Below, piece after piece: positions 1-64,000 of a stretch of 64,000 bases of DNA. Source of the stretch: an uncultured bacterium. GTDB lineage: Bacteria; Actinomycetota; Coriobacteriia; Coriobacteriales; Coriobacteriaceae. The notes under the pieces were generated by a model. That model had not been told where the DNA came from, searched no databases, and was given only the letters and a program-made list of their open reading frames with translations. Location of the stretch: the NCBI GenBank assembly GCA_905215525.1, contig CAJMQJ010000002.1, forward strand, positions 85,227 through 149,226, written 5' to 3'. The translations under genes and the position numbers were made by a program. Position 1 is the first letter of the stretch; each line of letters begins with the position of its first letter.

Positions 1-117
1 GCGGGCCGCGAGCTTCCGCTCAAGGTCCAGACGATTGTGAGCTATGTGGGCATCGCGCTCTTTGCGCTGCTGTTTGTCTATATGCTTCGTTCCGACATCC
101 TTCGATTTATTCTGTAG
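1..117 (+). CDS. rseP: 3' end of an upstream gene. The C-terminal hydrophobic tail (…VSYVGIALFALLFVYMLRSDILRFIL*) resembles RseP-type site-2 zinc metalloprotease.
   Basis: In-frame read from nt 1 to TAG at 115-117. Hydrophobic C-terminus and conserved dxr-rseP-ispG-proS synteny in many bacteria. Partial, so family call is tentative. Confidence 0.45.
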   Translation, partial: AGRELPLKVQTIVSYVGIALFALLFVYMLRSDILRFIL

Positions 118-121
118 GGGA

Positions 122-1213
122 GTGTTTGGTTTGTCTTTATCCCATCCTTTGCCTCGCGAGCTGACGCGCCCCGTGCATGTGGGCAGCGTGCAGATCGGTG
201 GCGGCGCGCCTGTGGTGGTCCAATCTATGACCTGCACCGATACTGCTGATGCCCAGGCAACGCTTGCGCAGGTGTGCGCGTTGGCGCAGGCTGGCTGCGA
301 TATCGTGCGCGTGAGTGTGCCCACCGAGGCCGCACTTGAGGGTTTCCGCACCATCTGCGCCGAGTCTCCGGTGCCGATTGTCGCCGATATCCACTTTAAC
401 CATAAACTCGCCATTGGTGCCGTTGAGGCCGGTGCTGCCAAGCTGCGCATCAATCCCGGCAATATTGGCGATTGGGCCAAGGTTGACGCGGTGATCGATG
501 CTGCGGGTGCCGCGGGCTGTGCGATTCGTATCGGCGTCAATGCCGGTTCGCTTGAGCAGGATATCGCCGAGCGCGACGACCTCACGCAGCCCGAAAAGCT
601 CGTGATGTCGAGTGAACGCTTTGTGCGGCACTTTGAGGACCGTGGGTTTACCAACATCGTGCTATCCGCCAAGGCCCATAGCGTACAGACGACACTTGAT
701 ACCTATCGCGCCCTGTCGCGCGAGATACCGCATGTTCCGCTCCACCTGGGCGTGACGGAGGCGGGGACCAAGCTTCAGGGCACCATCAAGAGCTCTGTAG
801 GCTTGGGTATCTTGCTTTCCGAAGGCATCGGTGACACCATGCGTGTGTCGCTCACGGCCGATCCGGTTGAGGAGCCGCCGGTCGCCTGGGGAATTCTACA
901 GTCGCTGGGCCTGCGTCGCCGTGGTCCCGAGATTGTCTCGTGCCCCACGTGCGCCCGCTGCCAGGTTAACCTGATTCCCATCGCCGAGGAGGTCACCGAG
1001 CGGCTTAAGAACTATTCCGCGCCGCTTTCGATCGCCGTGATGGGATGTGCGGTCAACGGCCCCGGAGAGGCATCTGACGCCGACCTGGGTGTTGCCTGCG
1101 GACGTGGTCAGGGCCTGCTCTTTTCGCATGGCCAGATCATTGGTAAAGTAGCTGAGGATCAAATTGTCGACGCGCTTATGGCCGAGGTCGACAAACTTAT
1201 TGAGGAGAAATAA
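122..1213 (+). CDS. ispG: 4-hydroxy-3-methylbut-2-enyl diphosphate synthase IspG (GcpE)
   Basis: ORF track 44..1213. Motifs VHVGSVQIGGGAPVVVQSMTCTDT and C-terminal CxxC…C cluster typical of IspG. The ORF-track start overlaps the upstream gene, so the likely start is GTG 122 or TTG 131 after SD GGGGGAG. The stop overlaps the proS start. Confidence 0.9.
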   Translation: MFGLSLSHPLPRELTRPVHVGSVQIGGGAPVVVQSMTCTDTADAQATLAQVCALAQAGCDIVRVSVPTEAALEGFRTICAESPVPIVADIHFNHKLAIGAVEAGAAKLRINPGNIGDWAKVDAVIDAAGAAGCAIRIGVNAGSLEQDIAERDDLTQPEKLVMSSERFVRHFEDRGFTNIVLSAKAHSVQTTLDTYRALSREIPHVPLHLGVTEAGTKLQGTIKSSVGLGILLSEGIGDTMRVSLTADPVEEPPVAWGILQSLGLRRRGPEIVSCPTCARCQVNLIPIAEEVTERLKNYSAPLSIAVMGCAVNGPGEASDADLGVACGRGQGLLFSHGQIIGKVAEDQIVDALMAEVDKLIEEK

Positions 1214-2935
1214 ATGACCCGAGCAATGTATATGTCTAAGCTCTATGCGCCGACGCTCAAAGAGGATCCGGCGGATGCCGAGCTAGCGAGCCACCGTCTG
1301 CTGCTTCGCGCTGGCATGATCCGCAAGGAGGCCGCCGGCCTGTATTCCTATCTGCCGCTCGCTTGGCGCTCGATCCGCAAGATCGAGAACATCGTGCGCG
1401 ACGAGATGGATGCCGCCGGTGCTCAGGAGCTCATGATGCCCATCATGGTCGATGCCGAGCTGTGGCGTGAGTCCGGCCGTATCGATGCCTATGGCAAGGA
1501 GCTTGTGCGCTTTGATGACCGCCACGGCCGCGAGTTTGTGCTCGGACCCACGCACGAGGAGACCGTGACTGCCCTGGTGCGCAATGAGTTGCGTTCCTAC
1601 AAGCAGCTGCCAGTGAACCTCTATCACATCCAGGATAAGTTCCGCGACGAGTTCCGTCCCCGTTTTGGCCTGATGCGCGGTCGCGAGTTCATCATGAAGG
1701 ACGCCTACAGCTTCTCTGCCACGCAGGAGAGCCTGCAGGAGGAGTACGACAAGATGAAGCAGGCCTACGCTAACATCTGCGAGCGCTGCTACATCAAGGC
1801 TCTGCCCGTTGTCGCCGACTCCGGCGAGATCGGTGGCGATACCTCCGTCGAGTACATGGCTCTGGCTGACGCTGGCGAGGCCTCGCTCGTCTACTGCGAC
1901 GATTGCGGTTTTGCCGCCGATGACGAGGCTGCAAGCACCAAGATCGTTGTGACCGAGGGCCCCGGCGACGGCACGCTCACCAAGGTCGAGACTCCGGGTA
2001 TGGGTACCATTGAGGCCGTCGCCAAGTTCTTTGGCTTCCCCGAGAACGGTACGCGAAAGTCGCTGGCGCTCATCGATGCCGAGGGCAAGCCCGTCGTGGC
2101 CATTGTCCCGGGCGATCATGAGCTCAACGACTGCAAGGCCGAGCATGTCTTTGGCAAGGGCTATCGCATGATGACCGACGAGGAGCTCCAGGCCTACGGG
2201 CTGCATAAGGGCTTTATCGGACCTGTTAACCTGCCCGAGGGCATTCGTCTGGTTTGCGACGAGAGCCTGCACGAGTCCAAGCAGTGGGCCTGTGGCGCCA
2301 ACGAGGCCGACTACCACTTTACCGGTGCCTGCCCCGAGCGCGACTTTACCGTCGATGAGTGGGCCGACCTAGTCACCGTCGTCGCCGGCGATCCCTGCCC
2401 GCACTGCGGCAAGCCGCTCTCTGCTGCCCGCGGCATCGAGGTCTCCCAGGTGTTCCAGCTGGGCACCAAGTATTCCGAGGCTATGGGTGCCACCTTTATG
2501 GACGAGGACGGCAAGGAGAAGCCGCTCGTCATGGGTTGCTACGGCGTTGGTGTGTCCCGCTCGCTTGCTGCCGTCGTGGAGCAGCACAACGACGAACACG
2601 GCATCGTCTGGCCGGTCTCCGTTGCCCCGTACGAGGTCGCGGTGATTCCGCTTGATCCCAAGAAGGAGGAGTGCGCTACCGTCTGCGATCAGATTGTTGA
2701 CGGTCTGTGCGCCGAGGGTATCGAGGTCGTCGTCGACGATCGCGACGAGCGTCCCGGCTTTAAGTTTGCCGATAACGACCTCATGGGCTTCCCGTATCAG
2801 GTCGTTCTGGGCAAGCGCGGCCTTAAGAATGGCACGGTGGAGCTCAAGGACCGTGCTACCGGCGAGCGTGAGGACGTGGCGATCGATGAGATCGTCGCTA
2901 AGGTCGCCGAGCTTGTGAAGGCAGCACGCCGTTAA
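1214..2935 (+). CDS. proS: Proline--tRNA ligase (bacterial-type ProRS with editing domain)
   Basis: 573 aa. N-terminus MSKLYAPTLKEDPADAELASHRLLLRAGMIRK and class II aaRS motifs. Immediately follows ispG. Confidence 0.95.
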   Translation: MTRAMYMSKLYAPTLKEDPADAELASHRLLLRAGMIRKEAAGLYSYLPLAWRSIRKIENIVRDEMDAAGAQELMMPIMVDAELWRESGRIDAYGKELVRFDDRHGREFVLGPTHEETVTALVRNELRSYKQLPVNLYHIQDKFRDEFRPRFGLMRGREFIMKDAYSFSATQESLQEEYDKMKQAYANICERCYIKALPVVADSGEIGGDTSVEYMALADAGEASLVYCDDCGFAADDEAASTKIVVTEGPGDGTLTKVETPGMGTIEAVAKFFGFPENGTRKSLALIDAEGKPVVAIVPGDHELNDCKAEHVFGKGYRMMTDEELQAYGLHKGFIGPVNLPEGIRLVCDESLHESKQWACGANEADYHFTGACPERDFTVDEWADLVTVVAGDPCPHCGKPLSAARGIEVSQVFQLGTKYSEAMGATFMDEDGKEKPLVMGCYGVGVSRSLAAVVEQHNDEHGIVWPVSVAPYEVAVIPLDPKKEECATVCDQIVDGLCAEGIEVVVDDRDERPGFKFADNDLMGFPYQVVLGKRGLKNGTVELKDRATGEREDVAIDEIVAKVAELVKAARR

Positions 2936-2965
2936 TCGACATTTCTGCTAGTAGATGTAATTGCG

Positions 2966-3013
2966 GGACTGCCCCGTATCTCTCTTAGGATGAGATGCGG
3001 GGCAGTCCTTTTT
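2966..3013 (+). terminator. Rho-independent terminator of proS
   Basis: Long GC-rich hairpin GGACTGCCCCG…CGGGGCAGTCC with an inner ATCTC/GAGAT extension, followed by TTTTTGTTG. Located 30 nt after the proS stop. Confidence 0.7.
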
Positions 3014-3043
3014 GTTGCGTGAATTAGCTCGACGGGTAAAAGA

Positions 3044-3077
3044 AAACCCCACAGCCCATATGAGCTGTGGGGTTTTC
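3044..3077. terminator. Bidirectional hairpin terminator (AAAACCCCACAGC…GCTGTGGGGTTTT)
   Basis: 9-13 bp stem flanked by an A-run on one side and a T-run on the other. Sits just downstream of the minus-strand APH-like gene stop at 3112. Confidence 0.6.
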
Positions 3078-3111
3078 TTGTGCCTCCGATGCGAAATAAA
3101 TCGCTCAGATA

Positions 3112-3876
3112 TTACTGATAATCGACGACGTCGATCCAGTTCTTCAGGAACTCATCGTTCACGTTGCGCTTACGAGCGAGCTCGGAAGCGGCGACGATGC
3201 TCGTCCACTGACGCATGACCTGCATGGGCATGTCGGCGCGGTCGCAGTAGAGCTCCAGGTAGGCCTCAGCCTGATCCTTGCTGTTGAGGGCGAAGAGCAG
3301 GTAGGTGGTGGCAACGTCGGCAGCAGGGGAGCCCTGGGTGGCGTGTGCCCAGTCGCACACATAGAGCTGGCCGTCGTCGCCGACGATGACGTTGGAGGGG
3401 TTGAAGTCGCCGTGGCAGACCTTGAACTCCTTGGTCATTCCGTCCAGACGCTCCTGAAGGTTGTAGCGCGTGGTGGCATTGAGCTGATCAAGGCTGTCGA
3501 TCATGCGGGCGAACTTGTCGCGCTGACGGTTGAGCAGCGGGGAGGTGTAGCCGTGGATCTCGATCTGGAGGTCGACGAACATCTCGAGATACTCACCAAA
3601 GCGCTGGGGCTCGGCAGTCATCTTCTCGGCAAGGGTGGTGCCCGGAACCTTCTCGGTCACGAGCGCCCAGCCGTTGGCGTTCTCGAGCTGGGAAACCTCG
3701 AGAGCCTTGGGGCTGCGGATGCCGCACTCATTGATGCGGGCAAGATTCAAAGCCTCGTTGAACACGTCGGAGACAGGCTTGGTCTCGTTAAAGACCTTGA
3801 CGATCTTGTCGCCCAGGTCGTAAACGACCTTGTTGCCACGGCGGACGAGCTCGGTCTTGGAATCGGGTAGCAGCAT
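3112..3876 (-). CDS. Aminoglycoside/choline-kinase-like phosphotransferase (APH/ChoK family), substrate unknown
   Basis: 254 aa. Brenner-type catalytic motif HGDFNPSNVIV and a DW… motif (VCDWAHA), typical of the APH/CotS/ChoK kinase fold. Monocistronic and flanked by terminators. Confidence 0.7.
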   Translation of the reverse strand: MLLPDSKTELVRRGNKVVYDLGDKIVKVFNETKPVSDVFNEALNLARINECGIRSPKALEVSQLENANGWALVTEKVPGTTLAEKMTAEPQRFGEYLEMFVDLQIEIHGYTSPLLNRQRDKFARMIDSLDQLNATTRYNLQERLDGMTKEFKVCHGDFNPSNVIVGDDGQLYVCDWAHATQGSPAADVATTYLLFALNSKDQAEAYLELYCDRADMPMQVMRQWTSIVAASELARKRNVNDEFLKNWIDVVDYQ

Positions 3877-3909
3877 GGTTGCATCCTTTCAACGATGCGA
3901 TAGAAGCGA

Positions 3910-3946
3910 CGGCGGGGGTGTGTGAAACACCCGTGCACCCCCGCCG
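3910..3946 (-). terminator. Hairpin downstream of adhE (CGGCGGGGGTG…CACCCCCGCCG), a possible terminator with a weak U-tract
   Basis: 11 bp perfect GC-rich stem between the adhE stop (3965) and the APH-like gene start (3876). The U-tract on the adhE strand is poor. Confidence 0.35.
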
Positions 3947-3964
3947 TTAAAAACCGTGCTAAAA

Positions 3965-6613
3965 CTAGCAGACGGCGTAGTCCTGAGGCTCGCGGCCGTA
4001 GTAGGCGTCCAGGTAGAGCTCCTTGATCTCGCTCATGAGCGGGTAGCGCGGGTTTGCGCCGGTGCACTGGTCGTTGAATGCCTGCTCGGTCATCTCGTCG
4101 AGGGTGTCGAGGAAGTACTGCTCGTCAACACCGTAGTCGGCGATGGTCTTCTTGACGCCGATGAAGTCCTTGAGCTCCTCGAGCTTCGTGATGAAGTTCT
4201 CGAAGACCTCCTTGTCGTCCTTGCCCTCGATGCCGCAGTACTTGGCCATCTCGGCGTAGTTGTGCAGCGCGTTGGGGTAAGGATACTGGGAGAAGGTACC
4301 CATCTTGACGGGAGCCTCGGCGGCGTTGTAGCGCATAACGCGGGTCAGGATGACGGCGTTGGCGAGGCCGTGGGGCAGGTGATGGAAGGCGCCGAGCTTG
4401 TGAGCCATGGAGTGGTTGAGGCCCAGGAAGGCGTTGGCGAAGGCCATACCGGCCATGCAAGAGGCGTTGTGCATCTCCTCGCGGGCATGCGGGTCCTTGG
4501 CGCCGTTCGTGAAGCTGGAGGGCAGGTTCTCGAAGACGAGCTTAGCAGCGCGCTCGGAGAGGCCCTTGGTGTAGTCGGAAGCCATGATGGAGACGTAGGA
4601 CTCGATGGCGTGGGTCATGACGTCGATGCCGGAGGCAGCGGTCAGGCCGCGCGGGGCGGTCATGCAGTTGTCGGCGTCGACGATAGCCATGTTGGGGAGC
4701 AGCGCGTAGTCGGCGAGCGGCCACTTGATGCCGGTCTCCTTGTCGGTGATGATGGCGAACGGCGTGCACTCGGAGCCGGTACCCGAAGAGGTCGGGACGG
4801 CGACGAAGTAGGCCTTCTTGCCCATCTCGGGGAAAGTGAAGATACGCTTGCGGATGTCCATGAAGTCCATGGCCATGTCCTCAAACTTGCACTCGGGGTG
4901 CTCGTACATCATCCACATGATCTTGCCGGCGTCCATAGCGGAGCCACCGCCGACGGCGATGATCACGTCAGGCTCAAAGAGAGCCATCTGCTTGGCGCCG
5001 CGACGTGCGCACTGCAGCGACGGATCGGGCTCGACGTCGTAGAAGCAGTCGTGGGCGATGCCCATCTCGTCGAGCTTGGCCTCGATGGCGCGGGTGTTGC
5101 CATTCTTGAAGAGGAACTGGTCGGTGACGATGAAGGCGCGCTTCTTGCCCATGACGGTACCGAGCTCGTCGAGGGCGACGGGCGTGGAACCCTTCTTGAA
5201 GTAGACCTTCTCGGGAGCGCGGAACCACAGCATGTTCTCACGGCGCTCGGCCACAGTCTTAACGTTGATCAAGTGCTTCACCCCAACGTTCTCGGAGACG
5301 GAGTTGCCGCCCCAGGAGCCGCAGCCCAGGGTCAGAGACGGCTTCATGCCAAAGTTGTACAGATCACCGATGCCGCCGTGCGAGGACGGGGTGTTGATGA
5401 CGATACGGCAGGCCTTCATGACGTGCTCGAACAGACTGATCTTCTCGGCCTGGGCGGGGTGCACGTACAGAGAGGCGGTGTGGCCCGGGCCACCGGCGAG
5501 CACCAGGTGCTCGGCCTTGTCGACGGCCTCCTGGAAGTCCTTGGCGTGATACATGGCCAGGACCGGGGAGAGCTTCTCGTGGGAGAACTCTTCCTTGGCG
5601 GGGTCGGTGGAGGTGACCTCGGCGATCAGGATCTTGGTCTTGGCGGGAACCTCGATGCCGGCGAGCTCGGCGATCTTGGCGGCAGCCATGCCGGGAATGC
5701 GGTGATCGAGGGCGCCGTTCTTGAACATGGCGGCACGCAGGGCCTCCATCTCGGCACCCTGCTTGACGAAATAGCAGCCGCGCTTCTGGAACTCGGCCTT
5801 AACCTGGTCATAGATGGTGTCGATGACGGTCACGGACTGCTCGGAAGCGCAGATCATGCCGTTGTCGAAGGTCTTGGAGTGGATGATGGAGTTGACGGCG
5901 AGCAGCACGTCGGCGGTGTCGTCGATGACGACCGGGGTGTTACCGGCGCCAACGCCCAGGGCGGGCTTGCCCGAGGAGTAGGCGGCCTTGACCATGCCCG
6001 GGCCACCGGTGGCGAGGATGATGTCGACGTCGCGCATGACCATGTTGGTCAGCTCGATGGAGGGGACATCGACCCAGCCGATGATACCCTCGGGGGCGCC
6101 GGCCTTGACGGCGGCGTCAAGCACGAGCTTGGCGGCGGCGATGGTGCACTTGGCGGCAGCCGGGTGCGGGGAGATGATGATGGCGTTGCGGGTCTTCAGG
6201 CTGATCAGTGTCTTGAAGATCGCAGTGGAGGTGGGGTTGGTCGTCGGGATGACGGCGCCCACGATACCGATGGGCTCGGCGATCTTGGTGATGCCATAAG
6301 CCTCGTCGCGCTCCAGGACACCACAGGTCTTGGTGTTCTTGTAAGCGTTGTAGATGTACTCTGCGGCGTAGTGGTTCTTGATGACCTTGTCCTCAAGAAC
6401 GCCGCGGCCGGTCTCCTCGATGGCCATCTTCGCCAACGGGATACGAGCCTTGTTGGCGGCCATGGCGGCCTCATAGAAGATCTTGTCGACCTGCTCCTGC
6501 GTGTACGTAGCAAAAAGCGCCTGGGCCTCTCGCATCTGAGCGAGCTTAGCCTCAAGCGCCTCTACGTTGTCCACAATTGCGGGAGTAGTGTTTTCCGGTG
6601 ACTTTTTCACCAT
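3965..6613 (-). CDS. adhE: Bifunctional acetaldehyde-CoA/alcohol dehydrogenase AdhE
   Basis: 882 aa. N-terminal ALDH domain and C-terminal Fe-ADH domain. High-confidence family match by sequence character (e.g. GGGSAMDAGK, HxxxH iron-site motifs). Confidence 0.95.
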   Translation of the reverse strand: MVKKSPENTTPAIVDNVEALEAKLAQMREAQALFATYTQEQVDKIFYEAAMAANKARIPLAKMAIEETGRGVLEDKVIKNHYAAEYIYNAYKNTKTCGVLERDEAYGITKIAEPIGIVGAVIPTTNPTSTAIFKTLISLKTRNAIIISPHPAAAKCTIAAAKLVLDAAVKAGAPEGIIGWVDVPSIELTNMVMRDVDIILATGGPGMVKAAYSSGKPALGVGAGNTPVVIDDTADVLLAVNSIIHSKTFDNGMICASEQSVTVIDTIYDQVKAEFQKRGCYFVKQGAEMEALRAAMFKNGALDHRIPGMAAAKIAELAGIEVPAKTKILIAEVTSTDPAKEEFSHEKLSPVLAMYHAKDFQEAVDKAEHLVLAGGPGHTASLYVHPAQAEKISLFEHVMKACRIVINTPSSHGGIGDLYNFGMKPSLTLGCGSWGGNSVSENVGVKHLINVKTVAERRENMLWFRAPEKVYFKKGSTPVALDELGTVMGKKRAFIVTDQFLFKNGNTRAIEAKLDEMGIAHDCFYDVEPDPSLQCARRGAKQMALFEPDVIIAVGGGSAMDAGKIMWMMYEHPECKFEDMAMDFMDIRKRIFTFPEMGKKAYFVAVPTSSGTGSECTPFAIITDKETGIKWPLADYALLPNMAIVDADNCMTAPRGLTAASGIDVMTHAIESYVSIMASDYTKGLSERAAKLVFENLPSSFTNGAKDPHAREEMHNASCMAGMAFANAFLGLNHSMAHKLGAFHHLPHGLANAVILTRVMRYNAAEAPVKMGTFSQYPYPNALHNYAEMAKYCGIEGKDDKEVFENFITKLEELKDFIGVKKTIADYGVDEQYFLDTLDEMTEQAFNDQCTGANPRYPLMSEIKELYLDAYYGREPQDYAVC

Positions 6614-6705
6614 TTGTGTCTCCTTGCGATCGGAGATTTACCCTACGTCTTGCATGATAGCAAGAAATAATTCGGTAAACGGTAAGATTCCCGTAAAAGG
6701 CATAC

Positions 6706-6737
6706 TAAAACGTTTCAACCAACTGAAACGTTTCAAC
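6706..6737. promoter_or_regulatory. Two tandem palindromic operator-like sites (TAAAACGTTTCAAC and CTGAAACGTTTCAA) in the adhE upstream region
   Basis: The direct repeat AAACGTTTCAAC occurs twice, 18 bp apart, and each copy contains a GAAACGTTTC palindrome with a central CG as in LacI-family operators. Located 95-125 bp upstream of the adhE start. Confidence 0.3.
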
Positions 6738-6767
6738 TATAACTATCTGCCTATTGCATTGCCCCGC

Positions 6768-7805
6768 TCATTGGGGACAGACTTACATGAGTGCTTTCAC
6801 TCATTTGTGACAGACATGGATTTGTCATTTTGCCGTTCTGGGCCTGTTTTTGGCGCAGATTGGATATAAATAGGTCACAGGCTCAGCATTTCGCGTTCCT
6901 TCTCTCCTTTTAGGTGTTGCCTGTACGGCTTTGAAAGGAGAGACCATGCCCCGATGCGCCCGCGAAATATCGCTCACCGGCTATTACCACGTCTTTGACC
7001 GCGGCAACTCCAAACAGATCATTTTTGAAGATGATTCCGACCGCTATCGTTTCTTATCGGACATCTCAGACAGGTTTGCGTGCCATGACGTGGCGGTGTT
7101 GGCCTGGTGCCTTATGGATAATCACTTCCATTTGATGGTTGATGACCCATATGACAACCTTTCAAAGGCAATGCAGTGCGCGCTGACGGCCTATGCCAAG
7201 TATTTCAATGGAAAAACGGGAAGAACGGGTCACCTGTTTGATAATCGCTATTCGCGGATCGCGGTCGAGTCGGACACGCAGGCGGTGCAGTTGCTCGATT
7301 ATATCCATCTCAATCCTGTGAAAGGTGTGCTCGACTCGCTCGATGCCTACCGCTGGTCAAGCTACAAGGCATACCAGCTGGGATACGATCCCTTTGATAT
7401 CTGTGACGCGGCTCCTATGCTCGATATTGTCGGAGGCTCTCGTTGCTATTGCGAGCATCTCGAGGAAGTTGCCGGGCGCATCTGGTCAGTGGAGATTCTT
7501 CCGCGCCGACGGATCCCCGATGAGGACGCCCTTTCCGTTGCGCGCGAAGTTTTGCCGAGCATGGATCCTGCGCTGCTCAAGGCCCTGCCACGCTCCGAAC
7601 GTGATGCCTGTCTGCTGAGGCTCAGGCGGGCACATCTCACGGTCAAGCAAATTGCCCGTATCACCGGTATCGGCGCTACAAGCGTGACCAAGGCCACTGT
7701 AGGCTGGAAGGAGGCAGCGTGAGGTAGGGGCCGAACCGCAGTCGGCATGCATTACGTCTGTCCCCAATGCGTGAAAACACTCATGTAAGTCTGTCCCCAA
7801 TGAGT
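6768..7805 (+). mobile_element. HuH-Y1 transposase gene (RAYT/IS200-like) flanked by inverted REP-like repeats, a 'REPtron'-like unit
   Basis: Left repeat 6768-6815 and right repeat 7756-7805 are reverse complements, with about 27 bp identical and about 88% identity over about 50 bp. Each contains two copies of the GTCTGTCCCCAATG/CATTGGGGACAGAC core. They flank the transposase ORF 6946-7722. Confidence 0.65.
6946..7722 (+). CDS. REP-associated tyrosine transposase / IS200-IS605-family Y1 (HuH) transposase with C-terminal HTH
   Basis: HuH motif DNHFHLMV and catalytic Y motif DYIHLNPVKG. The C-terminal helix-turn-helix LTVKQIARITGIGATSVTKA is longer than in canonical TnpA. The ORF track begins at TTG 6931; the likely ATG is at 6946 after AAAGGAGAG. 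Confidence 0.8.
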   Translation: MPRCAREISLTGYYHVFDRGNSKQIIFEDDSDRYRFLSDISDRFACHDVAVLAWCLMDNHFHLMVDDPYDNLSKAMQCALTAYAKYFNGKTGRTGHLFDNRYSRIAVESDTQAVQLLDYIHLNPVKGVLDSLDAYRWSSYKAYQLGYDPFDICDAAPMLDIVGGSRCYCEHLEEVAGRIWSVEILPRRRIPDEDALSVAREVLPSMDPALLKALPRSERDACLLRLRRAHLTVKQIARITGIGATSVTKATVGWKEAA

Positions 7806-7908
7806 GCAAAAAGGCGCCCTCCGTGGGGGAGGACGCCTTTGGTAAGTTCTATGTGAACGCGAGGTCTTTGACCCGGAGAGTCCGAGGTACTTGTTGGTAA
7901 GACCTTAT

Positions 7909-8097
7909 TTAGGAGCGCGCAACCTTGCCGGACTTGAGGCAGGTGGAGCAAACGTTCATCTTGCGACGGTGACCATCGACGACGACGTAGACACGCTGGA
8001 TGTTGGGGCGGAACTTACGGTTGGTGACGCGGTGAGAGTGGCTGATGGAGCGACCGGCAACGGGGTGCTTACCGCAAACTTCGCAAACTTTGGACAT
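7909..8097 (-). CDS. rpmB: 50S ribosomal protein L28
   Basis: MSKVCEVCGKHPVAGRSISHSHRVTNRKFRPNIQRVYV… (62 aa). The ORF-track start was trimmed to the internal Met, which is preceded by SD AGGAGG. Confidence 0.9.
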   Translation of the reverse strand: MSKVCEVCGKHPVAGRSISHSHRVTNRKFRPNIQRVYVVVDGHRRKMNVCSTCLKSGKVARS

Positions 8098-8536
8098 AAC
8101 TGACCCTCCTTGGGCGACAAACGAACATGTCGCGTTAACAAACAAGCCTGAACTATAGCACAGAAGCAGCTCCCTGTGCGTAATCTACACAGAGATATTC
8201 CTCTTTTGGCGATAGTGCTCACGCCACGGCCCTGGACGTAGATCCGATTTGCGTGCAGCAGAGGGGATTATGCCAGCTCGTGCGTGCGTTTTCAAGCTCG
8301 TCCCACAAATATATATAGGTTTATGGAGCGCCTGCGCCCGTTTACGGATTGTTCTGTATTTATGCTCGCAATTAAGCTCGAGGTTGGCTACACTATCCCT
8401 TGACCATTAAAGGGGTACGAGATACCCACATGGAATTACATAGCTGCCAAAGAGCAGCCCTTCCTGTGGGTGTCTGGTCCGCTTTAAGCGGTCGGGCATC
8501 TATTTTTTTGACTGTGTCAGCAGTCAAGACATGTGA

Positions 8537-10065
<1,529 letters not shown>

Positions 10066-10082
<17 letters not shown>

Positions 10083-11355
10083 GAATGCCCACGTCGTCGA
10101 CCCGTCCGTCGAGCTTGACGGTGTCGTTGACGTCCTGATTGACGGCGATAAGATCGCCGAGGTCGGCGAGAATCTCGTCGCCGAGGGAGCCGAGGTCCGC
10201 GACCTTTCCGGCAAGTACCTCGTCCCCGGCCTGGTGGATATGCACGTTCACCTTCGCGAGCCTGGCTACGAGGTCAAAGAGGACATCGAGAGCGGCACCC
10301 GCGCTGCTGCCAAGGGCGGCTTTACCGGCGTGTGCGCCATGCCCAACACCGATCCCGTCACCGATAACGGCACCGTCGTGGAGTTCGTCAAGTCCCGCGC
10401 TGCCGAGGTTGGTCACTGCCGCGTCTATCCGTCGGGCGCCATGACCCGCGGTCTTAAGGGCGAGGCCATGTCCGAGATGGGCGATATGGTCGCCCACGGC
10501 GCCGTCGCCTTTACCGACGACGGTCGCGGCGTGCAGGGCGCGGGCATGCTCCGTCGCTGCATGGACTACGGCAAAATGTTCGGCAAGGTCTTTATGAGCC
10601 ACTGCCAGGACGAGGATTTGGTCGGCCACGGCCAGATCAACGAGGGCAAGGTCTCGACTCGTCTGGCCCTCGAGGGCTGGCCGGCTGCCGGCGAGGAGCT
10701 CCAGATTGCTCGCGACATCGAGATCGCCAAGCTGACCGGTGCCAAGCTGCACATCCAGCACATCTCCACCGCCCATGGCTTGGAGATCGTGCGTGCCGGT
10801 AAGGCCGCTGGCGTTCAGGTTACCTGCGAGGCCACCCCGCACCACATGTTCCTGACCGAGAACGACCTGGACGAGACCTACAACACCTCGCTCAAGGTCA
10901 ACCCGCCGCTGCGTTCCGAGGAAGATGCCGAGGCCATCCGTCAGGGCGTCATTGACGGCACCGTCGACGCTATTGTCACCGATCACGCTCCCCACACCCC
11001 GTGGGAGAAGGCCCGCGAGTTTGAGCTCGCGCCCTTTGGCATGATCGGCCTCGAGACCTCGCTGTCGCTCGTGCTCACCGAGTTGGTCAACACCGGTAAG
11101 ATGGGCATTGATCGCATGGTCGAGCTCATGGCCATCAAGCCGCGCGAGATCCTGGGTCTGGACCAGGTTCAGGTCAAGGCGGGCTCCGTTGCCGACCTGA
11201 CCGTCTTCGACACGTCCGCCACCTGGACGGTCGGCGAGGACGGCTACGAGTCGCGCGCCGAGAACTCCGGTTTTGCCGGCCGCGCGCTCACCGGTCGTGC
11301 CACCGATGTGTTTGTCGGCGGTAAGCAGACGCTTGCCGACGGCTGCATCTGCTAG
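10066..11355 (+). CDS. pyrC: Dihydroorotase
   Basis: Metal-binding motifs DMHVHLREPG and DHAPH. The ORF-track start (TTG 10051) was trimmed to ATG 10066 (MALLLKNAHVVDP). Confidence 0.9.
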
Positions 11356-11447
11356 CATAGCCTTATCGCTTTTGTGCGCGGCGCCCTTGCGGTGCCGCGC
11401 TTTCTGTTCGCCTGAACCATGCAACCGCATGGGGGATTGGAGCGTCT

Positions 11448-12239
11448 ATGCCCACACCTTCCACTGCACGCATGCACGACTTCGAGGTCGTCTCGAACCG
11501 GGAGATTGCCGACGGCATCTTCTCGCTCGTCATCTCGGCCCCCAAGCTTGCAAGTGCGCTCAAGCCCGGTCAGTTTGTGAACATCGCCGTACCCGGCGAT
11601 GCGTCCTCGCTGCTTCGCGTGCCCCTGAGCTTCTATCGCGCCGACGCCGAGGCCGGCACCGTCGAGCTGTGGTACGCCGTCGTGGGCGATGATACCCGCC
11701 GTCTGTCGCAGATGGCCCCTGGCTCCACCTCCAATCTGCTGGGCCCTGGCGGCCGCGGTTGGTTCGTGCCCGAGGGTACCAGGAAGGCACTGCTCGTCGC
11801 CGGCGGCATCGGCGTTCCGCCCGTGCTCTGCCTGGCCGATATGCTTGCCGAGCAGGGTGTGGACGTTGACGTGTGCCTGGGCTTTGGCACCGCGTCTAAG
11901 GCCGTGGGCGTCGATGAGTTCCGCGCGCTGGGAGCCACGGTTAACGTGTGCACCGACGACGGCTCGCTGGGCACGCGCGGCTTCTGCACCGATCCTGCCG
12001 CCGAGCTGCTCGGCGAGGGCGGTTACGACTACGTCGCCAGCTGCGGTCCCGCCGTCATGATGAAGAAGGTCGCCGCCGCTGCCGCCGAGGCCGGCGCGTA
12101 CTGCGAGGTGTCGCTCGAGCGCATGATGAGCTGCGGCTTTGGTGCCTGCAACACCTGCAATGTCGAGACGGTCGACGGTATGAAGGGCGCCTGCATGTGC
12201 GGCCCCGTGTTTGATGCTTCCAAGGTGGTGGTCTTCTAA
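11448..12239 (+). CDS. pyrK: Dihydroorotate dehydrogenase electron-transfer subunit (FAD/2Fe-2S)
   Basis: Ferredoxin-reductase-like fold with a C-terminal CGFGACNTCN…CMCGP cysteine cluster. Immediately precedes pyrD. Confidence 0.9.
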   Translation: MPTPSTARMHDFEVVSNREIADGIFSLVISAPKLASALKPGQFVNIAVPGDASSLLRVPLSFYRADAEAGTVELWYAVVGDDTRRLSQMAPGSTSNLLGPGGRGWFVPEGTRKALLVAGGIGVPPVLCLADMLAEQGVDVDVCLGFGTASKAVGVDEFRALGATVNVCTDDGSLGTRGFCTDPAAELLGEGGYDYVASCGPAVMMKKVAAAAAEAGAYCEVSLERMMSCGFGACNTCNVETVDGMKGACMCGPVFDASKVVVF

Positions 12240-13162
12240 TGGGTACCGTGAACATGGCCGTCGATTTCGGCGGCGTCAAGATGCAGAACCCCATCAACAC
12301 CGCAGCCGGTACCTTTGGCTACGGTTGGCAGTTCCAGAACTTCTTCGATGTCTCCCAGCTGGGCGCCATCACCACCAAGGGCTGCGCTGCCGAGCCCTGG
12401 CCCGGCAATCCCGCACCCCGCATGGCCGAGATCCCTGGCGGCATGATTAATTCCGTGGGCCTGCAGAACCCCGGTGTGGCCGCTTTCGCCCGCGAGTCCG
12501 GTCCGTGGCTCGAGCAGCTCTCCAAGGACGGTTGCCAGGTCATTTGCCAGGTTGCCGGTCATTCCGTGGACGAGTTTGTCCGTGCGCTCGAGATGTATGT
12601 CGAGCTGTGCCCCTGGGCTGCCGGCTATGAGATCAACGTGAGCTGCCCCAACATTGCCGCTGGCGGTGCCGCCATGGGCTCCACGCCCGAGGGCGCCTCT
12701 GCTGTCATGGCCGCGTGCCGCAAGGTGACCGACAAGCCGCTGTTTGTGAAGATGGCCCCGGTCAACGTCGCCGAGATCGCCAAGTCCCTCGAGGCCGCCG
12801 GCGCCGACGGCCTTTCGGTCATCAATTCCATCCAGGGTATGGCCATCGACGTCCATACCCGCAAGTCGCGTGTGGCCAAGCCCAAGGGCGGTCTTTCGGG
12901 CCCGCTGTGCCATCACATCGCCGTGCGTATGGTCTGGGAGGTTGCCCAAGCCGTCGATATCCCCATCAACGGCGTCGGCGGTGTCATGACCGGCGAGGAT
13001 GCTGCCGAGTTTATCCTGGCCGGCGCCACCTGCGTGTCGGTCGGTATGGCCAACTTTGTCGATCCGTGCGCTTCGATTAAGATCGCGCGCGAGCTCGAGG
13101 CTTGGGCAGAGTCCCAGGGCGTGAAGGATATCAACGAGCTGGTAGGTGCTTTCGAATGCTAG
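12239..13162 (+). CDS. pyrD: Dihydroorotate dehydrogenase catalytic subunit (class 1B)
   Basis: Motifs MQNPINTAAGTFGYG, NSVGLQNPG and SCPN. Start overlaps the pyrK stop. Confidence 0.95.
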   Translation: MGTVNMAVDFGGVKMQNPINTAAGTFGYGWQFQNFFDVSQLGAITTKGCAAEPWPGNPAPRMAEIPGGMINSVGLQNPGVAAFARESGPWLEQLSKDGCQVICQVAGHSVDEFVRALEMYVELCPWAAGYEINVSCPNIAAGGAAMGSTPEGASAVMAACRKVTDKPLFVKMAPVNVAEIAKSLEAAGADGLSVINSIQGMAIDVHTRKSRVAKPKGGLSGPLCHHIAVRMVWEVAQAVDIPINGVGGVMTGEDAAEFILAGATCVSVGMANFVDPCASIKIARELEAWAESQGVKDINELVGAFEC

Positions 13163-13872
13163 AGAATGATGCCCGCGACCGTGTTATCGTCGCCCTCGAC
13201 TGCGATCGTGAGCGTGCGCTCGAGCTCGCCCATGAGCTTTCGGGCCACGCCGTCTGGCTCAAGGTGGGCATGACGCTCTATTACGCCGAGGGTCCCGAGA
13301 TCGTCAAGACGTTCAAGGACTTGGGCTTCAAGGTCTTCCTCGACCTTAAGTTCCATGACATTCCGCATCAGGTGCGCGGTGCCGCCCGTTCGGCCTCGCT
13401 TGCCGGTGCCGACCTGCTCTCGGTCCACGGCTTGGGTTCGGGCGCTATGCTCGCCGCGTGCCGTGAGGGTGCCGAGGAGGCGCGCGAGGACCGCGCCAAA
13501 CTCGTCGCCATTACCGTGCTCACGAGTATGAATCAGGATGCCTTGAGCGAGATCGGCGTCGAGTCTCCCGTGGCCGAGGAAGCCGCCCGTCTGGCAAAGC
13601 TTGCCCAGACCAACGGCATCGACGGCATCGTGTGCTCGCCGATGGAGGCTCACGACATGCGTGAGCTGCTGGGTCCTGATGCCCTGATCGTGACTCCGGG
13701 TGTGCGTCCGGTGGGTGCCGCCCTTGGTGACCAGTCCCGCGTGGCGACGCCTTCCCAGGCTATCGAGCGTGGCGCAAGCCACATTGTGGTGGGCCGTCCC
13801 ATCACCGGTGCCGACGATCCGGTTGCCGCCTTTGACGCCATCGTCGCCGAGCTGGTCGAAAACGTCGCGTAA
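13156..13872 (+). CDS. pyrF: Orotidine-5'-phosphate decarboxylase
   Basis: VIVALD and LKVGM motifs. ATG 13156 overlaps the pyrD stop (ATGCTAG). The ORF-track start at 13102 lies in a different frame from pyrD and was trimmed. Confidence 0.9.
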   Translation: MLENDARDRVIVALDCDRERALELAHELSGHAVWLKVGMTLYYAEGPEIVKTFKDLGFKVFLDLKFHDIPHQVRGAARSASLAGADLLSVHGLGSGAMLAACREGAEEAREDRAKLVAITVLTSMNQDALSEIGVESPVAEEAARLAKLAQTNGIDGIVCSPMEAHDMRELLGPDALIVTPGVRPVGAALGDQSRVATPSQAIERGASHIVVGRPITGADDPVAAFDAIVAELVENVA

Positions 13873-14111
13873 AAGATTCCCCTAAGTCACCACTTTTGGG
13901 TCTTATTAGCACAAAATAGCCCCTGTGCCTGCGTAAACTTTCCCATCCTTTGTGTGGAATCGCAGGTCAGGGGCTTAACTTTGGGCGCAGTATATTGCAC
14001 TTTTTGCGGGTATCGTCTAACCTATGGAGCCGCGATTAGGCATTTTGTACGTTCTACGTGCTAAAATGCCAATTATTGAATCAGATATAACCCAACTATT
14101 TGGAGGTACGA

Positions 14112-14420
14112 ATGGCACTCCCTCAGCTTACCGACGAGCAGCGCAAGCAGGCTCTTGAGAAGGCTGCCGCCGCACGTCACGCCCGCGCTGAGCTTCGCGA
14201 GCAGATCAAGAAGGGCGAGAAGTCCCTCGAGTCCGTGCTCAACTCCGATGACCCCATCGCTTCCCGCATGAAGGTTTCCACCCTCATCGAGTCTCTCCCC
14301 GGTTATGGCAAGGCCAAGGCCGCCAAGATCATGGAGGAGCTCGGTATCTCCGCTACTCGTCGCGTCCAGGGCCTCGGCGTCCGTCAGCGCGAGCAGCTCC
14401 TCGAGCAGCTGACCAAATAA
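14112..14420 (+). CDS. mihF: Actinobacterial integration host factor (mIHF)
   Basis: About 100 aa basic HhH-type protein immediately upstream of gmk and rpoZ, the conserved actinobacterial mihF-gmk-rpoZ arrangement. ATG 14112 follows GGAGG. Confidence 0.7.
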   Translation: MALPQLTDEQRKQALEKAAAARHARAELREQIKKGEKSLESVLNSDDPIASRMKVSTLIESLPGYGKAKAAKIMEELGISATRRVQGLGVRQREQLLEQLTK

Positions 14421-14990
14421 GTGAGCGCTCAGGATTCCAAGCTCTTTGTGATTTCTGGACCGTCAGGCGCAGGCAAGGGTACGCTCGTCACTCGTGTGCG
14501 CGAGCGCCGCTCGAACCTGGGTCTGACGGTTTCGGCTACCACGCGAGCACCACGCAAAGGTGAGGTCGACGGCGTCAACTATTTTTTTCTGACGCGCGAG
14601 GAGTTCGACCGCCGCGTGGCAAACGGTGAGTTTGTTGAGTGGGCCGAGGTCCACGGTAACTGCTACGGCACGTTGGTGAGCGAGGTCACATCCAAGCTCG
14701 CCTCGGGCTCGTCTCTGATTTTGGAGATCGATGTCCAGGGCGCCCTGCAGGTGAAGGAGCGTTTCCCCGAGGCCGTGCTGATCTTTATCAAGCCGCCTTC
14801 GCTTGAGGTGCTCCGCGAGCGTCTGGTCGGTCGCGGTACCGAGACGCCCGAGACGATTGAGCTGCGTATGGCAAACGCCGCCGATGAGCTTGCCCTTGCC
14901 GACCGCTACGACGACGTCGTGGTGAATGACGATCTCGACCGCGCGACCGATGAGCTCGTTCGCGTTCTCGATATGCATGAAAGGATCTGA
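14421..14990 (+). CDS. gmk: Guanylate kinase
   Basis: P-loop ISGPSGAGKGTL. Guanylate kinase fold signature. Confidence 0.95.
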   Translation: MSAQDSKLFVISGPSGAGKGTLVTRVRERRSNLGLTVSATTRAPRKGEVDGVNYFFLTREEFDRRVANGEFVEWAEVHGNCYGTLVSEVTSKLASGSSLILEIDVQGALQVKERFPEAVLIFIKPPSLEVLRERLVGRGTETPETIELRMANAADELALADRYDDVVVNDDLDRATDELVRVLDMHERI

Positions 14991-14995
14991 GGTCC

Positions 14996-15277
14996 GTGTC
15001 CGTTGTAAAGCCTTGCATTGACGATCTTCTGGAGAAGACCGATCACAACCGCTTCCTGCTCGCTTCGCTTGCCTCCAAGCGCGCCTGCGACATCAATAGC
15101 ATGCTGCGTGGCCAGCACAACCGCGTGCTTGCCGTCCAGGATGTCGATGACATCACCATCGGGCTTTCCGGTGCCGATACCATCTCGATGGCTATGGACG
15201 AGATTGTCGACGGCGACATCTCTTACGACGAGGCCCGTTACGAGAAGGCGCTCGGCCACAAGGTTGCTGAAGCCTAA
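14996..15277 (+). CDS. rpoZ: DNA-directed RNA polymerase subunit omega
   Basis: About 90 aa. DDLLEKTDHNRFLLASLASKRA is typical of RpoZ. Sits downstream of gmk. Confidence 0.85.
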   Translation: MSVVKPCIDDLLEKTDHNRFLLASLASKRACDINSMLRGQHNRVLAVQDVDDITIGLSGADTISMAMDEIVDGDISYDEARYEKALGHKVAEA

Positions 15278-16522
15278 ATGGCAGCTCGCGTCTGCCTGGT
15301 CCACTATCACGAGGTTGGACTGAAGGGCAAGAACCGCGCACATTTTGAGCATATCCTCATGGATAACATCAAGGCGGCCTTGGCCGCCTTTTCCGTGAAC
15401 GCCGTGTCTCGAATTTCCGGTTATATCCTCGTGACCTTTAACGAACATCAGGCCGATGAGGCGGCGCGTGTCATTCGCACCGTTCCCGGCGTTGCCCGTG
15501 TGTCTTTGGCGTATCACACCAACCGCGACCCGCAGGAGTACTGCGCTGCCGCCGTGAAGGCGCTGCGCGAGTTTGGTTCCTTCGATTCGTTTAAGGTGCA
15601 CGCCAAGCGCTCCAATACTGACTATGAGCTCACCTCGATCGATATCAATCGTCAGGTGGGCGAGGTGCTGTGTGAGGCCTTCCCCGATAAAAAGGTTCAA
15701 ATGCACGACCCCGATGCAATGGTGCACGTACTGGTGGTCCAGGGTAGCGTTTACGTGTACGCACGCTCCGAGCGCGGCGTGGGCGGTCTGCCGGTGGGTT
15801 CTGCCGGCAAGGTCGTGACGCTGCTGTCCTCGGGTATCGATTCTCCGGTGGCGACCTGGATGCTCGCGCGCCGCGGCGCGGTTTGCGTGCCGGTACATTT
15901 CTCCGGTCGTCCGCAGACGCCCGATACGAGTGAGTATTTGGTGCAGGATATCATCCGTGCGCTTGAGCCGGGTGTCCAGATCGGCCGCCTGTACGTGGTG
16001 CCGTTTGGCGACTGCCAGCGTGAGATTTCGGTCACCTGCCCCAGCAACCTGCGTGTGATCATGTATCGTCGCATTATGTATTCGGTTGCCGAGCGCATTG
16101 CGCACATCGAGGGCGCCAAGGCCATCGTTACGGGCGAATCGCTTGGGCAGGTTGCCTCCCAAACGCTTGAGAACATCATGGCCGTCAACGAGGCCGTGAA
16201 GATCCCCGTGTTCCGTCCGCTCATCGGTTCGGACAAGCAGGAGATCATCGCGCGTGCTGAGGAGATCGGTACGTTCGATATCTCGACTGAGGCCGCTCCC
16301 GACTGCTGCACGCTGTTTATGCCGCGCCGACCCGAGACGCACGCTAAACTCGATGCCGTGCATGAGGCCTGGGAGTTGTTCGATCATGAGGAGATGATCG
16401 AGCGCCTGCTCAAGCAGACCGAGTACATCGACTTCGAGAGCAACACGTATAAGGCCCCTAAGACCTTAAAACGCAAACATTCGGAGCTTGCTCCGCGTGA
16501 GATTTACCAAGATTACGAGTAA
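15278..16522 (+). CDS. thiI: tRNA 4-thiouridine synthase ThiI (THUMP plus PP-loop ATPase)
   Basis: PP-loop LLSSGIDSPVA and an N-terminal THUMP-like region. No rhodanese domain. Confidence 0.9.
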   Translation: MAARVCLVHYHEVGLKGKNRAHFEHILMDNIKAALAAFSVNAVSRISGYILVTFNEHQADEAARVIRTVPGVARVSLAYHTNRDPQEYCAAAVKALREFGSFDSFKVHAKRSNTDYELTSIDINRQVGEVLCEAFPDKKVQMHDPDAMVHVLVVQGSVYVYARSERGVGGLPVGSAGKVVTLLSSGIDSPVATWMLARRGAVCVPVHFSGRPQTPDTSEYLVQDIIRALEPGVQIGRLYVVPFGDCQREISVTCPSNLRVIMYRRIMYSVAERIAHIEGAKAIVTGESLGQVASQTLENIMAVNEAVKIPVFRPLIGSDKQEIIARAEEIGTFDISTEAAPDCCTLFMPRRPETHAKLDAVHEAWELFDHEEMIERLLKQTEYIDFESNTYKAPKTLKRKHSELAPREIYQDYE

Positions 16523-16532
16523 ATTTGTGCAT

Positions 16533-16566
16533 AGACCGACGATGCGCCTGCATCGTCGGTCTTTTG
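16533..16566 (+). terminator. Rho-independent terminator after thiI
   Basis: AGACCGACGATG-CGCCTG-CATCGTCGGTCT 12 bp stem followed by TTT. Confidence 0.7.
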
Positions 16567-16657
16567 CTATCTGGGCATTTTGCGGCTAAGCGTTCATTTG
16601 CTGACGTGTGCCTGAATAAATGGACAGATTTGTGCAAGGTTTTGGTCGGTTTTTGGT

Positions 16658-17449
16658 TTGACCGCAAAAACCGGTTTTGGGGCGTGGCTGTTGTGGAGCT
16701 CCTTTCCTGACACGATGGTGTTGGGAGGTTTTGCTATGGCGCAGCGCGAACAACACGAACGAGTCAAAAAGATGGACCGCTGGGCGGGCAAACTGCTCGG
16801 TCATAAGGCAGTGGTGATGGCGATACTGGTCGTCATTGCGATGGCGAGTGGGCTGGCGATGGCGAACCTTGGCGGCGGTGCCGGCGGTGTGTCGTTTGAG
16901 CACACTGATGGTTCGGGCACGTTAGTGGAGCCGGGATCCGGCGATGCTTCGAGCGGAAAGACATCCGAAGGCTCTTCGCCTAAGGCGTCTGCCGCGGCAG
17001 AGGTCTATGTCGATGTTGATGGCGCCGTGGTGTCACCCGGTGTATATCGCCTCAAAGACGGGGCGCGGGTGGCTCAGGCGATTGATGCCGCCGGCGGGCT
17101 GGCGCCCGAAGCAGACGTTACGGGGCTTAATCGTGCATCCAAGGTCACTGATGGACAAAAAATTCACGTTCCAACGGTAGGGGAGCAGCAGGCGTCCATT
17201 GCGGAAGCCGGTGTTGATGGTGGGACTTCCGCATCGTCGGGCGTTAGTGGCGCAACAGGCCTAGTAAACATCAATACGGCAAGCGCAGAAGAGCTGCAGA
17301 CGCTTTCGGGCATCGGCCCCTCCATGGCCCAGTCGATTATCGATGAGCGGACAAAGAACGGTGCTTTCGCCTCGGTTGACGATCTGATGCGTGTGTCGGG
17401 AATCGGCGAGAAGAAGCTTGCCAAAATCAAAGATTGCATCTGCGTATGA
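16658..17449 (+). CDS. comEA: ComEA-like DNA receptor (SLBB plus tandem helix-hairpin-helix)
   Basis: C-terminal NINTASAEELQTLSGIGPSMAQSIIDER…VSGIGEKKLAKI (HhH x2). The true start is probably internal, at the Met before the TM helix. Confidence 0.8.
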   Translation: MTAKTGFGAWLLWSSFPDTMVLGGFAMAQREQHERVKKMDRWAGKLLGHKAVVMAILVVIAMASGLAMANLGGGAGGVSFEHTDGSGTLVEPGSGDASSGKTSEGSSPKASAAAEVYVDVDGAVVSPGVYRLKDGARVAQAIDAAGGLAPEADVTGLNRASKVTDGQKIHVPTVGEQQASIAEAGVDGGTSASSGVSGATGLVNINTASAEELQTLSGIGPSMAQSIIDERTKNGAFASVDDLMRVSGIGEKKLAKIKDCICV

Positions 17450-19749
17450 GCGCGACCGAGCGCGAGCACGTGATGCCTCCGCGACCCCTGATTCCGTGGA
17501 CGATGGCCCTGTGTGCCGGCATGTGCGTGAGCTGCGCCTTGGTGCTCAGCATAGCCGCTGATGCGCTGCTGAGGGAGCGGGCGACGGCGGTCGGGCCGCT
17601 ATGGGCCATTCCCGTTGCGGCAGCGGTTTTCGTTGTGCTGGCTCACTCTTGTGCGCGGCTTGCCCCTTTGAAGCGGTGGCTGTATGCCGCGTCCGCCGGT
17701 CTCGTGGCGGGAGCGGTCGTCTCGGCGTGGTGGGCTGTGGGTGTGCTCAGCGCCTCGAAGGCGCTCGACGGTCGAGCGGCAAGCGGCCTCGAGTTTGTCG
17801 TGCAGGGTGATCCATCCATAAACGACGACGTGTATTCCTATACCTGCGAGGCACGCGCGGACGGTAAGAACTTGGCAGCGGTTCGCCTATCGTGTGATCG
17901 TGAGCTCAAGGTCGGGGCGCACGTGCGTGTTATCGGTCGCGTTTCGCGTTTTGAGAACGATGCATATGGACGATCGCGCGTGCTCCGAGGCGAGGTGCGT
18001 AAGGTTAAAGTCGTTCGGATTGTGTCGGTCGATGAGGGTTCTCCGGGGCCGCTGCTTCGGCTGCGAAATGGGCTGCTTGCGTCCATCGCGCCTGCGACCG
18101 ACCCGGCGCGTGCGCTCATAGCCGGTGTCGTCTGCGGTCGTTCGGCCGAGCTGCGCGCCCAGCCGGCGGGCGACTGGTTTTCTGTGACGGGAACGGCACA
18201 TCTTATCGCCGTCTCGGGCAGCCATTTGGCTATCGTGGGGTTTGTAATCGAGGGCGTATTGCAAAAGACTCGGTGCTCACGTGGTCTTCAGCGGGCGATA
18301 TTGGCGATAACGCTTGTGGGCTACGCTGCATTTACGGGCGCGTCTCCCTCGGCCGTGCGCGCGTGCTGCATGGTGTTCGTGACGCTTGTCGTAAACGACG
18401 CGGGGCGTCGTCGGCACGGCCTTTCGGCACTCTTCGTAACCATGTCCATCTTTGTGCTACTGCGGCCGACGGTGCTGTTCGAGATGGGCTTTCAGCTATC
18501 ATGTGCCAGCGTCTTAGCCATTCTGTGCTTTTGCCCCTATGCGACCTATGCTTTGGGTGAGCTGGGTGTGCCATCGGGCGTTACCAGCGTGTTTTCCGTC
18601 ACGCTGTGCTCGCAACTGGCGACACTTCCCATTACCATTCCTGCCTTCGGTACATTCTCGCTCATTGCTCCGTTGTCAAATGCGGTCATCGGTCCGGTGG
18701 TGAGCGTTCTGCTCGCTGTGTCGATCGTGCTGGCTCCCTTTTCGCTCGTGGGACCGTTGCGGACTTGGGCGCTCGTTGTGCCCATGATTGCCGCCCGTTG
18801 CGCGCTGTTCTTCGAGCAGCTGTTTGCCGCCGTGCCGGGTGCATACGTGAGCGTGCCGCCCGATAGCATGTGGATTTACCTATTGCCGTGTTTTCTGGCG
18901 GTTCTGCTGGTCTGGTGGCCGCGTCCCCGTGCACGTCCTATGGCGGCGGGGCTTGCATGCCTGATGCTCTTGGCTGCGATTCCGTACGTCTATTGGGATC
19001 GATTCGCTCCGCCTTCGGTGACGGTGCTCGATGTGGGCCAGGCCGATGCGATTCTTATCCGCCAAGGCGGCGCAGTAGCGCTCGTCGACTGCGGGCTCGA
19101 CGAGCGCGTGGTGGCGGCGTTGGTTCGCAATAACGTGCACCATATCGATGCCGTCTTTGTGACGCATTGGGATGAGGACCACTGGGGTGGTTTGCCTGCC
19201 GTGCTCGAACAGTTTTCGGTCGGAACGATTGCCGTGGCGGCGGATGCGCTGGAGGATGCTCCTGCCGAGGTATTGAACCGACCTGGCGTGGAGTATCGGC
19301 AGGTGCGCCGTGGGGATACGGTCGACATCGGCTCATTTTGCGCCCGCGTGATGTGGCCATTCGAGTCCGTGGATGGCGAGGGAAATGAGGACTCGCTTGT
19401 CCTGCTGCTCTCTTATGTTCAGGAAGGTAAGGGCCTGCGAATACTTCTCACCGGTGATGCCGAGCTCGACCAAGAACGGGAATTCGTGCAGGAGGTGGGG
19501 GATATCGATGTACTTAAACTTGGGCATCACGGCTCCAAGGTTTCAGTCGATGGTGAGTTGCTGGACGTCCTGAAGCCCGAGCTTTCCCTCGCAAGCGCCG
19601 GTGAGGGGAATCGATACGGCCATCCGTCCGATGCCTGCATCGATGCCGTTAAGGAAGCGGGTGGTGTGTTCGCGTGTACCATCGAACACGGCGACATTAC
19701 CGTCGCACCGACTGCGAATGGCTTTGTGATGCGATGCCAGCGACCGTGA
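17434..19749 (+). CDS. comEC: DNA internalization channel ComEC/Rec2 with C-terminal metallo-beta-lactamase domain
   Basis: Polytopic membrane N-terminus, competence domain (HLIAVSGSHL) and C-terminal MBL fold (VTVLDVGQADAILI…HWDEDH). Confidence 0.85.
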   Translation: MHLRMSATEREHVMPPRPLIPWTMALCAGMCVSCALVLSIAADALLRERATAVGPLWAIPVAAAVFVVLAHSCARLAPLKRWLYAASAGLVAGAVVSAWWAVGVLSASKALDGRAASGLEFVVQGDPSINDDVYSYTCEARADGKNLAAVRLSCDRELKVGAHVRVIGRVSRFENDAYGRSRVLRGEVRKVKVVRIVSVDEGSPGPLLRLRNGLLASIAPATDPARALIAGVVCGRSAELRAQPAGDWFSVTGTAHLIAVSGSHLAIVGFVIEGVLQKTRCSRGLQRAILAITLVGYAAFTGASPSAVRACCMVFVTLVVNDAGRRRHGLSALFVTMSIFVLLRPTVLFEMGFQLSCASVLAILCFCPYATYALGELGVPSGVTSVFSVTLCSQLATLPITIPAFGTFSLIAPLSNAVIGPVVSVLLAVSIVLAPFSLVGPLRTWALVVPMIAARCALFFEQLFAAVPGAYVSVPPDSMWIYLLPCFLAVLLVWWPRPRARPMAAGLACLMLLAAIPYVYWDRFAPPSVTVLDVGQADAILIRQGGAVALVDCGLDERVVAALVRNNVHHIDAVFVTHWDEDHWGGLPAVLEQFSVGTIAVAADALEDAPAEVLNRPGVEYRQVRRGDTVDIGSFCARVMWPFESVDGEGNEDSLVLLLSYVQEGKGLRILLTGDAELDQEREFVQEVGDIDVLKLGHHGSKVSVDGELLDVLKPELSLASAGEGNRYGHPSDACIDAVKEAGGVFACTIEHGDITVAPTANGFVMRCQRP

Positions 19750-19764
19750 CGACGTCGTTGGCGT

Positions 19765-20790
19765 GTGGTGGGCCCCTGGGCTAGAATGGCACGGAACGAA
19801 TGCGAAGGCCTGCGGGAGGGGAGCGCAATGTCCGAAACCGGTTTGCTGCCGGCATATCTGATCGTCGGTACCGACGGAGTTAAGCGCGATCACGCCGTCT
19901 CGCGTATGAAAGCGCGTCTGGAAAAGTCGGGTATGGTCGAGTTCAACCTCGACGAGCGAGACATGACCAAGGACCCCGATATCGAGTCCATTATCGGATC
20001 GCTTAACACCTTTCCGATGGGCAGCGAGTTTCGTCTGGTAATCCTCGATGGCTGCTCAAAGCTCGCCAAGGCGGTCTCGGAGCCGCTCGTTGGGTATCTG
20101 GCGAGTCCCAGCCCCACTACGGTCTGCCTCATCATCGCCGACTCACTTGCCAAGAATACGCGCCTGTATAAGGCAATCGCCAAGATCGACAAGAAGGCTA
20201 TCGTCAATTGCTCGGGTACCAAGCGCTGGGAACTGCCGCGCCGTGTTCAGCAGATGGCGACGCAGCGCGGTAAGTCGATTTCGACGGCGGCCGCCGAGGA
20301 GCTCGTCTCGCGTTCGGGCGAAAACACGCGCATGCTCGATAACGACTTGGCTAAGCTTGCCCAGATGGTCGAGTCGCCTCAGATTGAACTTGCCGATGTT
20401 GAGCGCTGGATTGTCCGTACGGCCGAGGTTCAACCCTGGGACTTCCTCAACGCCGTCTCGGCTCGCGATATGCGGCGATCGCTCGAGCTCTTCAATCTGC
20501 TGCCCGCCAAGAGCTATGTGTGGACCTACACGCTGCTGTGCGGTCGCATCCGTGAGCTGATCGTCGCCAAGGCGCTCGATGCGCGTGGACAGGGTCGTGA
20601 GCTGGCCGCAACGCTCAAGCTCCAGCCCTGGCAGGTCAAGAATCACCTGACTTGGGCGCGTCGCTTTTCGATGGCAGAGCTCGTCGCAGCGCTCGAGGGT
20701 GCGGTCGATGTGGAGCTCGCGCTCAAGGGCTCTGCCGATTCTGAGACCGCGCTTTTGCTCTGGATTACGAACATCTTGAGAAAATCGTGA
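19765..20790 (+). CDS. holA: DNA polymerase III delta subunit
   Basis: Clamp-loader delta N-terminal domain (LPAYLIVGTD…). Conserved position after comEC. Confidence 0.8.
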   Translation: MVGPWARMARNECEGLREGSAMSETGLLPAYLIVGTDGVKRDHAVSRMKARLEKSGMVEFNLDERDMTKDPDIESIIGSLNTFPMGSEFRLVILDGCSKLAKAVSEPLVGYLASPSPTTVCLIIADSLAKNTRLYKAIAKIDKKAIVNCSGTKRWELPRRVQQMATQRGKSISTAAAEELVSRSGENTRMLDNDLAKLAQMVESPQIELADVERWIVRTAEVQPWDFLNAVSARDMRRSLELFNLLPAKSYVWTYTLLCGRIRELIVAKALDARGQGRELAATLKLQPWQVKNHLTWARRFSMAELVAALEGAVDVELALKGSADSETALLLWITNILRKS

Positions 20791-20923
20791 TGATACCTGC
20801 CTATTTGACAAATTCGTTCTATTCCTTTGAGGGGGAGCGTGCTATAGTAGGCGCTTGCATGACCTCACCGTGTCTCAGAGGTGTCATACATTTTTTGCAA
20901 GGAACTCGAAAGGAACTCCAGAA

Positions 20924-21190
20924 GTGGCAAACATCAAGTCTCAGAAGAAGCGTATCCGCACCAATGAGGCAGCTCGCATGCGTAACAAGGCTGTCAAGTC
21001 CGAGCTCAAGACGCTGACCAAGCACGTCCAGTCCGCCGTCGCCGAGGGCGACGCCGAGAAGGCCCAGGCTGCCCTCAAGACCGTTACCAAGCGTCTCGAC
21101 ATGGCTGCCGCCAAGCATGTTATCCACAAGAACCAGGCTTCCAACCGCAAGTCCGGTCTTGCCAAGCTCGTGAACAGCATCAACGCCTAA
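20924..21190 (+). CDS. rpsT: 30S ribosomal protein S20
   Basis: [23 protein letters not shown]… GTG start. The ORF-track start at 20855 was trimmed. Confidence 0.9.
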
Positions 21191-21225
21191 GTTGTAAATT
21201 TCACACTACACAGATTACGCGCATA

Positions 21226-21261
21226 AATGGAGCCTGTTTTATGGAACAGGCTCCATTTTTT
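21226..21261 (+). terminator. Rho-independent terminator after rpsT
   Basis: AATGGAGCCTGTT-TTATGG-AACAGGCTCCATT followed by TTTT. Confidence 0.75.
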
Positions 21262-21286
21262 GTACCGCTCGGGTAAGATAGTCCGC

Positions 21287-23098
21287 ATGAATACTTCAAT
21301 TGACATTTCCCACATCCGCAACTTCTCAATCGTTGCGCACATCGACCATGGCAAGTCTACGATCAGCGACCGCATCCTCGAGCTCACCCATACCGTCGAC
21401 GAGCGCGACATGGAGTCGCAGCTGCTCGACACCATGGATATCGAGCGCGAGCGCGGCATCACGATCAAGTCCAACGCCGTCCGCGTGTCCTATGACGCCG
21501 ACGACGGCGAGACGTATCAGTTCAACCTCATCGATACGCCGGGCCATGTAGACTTTACCTACGAGGTCTCGCGTTCGCTGGCCGCTTGTGAGGGCGCGGT
21601 GCTCGTCGTCGACGCCACTCAGGGTGTCGAGGCACAGACCGTCTCCAACGCGACGCTCGCCATGAACGCCAATCTGGACATTGTGCCCGCCATCAACAAG
21701 ATCGACCTGCCCTCGGCCCATCCCGACGAGGTTAAGACCGAGATCGAGGACGACCTGGCGATTCCCGCCGATGATGCCGTGTGCGTCTCGGGCAAGACCG
21801 GCGAGGGCATTCACGATCTGCTGGAGTCCATCGTCTTTTTGATTTCGCCGCCTAAGGGCGATGCAAACGCTCCGCTCAAAGCGCTCATTTTGGATTCGTA
21901 CTTTGACGAGTATCGCGGTGTGGTGGCTACGGTGCGCGTCTTCGATGGTTCCATCAAAAAGGGCGATACCCTGCTTATGATGCAGGCCAAGGGCGACTTT
22001 TTGGTCGACGGCGTGGGCGTCAAGCGTCCTGCCGAGACCCCGGTCGACGCGCTGACCGTCGGCGAGGTTGGCTATGTGGTCACGGGTCTGAAGGACCCCG
22101 AGGCTGTGCGCGTGGGCGATACCCTTACGTGGGCTTCGAACCCCTGCCCCGAGCCTCTGCCGGGCTACCGCGAGGCCAAGCCCATGGTCTACACGGGCCT
22201 GTTCCCGATCGACAACAAGGACTACGAGAACCTGCGTGACGCCCTCGATAAGCTGCACGTCAACGACCCGTCGTTGGTGTGGGAGCCCGAGACCTCGGTG
22301 GCGCTCGGCTTTGGCTTCCGCGTGGGCTTCCTGGGCCTGCTGCACATGGAAGTCGTCAAGGAACGCCTGGAGCGCGAGTTCAACCTGGACCTCATTGCCA
22401 CGAGTCCCTCGGTCGACTATCACGTCTATAAGACCGACGGCGAAATGATCGATGTCCGCAGTCCGCAGGACCTTCCCGAGGCCACACGCATCGATCGTAT
22501 CGAGGAACCCTACCTCAAGGCAAAGATCATCTGCCCGCCTGAGTACACGGGTGCCGTCATGCAGCTCGCCATCGAGCACCGCGGCGTCACAACCGACATG
22601 ATCCACCTGACGAGCAAATCGGTCGAGATGCGCTTCGATATGCCGCTCGCCGAGCTCATCTTGGACTTCTTCGATCAGCTCAAGAGCCGCACCAAGGGTT
22701 ACGCCTCGCTCGACTATGAGTTCAACGAATATCGCCCCTCTGAGCTCGTCAAGCTCGACATCCTGCTTTCGGGCGACGAGGTGGACGCGCTTTCGTTTAT
22801 CGTCCATAAGGACAAGGCATATGGCCTGGCCCGTGGCCTGTGCGACAAGCTCAAGGAGATCATTCCGCGTCAGCTGTTCGAGGTGCCCATCCAGGGTGCT
22901 ATCGGCAACAAGATCATCGCCCGTTCCACCGTCAAGGCGCGTCGCAAGGACGTTCTTGCTAAGTGCTACGGCGGCGATATCTCGCGTAAGCGCAAGCTGC
23001 TCGAGAAGCAGAAAGAGGGCAAGAAGCGTATGAAGGCCATCGGATCGGTCGAGGTCCCGCAGGAGGCCTTTATGGCGATCCTCAAGGTGGACGAGTAG
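21287..23098 (+). CDS. lepA: Elongation factor 4 (LepA)
   Basis: G-domain [20 protein letters not shown] and DTPGHVDF motifs. Start trimmed to MNTSID. Confidence 0.95.
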
Positions 23099-23102
23099 GT
23101 CT

Positions 23103-24146
23103 ATGGCTCTTTCCGAATATAGTCTGCGGCTGCTGGGCGCCTATGCCGAGCAGCCGTTCCTTATGGCTCCCATGGCGGGCGTGACCGACCCTGCCTATCG
23201 CATCATGTGTCGCCGCCGCGGTGCCAACCTTGCCTACAGCGAGATGGTGAGCGTGGCAGGCCTTGCCTATGCCAGTAATAAGACGTGGCGCCTGGTGCTA
23301 CCGGCCGACGAGGAGCAGCAGATTTGCGTGCAGCTCTTTGGCTCCAAGCCCGATCAGTTTGCGAGCGCCGTCGCCGCCGTCGAGGAGCGCGTTGGCGATC
23401 GCCTGTCGCTCATCGATATCAATATGGCATGTCCCGCCCGCAAGGTCGTTACCAAGGGCGAGGGCTCGGCGCTCATGCGCACGCCCGACCTGGCCGAGAA
23501 GATCGTCGAGGCCACGGTGGGCGCGGCGCACGTGCCCGTGACCGTCAAGATTCGCAAGGGCTTTTATGCCGAGGACCGCAATGCCGCGACATTTGCCCAG
23601 ATGCTTGAGGGCGCAGGGGCTGCCGCAGTCGCCGTGCATGGTCGTTGCGCCACGCAGCTCTACACGGGCCAGGCCGATTGGTCTGTCGTCGATGAGGTTG
23701 CCGACGCTGTCGAGATTCCCGTGATCGGTTCGGGCGATGTGTTCTCGGCCGAGGACGCTGCCGAGCATCTGCAAGGCTCGGGTGCCAGAGCGGTGTTTAT
23801 CGCGCGCGGCATCTACGGCAATCCGTGGGTGTTCGGCGATGCCCGAGCCCTTGCACTCGATGGCACGCCGGTTCCTTCTCGCTCCTCGGTTGAGCGCCTG
23901 GAGGCTCTGCGTGAGCACCTGACGTTGACGCACGAGCTTCTGCCGCTTATGTCGCGTGCCCGTACGTATGCAAGCTGGTACTTAAAGGGCATGCCCCATG
24001 CCGCCGCCTGGCGCGCTCAGGTGGTGCGCTGCTCCACGTACGAGGAGTTTATGGCGCTGGTCGATGATATCGAGCGCGACGTGGTGCTCTGTGAGGCCGC
24101 GCTTGCCGCTGGTGAGCCGGTGCCCGCTCATCCGCTGGAGGCTTAA
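23103..24146 (+). CDS. dus: tRNA-dihydrouridine synthase
   Basis: MAPMAGVTDPAYR and FMN-binding TIM-barrel motifs. Confidence 0.9.
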   Translation: MALSEYSLRLLGAYAEQPFLMAPMAGVTDPAYRIMCRRRGANLAYSEMVSVAGLAYASNKTWRLVLPADEEQQICVQLFGSKPDQFASAVAAVEERVGDRLSLIDINMACPARKVVTKGEGSALMRTPDLAEKIVEATVGAAHVPVTVKIRKGFYAEDRNAATFAQMLEGAGAAAVAVHGRCATQLYTGQADWSVVDEVADAVEIPVIGSGDVFSAEDAAEHLQGSGARAVFIARGIYGNPWVFGDARALALDGTPVPSRSSVERLEALREHLTLTHELLPLMSRARTYASWYLKGMPHAAAWRAQVVRCSTYEEFMALVDDIERDVVLCEAALAAGEPVPAHPLEA

Positions 24147-24148
24147 GG

Positions 24149-25381
24149 GTGGCCGTTACCGCGCTGTATGTGCATGTGCCGTTTTGCGCCCAAAAGTGCA
24201 GGTACTGCGACTTTGACTCGCGCAGTTTTCCCCCGTTCGACCTGGGCGCTGCGCTCGATGCCTATTTTGAACAGCTGTATGCACGCCTCGATGCCTATGG
24301 CGACGCCGGGGCGCTTGCACAGATCCGCACCGTCTATGTTGGCGGCGGCACGCCGTCGCTGGCGGGGGAGCGTCTGGTAGAACTCGCCCGGCGTATCTCT
24401 GCGAGGTGTAAGCCCGTTGAGTTTACCTGCGAGGCTAATCCAGAGTCGTTGACTCCACGGCTCGCTGCGGCGCTTGCCAGCGTAGGCGTCACGCGCATTT
24501 CTTTGGGAGTTCAGACCCTCGACAACGCCGAGCTTGCCTCGATCGGCCGTATCCACGATGCGGGTCGCGCCCTTGCGGCCATCGCCACGGTCAAGGATGC
24601 CGGGCTCGATGTGTCGTGCGACCTTATGTGCGGCCTTCCCGGGCAGACCGCTGTAAGCTGGCAGCGTACGCTCGATGGCGTGCTTGCGGCGGCCCCGCAC
24701 CATGTGTCGGTCTATCCGCTCACGCTCGAGGAGGGCACGCCGCTTTACCGCATGGCGTGCCGTGACGAGTCGCTTGAGCCCGATGAGGATTTCCAAGCCG
24801 CATGCATGGACGTTGCGCGCGAGCGGCTGAGTTCGGCAGGCTACCATCCGTATGAGGTGGCAAGCTACGCGCTCGACTGCCATGAGTGTGCTCACAACAT
24901 TGCCTATTGGACCGGACAAGGCTATCTGGGCTTGGGTCGTTCTGCCGCCGGTATGCTCGACGCCGGGGATTTCGATCGCTTGGCCGGGCTGTTTCCCGCC
25001 GTGCCCGCTCGCGGCGATGCGTATCGCGTGCGCTTGGTGCAACGCGACGATGCCGCTACGACGTTTGATGCCGAGTATCTGTCGCAGCGCGAGGCGGCAG
25101 CCGAGGATTTGATGCTTGCCTGCCGCATGACGCGTGGCATTGGGCCCGACTTGTTGGTTCGCTCGGCAAGCGTGATCGCTGCAGATGAGTTGGCGGCGGC
25201 CTGTGACCGTGCACTCGAGTTGGGCCTTGCCGCCTGGGTGCCCGATCATATTGAAGGACATGCGGGACGCGTCACCTCAAAAGACGTTATCGCAGGTCGC
25301 GTCCGTGCTCGTTTAGCGCCCACCCACTTGGGCTGGCTCGATGGAAATGTGCTGTTCGAGCTGTTTTGGGGTCTAGCCTAG
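24149..25381 (+). CDS. hemW: Radical SAM heme chaperone HemW (HemN-like)
   Basis: LYVHVPFCAQKCRYCDF radical-SAM motif. Conserved lepA-hemW neighbourhood. Confidence 0.85.
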   Translation: MAVTALYVHVPFCAQKCRYCDFDSRSFPPFDLGAALDAYFEQLYARLDAYGDAGALAQIRTVYVGGGTPSLAGERLVELARRISARCKPVEFTCEANPESLTPRLAAALASVGVTRISLGVQTLDNAELASIGRIHDAGRALAAIATVKDAGLDVSCDLMCGLPGQTAVSWQRTLDGVLAAAPHHVSVYPLTLEEGTPLYRMACRDESLEPDEDFQAACMDVARERLSSAGYHPYEVASYALDCHECAHNIAYWTGQGYLGLGRSAAGMLDAGDFDRLAGLFPAVPARGDAYRVRLVQRDDAATTFDAEYLSQREAAAEDLMLACRMTRGIGPDLLVRSASVIAADELAAACDRALELGLAAWVPDHIEGHAGRVTSKDVIAGRVRARLAPTHLGWLDGNVLFELFWGLA

Positions 25382-25418
25382 GCCGCTCGGGTAGAATTAC
25401 CGCAATATATACGCTGCT

Positions 25419-26543
25419 GTGAGCAGGAGGTTGCCGCGCATGGCGACGATGAACGAAAAAGATTACTACGAGATTTTGGGTGTCTCTAAGGACGCCACCT
25501 CGCGTGATATACAAAAAGCCTTCCAGCAAAAGGCCCGCAAGCTCCATCCGGACGTCAATAAAGAGCCGGATGCCGAGGAAAAGTTCAAAGAGGTTTCCGA
25601 GGCCTATGCCGTGCTTTCGGACGAGCAGAAGCGTGCGCGCTATGACGCCATGCGCTCGGGCAATCCCTTCGCCGGCGCTCCTGCGGCTTCTCCCTATGGC
25701 GGCGGCTACGCCGGTAGCGCGGGCTATGGCAATCCCTTTGAGGGCGGCTTTCCCTTTGGTGGCGCCTGGGGCCAGCCGCGTCGCGGGCAGGCTGCCTATA
25801 ATCCCGAGAACGGCGCCAACGTGGTCGTCGATATTAAGCTCGACGCCAAGGAAGCCAAGGGTGGTGCCCGCAAGACCGTCCGCTATACGCGCTTCGATAC
25901 CTGTGGTCACTGCGGAGGCTCGGGTTCTGTCTCCTCCGAGCATGCACATACCTGTCCGAGCTGCGGCGGTCGCGGCCACATCGACGTCGACCTGTCCTTC
26001 CTGTTTGGTGCCGGCACGTTTCAGTCGGTCTGCCCCGAGTGCGGCGGTTCCGGTAAGGTCGTCGCCGACCCCTGCCCCGATTGCGGCGGCAGCGGGCGAA
26101 CCCGTGTGACCTCCGAGCAGACGATTGAGTTTCCTGCCGGTACGCACGATGGCGACGAGGTCCGTATTAGCGGTATGGGTCACGCCGGCACCAACGGTGC
26201 CTCGGGTGGCGATTTGGTCGGTCGCGCCCATGTTGAGGCCGAGCGCCTGGAAGGCAAGGCCCGTACCGGTTTTTACCTGATGGGCATCGTGGCGCCGTTT
26301 TTGGTGCTGTCGGCCATCTCGGGCGTGTTCTCGGCCTTTGCCGTGATGTGCTTTATTCCGTTTGCCATGGGCCTGTTCATGGTGCTCTCGGACGGCGTAC
26401 TGCATCGCAGCCTGCTGTGGTGGAAGCGCGGCGCGATGCAGTTTGCCAATGGTTTTGCCAACGGATTTATGTTTGCGCTCGTGTCGGTTTGGTTTGCGAG
26501 CTGCTCGCAGCGTGCCATGCTTTCGCCCTACGCAATGCAATAA
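25419..26543 (+). CDS. Membrane-anchored DnaJ-like protein (J domain plus CR-type zinc finger plus C-terminal 3-4 TM helices)
   Basis: J domain with HPD (KDYYEILGV…KLHPDVN). Four CxxCxGxG repeats. The DnaJ C-terminal domain II is replaced by hydrophobic helices ([40 protein letters not shown]…). Confidence 0.75.
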
Positions 26544-26624
26544 CATCAAACCCTCTGTTTGCGGCCGGCCCAGCTTGGGTATAGGACGCACTGTGACAAT
26601 AATGAAAGTCGGAAGGATTCGGTC

Positions 26625-27773
26625 GTGTCGGAAAATAGGGATTACTACGAGGTACTTGGCGTCGACAAGGATGCCGACGCGCGGACGATTAAACGCGCGT
26701 TTCTAAAGAAGGCCCGTACCGTACACCCGGACGTTTCGGACGACCCCGAGGCTGAGGCCAAGTTCAAGGAGCTCAACGAGGCGTATTCCGTTCTTTCCGA
26801 TGAGCAGAAGCGTGCTAACTACGACCGTTACGGCACTGCCGACGGCCCCGGTGGCTCCGGCTACGTCGATATCAATGATATCTTTGGCGGCATGGGCATG
26901 GACGACCTCTTCTCCTCGTTCTTTGGCGGCGGTGCCAGCGGTGGCGCCCGAAATCGCCGTGAGCGTCGTCGCGGCCGCGATATGGCCATCTCCCTTTCGG
27001 TGACCCTTGAGGAGGCGGCGCTCGGTTGCAAAAAGACGATCAGCTATGACCGCCTTGCCCCCTGCGAGGATTGCAACGGCACCGGCAGGGCCGAGGGTGC
27101 ACAGGAAAAGCAGTGCAGCCGCTGCCGCGGCACGGGCTATGTCACGACGGTCCAGCGTTCGTTCCTGGGCCAGGTTCAGTCCTCTTCGCCTTGCCCCGAC
27201 TGCCACGGCGAGGGCACGGTTATCGACCATCCCTGCGAGACCTGTGACGGTCAGGGCCGCACGCCTTCGCACGAAAAGATCGACATCGATATTCCCGCCG
27301 GTGTTTCGACCGGTCGCCAGCTGCGCGTGAGTGGTTTTGGCGAGGCCGGCCTTCGCGGCGAGCCTTCGGGTGACCTGATTGTCAACGTGCGCGTTGCCGA
27401 CCATGAGCGCTTTAAGCGCAACGGTGACGACCTGTACTTGGTGAGCGATATCTCGATTGCGCAGGCTGCGCTCGGCTGCGAGATCGAGGTCGAGGGCATT
27501 ATGCCCGACGAGGTCGTTAAGGTGACGGTTCCCGCCGGCGCCCAGTACGGCGACACCGTGAGCGTCAATAATTACGGCATGCCGCGCATTGGCGGTGGCG
27601 GTTCGCGTGGCCGCCTGATCGTGCAACTGCGCGTGGTCGTTCCCACCAATCTTTCCAATAAGCAACGCGAGCTGCTCCGTGCTTTTGCCGATGAGATGGG
27701 CGATGACGTCGCTTCCGGTAAGAAGTCGGTGACCGACCGTATCAAGAGTGCCCTCGACGATATCCTCGATTAA
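26625..27773 (+). CDS. dnaJ: Chaperone DnaJ (canonical type I: J, G/F, zinc finger, CTD)
   Basis: VSENRDYYEVLGV…HPD. Four CxxCxGxG repeats and full C-terminal domains. GTG 26625 follows GGAAGGA. Confidence 0.9.
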   Translation: MSENRDYYEVLGVDKDADARTIKRAFLKKARTVHPDVSDDPEAEAKFKELNEAYSVLSDEQKRANYDRYGTADGPGGSGYVDINDIFGGMGMDDLFSSFFGGGASGGARNRRERRRGRDMAISLSVTLEEAALGCKKTISYDRLAPCEDCNGTGRAEGAQEKQCSRCRGTGYVTTVQRSFLGQVQSSSPCPDCHGEGTVIDHPCETCDGQGRTPSHEKIDIDIPAGVSTGRQLRVSGFGEAGLRGEPSGDLIVNVRVADHERFKRNGDDLYLVSDISIAQAALGCEIEVEGIMPDEVVKVTVPAGAQYGDTVSVNNYGMPRIGGGGSRGRLIVQLRVVVPTNLSNKQRELLRAFADEMGDDVASGKKSVTDRIKSALDDILD

Positions 27774-27782
27774 GGAGCCCGC

Positions 27783-29075
27783 GTGCTCGCACCCCATATT
27801 TCCGTCGTCAACCTCGGCTGCCGTGTCAACCGGGTTGAGTCTGACCGTATCACTGCCGATCTTATGCGCCTGGGCTTTGCTATGGTGGAGCCCCAGGATG
27901 CCGATCTGATCGTCATTAACACCTGTGCCGTTACGGGCGAGGCCGAGGCCAAGACACGTAAGGCCGTCCGTCATGCGCTGGCCCATCCAAACGAGCCTTA
28001 TGTGCTCGCGACCGGTTGCGTGGTCAATTTGCATCCCGAGGAGCTGTTGGAGCTTTCGGATCGCGTGATCGCCGAGCCGTCCAAGATCGATGTCGCCGAA
28101 CGTGTCTGCGAGGTGCTGGGCGTTGAGTCCGATAGCGTTCCCGCCTGCAGCGATGGCGAGGTGGTCGATGCGCTCGGTCGCTCTCGCCTGGGCGTGAAGA
28201 TCCAGGACGGCTGCAACCATCGCTGCACCTATTGCATTGTGTGGAAGGCGCGCGGCCCCGAGCGCTCCGTGCCCGTCGAGTCCGTGCTTGAACAAGTTCG
28301 CGAGGCCCAGGAGGCCGGCGTGCCCGAGGTGGTGCTGACCGGTGTGAACCTGGGTGCCTACGATGGCAAGAGCGCGACCGACGAGCATGTCGAAATCGAT
28401 GAGCTGCTCGAGGCCATCATGGAGCGCACGACTATTGCGCATGTGCGCATTTCCTCGGTCGAGCCCATGGATATCTCTGAGCGCCTGCTTAAGGTTATGG
28501 CGCGCTATCCGCAGCGTATCGCCCCGTTTTTGCACCTGCCCGTGCAGTCCGGCTGTACGGCGACCCTGCATCGCATGGGTCGTCCCTATAGTGCGGAGGC
28601 CTTTGAGGACACGGTGCGTATGATTCGCGCCAACTTGCCCCAGGCGTCTCTTTCGTGCGATGTCATCGTCGGTTTTCCTGGTGAGACGGACGAGGAGTTC
28701 GAGGAGTCGCTGGCGCTGTGCCGCCGTGTGGGTTTCTCGCGTATGCACGTGTTCCGCTACAGCAAGCGTCCCGGTACCCTTGCTGCCGACATGCCCGACC
28801 AGGTGCCGCCCGAGGTTATGGCCGAGCGCAGCCGTCGTATGCGAGACACGGCGCAGGAGCTCGCTATTGCCGATGCTCGTCGTCGCGTGGGCACTGTCGA
28901 GCGTGCCGTGCTCGAGTATGGTGACAACCTGACGCTCGGTTCGTTCCATCATGCCCGTCTTGACGATACCTGTGGACTTACAGCCCCGTGCCTGCTCGAT
29001 GTTGCTATCATCGGAGTCGATGATTCCGGCTTGGTCCATGCGCGCAGGGAGGTCCATGGAAGCCTCGAAGATTAG
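27783..29075 (+). CDS. mtaB: MiaB-family radical SAM methylthiotransferase (MtaB-like, tRNA t6A37)
   Basis: UPF0004 N-terminus with conserved Cys. Radical SAM CNHRCTYC. Position immediately downstream of dnaJ, as for yqeV/mtaB. Confidence 0.8.
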   Translation: MLAPHISVVNLGCRVNRVESDRITADLMRLGFAMVEPQDADLIVINTCAVTGEAEAKTRKAVRHALAHPNEPYVLATGCVVNLHPEELLELSDRVIAEPSKIDVAERVCEVLGVESDSVPACSDGEVVDALGRSRLGVKIQDGCNHRCTYCIVWKARGPERSVPVESVLEQVREAQEAGVPEVVLTGVNLGAYDGKSATDEHVEIDELLEAIMERTTIAHVRISSVEPMDISERLLKVMARYPQRIAPFLHLPVQSGCTATLHRMGRPYSAEAFEDTVRMIRANLPQASLSCDVIVGFPGETDEEFEESLALCRRVGFSRMHVFRYSKRPGTLAADMPDQVPPEVMAERSRRMRDTAQELAIADARRRVGTVERAVLEYGDNLTLGSFHHARLDDTCGLTAPCLLDVAIIGVDDSGLVHARREVHGSLED

Positions 29076-30042
29076 ACTTACCGTTCCCGAGGGAGTTGAT
29101 CCCTCGCGCGTTTTGGGCGCCGGCGACGGCGTCCTTCGTGCGCTCGAGAGTTTGGTTCGCGCTCACGTGGTCGCCCGTGGCGATAGCATCGCCGTGAGCG
29201 GTGACCCGGACGAGGTCGAGCTCGTGGCTCGCTTTTTCGAACATGCTTTTCGCGAGGCGGCGGCCGGTCGTACCCTGTCTGCCGACGATGTCTCTCGCTG
29301 CATGGCCGTCTTGCGCGACGGTGAGCACGAGGCTACGTCGCTTCGCGATGACGTGCTGCTTTCGTATCGCGGCCGCGTCATTCGCCCCAAGACGCTCGGG
29401 CAAAAGCGCTATGTGGATGCCATCCGCTCGCATACCATCACGTTTGGCCTGGGTCCAGCCGGTACCGGTAAGACTTATCTGGCCATGGCGCTCGCCGTTG
29501 CCGCGCTCAAGCGCCACGAGGTGGGCCGTTTGATCTTGACGCGTCCGGTTGTCGAAGCAGGGGAGAACCTGGGCTTTTTGCCCGGCACCCTCGAGGAAAA
29601 GATCGATCCGTACATGCGTCCGCTCTACGACGCCCTTTTTGACATGATGGATCGCGAGCGCACCGATGAGCTTATGGAGCGCGGCGTGATCGAGATCGCC
29701 CCGCTTGCCTATATGCGCGGTCGTACGCTGAGCGATGCCTTCGTGGTGCTCGACGAAGCGCAAAATACCACGCCCGAGCAGATGAAGATGTTCCTGACAC
29801 GACTTGGATTCAACTCCAAGTTCGTGATTACCGGCGACCTCAGCCAGCGCGACCTGGTGGGTCGTCGTGGTGGCTTGGCGGATGTCGAGAAGATTTTGGG
29901 CCGTGTCGACGATGTGGCGTTTGCACACCTGGAGCGCGCCGATGTGGTGCGCCATGCCCTGGTGGGTCGTATCGTCGAGGCATACGATGCTTATGATGAC
30001 GTGCGTGAGCAGCGCTTGCGCGACCGAAAGGAGTCCCGTTGA
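29056..30042 (+). CDS. ybeZ: PhoH-like ATPase (YbeZ)
   Basis: Walker A GPAGTGKTYLA and Walker B VVLDEAQN. The ORF-track start at 28951 was trimmed to MEASKIRL, which overlaps the mtaB end. Confidence 0.9.
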   Translation: MEASKIRLTVPEGVDPSRVLGAGDGVLRALESLVRAHVVARGDSIAVSGDPDEVELVARFFEHAFREAAAGRTLSADDVSRCMAVLRDGEHEATSLRDDVLLSYRGRVIRPKTLGQKRYVDAIRSHTITFGLGPAGTGKTYLAMALAVAALKRHEVGRLILTRPVVEAGENLGFLPGTLEEKIDPYMRPLYDALFDMMDRERTDELMERGVIEIAPLAYMRGRTLSDAFVVLDEAQNTTPEQMKMFLTRLGFNSKFVITGDLSQRDLVGRRGGLADVEKILGRVDDVAFAHLERADVVRHALVGRIVEAYDAYDDVREQRLRDRKESR

Positions 30043-30548
30043 GTGTATTGATCAGCAACGATGCCGAGCTCGATACGCTGCTCGACGCGCAGGAGGTGGA
30101 GCACATTTGCGAGGTTGTGCTTGCCGCCGAGGACGTTGAACGTGAAGTCGAGATTTCCCTTTCGTATGTCGACGAGGACGAGATGCACGAGCTCAACCAC
30201 GAGTGGCGTGGCATCGACCGCACCACCGATGTGCTCTCGTTTGAATGCGACTCGGCCTTTGACGAGGATATTCCCGCCGACGAGACGCTCGAGCTCGGCG
30301 ATATCATCTTGGCCCCGCAGGTCATTGCCCGTCAGGCCCCCGGCTTTGGCAATAGCCCTGCCGACGAGTGCCGCCTGATGCTCGTACACGGCATGCTGCA
30401 CCTGCTGGGGTATGACCATATCGAGGACGACGAGGCCGAGGTCATGGAGGCCCGCGAGGACGCTATCCTGCGCGATCTGGCGCTCGAGCGCGGCGAGGAC
30501 CCCAAACTCGTTCACGTCGGCCCCATCACCAATCACGCCCACGACTAG
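30039..30548 (+). CDS. ybeY: Endoribonuclease YbeY
   Basis: HGMLHLLGYDH zinc-binding motif. Confidence 0.9.
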   Translation: MSVLISNDAELDTLLDAQEVEHICEVVLAAEDVEREVEISLSYVDEDEMHELNHEWRGIDRTTDVLSFECDSAFDEDIPADETLELGDIILAPQVIARQAPGFGNSPADECRLMLVHGMLHLLGYDHIEDDEAEVMEAREDAILRDLALERGEDPKLVHVGPITNHAHD

Positions 30549-30557
30549 GAGCCGTTT

Positions 30558-30935
30558 ATGATTCCCGGATCGAACAAGGACCATCCGTCCTTTTTAAAGT
30601 CGTTCTCCTACGCCATGGAGGGCTTCGTCACCGCCGTCAAGACCGAGCGCAACATTAAGGTCATGCTCGTAGCGGGCGTGTGCACCGTCATTGCCGGCTG
30701 CATCGTGGGGCTCGACATTGCCGAGTGGGCCACGATCATCATCTGCTGCGGCCTGGTGATTCACGGCGAGCTGTGCAATACCGCCATGGAGGCCATTGTC
30801 GATCTGGCGACCCAGGAGCTCCATCCGCTGGCAAAACGCGCCAAGGACATCGCCGCCGCCTCGGTATACGTACTTTCAATCACCGCCGCGATTGTGGGCT
30901 TGCTGGTATTTGCCCACGCGCTCGGCTTTATTTAG
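30558..30935 (+). CDS. dgkA: Diacylglycerol/undecaprenol kinase (DgkA family)
   Basis: 125 aa three-TM protein with an N-terminal FxxAxxGxxxxxxxERNxxxH-like motif (FSYAMEGFVTAVKTERNIK). Confidence 0.8.
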   Translation: MIPGSNKDHPSFLKSFSYAMEGFVTAVKTERNIKVMLVAGVCTVIAGCIVGLDIAEWATIIICCGLVIHGELCNTAMEAIVDLATQELHPLAKRAKDIAAASVYVLSITAAIVGLLVFAHALGFI

Positions 30936-30947
30936 AAAGGGATTCCC

Positions 30948-32015
30948 ATGTCCGACAATATGCAGCCTATCGATGAAATTTTGGACGACGAGTCCCCGGA
31001 TGCTAAGGCGACCGAGGCCTATGAGGAAGTCGAGGAGTTCGACCCGTTTGAGGGCATGAGCGACGAGGAGCTCGACGCCCTGTGCGACGAGGACGACAGC
31101 CTCGCGGGCTTTGGCGACGTTGAGCCCGGTTTCCGCAGTGGCTTCGTGGCCTTGGTCGGCCGCCCCAACGCCGGTAAATCAACGCTGCTCAACGCCTGCT
31201 ATGGCAAAAAGGTCGCCATCACCTCGCCGGTGGCCCAGACGACCCGCCGCCGCATGCGCGCCGTCGTCAACCGCCCCGGCTACCAGCTGGTCTTTGTCGA
31301 TACTCCGGGTATCCACAAGCCCAAGGACGGTCTAGGGTCTGAGCTCAACAAGAGCGCGCTGTTCGAGCTGAACGATGTCGATGTCGTCGCGTTTTTGATT
31401 GATGCCACCAAGCCGATCGGCAGGGGAGACGCCTGGGTTGCCGAGCGCGTTAAGAACGCCCGTTCCAAGAAGGTCCTGGTGCTTACCAAGGCCGATGAGG
31501 CCGACCCCGCACAGGTCATGGAGCAGCTTAAGGCTGCCCACGAGCTCATGGAATATGACGACGAGATCGTGACGTCGTCGGTCAAGAACTTTAACGTCGA
31601 TGCCTTCATCGAGACCGTTGCGCACTTTTTGCCCGAGGGTCCGCGTTGGTTCCCCGAGGACATGGGTACCGACGCTTCCGATGAGACGCTCGTTGCCGAG
31701 TTTGTGCGCGAGAAGGTCTTGCGCCGCACCCGTGATGAGATCCCGCACTCCGTGGGCGTGATTTGCGATGCGCTTGAGCAGACCAAGAAGGTGCTGCGCG
31801 TGCACGCCACCATTTACGTCGAGCGCGAGGGCCAAAAGGGCATCATCATCGGCAAGGGCGGCGAGATGATCAAACATATCGGCATCGACGCCCGTCGCGA
31901 CCTTGAGCGCATCTTTGGCACCCAGGTCTTTTTGGAGCTGGACGTGAAGGCCAAGGCCGGCTGGCGTGACGACGAGGCCCAGATTCGCCGCTTTGGCTAT
32001 AACGCCGAGGATTAG
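30948..32015 (+). CDS. era: GTPase Era (with acidic N-terminal extension)
   Basis: G1 GRPNAGKSTL and G3 DTPG motifs. C-terminal KH domain. About 50 aa D/E-rich N-terminal extension. Confidence 0.9.
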   Translation: MSDNMQPIDEILDDESPDAKATEAYEEVEEFDPFEGMSDEELDALCDEDDSLAGFGDVEPGFRSGFVALVGRPNAGKSTLLNACYGKKVAITSPVAQTTRRRMRAVVNRPGYQLVFVDTPGIHKPKDGLGSELNKSALFELNDVDVVAFLIDATKPIGRGDAWVAERVKNARSKKVLVLTKADEADPAQVMEQLKAAHELMEYDDEIVTSSVKNFNVDAFIETVAHFLPEGPRWFPEDMGTDASDETLVAEFVREKVLRRTRDEIPHSVGVICDALEQTKKVLRVHATIYVEREGQKGIIIGKGGEMIKHIGIDARRDLERIFGTQVFLELDVKAKAGWRDDEAQIRRFGYNAED

Positions 32016-32030
32016 GGACACGCGGCGCGA

Positions 32031-32780
32031 ATGGCAGGTTCTCGTACATATCGCACGAAAGTGCTCGTGCTCGATAAGACGAAGCTCAAAGAGACGGACC
32101 TGATCCTGACGATGCTTGACGAGCGGGGTCGGCAGGTTCGTGCCGTGGCAAAGGGCGCCCGCAAACCCGGTGGACGCCTGGCTGCGCGCTGCGAGATGTT
32201 CTGTACCGTTGATCTGCTGCTTGCGCATGGACGGTCGCTCGACGTGGTTTCCCAGGCCGAGCTTATGGAGGCGCCGCTCGGCGCTGCTCCCGATTACGAG
32301 ATGACATGCGCCGCAAGCGCGATCGCCGAGGTCGCGCGCGTGTGCTCGTTCGAGGACGCCGAGGACCCGTTTACCTTTGCCATCACGCAGCGGGCGCTCA
32401 CACTTGTCGGCAGCGGGCTCGACGCGGCACATATGGACCTGCTCGTGGCGGCCTTTGTCTTTAAATTGCTGTCGCACGTTGGCTACCGACCCGATTTTTC
32501 GGCATGCGTGCTGTGCGGAGACCCGATGCTGTCGTATTTTTCGCCCCAGGCGGGCGGCCTCATGTGCGGGTCGTGCGCGTCGAGCGTGCCCGGTGCCGAG
32601 CTGGTGTCGACCGGTGAGGTCGCATGGCTGCGCGCCCTCATGTCCATGACCTTCGATGCGCTTGTGGCCGAGAGGGTCGACCCCCATACCGCTGCCTTTT
32701 TGCTGGGGCTTTCGCACGTGTGGGCTGCGACGCACACTGATCAACGTCTCCGTGCGATGGAATTCATGTTGGGTCGGTGA
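32031..32780 (+). CDS. recO: DNA repair protein RecO
   Basis: N-terminal OB fold and C-terminal zinc-binding CxxC…CxxC (CVLCG…CGSCAS). Confidence 0.85.
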   Translation: MAGSRTYRTKVLVLDKTKLKETDLILTMLDERGRQVRAVAKGARKPGGRLAARCEMFCTVDLLLAHGRSLDVVSQAELMEAPLGAAPDYEMTCAASAIAEVARVCSFEDAEDPFTFAITQRALTLVGSGLDAAHMDLLVAAFVFKLLSHVGYRPDFSACVLCGDPMLSYFSPQAGGLMCGSCASSVPGAELVSTGEVAWLRALMSMTFDALVAERVDPHTAAFLLGLSHVWAATHTDQRLRAMEFMLGR

Positions 32781-32918
32781 TGATGCGCAGGCGCGGGCTG
32801 CTTGTGGTAACATACCGACCTGTTGGTACCTCGACCTTGGATGCTCGCTCCACCGGCGGCTTCCCAGTCCGAGGCGAATAGCGTCGCCCGCGGGCGACAA
32901 GAAACGAAAGGTGAAACA

Positions 32919-33197
32919 ATGACTGTTTCCAAAGAGCGCAAGGCGGAGCTGACTGCCCAGTTCGGTAACACCCCGGTCGACACCGGCAACCCCAAGGTTC
33001 AGGTCGCCATCCTGACCGAGCGCATCAAGGAGCTGACCGAGCACATGAAGTCCCACCAGAAGGACTTCCACACCCGTCGTGGTCTGCTCATGCTCGTCGG
33101 CCGTCGTCGTCGTCTTCTCTCCTACATCAAGAAGAACGACATCGTCGAGTATCGTGAGCTCATCAAGGCTCTGGGCATCCGCGACAACATCCAGTAG
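32919..33197 (+). CDS. rpsO: 30S ribosomal protein S15
   Basis: MTVSKERKAELTAQFG… (92 aa). ATG 32919 follows GAAAGGTG. The ORF-track start at 32823 was trimmed. Confidence 0.9.
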   Translation: MTVSKERKAELTAQFGNTPVDTGNPKVQVAILTERIKELTEHMKSHQKDFHTRRGLLMLVGRRRRLLSYIKKNDIVEYRELIKALGIRDNIQ

Positions 33198-33212
33198 GAT
33201 TTGTACATGCAA

Positions 33213-33242
33213 GGAGCGTCCTGCGCAGCGGGGCGCTCTTTT
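33213..33242 (+). terminator. Terminator/processing hairpin between rpsO and pnp
   Basis: GAGCGTCC-loop-GGGCGCTC stem followed by TTTTT. This is the classical rpsO-pnp intercistronic arrangement. Confidence 0.65.
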
Positions 33243-33346
33243 TGTGTAAGGGCGTGAACAATCACGCTCTGAAGCGTGGCGGGGGCAGGGGGCCCGCGTC
33301 ACATGAGGAGCCTGCAGGCAAGGGGCCTGCGGGGTAAAGGAGAACA

Positions 33347-35593
33347 ATGACACTCGTATCCAAGACCTTTGAGCTGTACGGCAAGACCTACACCTTTGAG
33401 TCGGGCGAGCTTGCCAAGCAGGCCACCGGCGCCTGCCTGGTCAAGCAGGGCGACACCACGATGCTCGACACCGTGGTCGTCTCCAAGGAGCGCAAGAACT
33501 ACGACTTCTTCCCGCTGACCGTCGACTTCAACGAGAAGATGTACGCCGCCGGCCGCATCCCGGGTGGCTACCTCAAGCGTGAGGGCCGTCCCAGTGAGAA
33601 GGCCACGCTCACCGCGCGCATGATCGACCGTCCGATTCGCCCGAGCTTCCCGGACGGCTTCCGCAACGAGGTACACATCGTCGCTACCTCGCTCGTCGCC
33701 GACCAGGTCAACCCCTTTGACGTCATCAACGTCATGGGTGCCTCCCTGGCCATGACGCTCGGCGGCGTGCCCTTCGAGGGCCCGCTTGCCTGCGTGCGCA
33801 TCGGCCGTAACGTGGAGACCGGCGAGTTTATCGTCAACCCCACCTACGAGGAGCGCGAGAACTCCGACCTGGACCTGGAGCTGGGCGGCTCTGCCGACTT
33901 CATCTCGATGGTCGAGGCCGGCGCCGAGGAGATCTCCGAGGACGACATGCTCGCCGCCATGAAGTTTGGCCAGGAGGCCCTTGCCGCCTTCTGCCAGGCC
34001 CAGGACGAGTTCGTTGCCGAGTGGGAGCAGGTCAATGGCGCCATCGTCAAGAAGGAGTACCCGCTCGACCAGCCCGTCGAGGAGGTCCAGGAGCGCATCT
34101 TCGCCCACTACGACGAGATGGCCGCCGCCCTTCGCGATGCCGACAAGCTCTCCCGTATCGGTAAGGTCGAGGCTCTGAAGGAGTCCATCCGTGCCGAGTT
34201 CACCGAGGAGGAGCAGGCCGCTTGGGAGCGCGAGATCCCCGTGGCGCTCAAGAAGCTCGAGAAGAAGGCTATGCGCACCATGGTCGTCGAGACCGGCGAG
34301 CGCGTCGACGGTCGTGCCGCCGATGAGATTCGCCCCATCATGGTGAAGGATAACTACCTGCCGCTCGTTCACGGCTCCGGTCTGTTCCAGCGTGGCCAGA
34401 CCCAGGTGCTTTCCGTCCTGTCGCTCGGTATGCTCAACGAGGGTCAGCGTCTGGATACCATCGAGCCCACCGAGGGCAAGCGCTATATGCACCACTACAA
34501 CTTCCCGCCGTTCTGCACCGGCGAGACTGGCCGCATGGGCAGCCCCAAGCGCCGCGAGATCGGCCACGGCAACCTGGCCGAGCGCGCCCTGCTCCCGGTG
34601 CTCCCCGACGAGAACGAGTTCCCCTACGCTATTCGCGTGGTCTCCGAGGTCATGGAGTCCAACGGCTCCTCTTCGATGGCTTCGACCTGCGGCTCCACGC
34701 TCGCCCTTATGGACGGCGGCGTGCCTATTAAGCGCCCGGTCTCCGGTATCGCCATGGGCCTGATCCAGGAGGAGGGCAAGACCGTGGTCCTGTCCGATAT
34801 CCAGGGTCTCGAGGACTTCCTGGGCGACATGGACTTTAAGGTCACCGGCACCACCGAGGGCATCACCGCCCTGCAGATGGACAACAAGGCCACCGGTCTT
34901 ACCTTCGACATCTTGGCCCGCGCCCTGCAGCAGGCCAAGGAGGGTCGCGCCTTCATCCTGCAGAAGATGCTCGATGTGATCCCCGAGCCGCGCCACACCA
35001 CGCGCAGCACCGCTCCGCGCATCGTCTCCATCCAGGTTCCGACCGACAAGATCCGCGACGTTATCGGTTCTGGTGGTAAGGTCATCCGCGGCATCCAGGA
35101 CGAGACCGGTGCCTCGGTCGACATCCAGGAGGACGGCACCGTCTTTGTCGGCGGCACCGGCGAGTCCGTCGACCAGGCTGTCGAGCGCATCAAGCTCATC
35201 ATCAAGGTTCCCGAGCCGGGCGAGGAATACACCGGTCGCGTTGTCTCCATCCAGCCCTTCGGTGCCTTCGTGAACCTTCTGCCCGGTAAGGACGGCCTGC
35301 TCCACATCTCCCGCGTCGCCAAGGGCCGCGTGGAGAAGGTCGAGGACGTCCTCAACGTGGGCGACGAGGTCAAGGTCGTCGTCATCGAGGTCGACGACCG
35401 TGGCAAGATCTCGCTCGATCGTCTTGACAAGCCTGAGGCCCCGGCTCGCGCCGAGGGTGCCTCCGAGGGCGACGGCGAGCACTTCCAGCGTCGTGAGCGT
35501 CCGCGTCGCGAGCGCTCCGAGCGCAGCGACCGTCCGCGCCGTCCCGGCGACAACGGAGGCCGCAAGCCCCGCCGCCACCACGACGCCGAGTAA
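33347..35593 (+). CDS. pnp: Polyribonucleotide nucleotidyltransferase (PNPase) with Arg-rich C-terminal tail
   Basis: Two RNase PH domains plus KH and S1 domains. C-terminal RRERPRRERSERSDRPRRPGDNGGRKPRRHH low-complexity basic tail. Confidence 0.95.
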   Translation: MTLVSKTFELYGKTYTFESGELAKQATGACLVKQGDTTMLDTVVVSKERKNYDFFPLTVDFNEKMYAAGRIPGGYLKREGRPSEKATLTARMIDRPIRPSFPDGFRNEVHIVATSLVADQVNPFDVINVMGASLAMTLGGVPFEGPLACVRIGRNVETGEFIVNPTYEERENSDLDLELGGSADFISMVEAGAEEISEDDMLAAMKFGQEALAAFCQAQDEFVAEWEQVNGAIVKKEYPLDQPVEEVQERIFAHYDEMAAALRDADKLSRIGKVEALKESIRAEFTEEEQAAWEREIPVALKKLEKKAMRTMVVETGERVDGRAADEIRPIMVKDNYLPLVHGSGLFQRGQTQVLSVLSLGMLNEGQRLDTIEPTEGKRYMHHYNFPPFCTGETGRMGSPKRREIGHGNLAERALLPVLPDENEFPYAIRVVSEVMESNGSSSMASTCGSTLALMDGGVPIKRPVSGIAMGLIQEEGKTVVLSDIQGLEDFLGDMDFKVTGTTEGITALQMDNKATGLTFDILARALQQAKEGRAFILQKMLDVIPEPRHTTRSTAPRIVSIQVPTDKIRDVIGSGGKVIRGIQDETGASVDIQEDGTVFVGGTGESVDQAVERIKLIIKVPEPGEEYTGRVVSIQPFGAFVNLLPGKDGLLHISRVAKGRVEKVEDVLNVGDEVKVVVIEVDDRGKISLDRLDKPEAPARAEGASEGDGEHFQRRERPRRERSERSDRPRRPGDNGGRKPRRHHDAE

Positions 35594-35618
35594 CAGCCGT
35601 ACATAACCAGCACCGCAA

Positions 35619-35647
35619 GGGCGACTCCGGACAGGGGTCGCCCTTTT
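35619..35647 (+). terminator. Rho-independent terminator of pnp
   Basis: GGGCGAC-loop-GTCGCCC followed by TTTT. The T-run merges into the left arm of the palindromic element. Confidence 0.7.
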
Positions 35648-35784
35648 GCTTGCGCCCGGGAGGGTCGCATATGAAGTTTCCTGCTCTACAGTCCTGCGCA
35701 AGACGGAAAGCACATTAAGTGCTTTCCTTTGCGTGCGGAACTCGCGATAAACTTCATATGCGGCCCTCCCGGGCGCAAGCAAAA
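35644..35784. repeat. Palindromic element copy 1 (family P1): 36 bp near-perfect inverted arms flanking a 69 bp core that carries an internal hairpin
   Basis: Left arm TTTTGCTTGCGCCCGGGAGGGTCGCATATGAAGTTT (35644-35679). Right arm (35749-35784) is its reverse complement with one mismatch. Inner hairpin GGAAAGCAC-ATTA-GTGCTTTCC. Confidence 0.8.
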
Positions 35785-35917
35785 GGACTGGTTAGTGCCG
35801 CTCGCTATTTAGTTAGACAGTCTATTCAGTAGTCAGATTTCAGATCTGTAGATAGCCGCAGCAGCATCTTCCCAGATAAAATCGACCAAAATAAACCTGT
35901 CCCTTTTTGGCAGGTTT

Positions 35918-36040
35918 CCCGTGGGGCGGGCACTGATGAAGTTTATCGCGAGTTCCGCACGAACAGGAGGCCACTTAATGTGGCCTCCGTCGTGAGCAGG
36001 ACTGTAGAGCAGGAAACTTCATCAGTGCCCGCCCCACGGG
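35918..36040. repeat. Palindromic element copy 2 (family P1, inverted orientation, diverged arms)
   Basis: 27 bp perfect inverted arms CCCGTGGGGCGGGCACTGATGAAGTTT / AAACTTCATCAGTGCCCGCCCCACGGG. The core is the reverse complement of the copy-1 core with compensatory substitutions in the inner hairpin (GGAGGCCAC-TTAA-GTGGCCTCC). Confidence 0.8.
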
Positions 36041-36233
36041 AAACCGGCGGGATAGACCGGTTTGGATGGGGCTTTGATGCATGGGTGGTCTGTTGGTGGG
36101 CAAATGGGTATCATACTGTGGTTATTGCATCGACTCTGCGATGCATGTTTGTACGTTCCCGGCGGTCGGTTTGCCAGAAGCGCCCCGTCGGTTGTTCCAG
36201 ACCCGTTTCGAAGAAAGGAAACCACACTAACCT

Positions 36234-37904
36234 ATGGCAGCTAAAAAATCATCTCCCTTGAAGATCATCCCGCTTGGCGGCCTTGACGGCATCGGCAAGA
36301 ACATGACGGTCTTCGAGTGCGGCGACGACATGGTGCTCGTCGACGCTGGCCTCATGTTCCCGGATGACTCCCAGCCCGGTATCGACCTGGTGCTTCCCGA
36401 CTACACCTATGTTCTTGAGAACGAGGAGAAGCTCCGCGGCATCATCGTCACCCACGGCCACGAGGACCACACCGGTTCGCTTCCGTATCTGCTGCAGGAC
36501 CTCAACAATAAGGTGCCCATCTTCTCGAGCAAGCTGACGCTCGGCTTTATCGAGGGCAAGCTCTCCGAGTTCCGCATCCGCGCACCCAAGTTCCGTGAGG
36601 TCAAGGGCGGCAGCCATGTCAACCTCGGCGGCATCTCGCTCGACTTCTTCTCGATGACGCACTCCATCCCCGGCGCTCTGGGTGTGTTCATTCGCACCAA
36701 CCAGGGCACCGTTATGCACACCGGCGACTTTAAGCTCGACCAGACGCCCATCGACGGCGTCACGCCCGACTATGCCGCTATCAGCCGTTTTGCCAAGCAG
36801 GGCATCGACCTGCTGCTTTCCGACTCCACCAATGCCACGGTTCCCGGCTTTACCAAGTCCGAGGCCGAGGTTGGTCCCAACCTGTTGCACGCCATCAAGA
36901 ACGCCCCGGGTCGCGTGTTCGTCGCGTCGTTCTCGAGCCACATCCATCGTCTGCAGCAGATCTGCGATGCCGCCCGCATGTGCGGCCGTAAGGTCGTTGT
37001 GACCGGTCGCTCCATGCTCACGAACACCCGCGTGGCGCGTGAGCTGGGCTACCTCAACATCGATGACGCCGATATCATCGATGCCTTCGATATCGATAAC
37101 CTGCCCGACGATAAGATTGTCGTCATGTGCACCGGTTCGCAGGGCGAGCCGCTGTCGGCCCTGTCCCGCATGGCCAATGGCGAGCACAAGACGCTCTCCA
37201 TCCACGAGGGCGATACCGTTATCCTTTCGGCAACTCCCGTTCCTGGCAACGAGAAGGCCGTCCAGCAGGTCGTCAACAGCCTGGCCAAGCTCGGCTGCGA
37301 CGTGTGGGATAAGAACCGCGCTCTCGTCCACGTCTCGGGTCACGGTAGCCAGGAGGAGCTCAAGCTCCTGATGGCCATGGCCAAGCCCACGTACTTTATG
37401 CCGGTTCACGGTGAGGCCGTGCATCTGCGCGCCCATGCGCAGCTGGCCCGCAAGATGGGCATCAAGGACGATCATATCTTTATCCTCGATAACGGCGACA
37501 CGCTCGAGATGCGCGGTGGTATCGTCAAGCGCGGTACGCCCGTCGAGTCCGGTGTCGTTTACGTCGACGGCCTGCGTATCGGCGATACCGACCCCATCGT
37601 CCTGCGCGATCGCCAGAAGCTCGCCAACGACGGTATGGTCACGGCCGTTGCCATCGTCTCCCTCAAACACAAGAAGATCGAGGCCATCGAGTTCTCGGGC
37701 CGCGGCGTCTCGTTTGCCATCGACGACCAGTTCTCCGAGGATGCCTCCGCGTCCATTATGAAGACGATCGAGAAGGGTAAGTTTAGCTTTACCAGCAGCG
37801 GTTCCGATGCCATTCGCAAGGCCGTGCGCGATTCGCTCTCTAACTTTATCTGGAGCCGTACGCGCACCCGTCCGATGATCATCCCGGTCGTCATGGAGGT
37901 TTAG
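36234..37904 (+). CDS. rnj: Ribonuclease J
   Basis: Metallo-beta-lactamase motif THGHEDHTGSLPYLL, beta-CASP and C-terminal domains. Confidence 0.95.
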   Translation: MAAKKSSPLKIIPLGGLDGIGKNMTVFECGDDMVLVDAGLMFPDDSQPGIDLVLPDYTYVLENEEKLRGIIVTHGHEDHTGSLPYLLQDLNNKVPIFSSKLTLGFIEGKLSEFRIRAPKFREVKGGSHVNLGGISLDFFSMTHSIPGALGVFIRTNQGTVMHTGDFKLDQTPIDGVTPDYAAISRFAKQGIDLLLSDSTNATVPGFTKSEAEVGPNLLHAIKNAPGRVFVASFSSHIHRLQQICDAARMCGRKVVVTGRSMLTNTRVARELGYLNIDDADIIDAFDIDNLPDDKIVVMCTGSQGEPLSALSRMANGEHKTLSIHEGDTVILSATPVPGNEKAVQQVVNSLAKLGCDVWDKNRALVHVSGHGSQEELKLLMAMAKPTYFMPVHGEAVHLRAHAQLARKMGIKDDHIFILDNGDTLEMRGGIVKRGTPVESGVVYVDGLRIGDTDPIVLRDRQKLANDGMVTAVAIVSLKHKKIEAIEFSGRGVSFAIDDQFSEDASASIMKTIEKGKFSFTSSGSDAIRKAVRDSLSNFIWSRTRTRPMIIPVVMEV

Positions 37905-37905
37905 T

Positions 37906-40683
37906 TTGGCGCGCGGATCTGCACAAAACGCCAAAGGCAATAAAGCCAACAACCAACCGGCATCTGCTAAGGGTGCCGGTTCCCATCTGCGTGCCAATAA
38001 GGGCCATGAGGCAGACTTCGACGATTTTGAGCCCTTGGTCGAGTCTTCGGCCAATCGCGATATCGCCGGAGTGGTCATTGCCGTTTTGGCGATCGCGTCT
38101 TTCATTGCCGTGATCTCTCCGGCAACAGCGCCCGTGACGGCTGCGGTTGCCGGTTTCTACCACCTGGGCTTAGGTCTGGGCGCCTACGTGCTGCCGATCG
38201 TCATCTTGCTGTTTGCCGCCACGCTCTTTTTGGGTGAGGACTCGCCGCTCAACGTGCGCTCTGTTGCGGGCGGCGCCTTGGTCTTTATCGCCGTCGTCTC
38301 CATTCTTTCGCTGATGGTGCCGGGCACGAGCGATTCGTGCGACCTTATGTTTACGCCGCAGAACCTTTCCGTGTCGGGCGGCTACATTGGCGCCTTTATC
38401 GCAAGTGCCTTGCAAAACGCCTTGGGTAAACCTATCGCCATGGTTGTCTTGCTGGGGCTTGTCGTCGTTGGTTTGGTCATTATCGGCTTTTCGGTGGGTG
38501 GCGTTTTGCGCTCCGCACGCGATCGCGCTGCCGATTTTGCCGAGCGTCGACGTGCCGATGTCAATGCGAGCCCGTGGGGCGATGAAGAGGCCCTGTCTGT
38601 TCCCGGCGTCGCTCGTCCGCACCTGAGCATTTTGCGCCAGAAGGGGACTGACGCCGCGGTGACCACGGTCATGGGTGGCGATGTCGACCCGGTTTTGGAT
38701 GACGACGAGGACGATGACCCGTTTGTCGACGTATCCGAGTCGGTTGAAGCCGAGCGGGCCAAGACCACGCTGCTGCCGCGCCGTCATGCCAAGAAGGGCA
38801 AGACGGTTCCCAAGCTCAATACGAGTGAGCCCGACCCGTCTTGGTCCGATAGCGAGATTGAGCTCACCGAGGGCGATGACGAGGACGACGAGGCTCCGAT
38901 TGAGACCGCAAAGACAACTTTGCTGCCGCGTCGCCATGCAAAGCGCGGCCAGGTCACCGGACAGCTTTCGATGGAGGACGATCCGGACAAGGTTGACGAG
39001 TCCGAGCCGCCGTTTTCCGTGAATCCCGTCTCGGCCGCACCTCAGATTCCCGACTTCTTGAAGCATCCCAAGGTTGCAGATACGCCTGCCACGAGTGCTT
39101 TCGAATCGGCTTCGGCTCGTGATGGGGGAGCGGACGCAACTCCTACGGATGCCGAGGATGAAGAAGAGGACGGTCTTAAGCTTCCGCCGCTCGAAATCCT
39201 ACATGCCAACCCGCAGTCGGCTTCTGCCGCGTCTTCGGACAAGGAGCTTGAACAGACTGCCGAGTCGCTGCAGTCCACGTTGCTTGAGTTTGGCCGCAGT
39301 GCCCGCGTGGTCGGCTGGATCGCCGGTCCCACGGTGACGACCTTTAAACTGCAACCTGGCGAGGGCGAGCGCGTGAGCAAGATTTCGAGTCTCGAGGACG
39401 ATATCGCGCTTTCGCTCGCTGCTCAGTCGGTGCGTATCTTTGCCCCGATTCCTGGCACCTCGCTCGTGGGCATCGAGATTCCCAACCGCAAGCGCCAGAA
39501 CGTCAACTTGGGCGACGTGCTGCCCTATGTGAAGGGCGGTCCGCTCGAGCTGGCCATCGGTCGCGATGCCGAGGGCACGCCGGTCGTCGCCGACCTCGCC
39601 AAGATGCCCCACCTGCTGATCGCCGGTACTACGGGTTCCGGTAAGTCGGTCATGATCAACTCCATCATCACGACTCTGCTTATGCGCGCCCTTCCCGAGG
39701 ACGTTCGCTTGATCATGGTCGACCCCAAGCGTGTCGAGCTCGCAGGCTATAACGGCCTTCCGCATCTTTACGTGCCCGTAGTGACCGAGCCCAAGCAGGC
39801 CGCGAGTGCCTTGCAGTGGGCTGTGTCCGAGATGGAGCGCCGCCTGAAGGTCTTCGAGCGCCTTAACGTGCGCAAGATCTCGACCTATAACGAAAAGCAG
39901 GCCGCCGGCGAGTTTGAGCATTACGATAACCCGCCGCAAAAGATGCCCTACCTGGTCATCATCATTGACGAGCTCTCGGACCTGATGATGGTCGCCGGTA
40001 AGGATGTCGAGGCCTCGATCGTGCGTATTGCACAGTTGGGCCGTGCCGCCGGTATTCATCTTATCGTGGCCACGCAGCGCCCCAGCTCCAACGTGGTGAC
40101 GGGCCTCATCAAGGCCAACATCACCAACCGCATCGCCTTTAACGTCGCCACGGGCATCGACTCGCGCGTCATCATCGACCAGATGGGCGCCGAGAAGCTC
40201 ACCGGTTTGGGCGACATGCTGTTCTCCAAGGTCGACTGGGGCAAGCCTCGCCGTATCCAGGGCTGTTTTGTCTCGGACGACGAAATCAACGAGATTGTCG
40301 AGTTCGTTAAGTCGCAGAGCGAGCCCGACTACCACGAGGAGATCCTGTCTGCCGTGGCGCCCGCTTCCATGTCCATGGCGGGTGGCGGCGGCATTGTCCG
40401 CACCGGAGTCGCCGAGCCGCAAGACGATGATCCGCTCATCTGGGAAGCCGCCCATATTGTGGTGGAATCGCAGCTTGGCTCCACATCTGGCCTGCAACGC
40501 CGCCTGAAGGTTGGCTATGCGCGCGCCGGGCGTATTATGGACATGCTGGAAGAAAAGGGTGTCGTCGGCCCGCCCGACGGTTCCAAGCCGCGCGAGGTCC
40601 TGCTGGACGAGGAAGGGCTTGCCGCGCTGGAATCTGTCGACGCCGAGATGGCACGTGAAGATCGTGAGTTTGGAGGATTCTGA
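37906..40683 (+). CDS. ftsK: DNA translocase FtsK
   Basis: N-terminal TM helices, long acidic/low-complexity linker, motor domain (Walker A AGTTGSGKS) and C-terminal gamma (winged-helix) domain. Confidence 0.9.
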   Translation: MARGSAQNAKGNKANNQPASAKGAGSHLRANKGHEADFDDFEPLVESSANRDIAGVVIAVLAIASFIAVISPATAPVTAAVAGFYHLGLGLGAYVLPIVILLFAATLFLGEDSPLNVRSVAGGALVFIAVVSILSLMVPGTSDSCDLMFTPQNLSVSGGYIGAFIASALQNALGKPIAMVVLLGLVVVGLVIIGFSVGGVLRSARDRAADFAERRRADVNASPWGDEEALSVPGVARPHLSILRQKGTDAAVTTVMGGDVDPVLDDDEDDDPFVDVSESVEAERAKTTLLPRRHAKKGKTVPKLNTSEPDPSWSDSEIELTEGDDEDDEAPIETAKTTLLPRRHAKRGQVTGQLSMEDDPDKVDESEPPFSVNPVSAAPQIPDFLKHPKVADTPATSAFESASARDGGADATPTDAEDEEEDGLKLPPLEILHANPQSASAASSDKELEQTAESLQSTLLEFGRSARVVGWIAGPTVTTFKLQPGEGERVSKISSLEDDIALSLAAQSVRIFAPIPGTSLVGIEIPNRKRQNVNLGDVLPYVKGGPLELAIGRDAEGTPVVADLAKMPHLLIAGTTGSGKSVMINSIITTLLMRALPEDVRLIMVDPKRVELAGYNGLPHLYVPVVTEPKQAASALQWAVSEMERRLKVFERLNVRKISTYNEKQAAGEFEHYDNPPQKMPYLVIIIDELSDLMMVAGKDVEASIVRIAQLGRAAGIHLIVATQRPSSNVVTGLIKANITNRIAFNVATGIDSRVIIDQMGAEKLTGLGDMLFSKVDWGKPRRIQGCFVSDDEINEIVEFVKSQSEPDYHEEILSAVAPASMSMAGGGGIVRTGVAEPQDDDPLIWEAAHIVVESQLGSTSGLQRRLKVGYARAGRIMDMLEEKGVVGPPDGSKPREVLLDEEGLAALESVDAEMAREDREFGGF

Positions 40684-42194
40684 TGGCTGCACGCTTTGGT
40701 GACATGCTGCTCGAGCAGCGTCGCCGAATGGGCCTTTCCATTCAGCAGGTCGCCAACACCATCAAAATCAGGCCGCAGATCATCGAGTTTTTCGAGACCG
40801 GTAATTTTGCTTCGATGCCGCCGCGTGGCTATGCGCAGGGCATGATTTCGAGCTATGCTCGCTTTTTGGGCCTCAATCCGCGTGAGGTCGTCAATGCCTA
40901 CTTTGACGACCTGATGGCATACGAACGCGAGACGTCGCAGCAGGGCGGTCGTTTCCAGGACGCTGCCGGCTACGTCAATTCGCGTTCCTCTGTCGATAAC
41001 GGGCGCTTTCTGATGGTTCAGGGCGGTCGTTCGACCCGCTATGGACAGCGTCCTCAGCAGGCCGGTTATATTACCGAGACGGGTTCGGGCGAGGAGATTC
41101 GCTCACAGCGTGACCGGTTCCGCAGTACGCCGATGCCCGAGGACCGTGCACTTCCCGCTGCCCGCGGCGTGGCGCGTGACCCTCGTGCCGGCTACGGCGA
41201 CGGCGGCTATTCCGATCGCGGTCACCGTGGTATCTCCACCGGACGCTCTCGCGGTGGCTATGCGGACGCCGACACCACGCAGGTGACGCCGCGTCTTCGC
41301 TCTCAACCACAGCCGTATGGCCAGCGCCCTTCGGCTCCGCGTGCGGGCCAGCGTGGCTATCAAGGTCGCGGTGAACTTGCGCCCCGCTCGGGTCAGCGCA
41401 GCCTTCAGGGCCAGGGTGGCTATCGCGGCCGTTCCGATAGCAATCGTGGTCGTATGCCTCAGGGAGGCGGCCGCAGCAGTTCCAGTCGTGGACGCGGCGG
41501 TTCCCGTGCTCCTCAAAACAACGGGCTCGATCCGCGTATCGTCTACGCCGGTATCGGTGCCGTGGCGTTGCTGCTGATCGTGCTCATCGTGGTACTTCTG
41601 CGCGGCTGCGCATCTTCGACGCCCGAGACCACGCCCGAGACGCCCACTGCTACCAAGACGACGACCAAGAAGTCTTCTAAGAAGACCGAAACGGTCGACG
41701 AGGACGAAGACGCCGATGAGGCGACGGATGAGTCGACCGATTCGGATGCCACCAAGACGACGGCTAAAAAGGAAGAGAACGAGGTAACGAAGGTCAAGGT
41801 CTCCGTTGCCAAGGGAAAGACCGCCTGGATTGAGGTCAAGGTCGACGGTAAGTCGGTCTATGGCGCCCAGGCGACTGGCCCCTTTGAGCAGGAGTACACG
41901 CCCGAGTCCTCGATCGAGATCACCACGTCCAAGCCTTCCGATGTCACCGTTACCAAGAACGGCGAAAAGGTCCGTTACGATACCAAGACCTCGGGCGTGG
42001 CGCGCGTGACGATCACCGTTCCCAAGAAGGAGACGACTGATTCCGAGAATGGTGAAAGTTCTGATGGTACCGACACCACCGATGGTACCGATACCACCGA
42101 CGGTACCGATGCCCAGTCCACGGATGGCGCCGATACCGCAACTGACGGCCAGACGCCCACCGATTCTACCGACTATTCGTACGATAGCTACTAA
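40683..42194 (+). CDS. RodZ-like cytoskeletal protein (N-terminal XRE-type HTH, RG-rich linker, one TM helix, Thr/Asp-rich spacer, C-terminal DUF4115-like domain)
   Basis: N-terminus LEQRRRMGLSIQQVANTIKIRPQIIEFFETGNF…GYAQGMISSYARFLGL matches the RodZ/YmfM pattern. Position upstream of pgsA-cinA-recA, as for B. subtilis ymfM. Confidence 0.65.
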   Translation: MAARFGDMLLEQRRRMGLSIQQVANTIKIRPQIIEFFETGNFASMPPRGYAQGMISSYARFLGLNPREVVNAYFDDLMAYERETSQQGGRFQDAAGYVNSRSSVDNGRFLMVQGGRSTRYGQRPQQAGYITETGSGEEIRSQRDRFRSTPMPEDRALPAARGVARDPRAGYGDGGYSDRGHRGISTGRSRGGYADADTTQVTPRLRSQPQPYGQRPSAPRAGQRGYQGRGELAPRSGQRSLQGQGGYRGRSDSNRGRMPQGGGRSSSSRGRGGSRAPQNNGLDPRIVYAGIGAVALLLIVLIVVLLRGCASSTPETTPETPTATKTTTKKSSKKTETVDEDEDADEATDESTDSDATKTTAKKEENEVTKVKVSVAKGKTAWIEVKVDGKSVYGAQATGPFEQEYTPESSIEITTSKPSDVTVTKNGEKVRYDTKTSGVARVTITVPKKETTDSENGESSDGTDTTDGTDTTDGTDAQSTDGADTATDGQTPTDSTDYSYDSY

Positions 42195-42220
42195 GCCGCT
42201 CGTACGCGAAAGGAAACATC

Positions 42221-42718
42221 TTGGCTAAAGATTCCAGCTTCGACGTCGTGTCCGAGGTCAACATGCAAGAGGTCGACAACGCCTTCCAGCAGGCCACGCG
42301 CGAGATTTCCCAGCGCTATGACCTGAAGGATTCCGGCGCCACGATCGAGCTTTCGAAGGGCGACAAGCTCTTTACAATCAACGCCCCGGCCGACTTTGTC
42401 TCCAAGCAGATCATCGATGTCCTGAGCTCCAAGCTCATCAAGCGCGGCATCGACCTCAAGGCTGTCTCGTGGGATGCTCCGCAGGCGGCATCGGGCGGCA
42501 CCGTGCGCGTGCTCGGCCATATCGTCGAGGGTATCGACCAGGCGACCGCCAAGAAGATCAATAAGGACATCAAGGACCAAAAGCTCAAGGTCAAGGTGAC
42601 CATCGAGGCCGAGAAGCTGCGTGTTTCCTCTGCTTCGAAGGACGCGTTGCAGACCGTTATCCAATTCCTGCGCGACCAGGACTACGGCCAGCCGCTGCAG
42701 TTCACCAACTACCGCTAA
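42221..42718 (+). CDS. yajQ: YajQ-family nucleotide-binding protein (UPF0234)
   Basis: MAKDSSFDVVSEVNMQEVDNAFQQATREISQRYDLKDS… closely matches the conserved YajQ N-terminus. About 165 aa. Confidence 0.85.
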   Translation: MAKDSSFDVVSEVNMQEVDNAFQQATREISQRYDLKDSGATIELSKGDKLFTINAPADFVSKQIIDVLSSKLIKRGIDLKAVSWDAPQAASGGTVRVLGHIVEGIDQATAKKINKDIKDQKLKVKVTIEAEKLRVSSASKDALQTVIQFLRDQDYGQPLQFTNYR

Positions 42719-42745
42719 TATCATTCGAAAGGACTGCTCTCCAAC

Positions 42746-44095
42746 ATGGATACACCGTTGGGCTCCGTGCTCTACATCACCCTCGGGTGCGCTAAGAACG
42801 AGGTTGACACCGACCGCATGCGTTCTCTTTTGACCGCCGCGGGCTACGAGGAGGCATTCGACCCACAGGATGCCGATATCGCCATCGTCAATACATGCTC
42901 GTTCCTCGCCTCCGCAACGTCCGAGAGCATCGAGACCACGCTCGAGCTCGCTAACGAGGTTCAGGACGGCGTTCGTTCTTGTCCCATCGTCATGTGCGGC
43001 TGTGTGCCGTCGCGCTATGGCGACGACCTGCCCGATGAACTGCCCGAGGTCTCTGCCTTTGTGAAGGCCGACGAGGAGGACGGCATCGTGGCGGTCATCG
43101 ATGGCGTGCTGGGTGTCGAGCGTGTGATCGCTGCCTATATTCCGCAAGTCAAGCGCACTGTCGAGGGCGCCGTTGCTTACGTCAAGATTTCCGATGGCTG
43201 CAACCGCTTCTGCAGCTTCTGCATGATCCCCTATATTCGCGGTCGCTATCATTCGCGCAATGCCGAGAGCATTATCTCCGAGGTGCGCGACCTGGTTGCC
43301 GGCGGTGTGCGCGAGATCGTGCTGATCGGCCAGGACACGGGTATTTGGGGCACCGACTTTGCCGACGAAGACGTCACCGATGGCTCGCCGCGCAATCTGG
43401 CGCAGCTGCTGCGCGCCGTCGCCGAGGCCGTGCGTCCGCAGAACGTCTGGGTCCGTGTGCTCTACCTGCAGCCCGAGGGCATGACTGACGAGCTCATTGA
43501 GACCATTCGTGATACGCCCGAGGTGCTGCCCTATATCGATATCCCCGTGCAGCACTGCGACGCGCGCATCCTCAAGGCTATGCGCCGTTCTGGTTCGCGC
43601 CAGGAGCTCGAGGACCTGTTCCGCGATCTGCGTGAGCGCATCCCCGGCATCGTGATTCGTTCCACGGCCATGGTCGGCTTCCCGACCGAGACCGACGACG
43701 AGTTCCGCGACCTTATCGACTTTATGGACACCGTCGGCTTCGACTACACGAGCGTCTTTGCCTACTCGCAGGAGGAGGGCAGCCTGGCCGCCAAGATGGA
43801 GGGCCAGGTCGATGAAGAGGTCAAGCTCGAGCGCGCCCAAGAGGCCATGGACCTGGCCGAGTCGCTCGGTTTTGCTGCAACTGCCGCACATGTGGGCGAG
43901 CGCGCCCAGGTGATTGTCGACGGTATCGAAGAGACCGAGGACGGCGCCGAGCTGATCGGACATGCCTGGTTCCAGGCGCCTGATTCCGATGGCGCGGTGC
44001 ATCTGGATGCCAGCGAGGCATCTGTGGGCGATATTCTGACGGTCGAGTTTACCGATAGCTTCTGCTATGAGCTTATCGGCCATGTTGTGGAGTAG
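42746..44095 (+). CDS. rimO: Ribosomal protein S12 methylthiotransferase RimO (MiaB family with TRAM domain)
   Basis: UPF0004 domain with conserved Cys. Radical SAM CNRFCSFC. C-terminal TRAM-like domain. Confidence 0.8.
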   Translation: MDTPLGSVLYITLGCAKNEVDTDRMRSLLTAAGYEEAFDPQDADIAIVNTCSFLASATSESIETTLELANEVQDGVRSCPIVMCGCVPSRYGDDLPDELPEVSAFVKADEEDGIVAVIDGVLGVERVIAAYIPQVKRTVEGAVAYVKISDGCNRFCSFCMIPYIRGRYHSRNAESIISEVRDLVAGGVREIVLIGQDTGIWGTDFADEDVTDGSPRNLAQLLRAVAEAVRPQNVWVRVLYLQPEGMTDELIETIRDTPEVLPYIDIPVQHCDARILKAMRRSGSRQELEDLFRDLRERIPGIVIRSTAMVGFPTETDDEFRDLIDFMDTVGFDYTSVFAYSQEEGSLAAKMEGQVDEEVKLERAQEAMDLAESLGFAATAAHVGERAQVIVDGIEETEDGAELIGHAWFQAPDSDGAVHLDASEASVGDILTVEFTDSFCYELIGHVVE

Positions 44096-44104
44096 GAGAG
44101 CGTC

Positions 44105-44743
44105 GTGGCAAACGAGAGCAATAAGGAACTGACGAGTGTTTGGACGCCCGCCAACATCGTGACGTGCGTTCGCATCGTCTTTATCCCGGTGTTCATGATC
44201 GTGTCGGCGCTTTCTCACACGAGTGTTGCCGGTACAGATTGGAGCACCTTCGACGGCCCGCTCGCCGCCGCTGCCTTCATTCTGTACGTCATCCTGTCGT
44301 GCACCGATAAGGTTGACGGCTACCTGGCGCGCTCGCGCAACGAGATTACCGACTTCGGTAAATTCTTGGACCCCATCGCCGACAAGCTGCTCGTATTCTC
44401 GGCCCTGCTGCTATTCTTGGACTTTGGTGCCGTGTCGGTTTGGTCCGTGTTCATCATCTTGTTCCGCGAGCTGCTGGTAAGCGCCCTGCGCATGGTTGCG
44501 AGTGCCGCCGGCGTTGTCGTTGCGGCCGATAAGCTCGGCAAGTACAAGACGGCGACCACGATGGTCTCCATCTGCGGTTACCTGTGCGTCTTTGCGATGG
44601 CCGGCTTGCACCTTGGTCCGCTGGCGCTGACGCTCGGCATCTACTCGGTGTCGCGTTTCCTGTACGCCGTTGCCGTTGTCCTGACCGTTATCTCGGGCGC
44701 CCAGTACTTCTGGAACTGCCGCAAGATCGTCTTTTCGGTCTAG
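44105..44743 (+). CDS. pgsA: CDP-diacylglycerol--glycerol-3-phosphate 3-phosphatidyltransferase
   Basis: CDP-alcohol phosphatidyltransferase motif DKVDGYLAR…G…DPIADK. Confidence 0.9.
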   Translation: MANESNKELTSVWTPANIVTCVRIVFIPVFMIVSALSHTSVAGTDWSTFDGPLAAAAFILYVILSCTDKVDGYLARSRNEITDFGKFLDPIADKLLVFSALLLFLDFGAVSVWSVFIILFRELLVSALRMVASAAGVVVAADKLGKYKTATTMVSICGYLCVFAMAGLHLGPLALTLGIYSVSRFLYAVAVVLTVISGAQYFWNCRKIVFSV

Positions 44744-44749
44744 GTCCTA

Positions 44750-45286
44750 GTGGGTATGACGGACTCTTTTGAGCAGATTTCCGCACATAACGAGGAGCTG
44801 GCGCGTCATATTGTCGAGCGCGCGAGCGCTCGGGGCGTGACGGTTTCGACGGCTGAGTCGCTGACAGCAGGTATGATCGCCTCGACGATTGCCGATATCC
44901 CGGGCGCCTCGGCGGTGCTGCGTGGCGGTGCGGTGACCTACTGCGATGAGATCAAGCATCGCGTTTTGGGTGTTGATCAGGAGACGCTCGACCGCTATAC
45001 CGCGGTGTCGCATCAGACCGCGCGCGAGATGGCGGCGCGTTCGCTGGAGCTGTACCAGAGCGATATTGCAGTGAGCGCAACGGGTTATGCCGGCCCCGGC
45101 GGCGGCACTGAGGACGATCCGGCTGGCACTTTCTATATTGGCTGGGCGTATCGCGCGGCTGATGGGGAAGTGCCGGTCGTGGACTCTGTGCGCTGCCACT
45201 ATGAGGGCGACCGTTCGTGTGTTCGTGCCCATGCGGTCGCGGAGGCATTGGGACGCATTGCCCTTGTGCTTAACTCTATGGAATAG
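44750..45286 (+). CDS. cinA: CinA C-terminal domain protein (PncC-like NMN deamidase)
   Basis: AESLTAGMIAS…AVSATGYAGPGGG, the CinA_C signature. Sits between pgsA and recA. Confidence 0.85.
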   Translation: MGMTDSFEQISAHNEELARHIVERASARGVTVSTAESLTAGMIASTIADIPGASAVLRGGAVTYCDEIKHRVLGVDQETLDRYTAVSHQTAREMAARSLELYQSDIAVSATGYAGPGGGTEDDPAGTFYIGWAYRAADGEVPVVDSVRCHYEGDRSCVRAHAVAEALGRIALVLNSME

Positions 45287-45295
45287 ACGTGTTTT

Positions 45296-45315
45296 AAGGG
45301 GCCTTCGGGCCCCTT
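45296..45315 (+). terminator. GC-rich hairpin after cinA (AAGGGGCC-TTCG-GGCCCCTT), a possible weak terminator
   Basis: Perfect 8 bp stem with a tetraloop, 10 nt after the cinA stop. The flanking U-tract is poor on both strands. Confidence 0.35.
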
Positions 45316-45484
45316 AATTGTGGAGATAGGGACCCCTGACGAATTTAGCGTTTGCGCTGGTCATAGGTGTATTTTTGTCTTTCTTGTTCTTATTTGCCCC
45401 TTTGTGGTCAAGCATTTGGTCAGTGTTTGGTCGGCGTTTGGTTGGGTTTTGGAAAGACTGCCTGCATATGATTGGCCTGAACGG

Positions 45485-45513
45485 TTGACCACGAACAGCC
45501 GTTCGTTTATTAT
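45485..45513 (+). promoter_or_regulatory. recA promoter (TTGACC, 17 bp spacer, TATTAT) with an embedded LexA/Cheo-type SOS box CGAACAGCCGTTCG (45492-45505)
   Basis: The perfect palindrome CGAAC-N4-GTTCG lies inside the spacer of a sigma-70-like -35/-10 pair, about 35 nt upstream of the recA ATG. Confidence 0.7.
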
Positions 45514-45543
45514 CGATGCAGGTTGTTAAGAGGAGGGCTATTC

Positions 45544-46692
45544 ATGGCCAAGAATTCAGGTCCCGTACGTACCGTTCATGCTCGCACGACGGGTAAAGAG
45601 CGCGATGAGATGATCGCCACCACCAAGGCCGAGATCGAGAAGAAGTTCGGTCAAGGCTCCATCATGAGGTATGGTGACGGCGGCCCCGAGCTTGAGGTTG
45701 AGGCCATCCCCACGGGCGCTCTGGCACTCGATGCCGCTCTGGGTATCGGCGGTGTGCCGCGCGGCCGTATCGTCGAGATTTACGGTCCTGAGTCCTCCGG
45801 TAAGACGACGCTTTCGCTCGAGATCCTGGCCGAAGCCCAGGCAATGGGTGGCGTGGTAGCATTTATCGATGCCGAGCACGCGCTCGATCCCACGTATGCC
45901 GCGCGCATTGGCGTGGATATCGACGAGGTACTGATTTCCCAGCCTGATACGGGTGAGCAGGCGCTCGAGATTGTTGACATGCTCGTGCGTTCCGGCGCCA
46001 TCGATGCCATCGTCGTCGACTCCGTCGCCGCGCTGACCCCGCGTGCCGAGATCGAGGGAGAGATCGGCGATACCACGGTCGGATTGCAAGCTCGTCTGAT
46101 GAGTCAGGCGCTCCGCAAGCTCGCCGGCTCGCTGTCCAAGTCCAACACGACATGCATCTTCATTAACCAGCTGCGAGAGAAGATCGGCGTCATGTTCGGC
46201 AACCCCGAGACCACGACGGGCGGCCGCGCCCTTAAGTTCTTCTCTTCGGTGCGTATCGACATTCGCCGCATCGACAGCATTAAGCTTAAGGATGAGGTTA
46301 TCGGTAACCGCGTGCGCGCCAAGGTCGTTAAGAACAAGGTGGCAGCTCCGTTCCGTTCTGCTGAGTTCGACATCATGTACGGTACGGGCATCTCTAAGGA
46401 GGGCTCGATTCTGGACATGGCTGTCGAGTGCGGCATTTGCAAGAAGATGGGCTCCTGGTTTGCCTATGGCGAGGACAAGCTCGGCAACGGTCGCGAGGCC
46501 GCCAAGGCGTTCCTGCGCGAACACCCCGATTGCGCCGACGAGATTGAGCATAAGGTCCGCCTTGCCTGCGGGCTTGAGTTTGATGACGATGCTCCGTCCG
46601 AGGTCGAGCTGACCGATCAGCCTGCGCCTGAGGAGTTTGACGAGCTTTACGCCATCGATGGTTCCGCCATGCTCGATGATGACGACGAGTAG
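45544..46692 (+). CDS. recA: Recombinase RecA
   Basis: Walker [10 protein letters not shown] and L1/L2 loops. Start trimmed to MAKNSGP after AAGAGGAGGG. Confidence 0.97.
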
Positions 46693-46703
46693 CGGTTACG
46701 CTC

Positions 46704-47396
46704 ATGTCGTATACGGTGACCGAGGCCACGGTCGTCTTTCCCGATAAGAAGGCGGCCTCCTCGTTCTCGAGCGGGTATGCGTCCAAAAAGCCTTGCGCAC
46801 ATATCGATTGTGAGCTTGAGGGCGGTTTTGAGCGGTCCATTTGGATTCCCGTGCGGGTCGCGCGCCTGTATGTCAAAAATCGCCCAGATCTTCCCTGTGA
46901 TTGGGATAACTTTCGTGAAGCGGTGCAGCTCATCGAGCGTAAATGTGCACTTACCATGGTGACCGAGATGCTATCGCGACGCGACCATGCGACGGGTGAG
47001 GTCCGTGACAAGTTGTCACGCTACGGCTTTCGCCAGCCCGCGATCGATTTCGCCGTCGAGCGCGCCACCGAGTATCGCTTTTTAGACGAGAACCGCTTTT
47101 GCTCGTACTTTATCGAGGAACGCAAGCGGCGCGGTTGGGGACAGCGTAAAATCGAGACCGAGCTCAAGCGCCGTCATGTCGTGCTCGATGACATTCCCGG
47201 TTATCCCGAGGATTATTTTGCCGTCGAAGACGATTCGGCGCGTGCGTCAGCCCTGCTCGCCAAGCGGCGTGTTCCAGAGACGCGCGGATTCGAAAAACTG
47301 GTTCGGTTTTTGATGGGCAAGGGCTTCTCGTATCACATCGCCGCCGATGCCGTTAAGGCACGTCTCGATGCCGAACGTGAGGAATGTGCGGTTTAG
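46704..47396 (+). CDS. recX: RecA regulator RecX
   Basis: Three-helix repeats (…LSRRDHATGEVRDKLSRYGF…). Immediately downstream of recA. Exact start uncertain. Confidence 0.75.
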   Translation: MSYTVTEATVVFPDKKAASSFSSGYASKKPCAHIDCELEGGFERSIWIPVRVARLYVKNRPDLPCDWDNFREAVQLIERKCALTMVTEMLSRRDHATGEVRDKLSRYGFRQPAIDFAVERATEYRFLDENRFCSYFIEERKRRGWGQRKIETELKRRHVVLDDIPGYPEDYFAVEDDSARASALLAKRRVPETRGFEKLVRFLMGKGFSYHIAADAVKARLDAEREECAV

Positions 47397-47647
47397 GCGT
47401 ATGCGTTTTGTGGCCCTGCCGTTCACCGCGTTTTAGCCGCCGTGCTGGGGCCATTTATTTGACAGTTGTTGTGGTTCAACGTACGATAAACACTGTCATT
47501 TGCTTTGTGATATGTGCTCATCTGTGATGAGTTTGTTTATATGTTTACCTGTATCCGACCCGCATAAGCTGCGCCCATATTACTCAAATGTCGCGAGCCG
47601 TTCGTAAGGACGGTTCGCTTTGTTGTGTAACGAATCCATAAAAAGGA

Positions 47648-49204
47648 GTGAGCATGCCTATCATCGCAGCGCTCGTTGGCATCGTTTTGGGTGCCATCGC
47701 CGCCATTGCCTACATGCGCACCGCCAAGCAGGGTAGTCTTCACGAGGCCGACGAAAAAATCCAGTCGGCACACGCACAGGCTGAGTCCCTGATCGGTGAT
47801 GCTAAGCGTCAGGCCGAGACCCTCAAAAAAGAGGCTCTGCTCGAGGCTAAAGAGGAGATCATCAAGAACAAGCAGGCCGCTGAGGCCGAGGACAAGCAGC
47901 GTAAGAACGAGATTCGTACGCTCGAGAACCGCGTGATGCAGCGCGAGGAATCCCTCGATCGCCGCAACGACGCTCTCGACAAGCGCGAGCATCAGCTGTC
48001 CAGCCAGGCCGGTCAGGTCGAGAAGCGCTCCCGTGAGCTCGAGGAGCTCTGCGCAAAGCAGACCTCCGAGCTCGAGCGTATCGCCGACCTTACCCGCGAG
48101 GACGCCCACAAGGAGCTCCTCGATAAGGTTCGCGGCGAGGTCACCCACGAGGCCGCCACGATCATTCGCGAGTCCGAGCAGCAGGTTCGCGCCGAGTGCC
48201 ACAAGACCGCCCAGGAGATTCTGTCTCTGGCGATTCAGCGCTGCGCTGCCGATCACACTGCCGAGGTCACCGTTACCTCCGTGCACATTCCCTCTGATGA
48301 CCTCAAGGGCCGTATCATCGGTCGCGAGGGTCGCAACATCCGGACCTTCGAGCAGGTTTCCGGCGTCAACCTCGTGATCGACGACACGCCCGAGACCGTC
48401 GTTCTTTCGAGCTTCGACCCGGTCCGTCGTGAGACCGCCCGTGTCGCCCTCGAGAACCTCATCGCCGACGGCCGCATTCACCCTGCCCGTATCGAGGAGA
48501 TGTATCACAAGGCCGCCGACCTGGTTCAGCAGCGCGTGCGCGAGGCTGGCGAGCAGGCTGCCTTCGATACCGGCATCCACGATCTGCACCCCGAGATCGT
48601 CAAGACCCTTGGTGCCCTGCGCTACCGTACCTCGTTTGGTCAGAACGTGCTTCAGCATTCCCTCGAGGTCTCTGATCTGTGCGGCGTGATGGCTTCCGAG
48701 CTTGGCCTGGACGTTGTGACCGCCAAGCGCGCCGGCCTGCTTCATGACCTGGGCAAGGCAATCGACCACGACGTCGAGGGCCCGCATGCCGTCATCGGCG
48801 CCGAGCTTGCCCGCCGTTATGGCGAGAAGCCCGTTATCGTCCACGCTATTGAGGCTCACCATGCCGATGTCGACCCCAACACGGTGCTCGATGTCCTGGT
48901 GCAGGCCGCCGATGCTGTCTCTGCCTCTCGCCCCGGTGCCCGTCGCGAGTCTGCCGAGAACTACATCAAGCGTCTTGAGAAGCTCGAGGAGATCGCCAAC
49001 TCCCATGACGGCGTCGAACGTACCTATGCCATGCAGGCCGGTCGCGAGGTCCACGTCATGGTCCAGCCGGACAAGATCTCCGATGCCCAGTCCACGGTCC
49101 TGGCTCACGATATCGCCCATCAGATCGAGGAAGAGATGGAGTATCCCGGTCAGGTGCGCGTCGTCGTGATTCGCGAGAGCCGCGCTGTCGATATCGCTAA
49201 ATAA
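47648..49204 (+). CDS. rny: Ribonuclease Y
   Basis: N-terminal TM helix, coiled coil, KH domain ([12 protein letters not shown]) and HD domain (HSLEVS…LLHDLGK). Confidence 0.95.
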
Positions 49205-49205
49205 C

Positions 49206-50291
49206 ATGAGCGACGCGAACGAGCTCATCTCATTTATCGCGTCGATGTCGGGGGAGGGCAACCTTCGCGTCGAGGAGAACCTTGGCGAGGGGTATGTCCG
49301 CCTCCGCGTTTCGGAGGCCGAGCGGCGCCAGGCTAAGCACGACATTCAGCATGTCGAGGACATCGTCATCGAAATGCTCCGTAATGCTCGCGATGCCGGC
49401 GCCGACAAGGTCTATCTCGCCACGACCAAGGAAGCTGGCGTCCGCACGCTTGTCTTTCTGGATAACGGTTCTGGCGTTCCGCAGGATATGCAAGAGCGAA
49501 TCTTTGATGCCCGCGTTACCTCCAAGCTCGAGAGCATGAAGATGGACCGTTGGGGCGTTCACGGTCGTGGCATGGCATTGTTTTCGATTAAGCAGAACAC
49601 CGACGAGGCCCGTGTGGTCACGTCCGGCGTCGATCTTGGTTCAGCCTTCAAGGTGAGCGTTGCGGCCGACCGCCTCAGTGAGCGTGCCGATCAGTCCAGC
49701 TGGCCCCAGGCCGTCAAGGATGAGGACGGACGTTATGTCTGCGCTCGCGGTCCACATAATATTATTCGCGCTGCTTGTGAGTTTGCGCTCGAGGAGTTGC
49801 GTGGTTGCGATGTCTATCTCGGTTCTCCGTCTGAGATTGCCGCGACCCTTTATGCTCAAGCGTCAAGTCGGCTCGATACGTCTCGTCTCCTGTTCATTGA
49901 TGACGAGAGCGAGCTTCCGGTTGTCGATCGTTTAGGCCTTGCTTCTGATGCCGAGGACTTTATCCGTATTTGTTCGGGTTTGGGTCTTGAGATGTCCGAG
50001 CGCACGGCCCATCGCATTTTGGCAGGGCAGATTAAGCCCGTTCGCGGTGTGACCGCGCGTCTGCTGCGCGAGCGTGATTCGTCCTCGCATGCGCCGGCTC
50101 CTGTCGATCTCGCGAAGGATCGTCGCGGGCTACGTATTGCCAAGGATGACATGGCACAGTTTTCGCGCGCTGTGGAACGCGACTTTAATGACCTTGCCAC
50201 CCGGTACTATCTCAACCTTTGCGGCGACCCAAAGATTCGTGTTTCGCGTGATCGAATCACCGTGACCTTTGATCTTGCCAAAGAGGAATAG
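49206..50291 (+). CDS. GHKL-type ATPase domain protein of unknown function (N-terminal HATPase_c-like domain, about 200 aa uncharacterised C-terminus)
   Basis: N-box-like EMLRNARDAGA, D-box LDNGSGVP and G-box GVHGRGMALF. No HisKA/dimerisation domain recognisable. Translationally coupled to rny (stop/start 2 nt apart). Confidence 0.6.
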   Translation: MSDANELISFIASMSGEGNLRVEENLGEGYVRLRVSEAERRQAKHDIQHVEDIVIEMLRNARDAGADKVYLATTKEAGVRTLVFLDNGSGVPQDMQERIFDARVTSKLESMKMDRWGVHGRGMALFSIKQNTDEARVVTSGVDLGSAFKVSVAADRLSERADQSSWPQAVKDEDGRYVCARGPHNIIRAACEFALEELRGCDVYLGSPSEIAATLYAQASSRLDTSRLLFIDDESELPVVDRLGLASDAEDFIRICSGLGLEMSERTAHRILAGQIKPVRGVTARLLRERDSSSHAPAPVDLAKDRRGLRIAKDDMAQFSRAVERDFNDLATRYYLNLCGDPKIRVSRDRITVTFDLAKEE

Positions 50292-50365
50292 TGCCTTTAC
50301 CGAGTCCACTCGGTACGATACAGTTATTGCAGTTAAAACGTACTTTTAAATGCAGGAGTTTCTTC

Positions 50366-50683
50366 ATGGATTGCCTGAAGGTATCAAGCAAATCATCGCC
50401 CGCGTCCGTTGCCGGCGCCATCGCCGGCATGGTCAAGGATGGTGTACCCGTCAACATCCAGTGTGTCGGCGCCGGTGCCGTCAACCAGGCTATTAAGGCC
50501 GTTGCTATCGCGCGCGGTTTTTTGATTCCAACCGGTTTTGATATTTCCTGCGCGCCCGTGTTCTCCGACATCCTCATTAACGGGGAGTCGCGCACGGCCA
50601 TCCGCCTTTCTATCTACGTTCACCAGATCAATCGAGCTGCTATGGATAACGTCGTCATGGATGATGTTAAGCCTGTGGCATAG
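50366..50683 (+). CDS. spoVS: SpoVS-family protein
   Basis: LKVSSKSSPASVAGAIAGMVKDGVPVNIQCVGAGAVNQAIKAVAIARGFL… closely matches the SpoVS consensus. ATG 50366 follows GCAGGAG. The ORF-track start at 50291 was trimmed. Confidence 0.8.
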   Translation: MDCLKVSSKSSPASVAGAIAGMVKDGVPVNIQCVGAGAVNQAIKAVAIARGFLIPTGFDISCAPVFSDILINGESRTAIRLSIYVHQINRAAMDNVVMDDVKPVA

Positions 50684-50695
50684 CTTCTGCTTGCC

Positions 50696-52099
50696 TTGTT
50701 TCGCTCCCCATCGTTAGGACTTATGCACATGGACCAGCGTTCCGTACGCGATATTCTTGCCGGTAAAACCTACTTTATCCGCACCTTTGGCTGCCAGATG
50801 AATCAGCACGACTCCGAGCGTGTGAGCGGTCTGCTTGATTCGTATGGCTGCCTTATGGCGCTCGATCCCGCGCATGCCGATATCGTTGTCTTCATGACGT
50901 GCTGCGTGCGCGAGGCCGCCGATACTCGCCTGTACGGTCAGTGTAATTCCTGCAAAAGCCTGCCGCCTTCGCCTTCGGGCAAGCGCGTGGTTGCCGTTGG
51001 CGGTTGCATCGCGCAGCGCGATGGCGAGGGCCTGCTCACTAACGTCGATAACGTCAATGTCATCTTTGGCACGCATTCCATTGCACATGTGGCCGAGCTC
51101 ATTGCCGAGGCGTTCCTTGATGGTAAGCGTCATATCCGCACCAATGAGCATGAGGATACGGACGCCATGAGCATGCCGTGGCATCGCGAGACCCAGTATC
51201 ACGCCTGGGTGCCCATCATGACAGGCTGCAATAATTTCTGCACCTATTGCATCGTGCCGTACGTGCGTGGTCGCGAAAAGAGCCGCCCCTTCGAGGAGAT
51301 TGTCGACGAGGTGACCGGTTTGGTACGCCAGGGCGTGCGTGAGATTACGCTGTTGGGCCAAAACGTTAACTCATATGGTCGCGATCTGTTTGGCAAGCCG
51401 CGTTTTGCCGATTTGCTGCGTGCCGTGGGCGATACGGGCGTGGAGCGCATCTTCTTTACGTCTTCGCATCCCAAGGATCTGCTGCCCGAGACCATCGACG
51501 CCATGGCCGAGACGCCTGCCGTTATGCCGCAGCTTCACCTGGCCGTCCAGTCAGGTTCGACGCGGATCCTCAAAGAGATGAATCGCCGTTATACACGCGA
51601 GGACTATCTGGGCCTGGTCGATCGCATTCGCAACCGCATGCCCGATATCGCGCTCTCGACCGACATTATCGTTGGCTTCCCGGGCGAGACTGAAGAAGAC
51701 TTTGAGCAGACGCTCTCGCTTGCTGAGACGGTCCGCTATGCTCAGGCCTATACCTTCATCTATTCCAAGCGTGCCGGTACCCCGGCCGCCGAGATTGACG
51801 ATCCTACGCCGCATGAGGTTATTCTCGAGCGTTTCAACCGCCTGGTTAAGGTTATCGAGACCACGGCACACGAGTATAACCAGGGTGAGCTTCATACTGT
51901 GGTTCCGGCGCTCATTGAGGGAACGAGTAAAAAGAACGACGCGGTCCTGCTGGGCAAGAGTCCCAAGAATCAGACCGTGCATGCGCCTATCCCCGAGGGG
52001 TACAGTATCGATCAGCTTGTTGGCAAGATCGTTGATGTTGACGTTGACATTGCCAAGACCTGGTATTTGTCCGGCTCCGTTGTGGGTGAGCCGCGCTAA
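50696..52099 (+). CDS. miaB: tRNA-2-methylthio-N6-dimethylallyladenosine synthase MiaB
   Basis: UPF0004 domain with FGCQMN, radical SAM CNNFCTYC and C-terminal TRAM. Adjacent to miaA. Confidence 0.9.
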   Translation: MFRSPSLGLMHMDQRSVRDILAGKTYFIRTFGCQMNQHDSERVSGLLDSYGCLMALDPAHADIVVFMTCCVREAADTRLYGQCNSCKSLPPSPSGKRVVAVGGCIAQRDGEGLLTNVDNVNVIFGTHSIAHVAELIAEAFLDGKRHIRTNEHEDTDAMSMPWHRETQYHAWVPIMTGCNNFCTYCIVPYVRGREKSRPFEEIVDEVTGLVRQGVREITLLGQNVNSYGRDLFGKPRFADLLRAVGDTGVERIFFTSSHPKDLLPETIDAMAETPAVMPQLHLAVQSGSTRILKEMNRRYTREDYLGLVDRIRNRMPDIALSTDIIVGFPGETEEDFEQTLSLAETVRYAQAYTFIYSKRAGTPAAEIDDPTPHEVILERFNRLVKVIETTAHEYNQGELHTVVPALIEGTSKKNDAVLLGKSPKNQTVHAPIPEGYSIDQLVGKIVDVDVDIAKTWYLSGSVVGEPR

Positions 52100-53037
52100 T
52101 GGTTGCTCCCGGGGCAGGTCTTTCCGCCGTTGCGATCGTCGGTCCGACGGCGGTTGGTAAGAGTGATGTTGCCGACCGTTTGGCAGCTCGTCTTTCGTCC
52201 GAAGTGCTGTCGTGCGATGCGATGCAAATCTATCGCGGCATGGACATCGGTACCGCAAAGATGGCGCCCGATGAGTGCACGGCGCCGCTGCGTCTCGTTG
52301 ACATTGTAGAGCCGGGTGTGGCATATTCTGCTGCGCTTTATCAGGCCGACGCTCGCGCGCATGTTGAACGTCTCCTTGGTTCGGGTTGCCTGCCGGTTTT
52401 TTGCGGAGGTACGGGGCTGTATCTCAAGGCCGCCCTCGATGAGATGGACTTTCCCTCGGGTGAACTTGAGGACGATCGTCGTGCGGGCTATCAGGAGCTT
52501 GCCGAGCGTATTGGCGAGGAAGAACTGCATGCCTTGCTTGCCGAGCGCGATCCAGAATCGGCTGCTGTTATTCATCCCCATAACGTGCGCCGTGTGATTC
52601 GTGCGCTCGAGATGCATGATGATGGTATCTCCTATGCACAGCAAAAAAGTCAGTTTAGTGTTCCGCGCGAGCATTATCATGCCCTATGGTTTGGTCTGAC
52701 GCGTAATCGCGAGGTGCTCTACGAGCGCATTAATCTGCGCGTCGATCTGATGTTTGAGCAGGGTCTTGTCGATGAGGTCCGCGGTCTTATGGCCCAGGGT
52801 CTGGGAGATGCCCTGACGTCGATGCAGGCAATTGGCTATAAAGAGATCATTGATGCTTTCAATGGCGTGATGAGCATGGATGAGGCCCGCGAACTCATTA
52901 AGATGCGTTCGCGTCGTTATGCCAAGCGTCAGCTTTCGTGGTTTAAGCGCGATGACCGTATCGTGTGGTTTGATATGGATGAATGTACGATCGATGAGGT
53001 CGTTGAGGATATCCTGCATCGTATTGAGGCTGCCTAA
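52099..53037 (+). CDS. miaA: tRNA dimethylallyltransferase MiaA
   Basis: P-loop GPTAVGKS. Start overlaps the miaB stop. Confidence 0.9.
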   Translation: MVAPGAGLSAVAIVGPTAVGKSDVADRLAARLSSEVLSCDAMQIYRGMDIGTAKMAPDECTAPLRLVDIVEPGVAYSAALYQADARAHVERLLGSGCLPVFCGGTGLYLKAALDEMDFPSGELEDDRRAGYQELAERIGEEELHALLAERDPESAAVIHPHNVRRVIRALEMHDDGISYAQQKSQFSVPREHYHALWFGLTRNREVLYERINLRVDLMFEQGLVDEVRGLMAQGLGDALTSMQAIGYKEIIDAFNGVMSMDEARELIKMRSRRYAKRQLSWFKRDDRIVWFDMDECTIDEVVEDILHRIEAA

Positions 53038-54326
53038 TGGCCCGTTTCCCCCTTGTTCCCACGGCACCCGAGCCCGAGCGTGCCATTTTAGTTGGTGTTG
53101 AGTGGCGCGACAATGCATGGCCGCTCGATCGCTCGCTTGATGAGCTGGAGCGTCTTGCCCACACAGCTGGTGCCCGGTGCGTGGCACGCTTGTCGCAGCG
53201 TTTGGTAAAGCCGTATCCTAAATCGTTTATCGGTTCCGGTAAGGTTGAAGAGCTGTGCGGCCTGGTGCATCGCATGGATGCCGATGTCGTTATTTTTGAC
53301 GACGACCTGACCCCCTCGCAGCAATCCTATTTGGAGAAAGCCGTGGGCGAGCCGGTAAAGATTATCGATCGTACAGCACTGATCCTGGATATCTTTGGCC
53401 TGCATGCTCGGACGCGTGAGGGACGCCTGCAGGTACAGCTGGCACAGCTTCAATATTTGTTGCCTCGCCTGCGTGGCATGTGGAGCCATCTCGCCAAGGA
53501 GCAGACGCGCGGCGGCATCGGCTCACGTTTTGGTCAGGGCGAAAGTCAGCTCGAGGTCGACCGTCGCCTCATTCGTAATAAGATCGCTGCGCTTCGTCGT
53601 GAGCTCAAGCAGGTTGAACAGCGTCGCGATGTTCAATCCAAGAGTCGCATTGAGTCCCCGGCGTTTCGCGTCGCGTTAGCCGGTTATACCAATGCCGGTA
53701 AATCGACGTTACTCAATCGTCTGACCGGCTCTACGGTACTTTCGCAGGACAAGCTGTTTGCTACGCTCGACCCGACGACGCGTTCGTATCGTCTGCCCGG
53801 CGGTCGCGGCATGACGATTACCGATACCGTCGGCTTTATTCAAAAGCTGCCCCATGGTCTGGTCGATGCCTTTAAATCGACGCTGTCCGAGGTTTTGGGT
53901 GCCGATCTAATTCTCAAAGTCGTAGATGCGTCTGACGAGGACTATGAGCGGCAGCTGGAGGCTGTCGACCGCGTGCTTGATGAGATCGGCGCCGGAGAGC
54001 GTTTAACGCTGACCGTATTCAATAAAATCGATCTTCTCGATAGCGTCGATCGATTGAGTTTCCGTCGTCGCTATCCGGAGGCCGTTCTGTTCTCGGCCCA
54101 AACGGGCGAGGGGCTCGACGATCTCGTCGACCGGATTGCTCGCGAGGCAGCTGCCACCGATGTGTTGCTCTCCGCTGATATCCCGTATCGTGAGGGCGCT
54201 CTCATCACGCTGGTGCATGAGCAGGGAACCCTTCTGCATGAGGAATATCTCGAGGACGGCGTTCGCATTGTGGCGAAACTGCCGGCTCGTATTGCACCGC
54301 GGCTCGAGCGTTATCGCACCGAGTAG
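53037..54326 (+). CDS. hflX: GTPase HflX
   Basis: HflX N-terminal domain and G domain (GYTNAGKSTLLN, DTVGF). Start overlaps the miaA stop. Confidence 0.9.
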   Translation: MARFPLVPTAPEPERAILVGVEWRDNAWPLDRSLDELERLAHTAGARCVARLSQRLVKPYPKSFIGSGKVEELCGLVHRMDADVVIFDDDLTPSQQSYLEKAVGEPVKIIDRTALILDIFGLHARTREGRLQVQLAQLQYLLPRLRGMWSHLAKEQTRGGIGSRFGQGESQLEVDRRLIRNKIAALRRELKQVEQRRDVQSKSRIESPAFRVALAGYTNAGKSTLLNRLTGSTVLSQDKLFATLDPTTRSYRLPGGRGMTITDTVGFIQKLPHGLVDAFKSTLSEVLGADLILKVVDASDEDYERQLEAVDRVLDEIGAGERLTLTVFNKIDLLDSVDRLSFRRRYPEAVLFSAQTGEGLDDLVDRIAREAAATDVLLSADIPYREGALITLVHEQGTLLHEEYLEDGVRIVAKLPARIAPRLERYRTE

Positions 54327-55015
54327 ACGATCTCCAAAATGCCCAGAATGATGGGCTGATGCAGCAGATAAAAGGGGAGAGCGTGACGTCCAAGGCTGGC
54401 GAGCGCCGGCAGGGGGTTGGCGTAGGCCCAGCTAGGGACGGTCTTATCGATACTCTTCGCTATGTGTGCGGCGAAGTATCCTGCAAGATACATAAAGATA
54501 AACGGGATGATGGGGTAGTAATCACCTGAGACAAACCCAGGGCTCGGAAATCCCAGCCACGCCAGGTAGGGGACAGGGTAGATCGTTTTGGGGATGCTCC
54601 AGGTGAGGGCGAACAACACAAGGCATAGGGGCATGCCCCATCTCGCCGTTATCTTCTTAAGGACGGGATCGGTCAACGCCACGATGCCGGTGCATGCGGC
54701 CATGCAGTAGATGATGCCAAAATTAACCGAATCGTCGAATGAGACAAGTGTTGTTGCCAACCAGACAACGAGTGCTGCTAAGGCGTATTTGGCGGCACGT
54801 TTGATATTGTTGCGCGAAAGAGTGCACATCCAACCCGCGATAAACAAAAATACCCAGCTGATGCTGGCGCGCCAGACGTCTTGAAAGACAGTCTGGGTAA
54901 ACCAAGGCATATCCCAGCCGTACAGGTAGGCGAGATCATAGCAAGCGTGAAAACCTGCCATAGAAATCATCGTAAACCCGCGGACGGTATCAAAGATGGT
55001 TATGCGTTTTTGCAT
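54311..55015 (-). CDS. Polytopic membrane protein, DUF1624/HGSNAT-like putative acyltransferase
   Basis: N-terminal RxxxxDxxRGxxM-like motif (RITIFDTVRGFTMISMAGFH) and at least 6 predicted TM helices. Confidence 0.5.
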   Translation of the reverse strand: MQKRITIFDTVRGFTMISMAGFHACYDLAYLYGWDMPWFTQTVFQDVWRASISWVFLFIAGWMCTLSRNNIKRAAKYALAALVVWLATTLVSFDDSVNFGIIYCMAACTGIVALTDPVLKKITARWGMPLCLVLFALTWSIPKTIYPVPYLAWLGFPSPGFVSGDYYPIIPFIFMYLAGYFAAHIAKSIDKTVPSWAYANPLPALASLGRHALPFYLLHQPIILGILEIVYSVR

Positions 55016-55659
55016 TACGAGAACCGGCGCATCAAGCCGACGACTTTGCCCAGGATAACGGGATTCGTTGCATAGATAGGTTCCATGGTGTCGTTCTCGG
55101 GCTGCAAGCGCACACGCCCCTGCTCCTTGTAGAACGTCTTGACGGTCGCCGAACCATCAATCATGGCCACGACAATTTCGCCGTTCATGGCACTCTTTTG
55201 TTCACGGACGATGATGTAATCGCCATTGAAGATGCCGACATTGATCATTGAGCTCCCATGCACCTCAAGGATAAAGGAACCCTGATCAGTGGCGATTTCG
55301 GTCGGGATAGTAAACGTGTCTTCGATATTCTGCTCGGCCAGAATGGGAATCCCAGCCGCGACGCGACCAACGAGCGGTAGCGAGACCGTTCCGCGAGGTG
55401 CGGTGGGCTCGTCAGATTTGGAAATTGAGACAGAGGAGCCATCCTCGTTAAAGAGTTCCAGGGCGCGCGGCTTGGTGGCATCGCGCTTGAGTAGCCCGCG
55501 CGCCTCCAGGGCAGAGAGATGGGCGTGCACGGTGCTGGGGGAGGAAAGGCCCACGGCAGAAGCCATCTCGCGCACGCTGGGCGGATAACCCTTCTCCTGC
55601 TGATATTCCTTGATGAAGTCGTAAATTTGCTGCTGACGCTTGGTAATTTTGCGAGCCAT
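55015..55659 (-). CDS. lexA: SOS repressor LexA
   Basis: N-terminal wHTH (MARKITKRQQQIYDFIKEY…), Ala-Gly cleavage site region and S24 peptidase Ser/Lys motifs. Start trimmed from the ORF-track 55764 to the internal ATG (55657-55659). Confidence 0.9.
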   Translation of the reverse strand: MARKITKRQQQIYDFIKEYQQEKGYPPSVREMASAVGLSSPSTVHAHLSALEARGLLKRDATKPRALELFNEDGSSVSISKSDEPTAPRGTVSLPLVGRVAAGIPILAEQNIEDTFTIPTEIATDQGSFILEVHGSSMINVGIFNGDYIIVREQKSAMNGEIVVAMIDGSATVKTFYKEQGRVRLQPENDTMEPIYATNPVILGKVVGLMRRFS

Positions 55660-55682
55660 CAGGGCATCCTCTCTACCCATGT

Positions 55683-55751
55683 CAAACAAATGTTCGAATT
55701 TTGCTTGACAGGAACAACTGTTCGAAGATAATAATAACCGAACATTCGTTC
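55683..55751. promoter_or_regulatory. Three SOS boxes in the lexA / LysM-gene divergent promoter region
   Basis: Box 1 TCAAAC-AAAT-GTTCGA (55683-55698, one mismatch). Box 2 GAAC-AACT-GTTCGA (55712-55725). Box 3 CGAAC-ATTC-GTTC (55739-55751). All three match the GAAC-N4-GTTC actinobacterial/Gram-positive LexA consensus. Confidence 0.7.
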
Positions 55752-55819
55752 TCGCGCTAGACATTTTTGTCCGCGCGGCTTGATAAAACTGTTCTCAGCA
55801 AAACACGCGAGAGGAGAAC

Positions 55820-56272
55820 ATGATGAACGTAACGAATATGGTCCAGGGAAACCTCGCCCTTAAGCTCGAGACGCCTGCAGAACCCACTTTTACGGTTGTT
55901 CAGGGTGGCCGCTCCGGCTTTCAGCCTTTGACCGTAAAGCCTGCGCGCAATCAGCAGGCTGTAGTCGCGCCGGCCCGCGTTGCCCTGAAGGTTCCGACGA
56001 TTGTCGCCGTCGCCGTTGCGCTTACGCTCTTCTTTGTCCTCGCTATGTCGGTCTTTAGCGCTCGTCACGCCGCGTATGCCGAGTCCGTTTCCAACATTAC
56101 CTACGAGACCATTCGCGTTCAGCCTGGCGATTCTCTTTGGTCGCTTGCCGAAGAATATCCAATCGAACGCCTTTCCACGCAAGAGACTTCCGACATGATC
56201 CGTAGCGTCAATCATCTGGAGCATGGTTCGCTCGCCGCCGGTGCGCATCTTAAGGTTCCTGCTCGTTCGTAA
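55820..56272 (+). CDS. LysM-domain membrane protein, likely an SOS-regulated cell-wall protein
   Basis: Signal-anchor helix and C-terminal LysM (YETIRVQPGDSLWSLAEEY…LKVP). The divergent-from-lexA arrangement mirrors the mycobacterial lexA/Rv2719c locus. Confidence 0.75.
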   Translation: MMNVTNMVQGNLALKLETPAEPTFTVVQGGRSGFQPLTVKPARNQQAVVAPARVALKVPTIVAVAVALTLFFVLAMSVFSARHAAYAESVSNITYETIRVQPGDSLWSLAEEYPIERLSTQETSDMIRSVNHLEHGSLAAGAHLKVPARS

Positions 56273-56323
56273 TCATTATCTCGCTGCGCATGGTACCCTT
56301 GTTATCGTTTAAGAGGAGGTACC

Positions 56324-56767
56324 ATGCGCTGTCCCAAATGCGGCAAGGCACATACCCGCGTCGTTGATTCCCGTATGCAGGAGTCAAATAACACCATTAA
56401 GCGCCGTCGCGAATGTTGCTCGTGTAACTACCGCTTTACAACGTTCGAGCGATGCGAAGACCCAATCGAGGTCATTAAGTCAGACGGAACCAAGCAGCGG
56501 TTTGATCGCAATAAGCTGCTCGTCGGCTTGATGCGCGCCACCATCAAGCGCGATATCGACACTAAGAAGCTCAATGAGATTATCGACGACATCGAGGTTG
56601 AGCTGCGCTCTCGCACGCTGACGGCCGTCACGTCCCATGAGTTGGGTGACATGGTGCTCAAGCGCTTGGCCAAGATCGACAAGGTGGCCTACATTCGCTT
56701 TGCCTCGGTCTACCGCGATTTCAAAGACGTCGATGAGTTTCTGCAAGAGCTCGACAAGCTAAGGTGA
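56324..56767 (+). CDS. nrdR: Transcriptional repressor NrdR
   Basis: Zinc ribbon MRCPKCG…[12 protein letters not shown] and ATP-cone domain. Confidence 0.95.
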
Positions 56768-56771
56768 TTCC

Positions 56772-57215
56772 ATGTCCAACATTACCGTCAACATAAAGCG
56801 TCTCGACCCCACCGTTGAGCTTCCCAAATACGCCCATCCCACCGATGCTGGCTTGGATTTGCGCTCCAACGAGGACTGCGTCCTGAAGCCCTTCGAACGC
56901 CGTCTGGTCTCTACGGGGCTGGCCATCGCCCTGCCCGATGGCTACGCCGGCTTCGTCCAGCCCCGCAGCGGCTTGGCCATCAAGCAGGGCCTGTCTATAG
57001 TCAACACGCCGGGCCTCATCGACGCCCACTACCGAGGGGAACTCAAGGTTATCCTCATCAACCTGGATCCCACCAACGACATCCAAATCAACAAAGGCGA
57101 CCGCATAGCCCAACTCGTCATCCAAGAAGTCCCCACGGTCAACCTCATAGAAGTAGAAGAACTAGACGAAACCGACCGAGGCAAAGGAGGCTTCGGCTCC
57201 AGCGGCATCGCCTAG
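56772..57215 (+). CDS. dut: dUTP diphosphatase
   Basis: dUTPase motifs AGLDLRS, PRSGLA and [10 protein letters not shown]. Confidence 0.9.
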
Positions 57216-57228
57216 GGCGCTCGTATCC

Positions 57229-57336
57229 CTCCCGCCCGGGGCTTACCTATATCATTCCATGCTCAAACATTCTCGCGTCGCTTCGCTCGCTGCGAAACTG
57301 CGCGTGGAACGATATAGGTAAGCCCCGGGCGGGCGG
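57229..57336. repeat. Palindromic element copy A (family P2): 23 bp inverted arms CCCGCCCGGGGCTTACCTATATC / GATATAGGTAAGCCCCGGGCGGG flanking a 57 bp core
   Basis: Perfect reverse-complement arms, read by eye. Core ATTCCATGCTCAAACATTCTCGCG…CGCGTGGAAC. Confidence 0.8.
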
Positions 57337-57366
57337 CTACTCGCTTGAAACAATATTTACTTTTCT

Positions 57367-57430
57367 AGTAAGTCGATGCGATAAAGGGACGCCTCCTTTG
57401 TCGCATCGACTTACTGTATTTATATTTTTC
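57367..57430 (+). terminator. Long-stem (21 bp) hairpin plus U-tract, probable dut terminator
   Basis: AGTAAGTCGATGCGATAAAGG-GACGCCT-CCTTTGTCGCATCGACTTACT (one G·T wobble), followed by GTATTTATATTTTT. Confidence 0.65.
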
Positions 57431-57490
57431 GGTTTCGCCTTTGCAGATTTTAATGGTGGGGATCCGGTATAGCTGCTAGCACGTAAACGT

Positions 57491-57597
57491 AGCTGCTCGG
57501 CGGGAGCCGCCCATATATCGTTCCACGCGCAGTTTCGCAGCGCAGCGAGAATGTTTGAGCATGGAATGATATATGGGCGGCTCCCGCCGAGCAGCGG
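57491..57597. repeat. Palindromic element copy B (family P2, inverted orientation). 28 bp arms diverged from copy A but still self-complementary; the core has a 9 nt deletion
   Basis: Arms GCTGCTCGGCGGGAGCCGCCCATATATC / GATATATGGGCGGCTCCCGCCGAGCAGC. The core is the reverse complement of the copy-A core minus about 9 nt. Confidence 0.8.
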
Positions 57598-57605
57598 ACT
57601 ATCGC

Positions 57606-58946
57606 CTAGCGGATATGCGCGGGTTTTCCGCCCCAGTAGAAGCGGCAGAAGGCTCTTTTGCGCTTTTGGGGTTTGCCTACGAGCTCTATGGTGGCGATGG
57701 CGATGTCTTCGGCTGCGTGGGGGCGGCGTAGTACTTCGCCGTTGATGAGTAGCGCTTTGAGTGATTCGGGATGGTCGTGCAAGTGACGTAGGGTAACGAT
57801 GAGTTCTCGTGCCGTGGTGACGTGCATGCTGGCTCCCATGCCGGTGAGCATCGTGGTGTTGGCCTTTTCCTGGCCGTACGATTTGCCCAGCAGGATCATC
57901 GGCAGATGCGCACACAGGCACTCGGTGACGGTGAGTCCGCCCGATTTGAGAATTGCCAGGTCGCACCCGTGCATGAGGGCCGCCATGTCGTCGACATAGT
58001 CCAACACCGTGACGTTCTCGAGCTTCATGGCATCGAAGAGCGTCTTCAGCCGGGTGGCATACTCCACGTCTTTGCCCGGCAAAAAGACAAAGTGCATGTC
58101 CTCGAAACTGCGCAGGAAGGGGAGGGTCTGGTCCATCGCCGCGCGAAAGCGGACGTACGGTTGAGGTAAACTGGCGCCGGCCATAACCAGCACGACGGTC
58201 TTGTCGGTGGGGAGGTTGAACTTGGCTAGCTCTTCCTCGCGATCGTAATCCGTGTCGAATCCGGCGCGAATAGGAATGCCGGTAATGCGAATCTTTGCCT
58301 CGGGCACCTTGCGCGGACGCAGCGTTTCGGACATAAATTCGTTGGCAACACAGAATAGATCGGTGTCCTTGTGGGGCCACCAGCCCTCGACTTCGTAGTC
58401 GGTCGGTACGCAGATGACTGGATAATCGATACCCGTAATTATGCGGGCACCCACGGCAACATTGGCTGCTGTGATGTGCGTTGCGACCACGGCTATGGGC
58501 CTGCGGCTACGAATATATTCGTTGAAGGCGGGGAACATGATTCGCGACCATGCCGTGCCGCCACCCCAGAGAAGATGTCCCGTAAGTGTATATCTCCAGG
58601 TCAGGTCGTAAATGGGGCGCGTGGCTCCCGTAAAAGAAGCCGCGGTCTTATTACCGTCGAATTTAATACGTCCAAAATCAAGGATATCGAGCACTTCAAT
58701 CTCAACATCCTCGGGGATGCCATTGGTGCCGCGGATGAGGTCGAAGGCCTGCGCAATCGCATTTGCGGCGGCCTTATGGCCTGAGCCGACCGAGGCGTGC
58801 ACGATGGTCACGAGAGATTTTTGCTGAGCCAAGAGCGCTGTTTGCTCCGATTGGGGAGTGCTGTGCGTGAGCAGGGGAGCGTCGTCGCTCGTCTGCGTTT
58901 GATCCATCGATAACTCCCCTTCGACGTTGTAACACGGATTTATCAT
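57606..58946 (-). CDS. GT28-family glycosyltransferase (MGDG synthase / UgtP-like diacylglycerol glycosyltransferase)
   Basis: N-terminal GSGHxxAAxAI motif (SVGSGHKAAANAIAQAF) and a C-terminal GT-B domain. Resembles processive diacylglycerol glucosyltransferases. Confidence 0.7.
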   Translation of the reverse strand: MINPCYNVEGELSMDQTQTSDDAPLLTHSTPQSEQTALLAQQKSLVTIVHASVGSGHKAAANAIAQAFDLIRGTNGIPEDVEIEVLDILDFGRIKFDGNKTAASFTGATRPIYDLTWRYTLTGHLLWGGGTAWSRIMFPAFNEYIRSRRPIAVVATHITAANVAVGARIITGIDYPVICVPTDYEVEGWWPHKDTDLFCVANEFMSETLRPRKVPEAKIRITGIPIRAGFDTDYDREEELAKFNLPTDKTVVLVMAGASLPQPYVRFRAAMDQTLPFLRSFEDMHFVFLPGKDVEYATRLKTLFDAMKLENVTVLDYVDDMAALMHGCDLAILKSGGLTVTECLCAHLPMILLGKSYGQEKANTTMLTGMGASMHVTTARELIVTLRHLHDHPESLKALLINGEVLRRPHAAEDIAIATIELVGKPQKRKRAFCRFYWGGKPAHIR

Positions 58947-59025
58947 TGTAGTGCATGAGTGTCACGTTCACGTAAATTTGGGTATGAGCGCAAAGAACGA
59001 CAACGTTTCGACGAGAGGACTCTTC

Positions 59026-59964
59026 ATGATTACCGATCAGACAATCGATGTTGCGATTATCGGTGGCGGCCCCGCGGGCTATGCTGCCGCCATTTATGCG
59101 GCGCGCGCCAACCTGACGACGACTGTCCTTGAGCAGGGCATGTCGGGCGGACAGATTGCCACGAGCAACGAGATTGAGAATTATCCTGGCATTCCGCTGC
59201 TGAGCGGTGCCGAACTTGGTGAGCGGTTTCAACAGCATGCTGAAGGCCTGGGGGCTCAGGTTGAATGGAGTATGGTGACAGGCGTCGACTACGATGTCGA
59301 TGCGGCTCAATTTACCATCCATCATGATATGGGCGGCACGGCGGCCAAGAGCGTCATTGCGTGCATGGGCGCCACGCCGCGTCCTGCGGGTTTTGTTGGC
59401 GAGGACACGTATCGTGGTCGTGGCGTTTCGTATTGCGCAACGTGTGACGGCATGTTCTTCCGCGGCAAGCAGGTCTTTGTTATCGGAGGCGGCAATTCGG
59501 CATGCGAGGAGGCGCTGTTCCTGTCCGACATTGCCAGCAGCGTGACCATCGTGCTGCGTCGCGATCAGTTCCGTGCACCCGAGGGCGTTGTGAATAAGGT
59601 GCTTGCAAAGGAGAATATATCAGTTAGGTACCAAACTAGTATTGTTGAGCTTTCTGGTGAAGCGATGCCCACGACAATCACGTTCAAGGACAATGCGACT
59701 GGTGAAATGCACACTGAGTCCTTTGAACCTGGCTCATTTGGTATTTTTGTCTTTACGGGGACGCAGCCGCATACCGAGCTGGTTGAGCATCTCGTCGATC
59801 TGGCTCCCGACGGCGGCATTGTCACCGACGATTCGATGGCTACCCGTACGCCCGGCTTATTCGCAGCCGGCGATATCCGTTCCAAGCGTTTACGCCAGGT
59901 TGTGACCGCCGTTTCGGACGGAGCCATAGCGGCAACCAGCGCATACGCTTTCTTACGCGCATAA
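59026..59964 (+). CDS. trxB: Thioredoxin-disulfide reductase
   Basis: FAD motif IIGGGPAGYAAAIYAAR, redox-active CATCDG and NADPH motif GGGNSA. Start trimmed to MITDQ. Confidence 0.9.
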   Translation: MITDQTIDVAIIGGGPAGYAAAIYAARANLTTTVLEQGMSGGQIATSNEIENYPGIPLLSGAELGERFQQHAEGLGAQVEWSMVTGVDYDVDAAQFTIHHDMGGTAAKSVIACMGATPRPAGFVGEDTYRGRGVSYCATCDGMFFRGKQVFVIGGGNSACEEALFLSDIASSVTIVLRRDQFRAPEGVVNKVLAKENISVRYQTSIVELSGEAMPTTITFKDNATGEMHTESFEPGSFGIFVFTGTQPHTELVEHLVDLAPDGGIVTDDSMATRTPGLFAAGDIRSKRLRQVVTAVSDGAIAATSAYAFLRA

Positions 59965-60007
59965 GTACGATAATATATCTTATGTAAGGTTGCTATCTTT
60001 AAACATA

Positions 60008-60047
60008 GTGGTTGGACAGTGCATCAATGTGCCGTCCAACCACTTTT
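60008..60047 (+). terminator. Rho-independent terminator after trxB
   Basis: GTGGTTGGAC-(16 nt loop)-GTCCAACCAC followed by TTTT. Confidence 0.7.
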
Positions 60048-60118
60048 ACTTTGCGGCTATGTAGTATGCAAAACTATATAACCTAGAATACAATATAGAA
60101 AACGAACGGGGGCCTCTT

Positions 60119-60730
60119 ATGAACCATGCTAAACATGTTATCCCGATGTCCGATACGTCGGTCAGCATTAAGCCTGAGGATATTCAGCCGACGGTTCTGC
60201 CGGATGCATTTATTCAGTCCGATATGGTGGGTAAACTCAACGCGTTGAGCCTGCCACGCTATGACCAGCTGCCCAACGTAACGCTCTATCGCGATCAGGT
60301 TATTGAATATGTTGCGCTGTGGATGGAGCCGCTTTCGATTTGCGTAGAGCAACCCGTTATCACGCCATCGATGATCAATAACTACGTAAAGGTCGGCCTC
60401 GTTCCTGCTCCGGTTAAAAAGCAGTATGGCCGTGAGCAGATTGCGCGTCTCATCGCCATTTGTATCTTTAAGCAGGTGCTGCCCATCGCTGCGGTTCAGG
60501 CGCTCTTTAATATTCAGCGCTTGAGCTACGACGCTCCGACGGCTTTCGATTATGTTGTCGATCAGCTCGAGGCATCGATTCGTGCGGCGTTTTCTGTTGA
60601 GCAGACTCCCGTGCCCGATACCGCACATCAGGTTACGCGCGAATCGTTGCTCGTGCGCAGTGCGGTATCGTCCTTCGTTTCGAAGGCGTATCTGATGAGC
60701 TATCTCAAGTTCAATGGGTTTAATAGCTAA
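60119..60730 (+). CDS. DUF1836-family protein (DegV-associated)
   Basis: About 200 aa protein convergent with a degV gene, the common DUF1836/DegV pairing. Family assigned by context and general sequence character only. Confidence 0.45.
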   Translation: MNHAKHVIPMSDTSVSIKPEDIQPTVLPDAFIQSDMVGKLNALSLPRYDQLPNVTLYRDQVIEYVALWMEPLSICVEQPVITPSMINNYVKVGLVPAPVKKQYGREQIARLIAICIFKQVLPIAAVQALFNIQRLSYDAPTAFDYVVDQLEASIRAAFSVEQTPVPDTAHQVTRESLLVRSAVSSFVSKAYLMSYLKFNGFNS

Positions 60731-60802
60731 CCGAGGTATAAGATGGGCGGGATAAAGAGCCAATGGCTCCTTATCCCGCCCATACGTTTGTCTAGTTGGA
60801 TA

Positions 60803-61669
60803 TTATCGGCCCGACGCCACGCCCATACCGTAGCCGATAATGAGGCCGTGCATCTCGGCATAGTATGAATCTAGCCCGTTACAGGGCATGATAATCGTCT
60901 TGGAGCCGGGCCAATGCTCCACAATGCGGCTGGCAAGTGCTTGGGCGCCCGCCTCATTCTCGACATGGTCGATAACGACCTCGCCGCCGGTAAAGCCTGC
61001 GGCCTCCATGGTGTCGACAATCTTGGTGAGCATCTTCTTTTCGCCGCGGGTGTGCCCAACGAGTTCAATTTTGCCCGCTTCGCTCGCCGTGCCCAAAATG
61101 CGGATATTGAGCTTGTTGGCAATGACGCCGGCTGCCTTAGGGATACGTCCGGCTTTGGCCAGGTTTTCGTAATTGCACAAGCTGAAGAGGATTTTGCTGT
61201 TCTGCTCAAGGCTATTGAAGTATGCGCAAGCGTCCTCGAATGAGACATCCGGATTGCTTGCAAGATACCGGTCGAACAGCAGTAAGATCAGGTCCATTTT
61301 GCCGCCGGCTCCGCGTGAATTGACCAAATGAATTTGACGGTTCGGCTCCTCGGCAAGAACCAAATCGCGTGCCGTGGCGGCGGCGTTATAGCTCCCCGAT
61401 ACGCCCTCCGAGATGGGCATACAAATCGTCTTGTCGGCAAGCCTAAAGAGTTCGGTCCACTCGCCTACGCTCGGACAGGCGCTCGAAGAAGCGCTCGACT
61501 CCGCCTGCACGGCGCAATTGAGTTCGTGAACGTCGAGCGTGAGGTCATCGACGAACTCGCGCTCCCCCACTCGAATTTTGAGGGGTGCAAATGCAAAGGT
61601 GGTATGGGGCGCGGTCGGTTGCCAATCGCGGAGGTTACAGCTCGAATCGGAGATAAGTGCCCAGCTCAT
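60803..61669 (-). CDS. DegV-family fatty-acid-binding protein
   Basis: DegV fold signatures (…ISDSSCNL…, SGSYNAA, GYGMGV). Confidence 0.8.
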   Translation of the reverse strand: MSWALISDSSCNLRDWQPTAPHTTFAFAPLKIRVGEREFVDDLTLDVHELNCAVQAESSASSSACPSVGEWTELFRLADKTICMPISEGVSGSYNAAATARDLVLAEEPNRQIHLVNSRGAGGKMDLILLLFDRYLASNPDVSFEDACAYFNSLEQNSKILFSLCNYENLAKAGRIPKAAGVIANKLNIRILGTASEAGKIELVGHTRGEKKMLTKIVDTMEAAGFTGGEVVIDHVENEAGAQALASRIVEHWPGSKTIIMPCNGLDSYYAEMHGLIIGYGMGVASGR

Positions 61670-61780
61670 AGAGGGTCCTTTCTATATGCTTCTCAATCAT
61701 TATAGCTATATTGCTCACCGATGAAGCGTGCATCTAGTATTGAAAACTAGCACATTAGGATCATGTATGGAGCACGGTCA

Positions 61781-61821
61781 TAAATAAATGAACCTCGCAG
61801 CTCAAAGGCCACGAGGTTCAC
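61781..61821 (-). terminator. Rho-independent terminator of the NlpC/P60 gene (minus strand)
   Basis: TGAACCTCG…CGAGGTTCA hairpin followed, on the minus strand, by UUUAUUUAU. Confidence 0.65.
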
Positions 61822-61844
61822 CTTCGTTCGCTATACAGAGTGAC

Positions 61845-62966
61845 TTAGTAGCGCACGAAAATGTAGTTGTTGTTCATACCGGCTGCGACGGAACTGATGA
61901 TGACGCCCGTTTTGTAGTCGGAAGCATGGATCATCTGACCATTACCGATATAGATGCCGGTATGGTAGGAGTTAACCACAACATCGCCGGGTTGCGGATC
62001 GGACACACGGGTCCAACCCATGAAGTCGACCGTGGTGCCCAGACGGCAGTAGCGTCCCGTGAGGCAATAGCTTACAAAACCGGAGCAGTCAAAGCTGTTC
62101 GGCCCAATGCCACCCCAAGAGTAAGCGTATCCGAGCTTGCTATAGGCACGCGAAACAACGGAACCGCCGTCAACGGACTGGCTCGGTGCGGAAGGCGTCG
62201 GAGCCGGAGCCGGAGCCGGAGCGGGCGTCGGGGGCTGCGGAGTGGGAGCGGGCGCGGGCGTGTTTCCGCCGCCGTCGTTGGTCGTACCGCCACCCTTGTT
62301 GGTGTTCTCGCTCGTACCGGCGGTGTCGTTGCTCACCGTGGCCTTTTCGGCGGTGCTAGCATTTATGCCAGCCTGCAGCGCGGCGTTGGCCTGGGCCTCG
62401 GCAGCAAGCTCGGCCTGCAACTGTGAATCCAGGGAGTTCACGACACTCTGGGCTTCAGCCTGCTGGGCGTTAAGCTCATCGACCTTCTTTTGCGTGGTGG
62501 CGACGTTCTTCTCCTGCTCGGCCTGCTTATCGGTGAGCTGCTGCTTAAGCTCCTTGACCTCTTGAATGGTCTGAGCCTGCTTATCGGAAACTTTGCCGTA
62601 GTAGAACAGACGGTTGAGCATATCGCTCAGGTCATCGACGCCGGTCAGAACCTGAAGCAGGCTCAGACCGCCGGTTTTGTACTCGCCGGCGACATAGGTC
62701 GAGAGCTTGGCCTGACCGTCAGCGATCTCCTGCTGCTTTTGCGTGATCTCGCCAGCAGTCTGATCGAGCGCCTGCGTCTGCGTGGCGAGCTCATCGTAAA
62801 TCTGCTGGGTTTGGGTACCGATCTGCTCGAGCTTCGTACGAGCAGCGGCAAGGTCGGATGCGGTATCGGCGTAGGCAGGAGCCGCGAGGCCCAAGCCCAA
62901 AACACAAGCGAGGGTTGCCGTAGCAGCGCAGCGTGCCATGTTTTTGTGCGTGTTTGCTGTGCGCAT
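61845..62966 (-). CDS. Secreted NlpC/P60 peptidoglycan endopeptidase with N-terminal coiled-coil (CwlO/RipA-like) and Pro-rich linker
   Basis: Signal peptide, about 200 aa coiled-coil, PAPAPTPQPPTPAPAPAPAP linker and C-terminal NlpC/P60 domain (YSWGG…FDCSGFV…H). Confidence 0.85.
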   Translation of the reverse strand: MRTANTHKNMARCAATATLACVLGLGLAAPAYADTASDLAAARTKLEQIGTQTQQIYDELATQTQALDQTAGEITQKQQEIADGQAKLSTYVAGEYKTGGLSLLQVLTGVDDLSDMLNRLFYYGKVSDKQAQTIQEVKELKQQLTDKQAEQEKNVATTQKKVDELNAQQAEAQSVVNSLDSQLQAELAAEAQANAALQAGINASTAEKATVSNDTAGTSENTNKGGGTTNDGGGNTPAPAPTPQPPTPAPAPAPAPTPSAPSQSVDGGSVVSRAYSKLGYAYSWGGIGPNSFDCSGFVSYCLTGRYCRLGTTVDFMGWTRVSDPQPGDVVVNSYHTGIYIGNGQMIHASDYKTGVIISSVAAGMNNNYIFVRY

Positions 62967-62998
62967 GTAGCTTCCTTTCCAGTAACTAAGGGTAACGG

Positions 62999-63544
62999 CT
63001 AGTCCACCGTCACCAGGCTAAAGAGCTCAACATCGTCGTCAGTCGGCGTGAGCTTCTCGCGCGGGTTGAGAAACGCAAGCTCAAGGATACACCCGTAACC
63101 CACAAGCTTTGCGCCCATATCTCGCACCAGTTTACCTGTTGCCTCGACGGTTCCGCCCGTCGCGACCAAGTCGTCCAGAATCAACACGGTATCTTTAGAG
63201 GTAATGGCATCGGCATGGATCTCGATAGAGTCGGTGCCGTATTCGAGCTCATAGCTCTGGCTCACCGTCTTGCGGGGTAGCTTGCCCGGTTTACGTGCGG
63301 GAACAAAGCCGGCACCAAGGGCCACAGCCACCGGTACGCCAACCATAAAGCCGCGAGCCTCGGGACCCACGACCTTGGTGATTCCCATGCCGGCAAAGTG
63401 CTCGGCTAGGGCATCGGTCATGGCTTTGAGCGCCTCGGGATTGCCAAAGAGCGGCGTGATGTCTTTAAAGATGACTCCGGGCTCGGGATAGTCGGGGATG
63501 TCGACGATTTGAGATTCGAAGTCGTACATTGCATGACCTTTCAA
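62999..63544 (-). CDS. apt: Adenine phosphoribosyltransferase
   Basis: PRTase motif VLILDDLVATGGT. Apt N-terminal PDYPEPGVIFKDITP. Confidence 0.9.
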   Translation of the reverse strand: MKGHAMYDFESQIVDIPDYPEPGVIFKDITPLFGNPEALKAMTDALAEHFAGMGITKVVGPEARGFMVGVPVAVALGAGFVPARKPGKLPRKTVSQSYELEYGTDSIEIHADAITSKDTVLILDDLVATGGTVEATGKLVRDMGAKLVGYGCILELAFLNPREKLTPTDDDVELFSLVTVD

Positions 63545-63569
63545 TGGGTTGCCGGATAAGCGGCAGCTG

Positions 63570-64000
63570 TTATTTGCCCGCGGTGGCGGTGCCGGTTTGC
63601 GAAGGGGCGACGACCTTGAGCGGCTTTACGAGAGAATCCTCGTGCGAAGCCGGCGCGACAGTTTCTTCGTTTTTGGCCTTGGTGGACTCGGAGCGAGCGA
63701 TTTCCTCATCGAGTGCATCGATGTCGGCGTCCTCGACCACGGCGTTGAGCGACTCAAAAACGCGGTTCTTGAGCAGTGCCGTATGCACACCCTCGGTGAG
63801 GTCGTGAAGCTTCTTAAACGCACGCTCGAGCTTGGCGTCGCGCTCGTCATCGGAGGTGTCCATGCCGAGCATGCTTACGAGCACTTGCTCAAACATCGAG
63901 GATTCGCGGTTGGCGGAAGACACGTACTGACGCAGGTTGCGCGGCTCGATGTGGAAGCGTGACAGCTCGGAGCAGTAGCGGATGATCGGAAAATCGCGAC
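63570..64000 (-). CDS. 3' portion of a gene running off the window end (unidentified; acidic C-terminal tail)
   Basis: Open frame continues to nt 64000 (…RDFPIIRYCSELSRFHIEPRNLRQYVSSAN…). Upstream of apt, a position often occupied by recJ or secF, but there is no recognisable motif in the visible part. Confidence 0.3.
   Translation of the reverse strand, partial: RDFPIIRYCSELSRFHIEPRNLRQYVSSANRESSMFEQVLVSMLGMDTSDDERDAKLERAFKKLHDLTEGVHTALLKNRVFESLNAVVEDADIDALDEEIARSESTKAKNEETVAPASHEDSLVKPLKVVAPSQTGTATAGK

What the first reader, a model, noticed from the sequence alone, without database searches (positions are those of the whole stretch)
6768..7805. HuH-Y1 transposase (RAYT/IS200-like, with extra C-terminal HTH) flanked by about 50 bp inverted REP-like repeats, next to the adhE promoter
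The ORF carries the HuH (HFH) and catalytic-Tyr (YIHLNPVKG) motifs of IS200/RAYT enzymes, but at 259 aa it is larger than canonical TnpA and ends in a predicted helix-turn-helix. It is bracketed by inverted repeats (6768-6815 and 7756-7805). Each repeat contains two copies of the imperfect palindrome CATTGGGGACAGAC/GTCTGTCCCCAATG, which is the REP-RAYT-REP 'REPtron' arrangement. The element abuts the adhE upstream region (the adhE start is about 150 bp from the left repeat), so it could influence adhE expression. An Actinobacteria-like REPtron with an HTH-extended RAYT is not something I recognise as well described.
Basis: partly seen in the sequence, partly recalled or inferred. Interest (0 to 1): 0.55.

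Follow-up and report, generated by a model that had tools for sequence, protein, structure and literature searches.

The report
Collinsella TIRtron: RAYT-like gene with hairpin repeats
A single-copy, RAYT-like tyrosine (HUH-Y1) enzyme gene sits between adhE and rpmB of a gut Collinsella, bracketed by inverted arrays of a small hairpin repeat that also occurs at a modest number of other places in Collinsella genomes; this kind of element ("TIRtron/TIRYT") has been described before, so it is a new member of a known but little-studied class.

Summary
The ORF at 6946-7722 (258 aa) has the HUH motif and the catalytic Tyr. It is flanked by 49-nt inverted repeats, 6767-6815 and 7756-7804, that are 92% complementary.

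The protein passes Pfam Y1_Tnp. By profile and by predicted fold it is closest to E. coli TnpA_REP (4ER8). It carries a conserved C-terminal HTH.

Each inverted repeat is two copies of a hairpin unit: a 7-bp stem (CACTCAT/ATGAGTG) around a 15-nt loop (TGGGGACAGACTTAC here, ...TTAA in dispersed copies). The same unit occurs in many Collinsella genomes as singlets, tandem arrays and inverted, REPIN-like doublets. These fall into about 9 major and 7 minor mostly orthologous extragenic positions.

The gene is single-copy and always lies next to rpmB. It is under purifying selection (dN/dS 0.1), and the repeats are as conserved as codon positions 1 and 2.

The element matches the published TIRtron/TIRYT class (GGGGWSAS motif; TnpA_REP subclass 2.1 with HTH). 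It is therefore a new member of a known kind.

One additional finding may be new. The same adhE-rpmB slot holds at least five very different cassettes (39-69% protein identity), each with its own hairpin stems, in near-identical genomic backgrounds.

There is no evidence that the element affects adhE.

The parts
6767..6815 (.). Left terminal inverted repeat, made of two tandem hairpin units. The outer unit is 6767-6791(93): CTCAT|TGGGGACAGACTTAC|ATGAG(TG). The inner unit starts at 6798 and is degenerate (CACTCAT|TTGTGACAGAC...).
   Evidence: Mean pairwise difference among 20 orthologous loci is 0.042, against 0.18 at codon position 3 and 0.20 just outside the repeat.
6816..6945 (+). Internal leader of the cassette, with an AGGAG Shine-Dalgarno at 6936-6940. 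A TATAAAT-like box near 6866-6872 is read by eye only.
   Evidence: Moderately conserved, pairwise difference 0.087. No promoter was called here by the consensus scan.
6946..7722 (+). TIRYT / RAYT-like HUH-Y1 gene, 258 aa. The catalytic domain spans about residues 1-150 (H60, H62, Y119, W137-S138-S139). Residues 156-183 form a linker helix. Residues about 190-250 form the C-terminal helix-turn-helix.
   Evidence: Pfam Y1_Tnp 29.4 bits against a cut-off of 23. NCBIfam REP_Tyr_transpos 52.5 bits, below its cut-off of 80. A family profile hits 4ER8 at E=7.5e-5. AF2 model pLDDT 88; Foldseek best hit 4ER8, E=3.9e-6. dN/dS 0.105.
7746..7806 (.). Right terminal inverted repeat, made of two hairpin units on the opposite strand. 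Inner unit 7746-7773: CATGCAT|TACGTCTGTCCCCA|ATGCGTG. Outer unit 7778-7806: CACTCAT|GTAAGTCTGTCCCCA|ATGAGTG. The arm matched by the repeat finder is 7756-7804.
   Evidence: Pairwise difference 0.035, against 0.38 in the 33-nt spacer between the stop codon and the repeat.
7810..7840 (-). rpmB intrinsic-terminator-like hairpin (AAAGGCGCCCTCC...GGAGGACGCCTTT) that abuts the outer right unit. It is not part of the element but marks its constant right-hand boundary.
   Evidence: Inverted repeat I7. The same junction is seen with all five cassette types.

Best explanation
This is a TIRtron: a chromosomally fixed, single-copy gene for a RAYT-like HUH-Y1 enzyme (TIRYT, TnpA_REP subclass 2.1, with a C-terminal HTH), bracketed by inverted arrays of its cognate DNA hairpin unit.

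The unit is a 7-bp stem enclosing a ~15-nt loop that begins with the family-wide GGGG(A/T)C motif. Copies of the same unit lie at a modest number of other extragenic sites in Collinsella genomes, as singlets, tandem arrays and inverted doublets that fold into long hairpins (REPIN-like).

Inferred mechanism, by analogy with E. coli TnpA_REP and IS200/IS605 TnpA:
- The enzyme binds the folded unit on single-stranded DNA, for example at replication forks.
- It cleaves and rejoins next to the unit using Tyr119 and the H60/H62-bound metal ion.
- In this way it creates, rearranges and occasionally moves units in trans, while the gene itself stays put.
- The HTH probably adds double-strand DNA binding, either for repeat recognition or for autoregulation.

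Shown here: the anatomy, single-copy synteny, purifying selection on gene and repeats, dispersal of the units, and co-variation of enzyme with hairpin.
Inferred only: cleavage, mobilisation, and the role of the HTH.
For: Identity of the protein:
- It scores above the Pfam gathering cut-off for Y1_Tnp.
- It is closer to RAYT than to IS200. NCBIfam REP_Tyr_transpos is the only transposase family hit. The family profile hits 4ER8 at E=7.5e-5 against ISDra2 at 0.1. Foldseek gives 4ER8 at E=3.9e-6 and TM 0.69, ahead of ISDra2 and IS608.
- The C-terminal HTH is conserved in all 27 homologues. It has weak matches to HTH_7 and HTH_23 and to ArsR-type HTHs.

Fixed and single-copy:
- The exact protein is indexed in 1024 collection blocks. 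All 23 contigs read show adhE-Y1-rpmB-pyrR-pyrB-pyrC.
- All 20 Collinsella tiles with the gene also carry rpmB.
- There is no paralogue in the window.

Selection:
- dN/dS is 0.105 overall, 0.066 in the catalytic part and 0.17 in the C-terminal part.
- TIR pairwise difference is 0.035-0.042, against 0.18 at third codon positions and 0.20-0.38 in adjacent spacers.

Dispersal:
- These held 146 site clusters, including 36 inverted doublets with modal spacings of 40, 49, 64 and 70 nt.
- The clusters fall into 16 flank-defined positions besides the gene locus, and almost all are extragenic.

Cognate pairs:
- Homologues at 39-69% identity are each flanked by inverted arrays with different stems: TGGTGCA/TGCACCA, TGAAGAT/ATCTTCA, TAGTCAT/ATGACTA, CATGCCAC/GTGGCATG and TAGAA/TTCTA.
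- All of them keep the GGGGAC or GGGGTC loop.

Literature:
- The GGGGWSAS TIRs of TIRYTs are described in PMC3733652, and the HTH-bearing subclass 2.1 in PMC6006769.
- In vitro cleavage and strand transfer by TnpA_REP on folded single-stranded REPs is shown in PMC3333891 and PMC8266576.
Against: - No activity has been shown for any TIRYT; only two papers in the library mention the class.
- Most dispersed sites are orthologous across the roughly 105 sampled Collinsella assemblies, with few lineage-specific ones. Evidence for recent mobility is therefore thin.
- Copy number is low, and there are no units elsewhere in this 64-kb window.
- The single-unit hairpin is only marginally stable, -4.8 to -8 kcal/mol. 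In the left arm the minimum-energy fold prefers an inter-unit hairpin.
- One distant homologue (L158) has GGGGTC repeats without a clear stem.
- The gene is degraded in a fair share of strains, so it is dispensable.
Confidence: 0.7

Rival explanations
1. Domesticated DNA-binding or nuclease protein with a host function. On this view the hairpin units are fixed cis-elements (for example regulatory, structural or terminator-like sites) that the protein binds through its HTH and Y1 domain. No mobilisation takes place today.
For: - Dispersed sites are mostly orthologous across many species-level clusters.
- Copy number is low.
- Purifying selection acts on the protein, including the HTH, and on the repeats.
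- One doublet lies between the divergent metK and gltX promoter regions.
Against: - The gene is lost or broken in many strains: the 245-bp remnant in six loci, a frameshift in L155.
- Unit number varies at orthologous positions, from singlet to doublet to triplet.
- Several unit families coexist and cluster together as BIME-like arrays.
- All catalytic residues are retained.
Confidence: 0.2
2. An ordinary autonomous insertion sequence (IS200/IS605-like, or another TIR-bearing IS) that recently landed upstream of adhE.
For: - The 1040-bp unit with terminal inverted repeats and one transposase-like ORF looks like an IS.
- Many homologues sit on contigs of about 1 kb.
Against: - The gene is always at one locus, in one copy, in every contig read.
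- Orthologues at that locus differ by dS 0.25-0.40, so the insertion is old.
- The ~1-kb contigs begin and end inside the inverted repeats. They are assembly breaks, not extra copies.
- IS200/IS605 elements lack TIRs.
- The protein is closer to TnpA_REP than to IS transposases.
Confidence: 0.04
3. The whole cassette (gene plus repeats) is itself site-specifically mobile. On this view it is exchanged between strains at the adhE-rpmB slot by the Y1 enzyme, rather than by ordinary homologous recombination or in-situ divergence.
For: - At least five unrelated cassette types occupy the same slot, with boundaries at the outermost units.
- A type C cassette sits in a background whose flanks are as close to the window as those of strains with an identical type A gene. 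Flanking-gene dS is 0.08-0.15 in both comparisons, and divergence does not rise next to the cassette.
Against: - No empty slot was found.
- Long-standing alleles whose flanks were homogenised by recombination would give the same picture.
- The left boundary is not sharp; 3-27 nt there vary between types.
Confidence: 0.15

Closest known systems
TIRtron / TIRYT (Di Nocera et al. 2013, PMC3733652), which TnpA_REP subclass 2.1 (Quentin et al. 2018, PMC6006769) 'probably corresponds to' according to that paper
   Same: - A RAYT-like Y1 gene that is longer than canonical RAYTs.
- A C-terminal HTH-like domain of the HTH_23/HTH_28/DnaA_C type.
- Flanked by long terminal inverted repeats that carry GGGGWSAS (here GGGGACAG).
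- The repeats also occur as moderately abundant singles, dimers and groups.
- Single copy.
   Different: - The host is a Coriobacteriia genus that is not mentioned in the main text of either paper.
- Here the TIR resolves into tandem hairpin units, with the GGGGWS motif in the loop and stems that co-vary with the enzyme.
- Several very different cassettes share one chromosomal slot.
REPtron / REPIN-RAYT systems of Proteobacteria (E. coli TnpA_REP 4ER8; Pseudomonas RAYT groups 2 and 3; PMC3333891, PMC3116915, PMC5581495)
   Same: - A single-copy, vertically kept Y1 gene flanked by inverted cognate repeats.
- Dispersed extragenic copies, including inverted doublets that form long hairpins.
- Enzyme and repeat co-vary.
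- The gene is lost in some strains.
   Different: - No GTAG or CGTC head.
- The unit is a short stem with a large conserved loop, not a long imperfect palindrome.
- Tens of copies rather than hundreds.
- The protein is about 90 residues longer, with an HTH.
- It scores below the NCBIfam RAYT equivalog cut-off.
IS200/IS605 insertion sequences (IS608, ISDra2 TnpA)
   Same: The HUH-Y1 fold and catalytic residues; hairpin DNA at the element ends.
   Different: - IS200/IS605 elements have no terminal inverted repeats.
- They are multi-copy and mobile as whole elements.
- They often carry tnpB.
- Their TnpA is about 130-150 aa and has no HTH.

Membership tests
HUH-Y1 transposase superfamily (Pfam PF01797 Y1_Tnp) | Profile match above the curated threshold | tested here: met
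   29.4 bits against a cut-off of 23, residues 13-121. All 27 aligned homologues match.
HUH-Y1 transposase superfamily (Pfam PF01797 Y1_Tnp) | HUH metal-binding motif and a single catalytic tyrosine | tested here: met
   H60-F-H62 and Y119 are invariant in alignment A1. Y119 aligns with the YI.INPVK tyrosine of 4ER8.
HUH-Y1 transposase superfamily (Pfam PF01797 Y1_Tnp) | Y1 transposase fold | tested here: met
   AF2 model with pLDDT 88. The first 20 Foldseek hits are TnpA_REP, ISDra2, IS608 and IS200 transposases.
RAYT / TnpA_REP | Closer to TnpA_REP than to IS200/IS605 TnpA | tested here: met
   Profile E=7.5e-5 to 4ER8 against 0.1 to ISDra2. Foldseek E=3.9e-6 against 8e-4. No IS200 family is hit in NCBIfam.
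RAYT / TnpA_REP | NCBIfam REP_Tyr_transpos equivalog score | tested here: not met
   52.5 bits against a cut-off of 80. It is a relative of the canonical RAYT, not an equivalog.
RAYT / TnpA_REP | Single copy, conserved chromosomal position, flanked by inverted cognate repeats | tested here: met
RAYT / TnpA_REP | Flanking repeat is a classical REP (20-40-nt imperfect palindrome with a GTAG or CGTC head) present in hundreds of copies | tested here: not met
   The unit has a 7-bp stem and a 15-nt loop with no GTAG or CGTC head. There are 16 flank-defined positions besides the gene locus in the genus sample, and none elsewhere in this window.
RAYT / TnpA_REP | Cleavage and strand transfer on folded single-stranded repeats | not testable with these tools
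   This needs biochemistry. It has been shown only for E. coli, S. maltophilia and Marinomonas TnpA_REP (PMC3333891, PMC8266576).
TIRYT / TIRtron (TnpA_REP subclass 2.1) | RAYT-like gene flanked by long terminal inverted repeats | tested here: met
   49-nt arms, 92% complementary, conserved in orthologues.
TIRYT / TIRtron (TnpA_REP subclass 2.1) | GGGGWSAS motif in the TIR | tested here: met
   GGGGACAG occurs in three of the four units. GGGGTCAG, GGGGACAC and GGGGACGG occur in the other cassettes. The motif definition is from PMC3733652.
TIRYT / TIRtron (TnpA_REP subclass 2.1) | Long protein with a C-terminal HTH-like domain (Bac_DnaA_C, HTH_23 or HTH_28) | tested here: met
   258 aa. Helices at 192-250 have pLDDT around 90. 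HTH_7 matches 13 of 27 members, HTH_23 10 of 27 and HTH_28 3 of 27; all are weak. An ArsR-type HTH is hit at E=0.004.
TIRYT / TIRtron (TnpA_REP subclass 2.1) | Phylogenetic placement among reference subclass 2.1 sequences | not tested
IS200/IS605 insertion sequence | Multi-copy, variable location, subterminal hairpins without TIRs | tested here: not met
   One copy at one locus. TIRs are present. The short contigs are assembly breaks.

The most novel reading that the evidence does not exclude
The adhE-rpmB intergenic slot of Collinsella acts as a landing pad where complete enzyme-plus-hairpin cassettes of the TIRYT family replace one another in otherwise near-identical genomes. Strains of one population would then carry different, mutually incompatible enzyme/repeat pairs, each maintaining its own small population of dispersed hairpin units. 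Exchange would be carried out by the Y1 enzyme itself, targeted next to the rpmB terminator, rather than by ordinary homologous recombination.
Probability: 0.15. Interest if true: 0.65.

Novelty: new member of a known kind. Interest (0 to 1): 0.38.

Why it matters
TIRYTs are a large branch of RAYT-like enzymes; subclass 2.1 is the second largest in PMC6006769. I found no experimental work on them.

Collinsella offers a compact natural test set:
- a single enzyme gene;
- a simple 29-nt hairpin unit with the family motif in its loop;
- only tens of genomic copies;
- several divergent enzyme/hairpin pairs sitting in the same chromosomal slot of closely related, very abundant human-gut strains.

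This makes the recognition code (stem against GGGGWS loop, catalytic domain against HTH) and the question of whether such repeats still move directly testable.

For annotation, the gene should not be called an IS200 transposase. The repeats also explain assembly breaks at this locus.

The element has no demonstrated bearing on adhE expression.

Tried and rejected
- Single-sequence search against PDB found nothing useful. A family profile was needed.
- Rfam has no family for the repeats, neither in the window nor in 13 tiles with dispersed copies. I had recalled a 'Collinsella-1' RNA motif from memory; no family of any name matched.
- A search for an empty adhE-rpmB slot in JGI metagenomes (TGAANCGTTTYAAC N5-35 AAAAGGCGCC) returned only 14 unrelated, mostly soil-type contigs without adhE, rpmB or the gene. 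It is uninformative.
- The rpmB look-up gave remnants but no clean empty site.
- The idea that ~1-kb contigs of homologues mean multi-copy IS behaviour was rejected, because those contigs end inside the inverted repeats.
- The first flank clustering (60-nt matches) merged sites, because the flanks contain other repeats. It was redone with matches of at least 130 nt.
- The 'D2' unit pattern cross-hit type A units at 2 mismatches and was ignored.
- A per-genome count of units could not be obtained. The figure of 'order of 10-20 positions' rests on how the sample saturates. Separately, 11 of the 120 tiles hold a second, independent site.
- No other tile position overlaps the 64-kb window, so no filled-versus-empty comparison was possible there.
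- The consensus promoter scan gave nothing usable for adhE or for the gene.

Full report
**Observation.**
An ORF runs from the ATG at 6946 to the stop at 7720-7722 (258 aa), preceded by AGGAG. It contains NHFH (H60, H62) and YIHLNPVKG (Y119). The repeat finder reports arms 6767-6815 and 7756-7804: 49 nt, 92% complementary, 940 nt apart. The core 14-mer CATTGGGGACAGAC occurs with 2 or fewer mismatches only four times in the 64 kb, all inside these arms. adhE starts at 6613 on the minus strand, 153 nt from the left arm.

**Protein.**
- Pfam Y1_Tnp is matched above its gathering score, 29.4 against 23 bits.
- The only transposase family hit in NCBIfam is REP_Tyr_transpos, at 52.5 bits, below its equivalog cut-off of 80.
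- A profile of 27 homologues (37-90% identity) finds E. coli TnpA_REP (4ER8) at E=7.5e-5 and ISDra2 TnpA only at E=0.1.
- An AlphaFold model (pLDDT 88) is closest to 4ER8 (E=3.9e-6, TM 0.69 on the target), followed by the ISDra2, IS608 and IS200 transposases.
- All 27 homologues share a C-terminal helical domain with invariant R219, Q235, G241 and G243.
- Members of this domain give weak matches to HTH_7 (13 of 27), HTH_23 (10 of 27) and HTH_28 (3 of 27). A profile of the domain weakly hits ArsR-type winged HTH proteins, best E=0.004.

**A fixed, single-copy, selected gene.**
- The exact protein is indexed in 1024 blocks of the assembly collection. All 23 contigs read carry it between adhE and rpmB-pyrR-pyrB-pyrC. 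A 90%-identical orthologue has the same neighbours.
- In a scan of one genome per species, all 20 tiles with the gene also carry rpmB.
- The record titles identify the host as Collinsella, a gut Coriobacteriia genus.
- The window has no paralogue.
- Among 20 orthologues dN/dS is 0.105: 0.066 for residues 1-150 and 0.17 for residues 151-258.
- The two repeats differ between loci by 0.042 and 0.035 per site, like codon positions 1+2 (0.033). Third codon positions differ by 0.18, the 26 nt outside the left repeat by 0.20, and the spacer between the stop codon and the right repeat by 0.38.

**Anatomy of the repeats.**
- Each arm is two tandem copies, 33 nt apart, of a unit whose consensus from 250 copies is CACTCAT|TGGGGACAGACTTAA|ATGAGTG: a 7-bp stem and a 15-nt loop.
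- As single-stranded DNA the unit folds as drawn, but weakly (-4.8 kcal/mol). In the left arm an inter-unit hairpin is preferred.

**Dispersed copies.**
Nearly all are Collinsella.
- These hold 146 site clusters. Thirty-six are inverted doublets with preferred spacings of 40, 49, 64 and 70 nt. The rest are singlets and tandem arrays. A doublet folds into a perfect long hairpin (-37.9 kcal/mol, z = -16).
- Clustering by 200-nt flanks gives the gene locus plus eight positions seen in 7-22 tiles each and eight seen in 1-3 tiles.
- So the family is low-copy, on the order of 10-20 positions, and mostly orthologous among these closely related genomes (about 95% nucleotide identity to the window).
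- Almost no site lies inside a long ORF. In C. aerofaciens ATCC 25986 one doublet lies between the divergent metK and gltX genes.
- Units of two other types (C-like and D-like) are also dispersed, often next to type A units.

**Cognate pairs.**
Divergent homologues are flanked in the same way, but by different units:

| Homologue / locus | Stem | Loop |
|---|---|---|
| P0071, locus L142 | TGGTGCA/TGCACCA | TTGGGGTCAGGTTACTT |
| P0050, locus L135 | TGAAGAT/ATCTTCA | GGGGACGTAGATGC |
| P0068, locus L138 | TAGTCAT(T)/(A)ATGACTA | GGGGACGTTCATA |
| P0106, an Atopobiaceae MAG, locus L161 | CATGCCAC/GTGGCATG | GGGGACGGAGGCA |
| P0013, locus L178 | TAGAA/TTCTA | contains GGGGACAGAC |

- The chance of a perfect 7-bp stem at the offsets searched is about 0.004 per unit, so five independent stem sequences around one conserved loop motif amount to covariation.
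- One homologue (P0091, locus L158) has GGGGTC repeats without a clear stem.

**Several cassettes in one slot.**
- P0013 (67% identity), P0044 (55%), P0050 (54%) and P0071 (39-45%) all lie next to rpmB. Where the contig is long enough, they lie between adhE and rpmB.
- The cassettes end at the outermost unit, directly against the rpmB terminator. On the other side they end 3-27 nt after a conserved AAACGTTTCAAC.
- The strain with the type C cassette differs from the window in flanking genes by dS of 0.079 (adhE), 0.154 (pyrR), 0.145 (pyrB) and 0.136 (APH-like kinase). This matches strains that carry an identical type A protein (adhE 0.086, pyrR 0.12, pyrB 0.13).
- Divergence in 250-nt bins does not rise towards the cassette.
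- The cassette was therefore either replaced, or it is an old allele whose flanks have been homogenised. I cannot tell which.

**Decay.**
- Six loci keep only a 245-bp remnant: one outer unit, codons 85-156, and the other outer unit.
- One locus has a split ORF. Another has an rve-type IS inside the left repeat.
- Contigs of about 1 kb that carry homologues start and end inside the repeats. They are assembly breaks.

**Comparison with what is known.**
- Di Nocera et al. (PMC3733652) named RAYT-like genes flanked by long TIRs 'TIRYT' and 'TIRtron'. They noted the shared GGGGWSAS motif and found some TIR families moderately abundant as singles, dimers or groups.
- Quentin et al. (PMC6006769) defined TnpA_REP subclass 2.1 as long proteins with a C-terminal HTH (Bac_DnaA_C, HTH_23 or HTH_28). 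They equated it provisionally with TIRYT and found no typical REPs next to those genes.
- The window element meets each of these features. It fails two RAYT features: the equivalog score and a classical REP.
- Only these two papers in the library use the terms. Neither mentions Coriobacteriia in its main text.
- The element is therefore a new member of a known kind.
- Two points may go beyond the literature: the description of the TIR as hairpin units with the motif in the loop, and the coexistence of several cassettes in one slot.

**adhE.**
The 153 nt next to adhE include two copies of a TGAAACGTTTCA palindrome. They are the same with type A, B or C cassettes and with the remnant. Nothing here suggests that the element affects adhE.

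**Mechanism.**
- Shown: the anatomy, fixation at one locus, selection, dispersal of the units, and co-variation of enzyme with hairpin.
- Inferred from E. coli TnpA_REP and IS200/IS605 (PMC3333891, PMC8266576): binding of the folded unit on single-stranded DNA; Tyr119/HUH cleavage and rejoining next to it; formation and occasional movement of units in trans.
- The role of the HTH is unknown.

**Limits.**
- No empty slot was found.
- No reference TIRYT sequences were available for a phylogeny.

Noticed in passing
window 35642-35786 and 35910-36048: Two elements of about 140 nt, each with 35-38-nt terminal inverted repeats (97% complementary) and 81% complementary to each other over 113 nt. Pieces of 72-91 nt recur in seven unrelated Collinsella tiles. 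This looks like a second, unrelated MITE-like repeat family. It contains no tRNA.
   Followed up: partly
window 6704-6737: Two adjacent copies of ACTRAAACGTTTCAAC, each containing the perfect palindrome TGAAACGTTTCA, lie about 90-125 nt upstream of adhE. They are conserved whichever cassette is present. They are a candidate operator for adhE regulation. The terminator scan also flags the pair as a hairpin on the minus strand.
   Followed up: no
L156 about 4369-5625 (GCA_025993015.1): An IS encoding an rve/HTH_21 transposase is inserted inside the left repeat, between its two units. This fits the known tendency of IS elements to target REP-like hairpins.
   Followed up: no
L148, L149, L151 (3190-3705); L026, L081, L086: A 245-bp miniature derivative occupies the same slot. 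It consists of one outer unit, about 200 nt of the ORF (codons 85-156, now with stop codons), and the other outer unit. It is shared by several strains, so it probably arose once.
   Followed up: partly
L138 4001-4771; L158 3001-3753; L161 3001-3753: Paralogous or related TIRYT genes sit in other fixed slots, each with its own inverted repeats: MatE|CobO-FtsH, RsfS|DinB, and DeoR|LUD in an Atopobiaceae MAG. Type D units are dispersed in the Collinsella tiles, so one genome may hold more than one system.
   Followed up: partly
window 6946-7719 compared with 3965-6613 and 8549-10082: Synonymous divergence of the Y1 gene among type A strains (dS 0.25-0.40) is several times that of the adjacent adhE (0.04-0.09) and of pyrR/pyrB (0.07-0.16) in the same genome pairs. 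Either the cassette alleles are older than their flanks, or codon-usage constraint is weaker on the Y1 gene.
   Followed up: no
L116 (CAVKNR010000305.1, labelled Sodaliphilus sp.): This contig, assigned to a Bacteroidales MAG, carries two Collinsella-type units and flanks that cluster with Collinsella tiles. It is probably a mis-binned contig.
   Followed up: no

Follow-up and report, generated by a model that had tools for sequence, protein, structure and literature searches.

The locus examined lies in a 64-kb window (the whole stretch of DNA that was analysed) from a Collinsella gut bacterium and contains two dnaJ-type genes in tandem downstream of hemW (Table 1). The ORF at 25419-26543 (+), noted in an earlier sequence-only reading, was confirmed, but not the GTG start at 25419 assigned there, which lies seven codons upstream of a second candidate. 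The true start is most likely ATG 25440, giving a protein of 367 aa, since homologue N-termini match at this position and the Shine-Dalgarno-like GCAGGAGG precedes it by 9 nt. This gene and its product are referred to below as J-TM, and residue numbers refer either to the 374-aa ORF from GTG 25419 or to the 367-aa protein from ATG 25440. The second gene was taken in the same reading to be canonical dnaJ; its TIGR02349 score above the cut-off bore this out, and DnaJ_C was matched in full profile (positions 3-152 of 152). The hemW gene is the conserved left neighbour of J-TM, and was found in the same position in three related loci (L081, L083 and L084).

Table 1. Features of the tandem dnaJ locus, numbered by position in the window.
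Feature	Coordinates	Strand	Evidence and remarks
hemW (radical-SAM haem chaperone), directly upstream	24149..25381	+	TIGR00539 hemN_rel E 4e-59; Radical_SAM
Shine-Dalgarno-like GCAGGAGG	25423..25430	+	9 nt before ATG 25440; read directly from sequence
J-ZnF-CTD-I-3TM gene (J-TM)	25440..26543	+	367 aa + stop; start set by homologue N-termini
J domain, residues 15-76 of 374-aa ORF	25461..25646	+	PF00226 E 1e-25; HPD at 25545-25553
Gly/Phe-rich linker, predicted disordered	25647..25820	+	composition; AlphaFold2 pLDDT
CTD-I first part, strands before zinc finger	25821..25901	+	PF01556 from residue 136; model strands 128-154
Zinc-finger-like region, four CxxCxGxG repeats	25902..26096	+	PF00684 (DnaJ_CXXCXGXG) E 2e-13, residues 162-226
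CTD-I second part	26097..26237	+	PF01556 to residue 273; TIGR02349 to profile 260/354; BLASTP to neighbouring DnaJ
Predicted TM helix 1 (TM1), GFxxxGxxxPF at its cytoplasmic start	26271..26321	+	hydropathy; AlphaFold2 helix 273-294
Predicted TM helix 2 (TM2), tight hairpin with TM1	26334..26387	+	AlphaFold2 helix 299-317
Basic loop with HRSxLWWKRG motif, predicted cytoplasmic	26388..26438	+	conservation; charge counts
Predicted TM helix 3 (TM3), GxxxGxxxA and terminal S-C	26439..26504	+	AlphaFold2 helix 325-365
Canonical class A dnaJ, DnaJ2-position orthologue	26625..27773	+	TIGR02349 393.5 bits (cut-off 377.2)

The N-terminal part of J-TM has the organization of a class A DnaJ. A J domain with HPD and a four-repeat zinc centre had been read from the sequence, and both were recovered by Pfam. 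The HPD (residues 43-45 of the 374-aa ORF) was invariant across the family defined below, and the J domain was 45-61% identical to the J domains among its Foldseek matches. In helix II of the J domain the sequence is QQKARK, similar to the KKAR of the neighbouring canonical copy. As in class A proteins, the J domain is followed by a linker rich in G, F, P and A (residues 77-134); it was predicted to be disordered, pLDDT staying under 50 at residues 78-120 of the AlphaFold2 model of the 367-aa protein. The four CxxCxGxG repeats, of which the last is CPDCGGSG, were exact and inserted within CTD-I, and all eight cysteines were invariant in the family. A comparison of the soluble part with DnaJ structures, proposed beforehand, returned S. 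pneumoniae DnaJ, DNAJA2 and Ydj1 as Foldseek matches (6jzb, 7zhs and 1nlt).

The resemblance to class A proteins ended before CTD-II and the dimerisation domain, and the curated family score was not reached. DnaJ_C was matched at residues 136-273 through profile positions 2-73 of 152 only, and TIGR02349 through positions 1-260 of 354 (245.9 bits, below the cut-off of 377.2). BLASTP aligned J-TM to the neighbouring DnaJ with 36% identity over 285 residues, reaching residue 292 of the former and 277 of the latter. The switch to hydrophobic sequence, placed by the sequence-only reading after the first beta segment of CTD-I, thus falls after the whole of CTD-I. Likewise, replacement of the substrate-binding C-terminal domain holds for CTD-II and the dimerisation domain and not for CTD-I, which is retained. 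CTD-II was absent from these partial matches and was found in none of the reading frames. Judged from the alignments, J-TM has the whole of CTD-I and has lost CTD-II and the dimerisation domain.

Residues from about 285 to 362 were strongly hydrophobic (Kyte-Doolittle means up to 2.35), and AlphaFold2 modelled the tail as three helices with pLDDT of 86-97. Three or four helices had been anticipated; the hydrophobic tail stood and the fourth helix did not. Constraint on the tail is evident from its near-invariant G, P, F, W and C residues: G277, F278, G282, P286 and F287 in TM1 (85-99%), G311 in TM2 (96%), W327 (100%) and W328 (90%) in the basic loop, and G338 (97%), G342 (75%), A346 (85%), S354 (80%) and C355 (88%) in TM3, with a further cysteine, C304, at 43%. 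At about 17-18 residues, TM1 and TM2 are short; an uncharged turn of four residues joins them. Among 232 homologues, the mean number of K+R was 3.2 before TM1, 0.07 in the turn and 3.5 in the loop, while each predicted helix averaged 0.02-0.23 K+R and 0.03-0.11 D+E, leaving about 75 residues nearly uncharged. This charge pattern follows the positive-inside rule for an N-in topology, the topology itself being predicted from hydropathy, the AlphaFold2 model and charge counts. TM3 is of uncertain orientation, since about 1.3 K+R on average remain at the C-terminal end. Domain matches, hydropathy and modelled helices together upheld the earlier suggestion of tandem dnaJ paralogues of which the first carries a predicted membrane anchor in place of its C-terminal part.

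No match to the tail was obtained in Pfam (E up to 10), NCBIfam or a PDB sequence profile search. A tail profile run against 1.84 billion representative proteins returned 47 matches, all of them full-length family members or fragments and none on another domain, so that no relative was detected outside the family itself. PF27659, which is listed for homologues, was a faint match of the CHP02642 zinc-finger type located outside the tail.

In a high-GC genome, a domain that breaks off into hydrophobic sequence raises a priori the suspicion of a frameshift, a sequencing error or a decaying pseudogene of an ordinary dnaJ, and the TIGR02349 score below cut-off points the same way. The evidence leaves such an artefact with hardly any probability. 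In a three-frame translation of 26150-26640, the other two frames contained stops and nothing resembling CTD-II. More than 230 homologues from two families, some as little as 37% identical, had a tail of equal length with conserved motifs, and the tail was 98-100% identical in 80 independent Collinsella assemblies (among the matches listed). Synteny was kept in complete genomes such as that of C. glomerans PW2, and the homologues came from several sources (NCBI, ENA, JGI and Logan) rather than from one misassembled source.

The phylogenetic distribution of the architecture, a question raised with the original observation, covered Coriobacteriaceae and Atopobiaceae, in which the more than 230 full-length homologues with the conserved tail were 37-99% identical to J-TM over 97-99% of its length. 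The family, unnamed and defined here, consists of proteins of about 360-400 aa with a J domain, a G/F linker, four CxxCxGxG repeats, CTD-I and the three-helix tail bearing the motifs GFxxxGxxxPF, WW and GxxxGxxxA-SC, all of which occur in the window protein. Its most conserved part was the J domain, with 83% pairwise identity. A contig profile search with an alignment of eight tail sequences recovered, among the 80 matches listed, loci of the C. aerofaciens group only.

Gene order was compared in the window, the complete genome of C. glomerans PW2 (L081) and two Atopobiaceae loci (L083 and L084). The order lepA-dus-hemW-X-dnaJ-mtaB-...-era-recO was found in all four, X in each case being a J-TM gene of the family. 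Predicted membrane-anchored copies were 47-73% identical among themselves and canonical copies 55-76%, and identity between the two kinds was only 37-46%; the duplication therefore predates the split of these lineages. As part of the overall explanation favoured below, and at the strength given there, J-TM is probably an old tandem dnaJ duplicate from an ancestor of the Coriobacteriales. Homologues bore generic names, 'DnaJ' or 'DnaJ domain-containing protein', with one divergent member called 'DnaJ-class molecular chaperone', and no family model or paper on them was found in Pfam, NCBIfam, a PDB profile search or the literature. The possibility foreseen at the outset, that this is a known and characterised family, was accordingly not borne out. 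The architecture is firm and the function putative. The best reading is of an uncharacterised, lineage-restricted family that appears to be derived from class A DnaJ.

The sequence-only reading had also remarked that the lepA-hemW-dnaJ locus lacks hrcA and CIRCE. Indeed, there is no room for hrcA upstream of dnaJ because hemW and J-TM fill the space, and no HrcA domain was detected in 41 window ORFs (the locus genes and 33 ORFs of at least 220 aa outside the locus, chosen by codon-position GC). CIRCE was not found in the 64-kb window at up to five mismatches, nor in the related loci L081, L083, L084 and L012 at up to four, and the HAIR motif gave nothing convincing in the window and nothing in these four loci. 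The region upstream of J-TM is nearly identical across 80 Collinsella loci; scans for sigma-70 promoters and terminators and an Rfam search at the J-TM locus yielded nothing convincing. The arrangement of an HrcA/CIRCE-controlled locus, with hrcA upstream of dnaJ together with CIRCE, was thus not found here. In Bacillus the order is lepA-hemN-hrcA-grpE-dnaK-dnaJ. The window locus shares with the Gram-positive ancestral order lepA and hemW followed by dnaJ, mtaB, phoH, ybeY, dgkA, era and recO. In mycobacteria, also Actinobacteria, dnaJ2 lies downstream of hrcA (PMC13435591). Compared with the mycobacterial hrcA-dnaJ2 and Bacillus loci, the slot before dnaJ is held by the J-TM paralogue instead of hrcA, and CIRCE is lacking.

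Our main reading, to which we assign a probability of roughly 0.6, is that J-TM is a J-domain co-chaperone integrated in the membrane, to which it targets DnaK. The cytoplasmic N-terminal part would keep what a class A protein needs for working with DnaK: an HPD-bearing J domain to trigger the DnaK ATPase, a flexible G/F linker, and CTD-I with its zinc finger as one client-binding module. CTD-II and the dimerisation helix would have been replaced by the TM1-TM2 hairpin, the basic Trp-Trp loop and the third helix, fixing the protein in the cytoplasmic membrane with its chaperone part facing inward. J-TM would then deliver DnaK to clients at the surface of the membrane, candidates being nascent, misassembled or damaged membrane proteins and secretory precursors, leaving the cytosol to the soluble DnaJ encoded next to it. 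With the dimerisation domain lost, the conserved GxxxGxxxA motif of TM3 may take over by mediating helix packing or dimerisation. The high conservation of the J domain is as expected if interaction with DnaK is maintained. Helix II, QQKARK as against KR in E. coli DnaJ, weighs against this reading, although the canonical neighbour is similar there. Insertion in the membrane, topology, partnership with DnaK, the kind of client and the oligomeric state are all inferred; the original proposal, that DnaK is recruited to the membrane for quality control, is plausible.

J-TM could instead be a dedicated adaptor or regulator, its tail and WW loop docking one membrane partner such as a translocon, an insertase, a protease or a cell-envelope machine, or, in the usual place of hrcA, taking part in heat-shock control by keeping DnaK or a regulator membrane-bound until membrane or envelope stress sets it free. 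We consider this unlikely, though several features suit it. Conservation of the tail is sequence-specific beyond hydrophobicity (GFxxxGxxxPF, WW, GxxxGxxxA and SC), and hrcA and CIRCE are absent where mycobacteria have hrcA-dnaJ2 (PMC13435591). Class A and B J proteins use multivalent low-affinity client sites (PMC8215388), and J-TM, having a single CTD and no recognised dimerisation domain, could bind clients too weakly to act as a general holdase, which would point towards a specific partner. However, the intact zinc finger and CTD-I are generic client-binding parts, the neighbours are housekeeping genes in ancestral order with no linked partner gene, and no regulatory motif was found upstream of J-TM; a regulatory role is conjecture. 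Distinctly more doubtful is a fuller scheme in which J-TM is a polytopic class A DnaJ derivative, dimerising through its GxxxGxxxA helix, that acts as a dedicated station for DnaK-dependent membrane-protein biogenesis and quality control and might, in the place of hrcA, link stress of the membrane or envelope to the heat-shock response through titration of DnaK at the membrane. No bacterial polytopic class A DnaJ type was found described in the literature; a published catalogue of J-protein architectures may list one.

Two further alternatives have little to recommend them. Given that TM1 and TM2 are short, that GxxxGxxxA is also a packing motif of soluble helices and that the tail was called transmembrane from hydropathy, AlphaFold2 and charge counts, the C-terminal helices could form a soluble or peripheral hydrophobic oligomerisation bundle in place of the dimerisation domain. 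The nearly uncharged stretch, the hydropathy maxima and the positive-inside pattern of the flanks make this very improbable. The invariant zinc-finger cysteines and the two conserved tail cysteines would suit a DnaK-independent, membrane-tethered zinc-finger holdase or thiol-disulfide oxidoreductase with a relic J domain; this is no likelier, as the J domain is the most conserved part of the protein and its HPD is invariant, and it is therefore under strong selection and not a relic.

J-domain proteins determine where and on what Hsp70/DnaK acts, and the known bacterial membrane-bound examples, DjlA and DjlB/C, belong to class C and have a bare J domain. In the J-TM family, a genuine client-binding module of zinc finger and CTD-I is joined to a predicted membrane anchor. 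If the membrane-targeted co-chaperone reading is correct, the family would be a natural experiment on how much class A architecture client delivery needs, with a single CTD and no canonical dimer, and would also inform the use of DnaK in membrane-protein quality control of Gram-positive anaerobes. The family is conserved across Collinsella and the Atopobiaceae, which are abundant in the gut and oral microbiota of humans and have been associated with disease. Annotation as 'DnaJ' or 'DnaJ domain-containing protein' alone would therefore hide two dnaJ genes per genome of presumably different function.

Class A proteins (E. coli DnaJ, yeast Ydj1, human DNAJA2 and the adjacent DnaJ) share with J-TM the J domain with HPD, the G/F linker and the CTD-I beta-sandwich with its zinc finger, but J-TM has three hydrophobic helices in place of CTD-II and the dimerisation domain. 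It is a farnesyl group at the C-terminus, not transmembrane helices, that brings Ydj1 and DNAJA1 to membranes. In plant ORANGE and DnaJE1 proteins a cysteine-rich zinc finger of the DnaJ type occurs together with transmembrane helices (PMC12063368). These are plastid proteins of separate origin from J-TM; they lack a J domain and have another domain order. DjlA of Proteobacteria is a membrane-anchored J protein that works with DnaK (PMC8215388), and it shares with J-TM the principle of DnaK localised at the inner membrane. Its layout is the opposite, with an N-terminal TM segment, a C-terminal J domain and neither zinc finger nor CTD, whereas the J domain of J-TM is N-terminal. The DjlA model NF006948 gave no match on J-TM at E up to 0.01, and the two proteins are not homologous outside the J domain. 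Yeast Hlj1 and human DNAJB12/14 are tail-anchored J proteins proposed to chaperone membrane proteins. E. coli DjlB and DjlC, which pair with HscC and not with DnaK, are likewise proposed membrane-protein chaperones, and with DjlA they make localisation of Hsp70 activity by membrane-bound or tail-anchored J proteins an established principle (PMC8215388). Tail-anchored DjlB, DjlC, Hlj1 and DNAJB12/14 resemble J-TM in having an N-terminal cytoplasmic J domain and a C-terminal membrane anchor, a likeness of the DjlB/DjlC/Hlj1 type that is best taken as functional analogy only: these proteins have a single TM helix and lack the zinc finger and CTD-I, whereas J-TM has three predicted helices and both.

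In the longest form of the J-TM gene, the dnaJ paralogue with predicted C-terminal helices TM1 to TM3 (374 residues), Pfam placed a J domain at residues 15-76 and the DnaJ CxxCxGxG central domain at residues 162-226. The HPD motif was read from the sequence at residues 43-45, and four exact CxxCxGxG repeats were present, one of them CPDCGGSG. The DnaJ_C match (residues 136-273) covered only profile positions 2-73 of 152, corresponding to CTD-I, the first C-terminal beta-sandwich of class A DnaJ. Against TIGR02349, the NCBIfam bacterial DnaJ equivalog model (cut-off 377.2 bits), the J-TM protein matched positions 1-260 of 354 with 245.9 bits, under the cut-off; the downstream gene scored 393.5 bits across the full profile and is canonical DnaJ. 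BLASTP aligned the two proteins at 36% identity over 285 residues, through the end of CTD-I (GDLIVNVRVADHERFKRNGDDLYL on one side of the pair), and from about residue 285 of the J-TM ORF 19-residue hydropathy means reached 2.35. The sequence-only reading of a J domain and zinc centre followed by a hydrophobic C-terminus, directly upstream of canonical dnaJ, was thus borne out. The switch itself had been misplaced after the first beta segment of CTD-I: Pfam, TIGR02349 and BLASTP showed CTD-I retained whole, with CTD-II, the second beta-sandwich, and the dimerisation domain replaced.

Translation most likely starts at ATG 25440 rather than at 25419, giving a protein of 367 residues, since this N-terminal start is common to all homologues aligned and GCAGGAGG sits 9 nt 5′ of the ATG. 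A hairpin, CTGCT-GTG-AGCAG, extends into the 5′ part of this Shine-Dalgarno sequence; it could be a weak RBS-occluding, thermometer-like structure, or chance, and the sequences of the region were nearly identical across 80 Collinsella loci. A -10-like hexamer, TAGAAT, was also seen.

The AlphaFold2 model, built from a 48-sequence family alignment (mean pLDDT 81), resembled DnaJ in its J domain, zinc finger and CTD-I and had a disordered Gly/Phe-rich (G/F) linker (residues 78-120, 367-residue numbering) and confident helices at residues 273-294, 299-317 and 325-365. Hydrophobic helices had been anticipated, three or four in number; the model gave three. The structure prediction proposed as a check placed the soluble part with DnaJ, with Foldseek matches to S. 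pneumoniae DnaJ (6jzb), DNAJA2 (7zhs) and Ydj1 (1nlt). Mean pairwise identity among 232 aligned family members was 0.83 in the J domain, 0.64 in the zinc finger, 0.62 in the G/F linker, 0.46-0.61 in CTD-I, 0.44 in TM1, 0.27 in TM2, 0.39 in the TM2-TM3 loop and 0.35 in TM3. Tail residues G277, F278, G282, P286, F287, G311, W327, W328, G338, G342, A346, S354 and C355 were 75-100% conserved; of these, G338, G342 and A346 make up a GxxxGxxxA motif for helix packing within TM3. No Pfam match to the tail was obtained at E up to 10, and no sequence relative was found in the PDB.

That the C-terminal helices form a soluble helical bundle is unlikely: they are nearly free of charged residues. The sequence preceding TM1 has 3.2 K+R on average, the four-residue turn between TM1 and TM2 0.07, the TM2-TM3 loop 3.5 and the C-tail 1.3, a pattern that fits the positive-inside rule if the N-terminal part and the WW loop are cytoplasmic, TM1 and TM2 form a hairpin and TM3 runs outward. 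An artefactual gene is likewise unlikely. The sequence-only reading had named a frameshift within a normal dnaJ as a possible origin of the tail; this was rejected, since translation of the other two frames of 26150-26640 gave stops throughout and no CTD-II-like sequence, and the tail of homologues aligns readily, with conserved motifs.

J-TM proteins form a family that is conserved within the order Coriobacteriales. Among 5.8 billion protein sequences searched, more than 100 clusters matched with 58-99% identity and 95-98% coverage, under names including 'DnaJ domain-containing protein [Collinsella ihumii]', Collinsella sp., Coriobacterium glomerans PW2 and Coriobacteriaceae. When genomes were scanned with the tail, at least 80 loci matched at 98-100% identity; nearly all bore the label Collinsella or C. 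aerofaciens and a few another genus label or none, which puts the window in the C. aerofaciens group. The 47 matches of a tail-only profile (111 positions) among 1.84 billion representative proteins were all fragments or same-layout proteins of 359-395 residues. Nine divergent members used as queries retrieved 120 proteins of 358-401 residues, named among others Atopobiaceae bacterium, Paratractidigestivibacter and Coriobacteriales bacterium; HPD and hydrophobic segments past about residue 270 occurred in 112 of 112 newly found proteins, and all four exact CxxCxGxG repeats in 110. One representative-library member (P0121, 325 residues) carries a segment ending LVMGLV twice in tandem, a duplicated TM1-TM2 region that is probably a metagenome-contig assembly artefact, not a real variant.

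Genes in the window run comEC, holA, rpsT, lepA, dus, hemW, J-TM, dnaJ, mtaB, phoH, ybeY, dgkA, era, recO. The order lepA-dus-hemW-J-TM-dnaJ-mtaB-ybeY-dgkA-era-recO recurred in C. glomerans PW2, an Atopobiaceae genome and a lower-GC relative; of the four, only the window and the Atopobiaceae genome carry phoH between mtaB and ybeY. The dus gene is kept in all four loci; the Bacillus and mycobacterial versions of the lepA-hemW-dnaJ block are not known to include it. From the J domain to CTD-I, identity was 47-73% among the four TM copies and 55-76% among the four canonical ones, versus 37-46% between types, so the duplication is older than the split of the four lineages and both copies have been retained since. 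Gaps of 58 nt (hemW/J-TM) and 81 nt (J-TM/dnaJ) allow co-transcription.

The Bacillus block reads lepA-hemN-hrcA-grpE-dnaK-dnaJ. In mycobacteria, hrcA is followed directly by dnaJ2 (PMC13435591). Unlike these hrcA loci, the window has the TM paralogue in the slot before dnaJ. The absence of an HrcA ORF and of CIRCE from the lepA-hemW-dnaJ locus, noted earlier from sequence, held: no HrcA, DnaK, GrpE or HspR domain occurred in 41 window ORFs (the locus genes and 33 of those of at least 220 residues outside it), and no CIRCE was found with up to 5 mismatches allowed in the window, or with up to 4 in four related loci (C. glomerans PW2, Atopobiaceae, the lower-GC relative and one other, L012). 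HAIR gave no match above chance, and no promoter, terminator, Rfam family or tRNA bore on the J-TM locus.

Features of the window, with positions
Feature	Position	Strand	Remark
adhE	3965-6613	-	large; adjoins ORF 6931-7722
GC minimum of first half	6000-8000		0.55
ORF, 263 aa	6931-7722		weak IS200-like Y1 transposase match, E 1e-6
dus (tRNA-dihydrouridine synthase)	23103-24146		between lepA and hemW; Dus E 5e-75
TAGAAT	25391-25396		-10-like
Hairpin	25414-25430
J-TM ORF, longest form	25419-26543	+	ORF listing
Canonical dnaJ	26625-27773
Methylthiotransferase (mtaB-like)	27783-29075
phoH, longest ORF	28951-30042		overlaps mtaB-like gene end by 125 nt
RodZ-like, 503 aa	40683-42194		directly follows ftsK; N-terminal HTH_25, weak RodZ C-terminal domain
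Methylthiotransferase	42746-44095		TRAM detectable
Methylthiotransferase	50696-52099
miaA (IPPT)	52099-53037		directly after methylthiotransferase
Mixed gene orientation	52000-62000		GC falls from ~0.61 to 0.52-0.56 over last 12 kb

All three methylthiotransferases are paralogues with UPF0004 and radical-SAM domains (MiaB/RimO/MtaB family) and fall within 25 kb; TRAM is detectable in the middle one only. Translation of phoH probably begins downstream of the start of the longest ORF, given the overlap and the shorter Atopobiaceae PhoH (325 versus 363 residues). The RodZ-like protein is unusually long, and products in 52000-62000 include an MGDG-synthase-like glycosyltransferase, a thioredoxin-reductase-like oxidoreductase, DegV and NlpC/P60.

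The best-supported reading, from domain logic and the precedents of DjlA and tail-anchored DjlB/DjlC (PMC8215388), is a membrane-integrated J-domain co-chaperone. Partnership with DnaK appears to be maintained, because the J domain is strongly conserved and HPD kept; a zinc-finger role independent of DnaK is unlikely. Clients would be bound by the zinc finger and CTD-I, as in class A proteins, and the three-helix tail would anchor the protein at the membrane's inner face; DnaK would therefore be loaded onto clients there. In class A and B proteins, which act as dimers, clients are bound at a number of weak sites (PMC8215388). With CTD-II and the dimerisation domain lost, the J-TM protein may therefore either dimerise through its TM helices, for which GxxxGxxxA is a candidate, or have become specialised. 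Such specialisation, for a single partner or a small range of clients, is the main rival to the co-chaperone reading.

The J-TM protein falls outside strict class A and below the TIGR02349 cut-off, and is not a DnaJ equivalog. DjlA has the opposite layout and its model did not match, and DjlB/DjlC-type proteins differ in having one tail-anchor helix; by analogy, the J-TM protein resembles DjlA and tail-anchored J proteins in working principle and is a member of neither group. No description of a J-ZnF-CTD-I-TM protein was found in full-text literature, among it a bacterial Hsp70 review and a survey covering ~280,000 J-domain proteins; Barriot et al. 2020, the main bacterial catalogue, may list the architecture. 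The family is real, conserved and uncharacterised, an understandable recombination of known modules within one bacterial order.

What the first reader, a model, noticed from the sequence alone, without database searches (positions are those of the whole stretch)
35594..36233. Two inverted copies of a large, near-perfect palindromic element with compensatory stem changes between the pnp terminator and rnj
The 640 bp pnp-rnj spacer holds two copies of a 120-140 bp element. Each copy has very long inverted arms (36 bp with 1 mismatch; 27 bp perfect) that end in the shared core …ATGAAGTTT/AAACTTCAT… and flank a 69 bp core. The two cores are reverse complements of each other at about 80% identity. 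Where they differ inside the inner hairpin, the changes are compensatory (GGAAAGCAC·GTGCTTTCC versus GGAGGCCAC·GTGGCCTCC, and CGCAA·TTGCG versus CACGA·TCGTG). This is the signature of selection for secondary structure rather than for primary sequence. The outer arms have diverged completely between copies yet stay perfectly self-complementary within each copy. Three readings are possible: (a) a non-autonomous palindromic mobile element (MITE/REP-like) that inserted twice head-to-head; (b) a structured RNA in the pnp 3'UTR or rnj 5'UTR, where 27-36 bp perfect RNA duplexes would be strong RNase III substrates at a locus encoding two major RNases; (c) a DNA cruciform or protein-binding site. I do not recognise it as a described motif.
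Basis: seen in the sequence. Interest (0 to 1): 0.75.

Follow-up and report, generated by a model that had tools for sequence, protein, structure and literature searches.

The report
Paired hairpin repeat elements in Collinsella
The pnp–rnj spacer of this gut Collinsella genome holds two copies of an apparently undescribed ~140-bp hairpin-shaped DNA repeat found at a dozen or more intergenic sites per genome, and its long stems seem to stay perfectly paired through DNA-level copying, not because an RNA needs them.

Summary
Two ~140-nt palindromic elements lie at 35642-35786 and 35913-36045, in inverted orientation, each with a long near-perfect stem around a 69-nt centre. They are not specific to pnp/rnj. 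They belong to a Collinsella-wide repeat family: 120+ loci in GTDB genomes, and at least 13 copies in 700 kb of a finished C. aerofaciens record.

Each copy has a conserved, asymmetric 81-nt core flanked by G+C-rich arms. The arms differ at every site yet stay complementary.

- **Insertion/deletion polymorphism:** one site has filled and empty alleles, and the pnp–rnj spacer has a 348-bp deletion allele.
- **Covariation:** it is massive but almost purely Watson-Crick. G·U is no commoner than A·C, and indels are mirrored in both arms.
- **Rate:** the arms diverge at least as fast as the unconstrained spacer.

This points to templated DNA-level maintenance of a palindrome, not selection on an RNA fold. 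No Rfam family matches, and two literature searches found no description.

Best reading: a new REP/REPIN/MITE-like hairpin repeat family with an inverted conservation pattern (core conserved, arms free). An RNA role as terminator or insulator, or a protein-binding role, is not excluded. The apparent core "flip" in some contigs is an assembly artefact.

The parts
35617..35650 (+). pnp intrinsic terminator (12-bp hairpin plus T tract). Its T tail overlaps the outermost bases of copy A's left arm.
   Evidence: (I6). Conserved in all orthologous loci.
35642..35673 (+). Copy A, left arm (32 nt, G+C-rich, 1 mismatch to the right arm).
35674..35754 (+). Copy A, conserved 81-nt asymmetric core (AAGTTT C CTGCTCTACAGTCCTG ... 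CGTGCGGAACTCGCGA T AAACTT). The inner hairpin is 35705-35713 / 35719-35727 with loop ATTAA. The core is forward on the + strand, sense to pnp.
35755..35786 (+). Copy A, right arm.
35787..35865 (.). A+T-rich spacer with stop codons in all frames. It evolves fast (23-33% divergence between allele classes). In one species it is replaced by a 206-aa hexapeptide acetyltransferase gene.
35866..35914 (+). 'T-motif': a separate ~50-nt terminator-like repeat (..CCCAGATAAAAYCGACCAAAATAAACCTGTCCCTTTTTGGCAGG) that recurs at many Collinsella loci. Copy B abuts its hairpin.
   Evidence: 92% conserved against TSDC17.2-1.1.
35913..35938 (-). Copy B, arm on the + strand left side (26 nt, perfect).
35939..36019 (-). 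Copy B, 81-nt core. It is forward on the - strand (antisense to rnj) and carries inner-hairpin variant GGAGGCCAC/GTGGCCTCC.
36020..36045 (-). Copy B, arm on the + strand right side.
36046..36233 (+). Conserved rnj upstream/leader region. It is not part of the repeat and is nearly invariant among strains. The elements lie upstream of it.
   Evidence: invariant columns; 94% identity.

Best explanation
The spacer holds two members of a Collinsella-specific family of intergenic palindromic DNA repeats.

**Anatomy.** Each member is about 130-180 bp. It has a conserved, asymmetric 81-nt core closed by a 6-bp clamp (AAGTTT:AAACTT or a covarying variant). The core sits between two G+C-rich arms of about 20-45 nt. 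The arms are free in sequence but are copies (reverse complements) of each other.

**How it behaves.** The family acts as non-autonomous, REP/REPIN/MITE-like DNA. Copies lie in intergenic DNA, mostly hard against terminator hairpins or gene ends. They can be gained and lost. Paralogous copies exchange sequence.

**Shown.**
- The element is multi-copy.
- One site has empty and filled alleles.
- Covariation is Watson-Crick only.
- Indels are mirrored in both arms.
- The arms evolve fast while the core is conserved.

**Inferred.**
- Arm complementarity is kept by a DNA-templated process. Candidates are template switching or hairpin mismatch correction at a quasi-palindrome, or snap-back priming from the clamp so that one arm is copied from the other. 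It is not kept by selection on an RNA fold.
- The conserved asymmetric core is the part under selection, most likely as the recognition module of a trans-acting protein that acts on the folded single strand.

**At this locus.** The two copies plus the T-motif are passengers between the pnp terminator and the rnj promoter/leader. Any effect on pnp 3'-end formation is incidental.
For: **Family and distribution.**
Nearly all are Collinsella.
- These represent at least 10 distinct orthologous sites with different arms.
- The finished C. aerofaciens record NZ_OY725717.1 has 12 BLAST places for the core.
- In the 700 kb of that record that I fetched there are 13 copies. Stems are 23-49 bp with 0-1 mismatch, loops are 64-69 nt, and all arms differ.

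**Gain and loss.**
- Site E2 is filled in L044, L066 and L091 and empty in L039, L067, L068, L069 and L128. It is also empty in TSDC17.2-1.1.
- E2 carries the same outer segments as the neighbouring copy E, so the arms travel with the element.
- The 348-bp deletion allele of the pnp–rnj spacer occurs in two samples.

**DNA-level pairing.**
- In 42 distinct copies, all 26 arm columns show 8-24 double changes but only 0-2 one-sided changes.
- In that alignment I counted about 10 G·U cells, about 9 A·C cells and about 20 other mismatches among 1092 arm cells.
- An independent count over 54 arm pairs gave G·T 18, A·C 11 and other 33.
- A 4-nt indel is mirrored in both arms at site G. The two alleles of site B have 26-nt and 31-nt arms.
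- One copy has its core symmetrised into a perfect 24-bp palindrome.

**Rates.**
- Between allele classes the arms diverge 36-48%, the A+T spacer 23-33%, coding sequence 2-8% and the core 10-15%.
- Across species, arms diverge 23% against 6% for the core.

**Known mechanisms.** Template switching at quasi-palindromes and homogenisation of inverted-repeat arms are described in PMC7202029 and PMC8604942.

**No RNA family.** Rfam gathering and E-value searches gave only spurious long-hairpin hits.
Against: - No mobilising enzyme has been identified. The annotation tables for the 700 kb of NZ_OY725717.1 that I fetched list no product named REP-associated tyrosine transposase. They list one IS200/IS605 tnpA, and an nhmmer core search of that 50-kb stretch found nothing at its flanks.
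- No target-site duplication was found. The one insertion junction seen is untidy, with 9-13 nt of the target replaced.
- Copy number is low and most sites are shared across many species, so transposition, if any, is rare.
- The core's conservation and the site choice could instead reflect a host function. Many copies lie just upstream of rpsL, rplC, rplJ, groES, tRNA-Asp and rnj.
- There is an orientation tendency relative to transcription. Five of six single copies between co-directional genes are antisense, and copies right after stop codons are sense.
- Selection for a hairpin on both strands would also disfavour G·U.
- Most comparative data come from MAGs, where the 81-nt repeat causes contig breaks and chimeric arms.
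Confidence: 0.6

Rival explanations
1. Structured RNA or transcription element. The long hairpin acts in RNA as a U-tract-less ('I-shaped') bidirectional terminator or insulator, or as a 3'-end protector against 3'-5' exonucleases. It might also be an RNase III substrate. It would have been spread to the borders of highly expressed operons.
For: - Position: several copies lie 12-50 nt after stop codons in sense orientation (J, manA, tsaD, the gene ending at 870018).
- Others lie between a gene end and the next strongly expressed operon (rpsL, rplC, rplJ, groES, tRNA-Asp).
- Orientation tends to follow transcription and not replication. Strand counts are 7+/6- on a record with uniformly negative GC skew. 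The thrC-thrB copy follows the gene strand.
- The RNA fold is very stable.
- A requirement to fold on both strands would also remove G·U pairs.
Against: - There is no wobble enrichment on either strand.
- Mirrored indels occur, and the arms evolve at least as fast as neutral spacer. Stems under selection should evolve more slowly.
- No T tract follows the stem.
- Copy A follows an already complete pnp terminator, and copy B lies upstream of the conserved rnj leader.
- Natural deletion and empty alleles exist.
- A plain terminator does not explain the conserved asymmetric core.
Confidence: 0.2
2. Host DNA-structural or protein-binding site. The core is bound by a nucleoid-associated or topology-related protein, by analogy with gyrase/IHF binding at BIMEs. 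Alternatively the palindrome extrudes as a cruciform that absorbs supercoils next to highly transcribed operons.
For: - The asymmetric core has invariant blocks.
- Copies are retained at the same sites across many species.
- Sites are enriched next to very highly expressed operons.
- The A+T-rich centre (ATTAA) of the inner hairpin could nucleate extrusion.
Against: - No protein has been identified.
- A 64-69-nt imperfect centre makes cruciform extrusion from duplex DNA kinetically unlikely (general knowledge, not tested).
- Presence/absence and deletion alleles show that individual copies are dispensable.
- At least two more families have the same design but different cores. That looks more like families of selfish repeats.
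Confidence: 0.1
3. Structure-specific recombination sites that bracket gene cassettes, working like integron attC sites. On this view the pnp–rnj pair is an emptied cassette slot.
For: - In L079 the same two copies bracket a low-G+C 206-aa hexapeptide acetyltransferase gene that ends in the T-motif.
- In L032 two inverted copies bracket a 1374-aa fn3/FG-GAP protein.
- Three pairs (pnp–rnj, tsaD–cstA, family B at dut) all read -> spacer-with-terminator <-.
- The stem sequence is free while the structure is kept, as in attC.
Against: - No integrase or recombinase is seen next to any copy.
- Most copies are single.
- The ECF sigma pair between E and E2 is present whether or not E2 is filled.
- The spacers of the three pairs are unrelated.
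- attC R/L boxes are absent.
Confidence: 0.05
4. Invertible (flip-flop) DNA switch. Recombination between the arms inverts the asymmetric core.
For: Two contigs (L007, L008) show the right-hand core in the opposite orientation inside the same arms.
Against: - Both are Logan contigs. By my recollection these are assembled with k=31, which I did not verify here, and that is shorter than the 32-35-nt arms, so the orientation would be unresolved.
- Among genome assemblies, 382 orthologous pairs have the same orientation and 0 are flipped.
Confidence: 0.01

Closest known systems
REP / BIME / REPIN elements (RAYT-associated repetitive extragenic palindromes; Bertels & Rainey 2011, PMC3116915; Corneloup et al. 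2021, PMC8266576)
   Same: - Extragenic, palindromic and multi-copy.
- Often sit at gene ends or next to terminators, and often occur as inverted doublets.
- Predicted to fold as hairpins in ssDNA.
- Compensatory changes across the hairpin are common.
- Thought to be non-autonomous and mobilised in trans.
   Different: - The conservation pattern is inverted. In REPINs the outer REP 16-mers are invariant and the spacer varies. Here the centre is conserved and the outer arms are free.
- Each unit is about 140 bp, not about 35 bp.
- There are only about 13 copies per 0.7 Mb.
- No GTAG lies 5' of the palindrome. The conserved tetranucleotide is CTAC on the 5' side.
- No product named REP-associated tyrosine transposase appears in the 700 kb of annotation read.
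MITE-like palindromic repeats of similar size (ERIC/IRU, Neisseria Correia elements, pneumococcal RUP/BOX). This comparison rests on my own knowledge.
   Same: - 100-150-bp imperfect palindromes in intergenic, often transcribed DNA.
- Insertion polymorphism between strains.
- Can act incidentally as terminators, promoters or RNase targets.
   Different: - Those families have conserved terminal inverted repeats and, where mobile, defined target duplications.
- Here the termini are the most variable part, and no duplication is seen at the one insertion junction.
Integron attC sites (comparison from my own knowledge)
   Same: - Recognised as a folded single strand.
- Structure is conserved while stem sequence and length vary widely.
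- Flank gene cassettes.
   Different: - No R''/L''-L'/R' boxes in the attC arrangement.
- The conserved part is central, not terminal.
- No integrase or cassette array.
- Copies are scattered among housekeeping operons.
Quasi-palindrome template-switch hotspots and inverted-repeat arm homogenisation (PMC7202029, PMC8604942)
   Same: This mutational process converts imperfect inverted repeats into perfect ones in one step. It would give exactly the mirrored substitutions and indels seen in the arms, and the symmetrised core in L044.
   Different: It is a mutational mechanism, not an element family. It does not explain the conserved asymmetric core or the multi-copy distribution. It also predicts occasional spacer inversion, which I did not see (0 of 382 pairs).

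Membership tests
Any Rfam RNA family | Score at or above the family's gathering threshold | tested here: not met
   Zero hits at gathering threshold in the window and in six related loci apart from a tRNA. At E<=10, only miRNA-precursor and hammerhead-II noise far below threshold.
REP/REPIN (RAYT-associated) | Conserved GTAG tetranucleotide 5' of the palindrome | tested here: not met
   The conserved tetranucleotide next to the inner imperfect palindrome is CTAC on the 5' side (GTAG on the 3' side of the other strand). Families B and C lack it.
REP/REPIN (RAYT-associated) | Cognate RAYT (TnpA-REP) gene flanked by the repeats | tested here: inconclusive
   The annotation tables of the 700 kb of NZ_OY725717.1 that I read list no product named REP-associated tyrosine transposase. 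They list one IS200/IS605 tnpA at 533435-533893, where an nhmmer core search found nothing. 200 kb of that record and the rest of the genome were not examined.
REP/REPIN (RAYT-associated) | High copy number, extragenic, with inverted doublets forming hairpins | tested here: inconclusive
   The element is extragenic and palindromic, and three inverted pairs were seen. However there are only 13 copies in 700 kb, most of them single.
MITE | Terminal inverted repeats conserved among copies and matching a parent IS | tested here: not met
   The arms differ at every site. No IS with matching ends was found in the loci or the finished record.
MITE | Target-site duplication at insertion | tested here: not met
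   Comparing empty and filled alleles at site E2 shows no duplication. Instead 9-13 nt of the terminator tail are replaced. Only one junction was available.
Integron attC | R''(RYYYAAC)...R'(GTTRRRY) boxes in attC order, and an adjacent intI / cassette array | tested here: not met
   The common GTTAAGT...ACTTAAC variant has the opposite order and is absent from many copies. No integrase is nearby.
Intrinsic (rho-independent) terminator | G+C-rich stem directly followed by a T tract | tested here: not met
   No T tract follows either long stem. The scan finds only an unrelated hairpin at 36126-36145.
Invertible DNA switch (inverton) | Both orientations of the segment between the inverted repeats occur | tested here: not met
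   0 flipped among 382 orthologous pairs. The only flips are in Logan contigs, which by my recollection are assembled with k=31.

The most novel reading that the evidence does not exclude
These elements, together with at least two sister families of the same design in Collinsella, are self-correcting DNA hairpins of a new kind.

- A short conserved asymmetric core is recognised as folded single-stranded DNA by an unknown enzyme.
- The second arm is regenerated from the first by snap-back synthesis primed at the conserved AAGTTT:AAACTT clamp. The stem is therefore always perfect but free to drift.
- Inverted pairs act as the ends of small gene cassettes. Examples are the acetyltransferase in L079 and the surface protein in L032.

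This would amount to a structure-specific cassette or mobility system in Actinomycetota, unrelated to integrons or RAYT/REP.
Probability: 0.12. Interest if true: 0.8.

Novelty: new variant of a known kind. Interest (0 to 1): 0.5.

Why it matters
- **A caution for RNA-motif hunters.** Long stems with abundant compensatory changes are usually read as proof of a functional RNA. Here the details argue for a DNA-level copying process: no wobble pairs, mirrored indels, and stems that evolve faster than neutral spacer.
- **A new repeat family in a common gut genus.** It describes an apparently uncatalogued repeat family, plus sister families and a companion terminator-like repeat, in one of the commonest human-gut Actinomycetota.
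- **A practical assembly problem.** These repeats systematically break metagenomic assemblies and create chimeric contigs at housekeeping loci (rpsL, rplC, groES, pnp/rnj).
- **A possible new enzyme target.** If the conserved core proves to be the target of a single-strand-specific enzyme, the family would give a compact natural system for studying hairpin-directed DNA transactions and in vivo palindrome maintenance.

Tried and rejected
- **Rfam.** Gathering and permissive searches gave nothing relevant.
- **Viral and phage collections.** No match.
- **RNase J homologue search for an empty pnp–rnj site in outgroups.** The 120 listed hits were all 99-100% identical, so it was useless for that purpose.
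- **Flip-flop switch.** Suggested by L007/L008 and rejected: 0 flips in 382 orthologous pairs, and the flips occur only in Logan contigs, which by my recollection are assembled with k=31.
- **Orientation tied to replication.** Rejected: 7+/6- on a record with uniform GC skew.
- **Arms derived from duplicated target sequence.** Rejected: the empty E2 site shares nothing with the arms, and E2 has the arms and outer segments of paralogue E.
- **Short ORF in the core** (ATG AAG TTT..., 15 codons). Rejected because most copies have TTAAGTTT or TAAGGTT with no ATG.
- **Promoter in the spacer.** No sigma-70-like site.
- **Chimeric arms in several MAG contigs** (L014, L046, L047, L051, L100, L103, L108). 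I treated these as assembly artefacts of an 81-nt repeat, not as rearrangements.
- **Literature.** Searches for Collinsella palindromic repeats or MITEs found nothing specific.
- **Not done.** I did not fetch 250-450 kb of NZ_OY725717.1, and I did not use the metagenome scan.
Full report

Yes. The 640-bp gap between the PNPase gene (33347-35593) and the RNase J gene (36234-37904) was identified by Pfam. It contains two long palindromes.

- Copy A has arms 35642-35679 / 35749-35786 (38 nt, one mismatch).
- Copy B has arms 35910-35944 / 36014-36048 (35 nt at 97%, of which 32 nt are perfect).
- Each pair of arms encloses 69 nt.
- The two units are reverse complements of each other over 113 nt at 81%.
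- The frame ATGAAGTTT-N69-AAACTTCAT occurs exactly twice in the window and never in 100 shuffles.
- Folded as single strands, the units reach -60 to -66 kcal/mol, z = -13 to -15.

**2. What the thing is**

Almost all are Collinsella, plus a few evident bin contaminants. Oriented on the core, the copies share an 81-nt unit:

AAGTTT[C/G]CTGCTCTACAGTCCTG...(inner hairpin with loop ATTAA)...CGTGCGGAACTCGCGA[T/C]AAACTT

There are 27 sequence variants of this unit. Outside it lie arms of about 20-35 nt that differ at every genomic site but are complementary within each copy.

At least ten orthologous sites recur across species:
- 3' of pnp, and upstream of rnj;
- between an amino-acid-binding protein gene and an RNA methyltransferase gene;
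- between an ECF sigma/anti-sigma pair and rpsL, and between rpoC and that pair;
- upstream of tRNA-Asp, of rplC and of groES/groEL;
- inside a PTS cluster;
- 30 nt after a 735-aa gene.

A PLSDB record labelled 'plasmid 6' of C. aerofaciens TSDC17.2-1.1 (NZ_OY725717.1, 899,693 bp) is in fact chromosome-like. It gave a finished-quality view.
- The core has 12 BLAST places in it.
- In the 700 kb I fetched there are 13 copies.
- Their stems are 23-49 bp with 0-1 mismatch, their loops are 64-69 nt, and no two arms are alike.
- The closing clamp also covaries (AAGTTT:AAACTT, AAGGTT:AACCTT, TAGTTCG:CGAACTA and others).

**3. Evidence for gain and loss**

The site between rpoC and the ECF sigma gene (E2) is filled in L044, L066 and L091. 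It is empty in L039, L067, L068, L069 and L128, and also in TSDC17.2-1.1.

- The empty allele has an intact terminator hairpin plus T tail.
- The filled allele has about 185-200 bp inserted at the 3' foot of that hairpin, replacing 9-13 nt, with no target duplication.
- The inserted DNA carries the same arm type and the same extra outer segments as the neighbouring copy E. The arms are therefore part of the unit that is copied, not duplicated target.

At the pnp–rnj spacer itself several alleles exist.
- The window allele recurs in L001/L002.
- Two samples have a 348-bp deletion that joins ...CCTGCTCTAC to GGGAAACC... (L003/L004).
- Discrete allele classes have quite different arms: A vs A2, and B (26 nt) vs B2 (31 nt) vs B3.
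- One species has a 206-aa hexapeptide acetyltransferase gene in place of the A+T-rich spacer.

**4. RNA structure or DNA palindrome?**

I built an ungapped alignment of 42 distinct copies (26 + 81 + 26 nt). It was preselected for at most 3 arm mismatches, to drop chimeric MAG contigs.

RNAalifold recovers the long stem and the inner hairpin, and 30 of 50 pairs show double changes. Counting gives 98.4% paired cells against 74% in shuffles and 36-49% when partners are slid. The covariation score is 0.58 against 0.13. The complementarity is therefore beyond doubt.

Its character, however, is not that of an RNA helix.
- **No wobble preference.** In the 26 arm columns, 8-24 sequences per column carry double changes, but only 0-2 carry a one-sided (wobble) change. 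Among 1092 arm cells I counted about 10 G·U, about 9 A·C and about 20 other mismatches. An independent count on 54 arm pairs gave G·T 18, A·C 11 and other 33. Wobble pairs are thus no commoner than true mismatches, on either strand.
- **Mirrored indels.** At site G, TSDC17.2-1.1 and L101 have almost identical flanks. Their arms are only about 60% identical and differ by a 4-nt indel present in both arms. Site B alleles have 26-nt or 31-nt arms on both sides.
- **Fast arms.** Between allele classes at pnp–rnj the arms differ by 36-48%, the A+T spacer by 23-33%, and the T-motif and rnj leader by 4-14%. Coding DNA differs by 2-8% and the core by 10-15%, mostly in the inner variable part. Across species the means are 23% for arms and 6% for the core. 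Stems held by selection on pairing should evolve more slowly than neutral DNA, and these do not.
- **A symmetrised copy.** One copy (L044 4796-4936) has had the asymmetric part of its core turned into a perfect 24-bp palindrome.

Together these point to a DNA-templated process that copies one arm from the other. Template switching at quasi-palindromes and homogenisation of inverted-repeat arms are established mutational mechanisms (PMC7202029, PMC8604942).

What this process does not explain is why the asymmetric blocks of the core resist symmetrisation in nearly all copies. I infer that they are under selection, most plausibly as a protein recognition module. A conserved clamp next to free arms also suggests snap-back priming as a way to regenerate the second arm. 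That step is speculation.

**5. Things that could mislead**

Contigs L007 and L008 show the core of copy B flipped within the same arms. They are Logan contigs. By my recollection these are assembled with k=31, which I did not verify here. That is shorter than the arms, so the orientation would be unresolved.

In genome assemblies 382 orthologous pairs agree in orientation and none is flipped. The flip is therefore an artefact and the element is not an invertible switch.

Many loci end inside the element, and several MAG contigs have non-matching arms or join two different sites. I read these as assembly chimeras across an 81-nt repeat.

**6. Context and orientation**

The elements sit among housekeeping genes. 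No transposase, integrase or RT is adjacent to any copy (and the annotation tables 65-69, 73, 83-85, 88-92).

In the finished record the strand split is 7+/6-, although the GC skew is uniformly negative. Orientation therefore does not follow replication. It does tend to follow transcription.
- Five of six single copies between co-directional genes are antisense (upstream of rplC, rpsL, rplJ, groES and thrB).
- Copies in convergent regions lie 12-50 nt after the stop codon of the gene to which they are sense.
- Both pairs (pnp–rnj, and tsaD–cstA at 892321/892597) read: gene -> sense copy, spacer containing a terminator-like hairpin, antisense copy -> gene.

The numbers are small and I leave this unexplained. 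It is the main reason I keep an RNA/terminator-insulator reading at about 0.2.

Three copies (B, E, E2) abut the hairpin of a separate 50-nt repeat, the 'T-motif' (window 35866-35914). That motif recurs at many loci, with or without the element.

**7. Sister families**

The window has a second inverted pair of the same design at 57228-57336 and 57492-57595, between dut and a glycosyltransferase gene. Its core is different, and its G+C-rich arms again differ between the two copies. NZ_OY725717.1 has three places for it.

A third family appears in many of the fetched loci, in both orientations and with several arm types. Its core is AACGCGACCCTGCGRAGCCGTGAGCGRG. The design 'free complementary arms around a short conserved asymmetric core' is thus a recurrent theme in this genus.

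**8. Comparison with known elements**

The closest functional analogues are REP/BIME/REPIN elements. They are extragenic, hairpin-forming, often occur in inverted doublets, and show compensatory changes (PMC3116915). Membership fails on the features I could test.
- The conservation pattern is inverted: the centre is conserved and the ends are free.
- There is no 5' GTAG.
- The units are about 140 bp and low in copy number.
- No product named REP-associated tyrosine transposase appears in the 700 kb of annotation I read.

MITE criteria (family-wide terminal repeats, target duplication) are not met. attC boxes and an integrase are absent. The intrinsic-terminator criterion (T tract) is not met. 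No Rfam family matches.

I therefore file this as a new variant of the known kind 'bacterial palindromic intergenic repeat'. It is not a member of any named family.

**9. Verdict**

- The claim that covariation shows selection for RNA structure is not supported.
- There is no specific link to pnp or rnj.
- Interest is moderate (0.5). The locus is not an RNase-regulatory RNA. The family does seem undescribed, it has an unusual conservation topology, and it gives a clean natural example of DNA-level maintenance of perfect palindromes.

Noticed in passing
window 57228-57336 and 57492-57595 (spacer 57337-57491, with a 21-bp hairpin at 57367-57415): A second inverted pair of a different hairpin element ('family B', core TATATCATTCCATGCTCA...TGCGCGTGGAACGATATA). 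It lies between dut and a glycosyltransferase gene, which are convergent. Its G+C-rich arms differ between the two copies. The design and the -> terminator <- layout are the same as at pnp–rnj. NZ_OY725717.1 has 3 places for it, and none of the first 130 loci fetched has a match.
   Followed up: partly
window 35866-35914; also L039 4160-4210, L064 6258, L072 6314 and many others: A ~50-nt terminator-like repeat ('T-motif', TTTCCCCAGATAAAACCGACCAAAATAAACCTGTCCCTTTTTGGCAGG). It recurs at many Collinsella loci, usually at gene 3' ends. Hairpin elements B, E and E2 are inserted right at the 3' foot of its hairpin.
   Followed up: partly
L020 520-619, L059 2706-2791, L065 7405-7490, L081 1306-1405, L123 1092-1177 and 1993-2078, L053 3754-3843 and 4667-4752: A third family ('C') of the same design. 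Its conserved asymmetric core is AACGCGACCCTGCGRAGCCGTGAGCGRG, between G-rich complementary arms of several types. It occurs in both orientations and often near the tRNA-Asp site.
   Followed up: partly
L079 6814-7434: In one Collinsella species a low-G+C 206-aa hexapeptide-repeat acetyltransferase gene sits between the two pnp–rnj elements, ending directly in the T-motif. In L032 two inverted copies bracket a 1374-aa fn3/FG-GAP protein gene (700-4824).
   Followed up: partly
L003 2098-2389 and L004 1037-1328 (window equivalent 35690-36037 deleted): A natural 348-bp deletion allele. Its left breakpoint falls exactly after the conserved CTCTAC at the foot of the inner imperfect hairpin, and its right breakpoint after CCCCAC in copy B's arm. 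This could be microhomology (AC) slippage or a trace of enzymatic cleavage.
   Followed up: no
L044 4796-4936: This copy has the asymmetric core symmetrised into a perfect 24-bp palindrome (AGTTCCGCACGCAAAGGAAAGCAC TTAAT ...), as expected from a template-switch event.
   Followed up: partly
L007 1-60, L008 1-60; many loci ending inside the element (e.g. L019-L028): The element breaks metagenomic assemblies. It produces flipped cores (in Logan contigs, which by my recollection use k=31), fold-back contig ends (L076, L103) and chimeric joins between different genomic sites (L051, L100, L108).
   Followed up: yes
window 36046-36233: The rnj upstream/leader region is almost invariant among strains, while the DNA just upstream is hypervariable. 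It contains a hairpin plus T-rich tail at 36126-36155. It may be an autoregulatory leader of RNase J.
   Followed up: no
NZ_OY725717.1 (L132-L145): This PLSDB 'plasmid 6' of C. aerofaciens TSDC17.2-1.1 (0.9 Mb) carries rpoBC, most ribosomal protein operons, recA, groEL and other core genes. It is chromosomal DNA mislabelled as a plasmid. In it rpsJ (534102-534410) is separated from rplC (518802-519422) by about 14 kb holding a fab cluster and an IS200/IS605 tnpA (533435-533893).
   Followed up: no
window 3035-3084, 60743-60783, 60007-60044: Further strong hairpins or palindromes (20-25-bp arms with 0-2-nt loops), unrelated in sequence to the elements studied. They are probably terminators.
   Followed up: no
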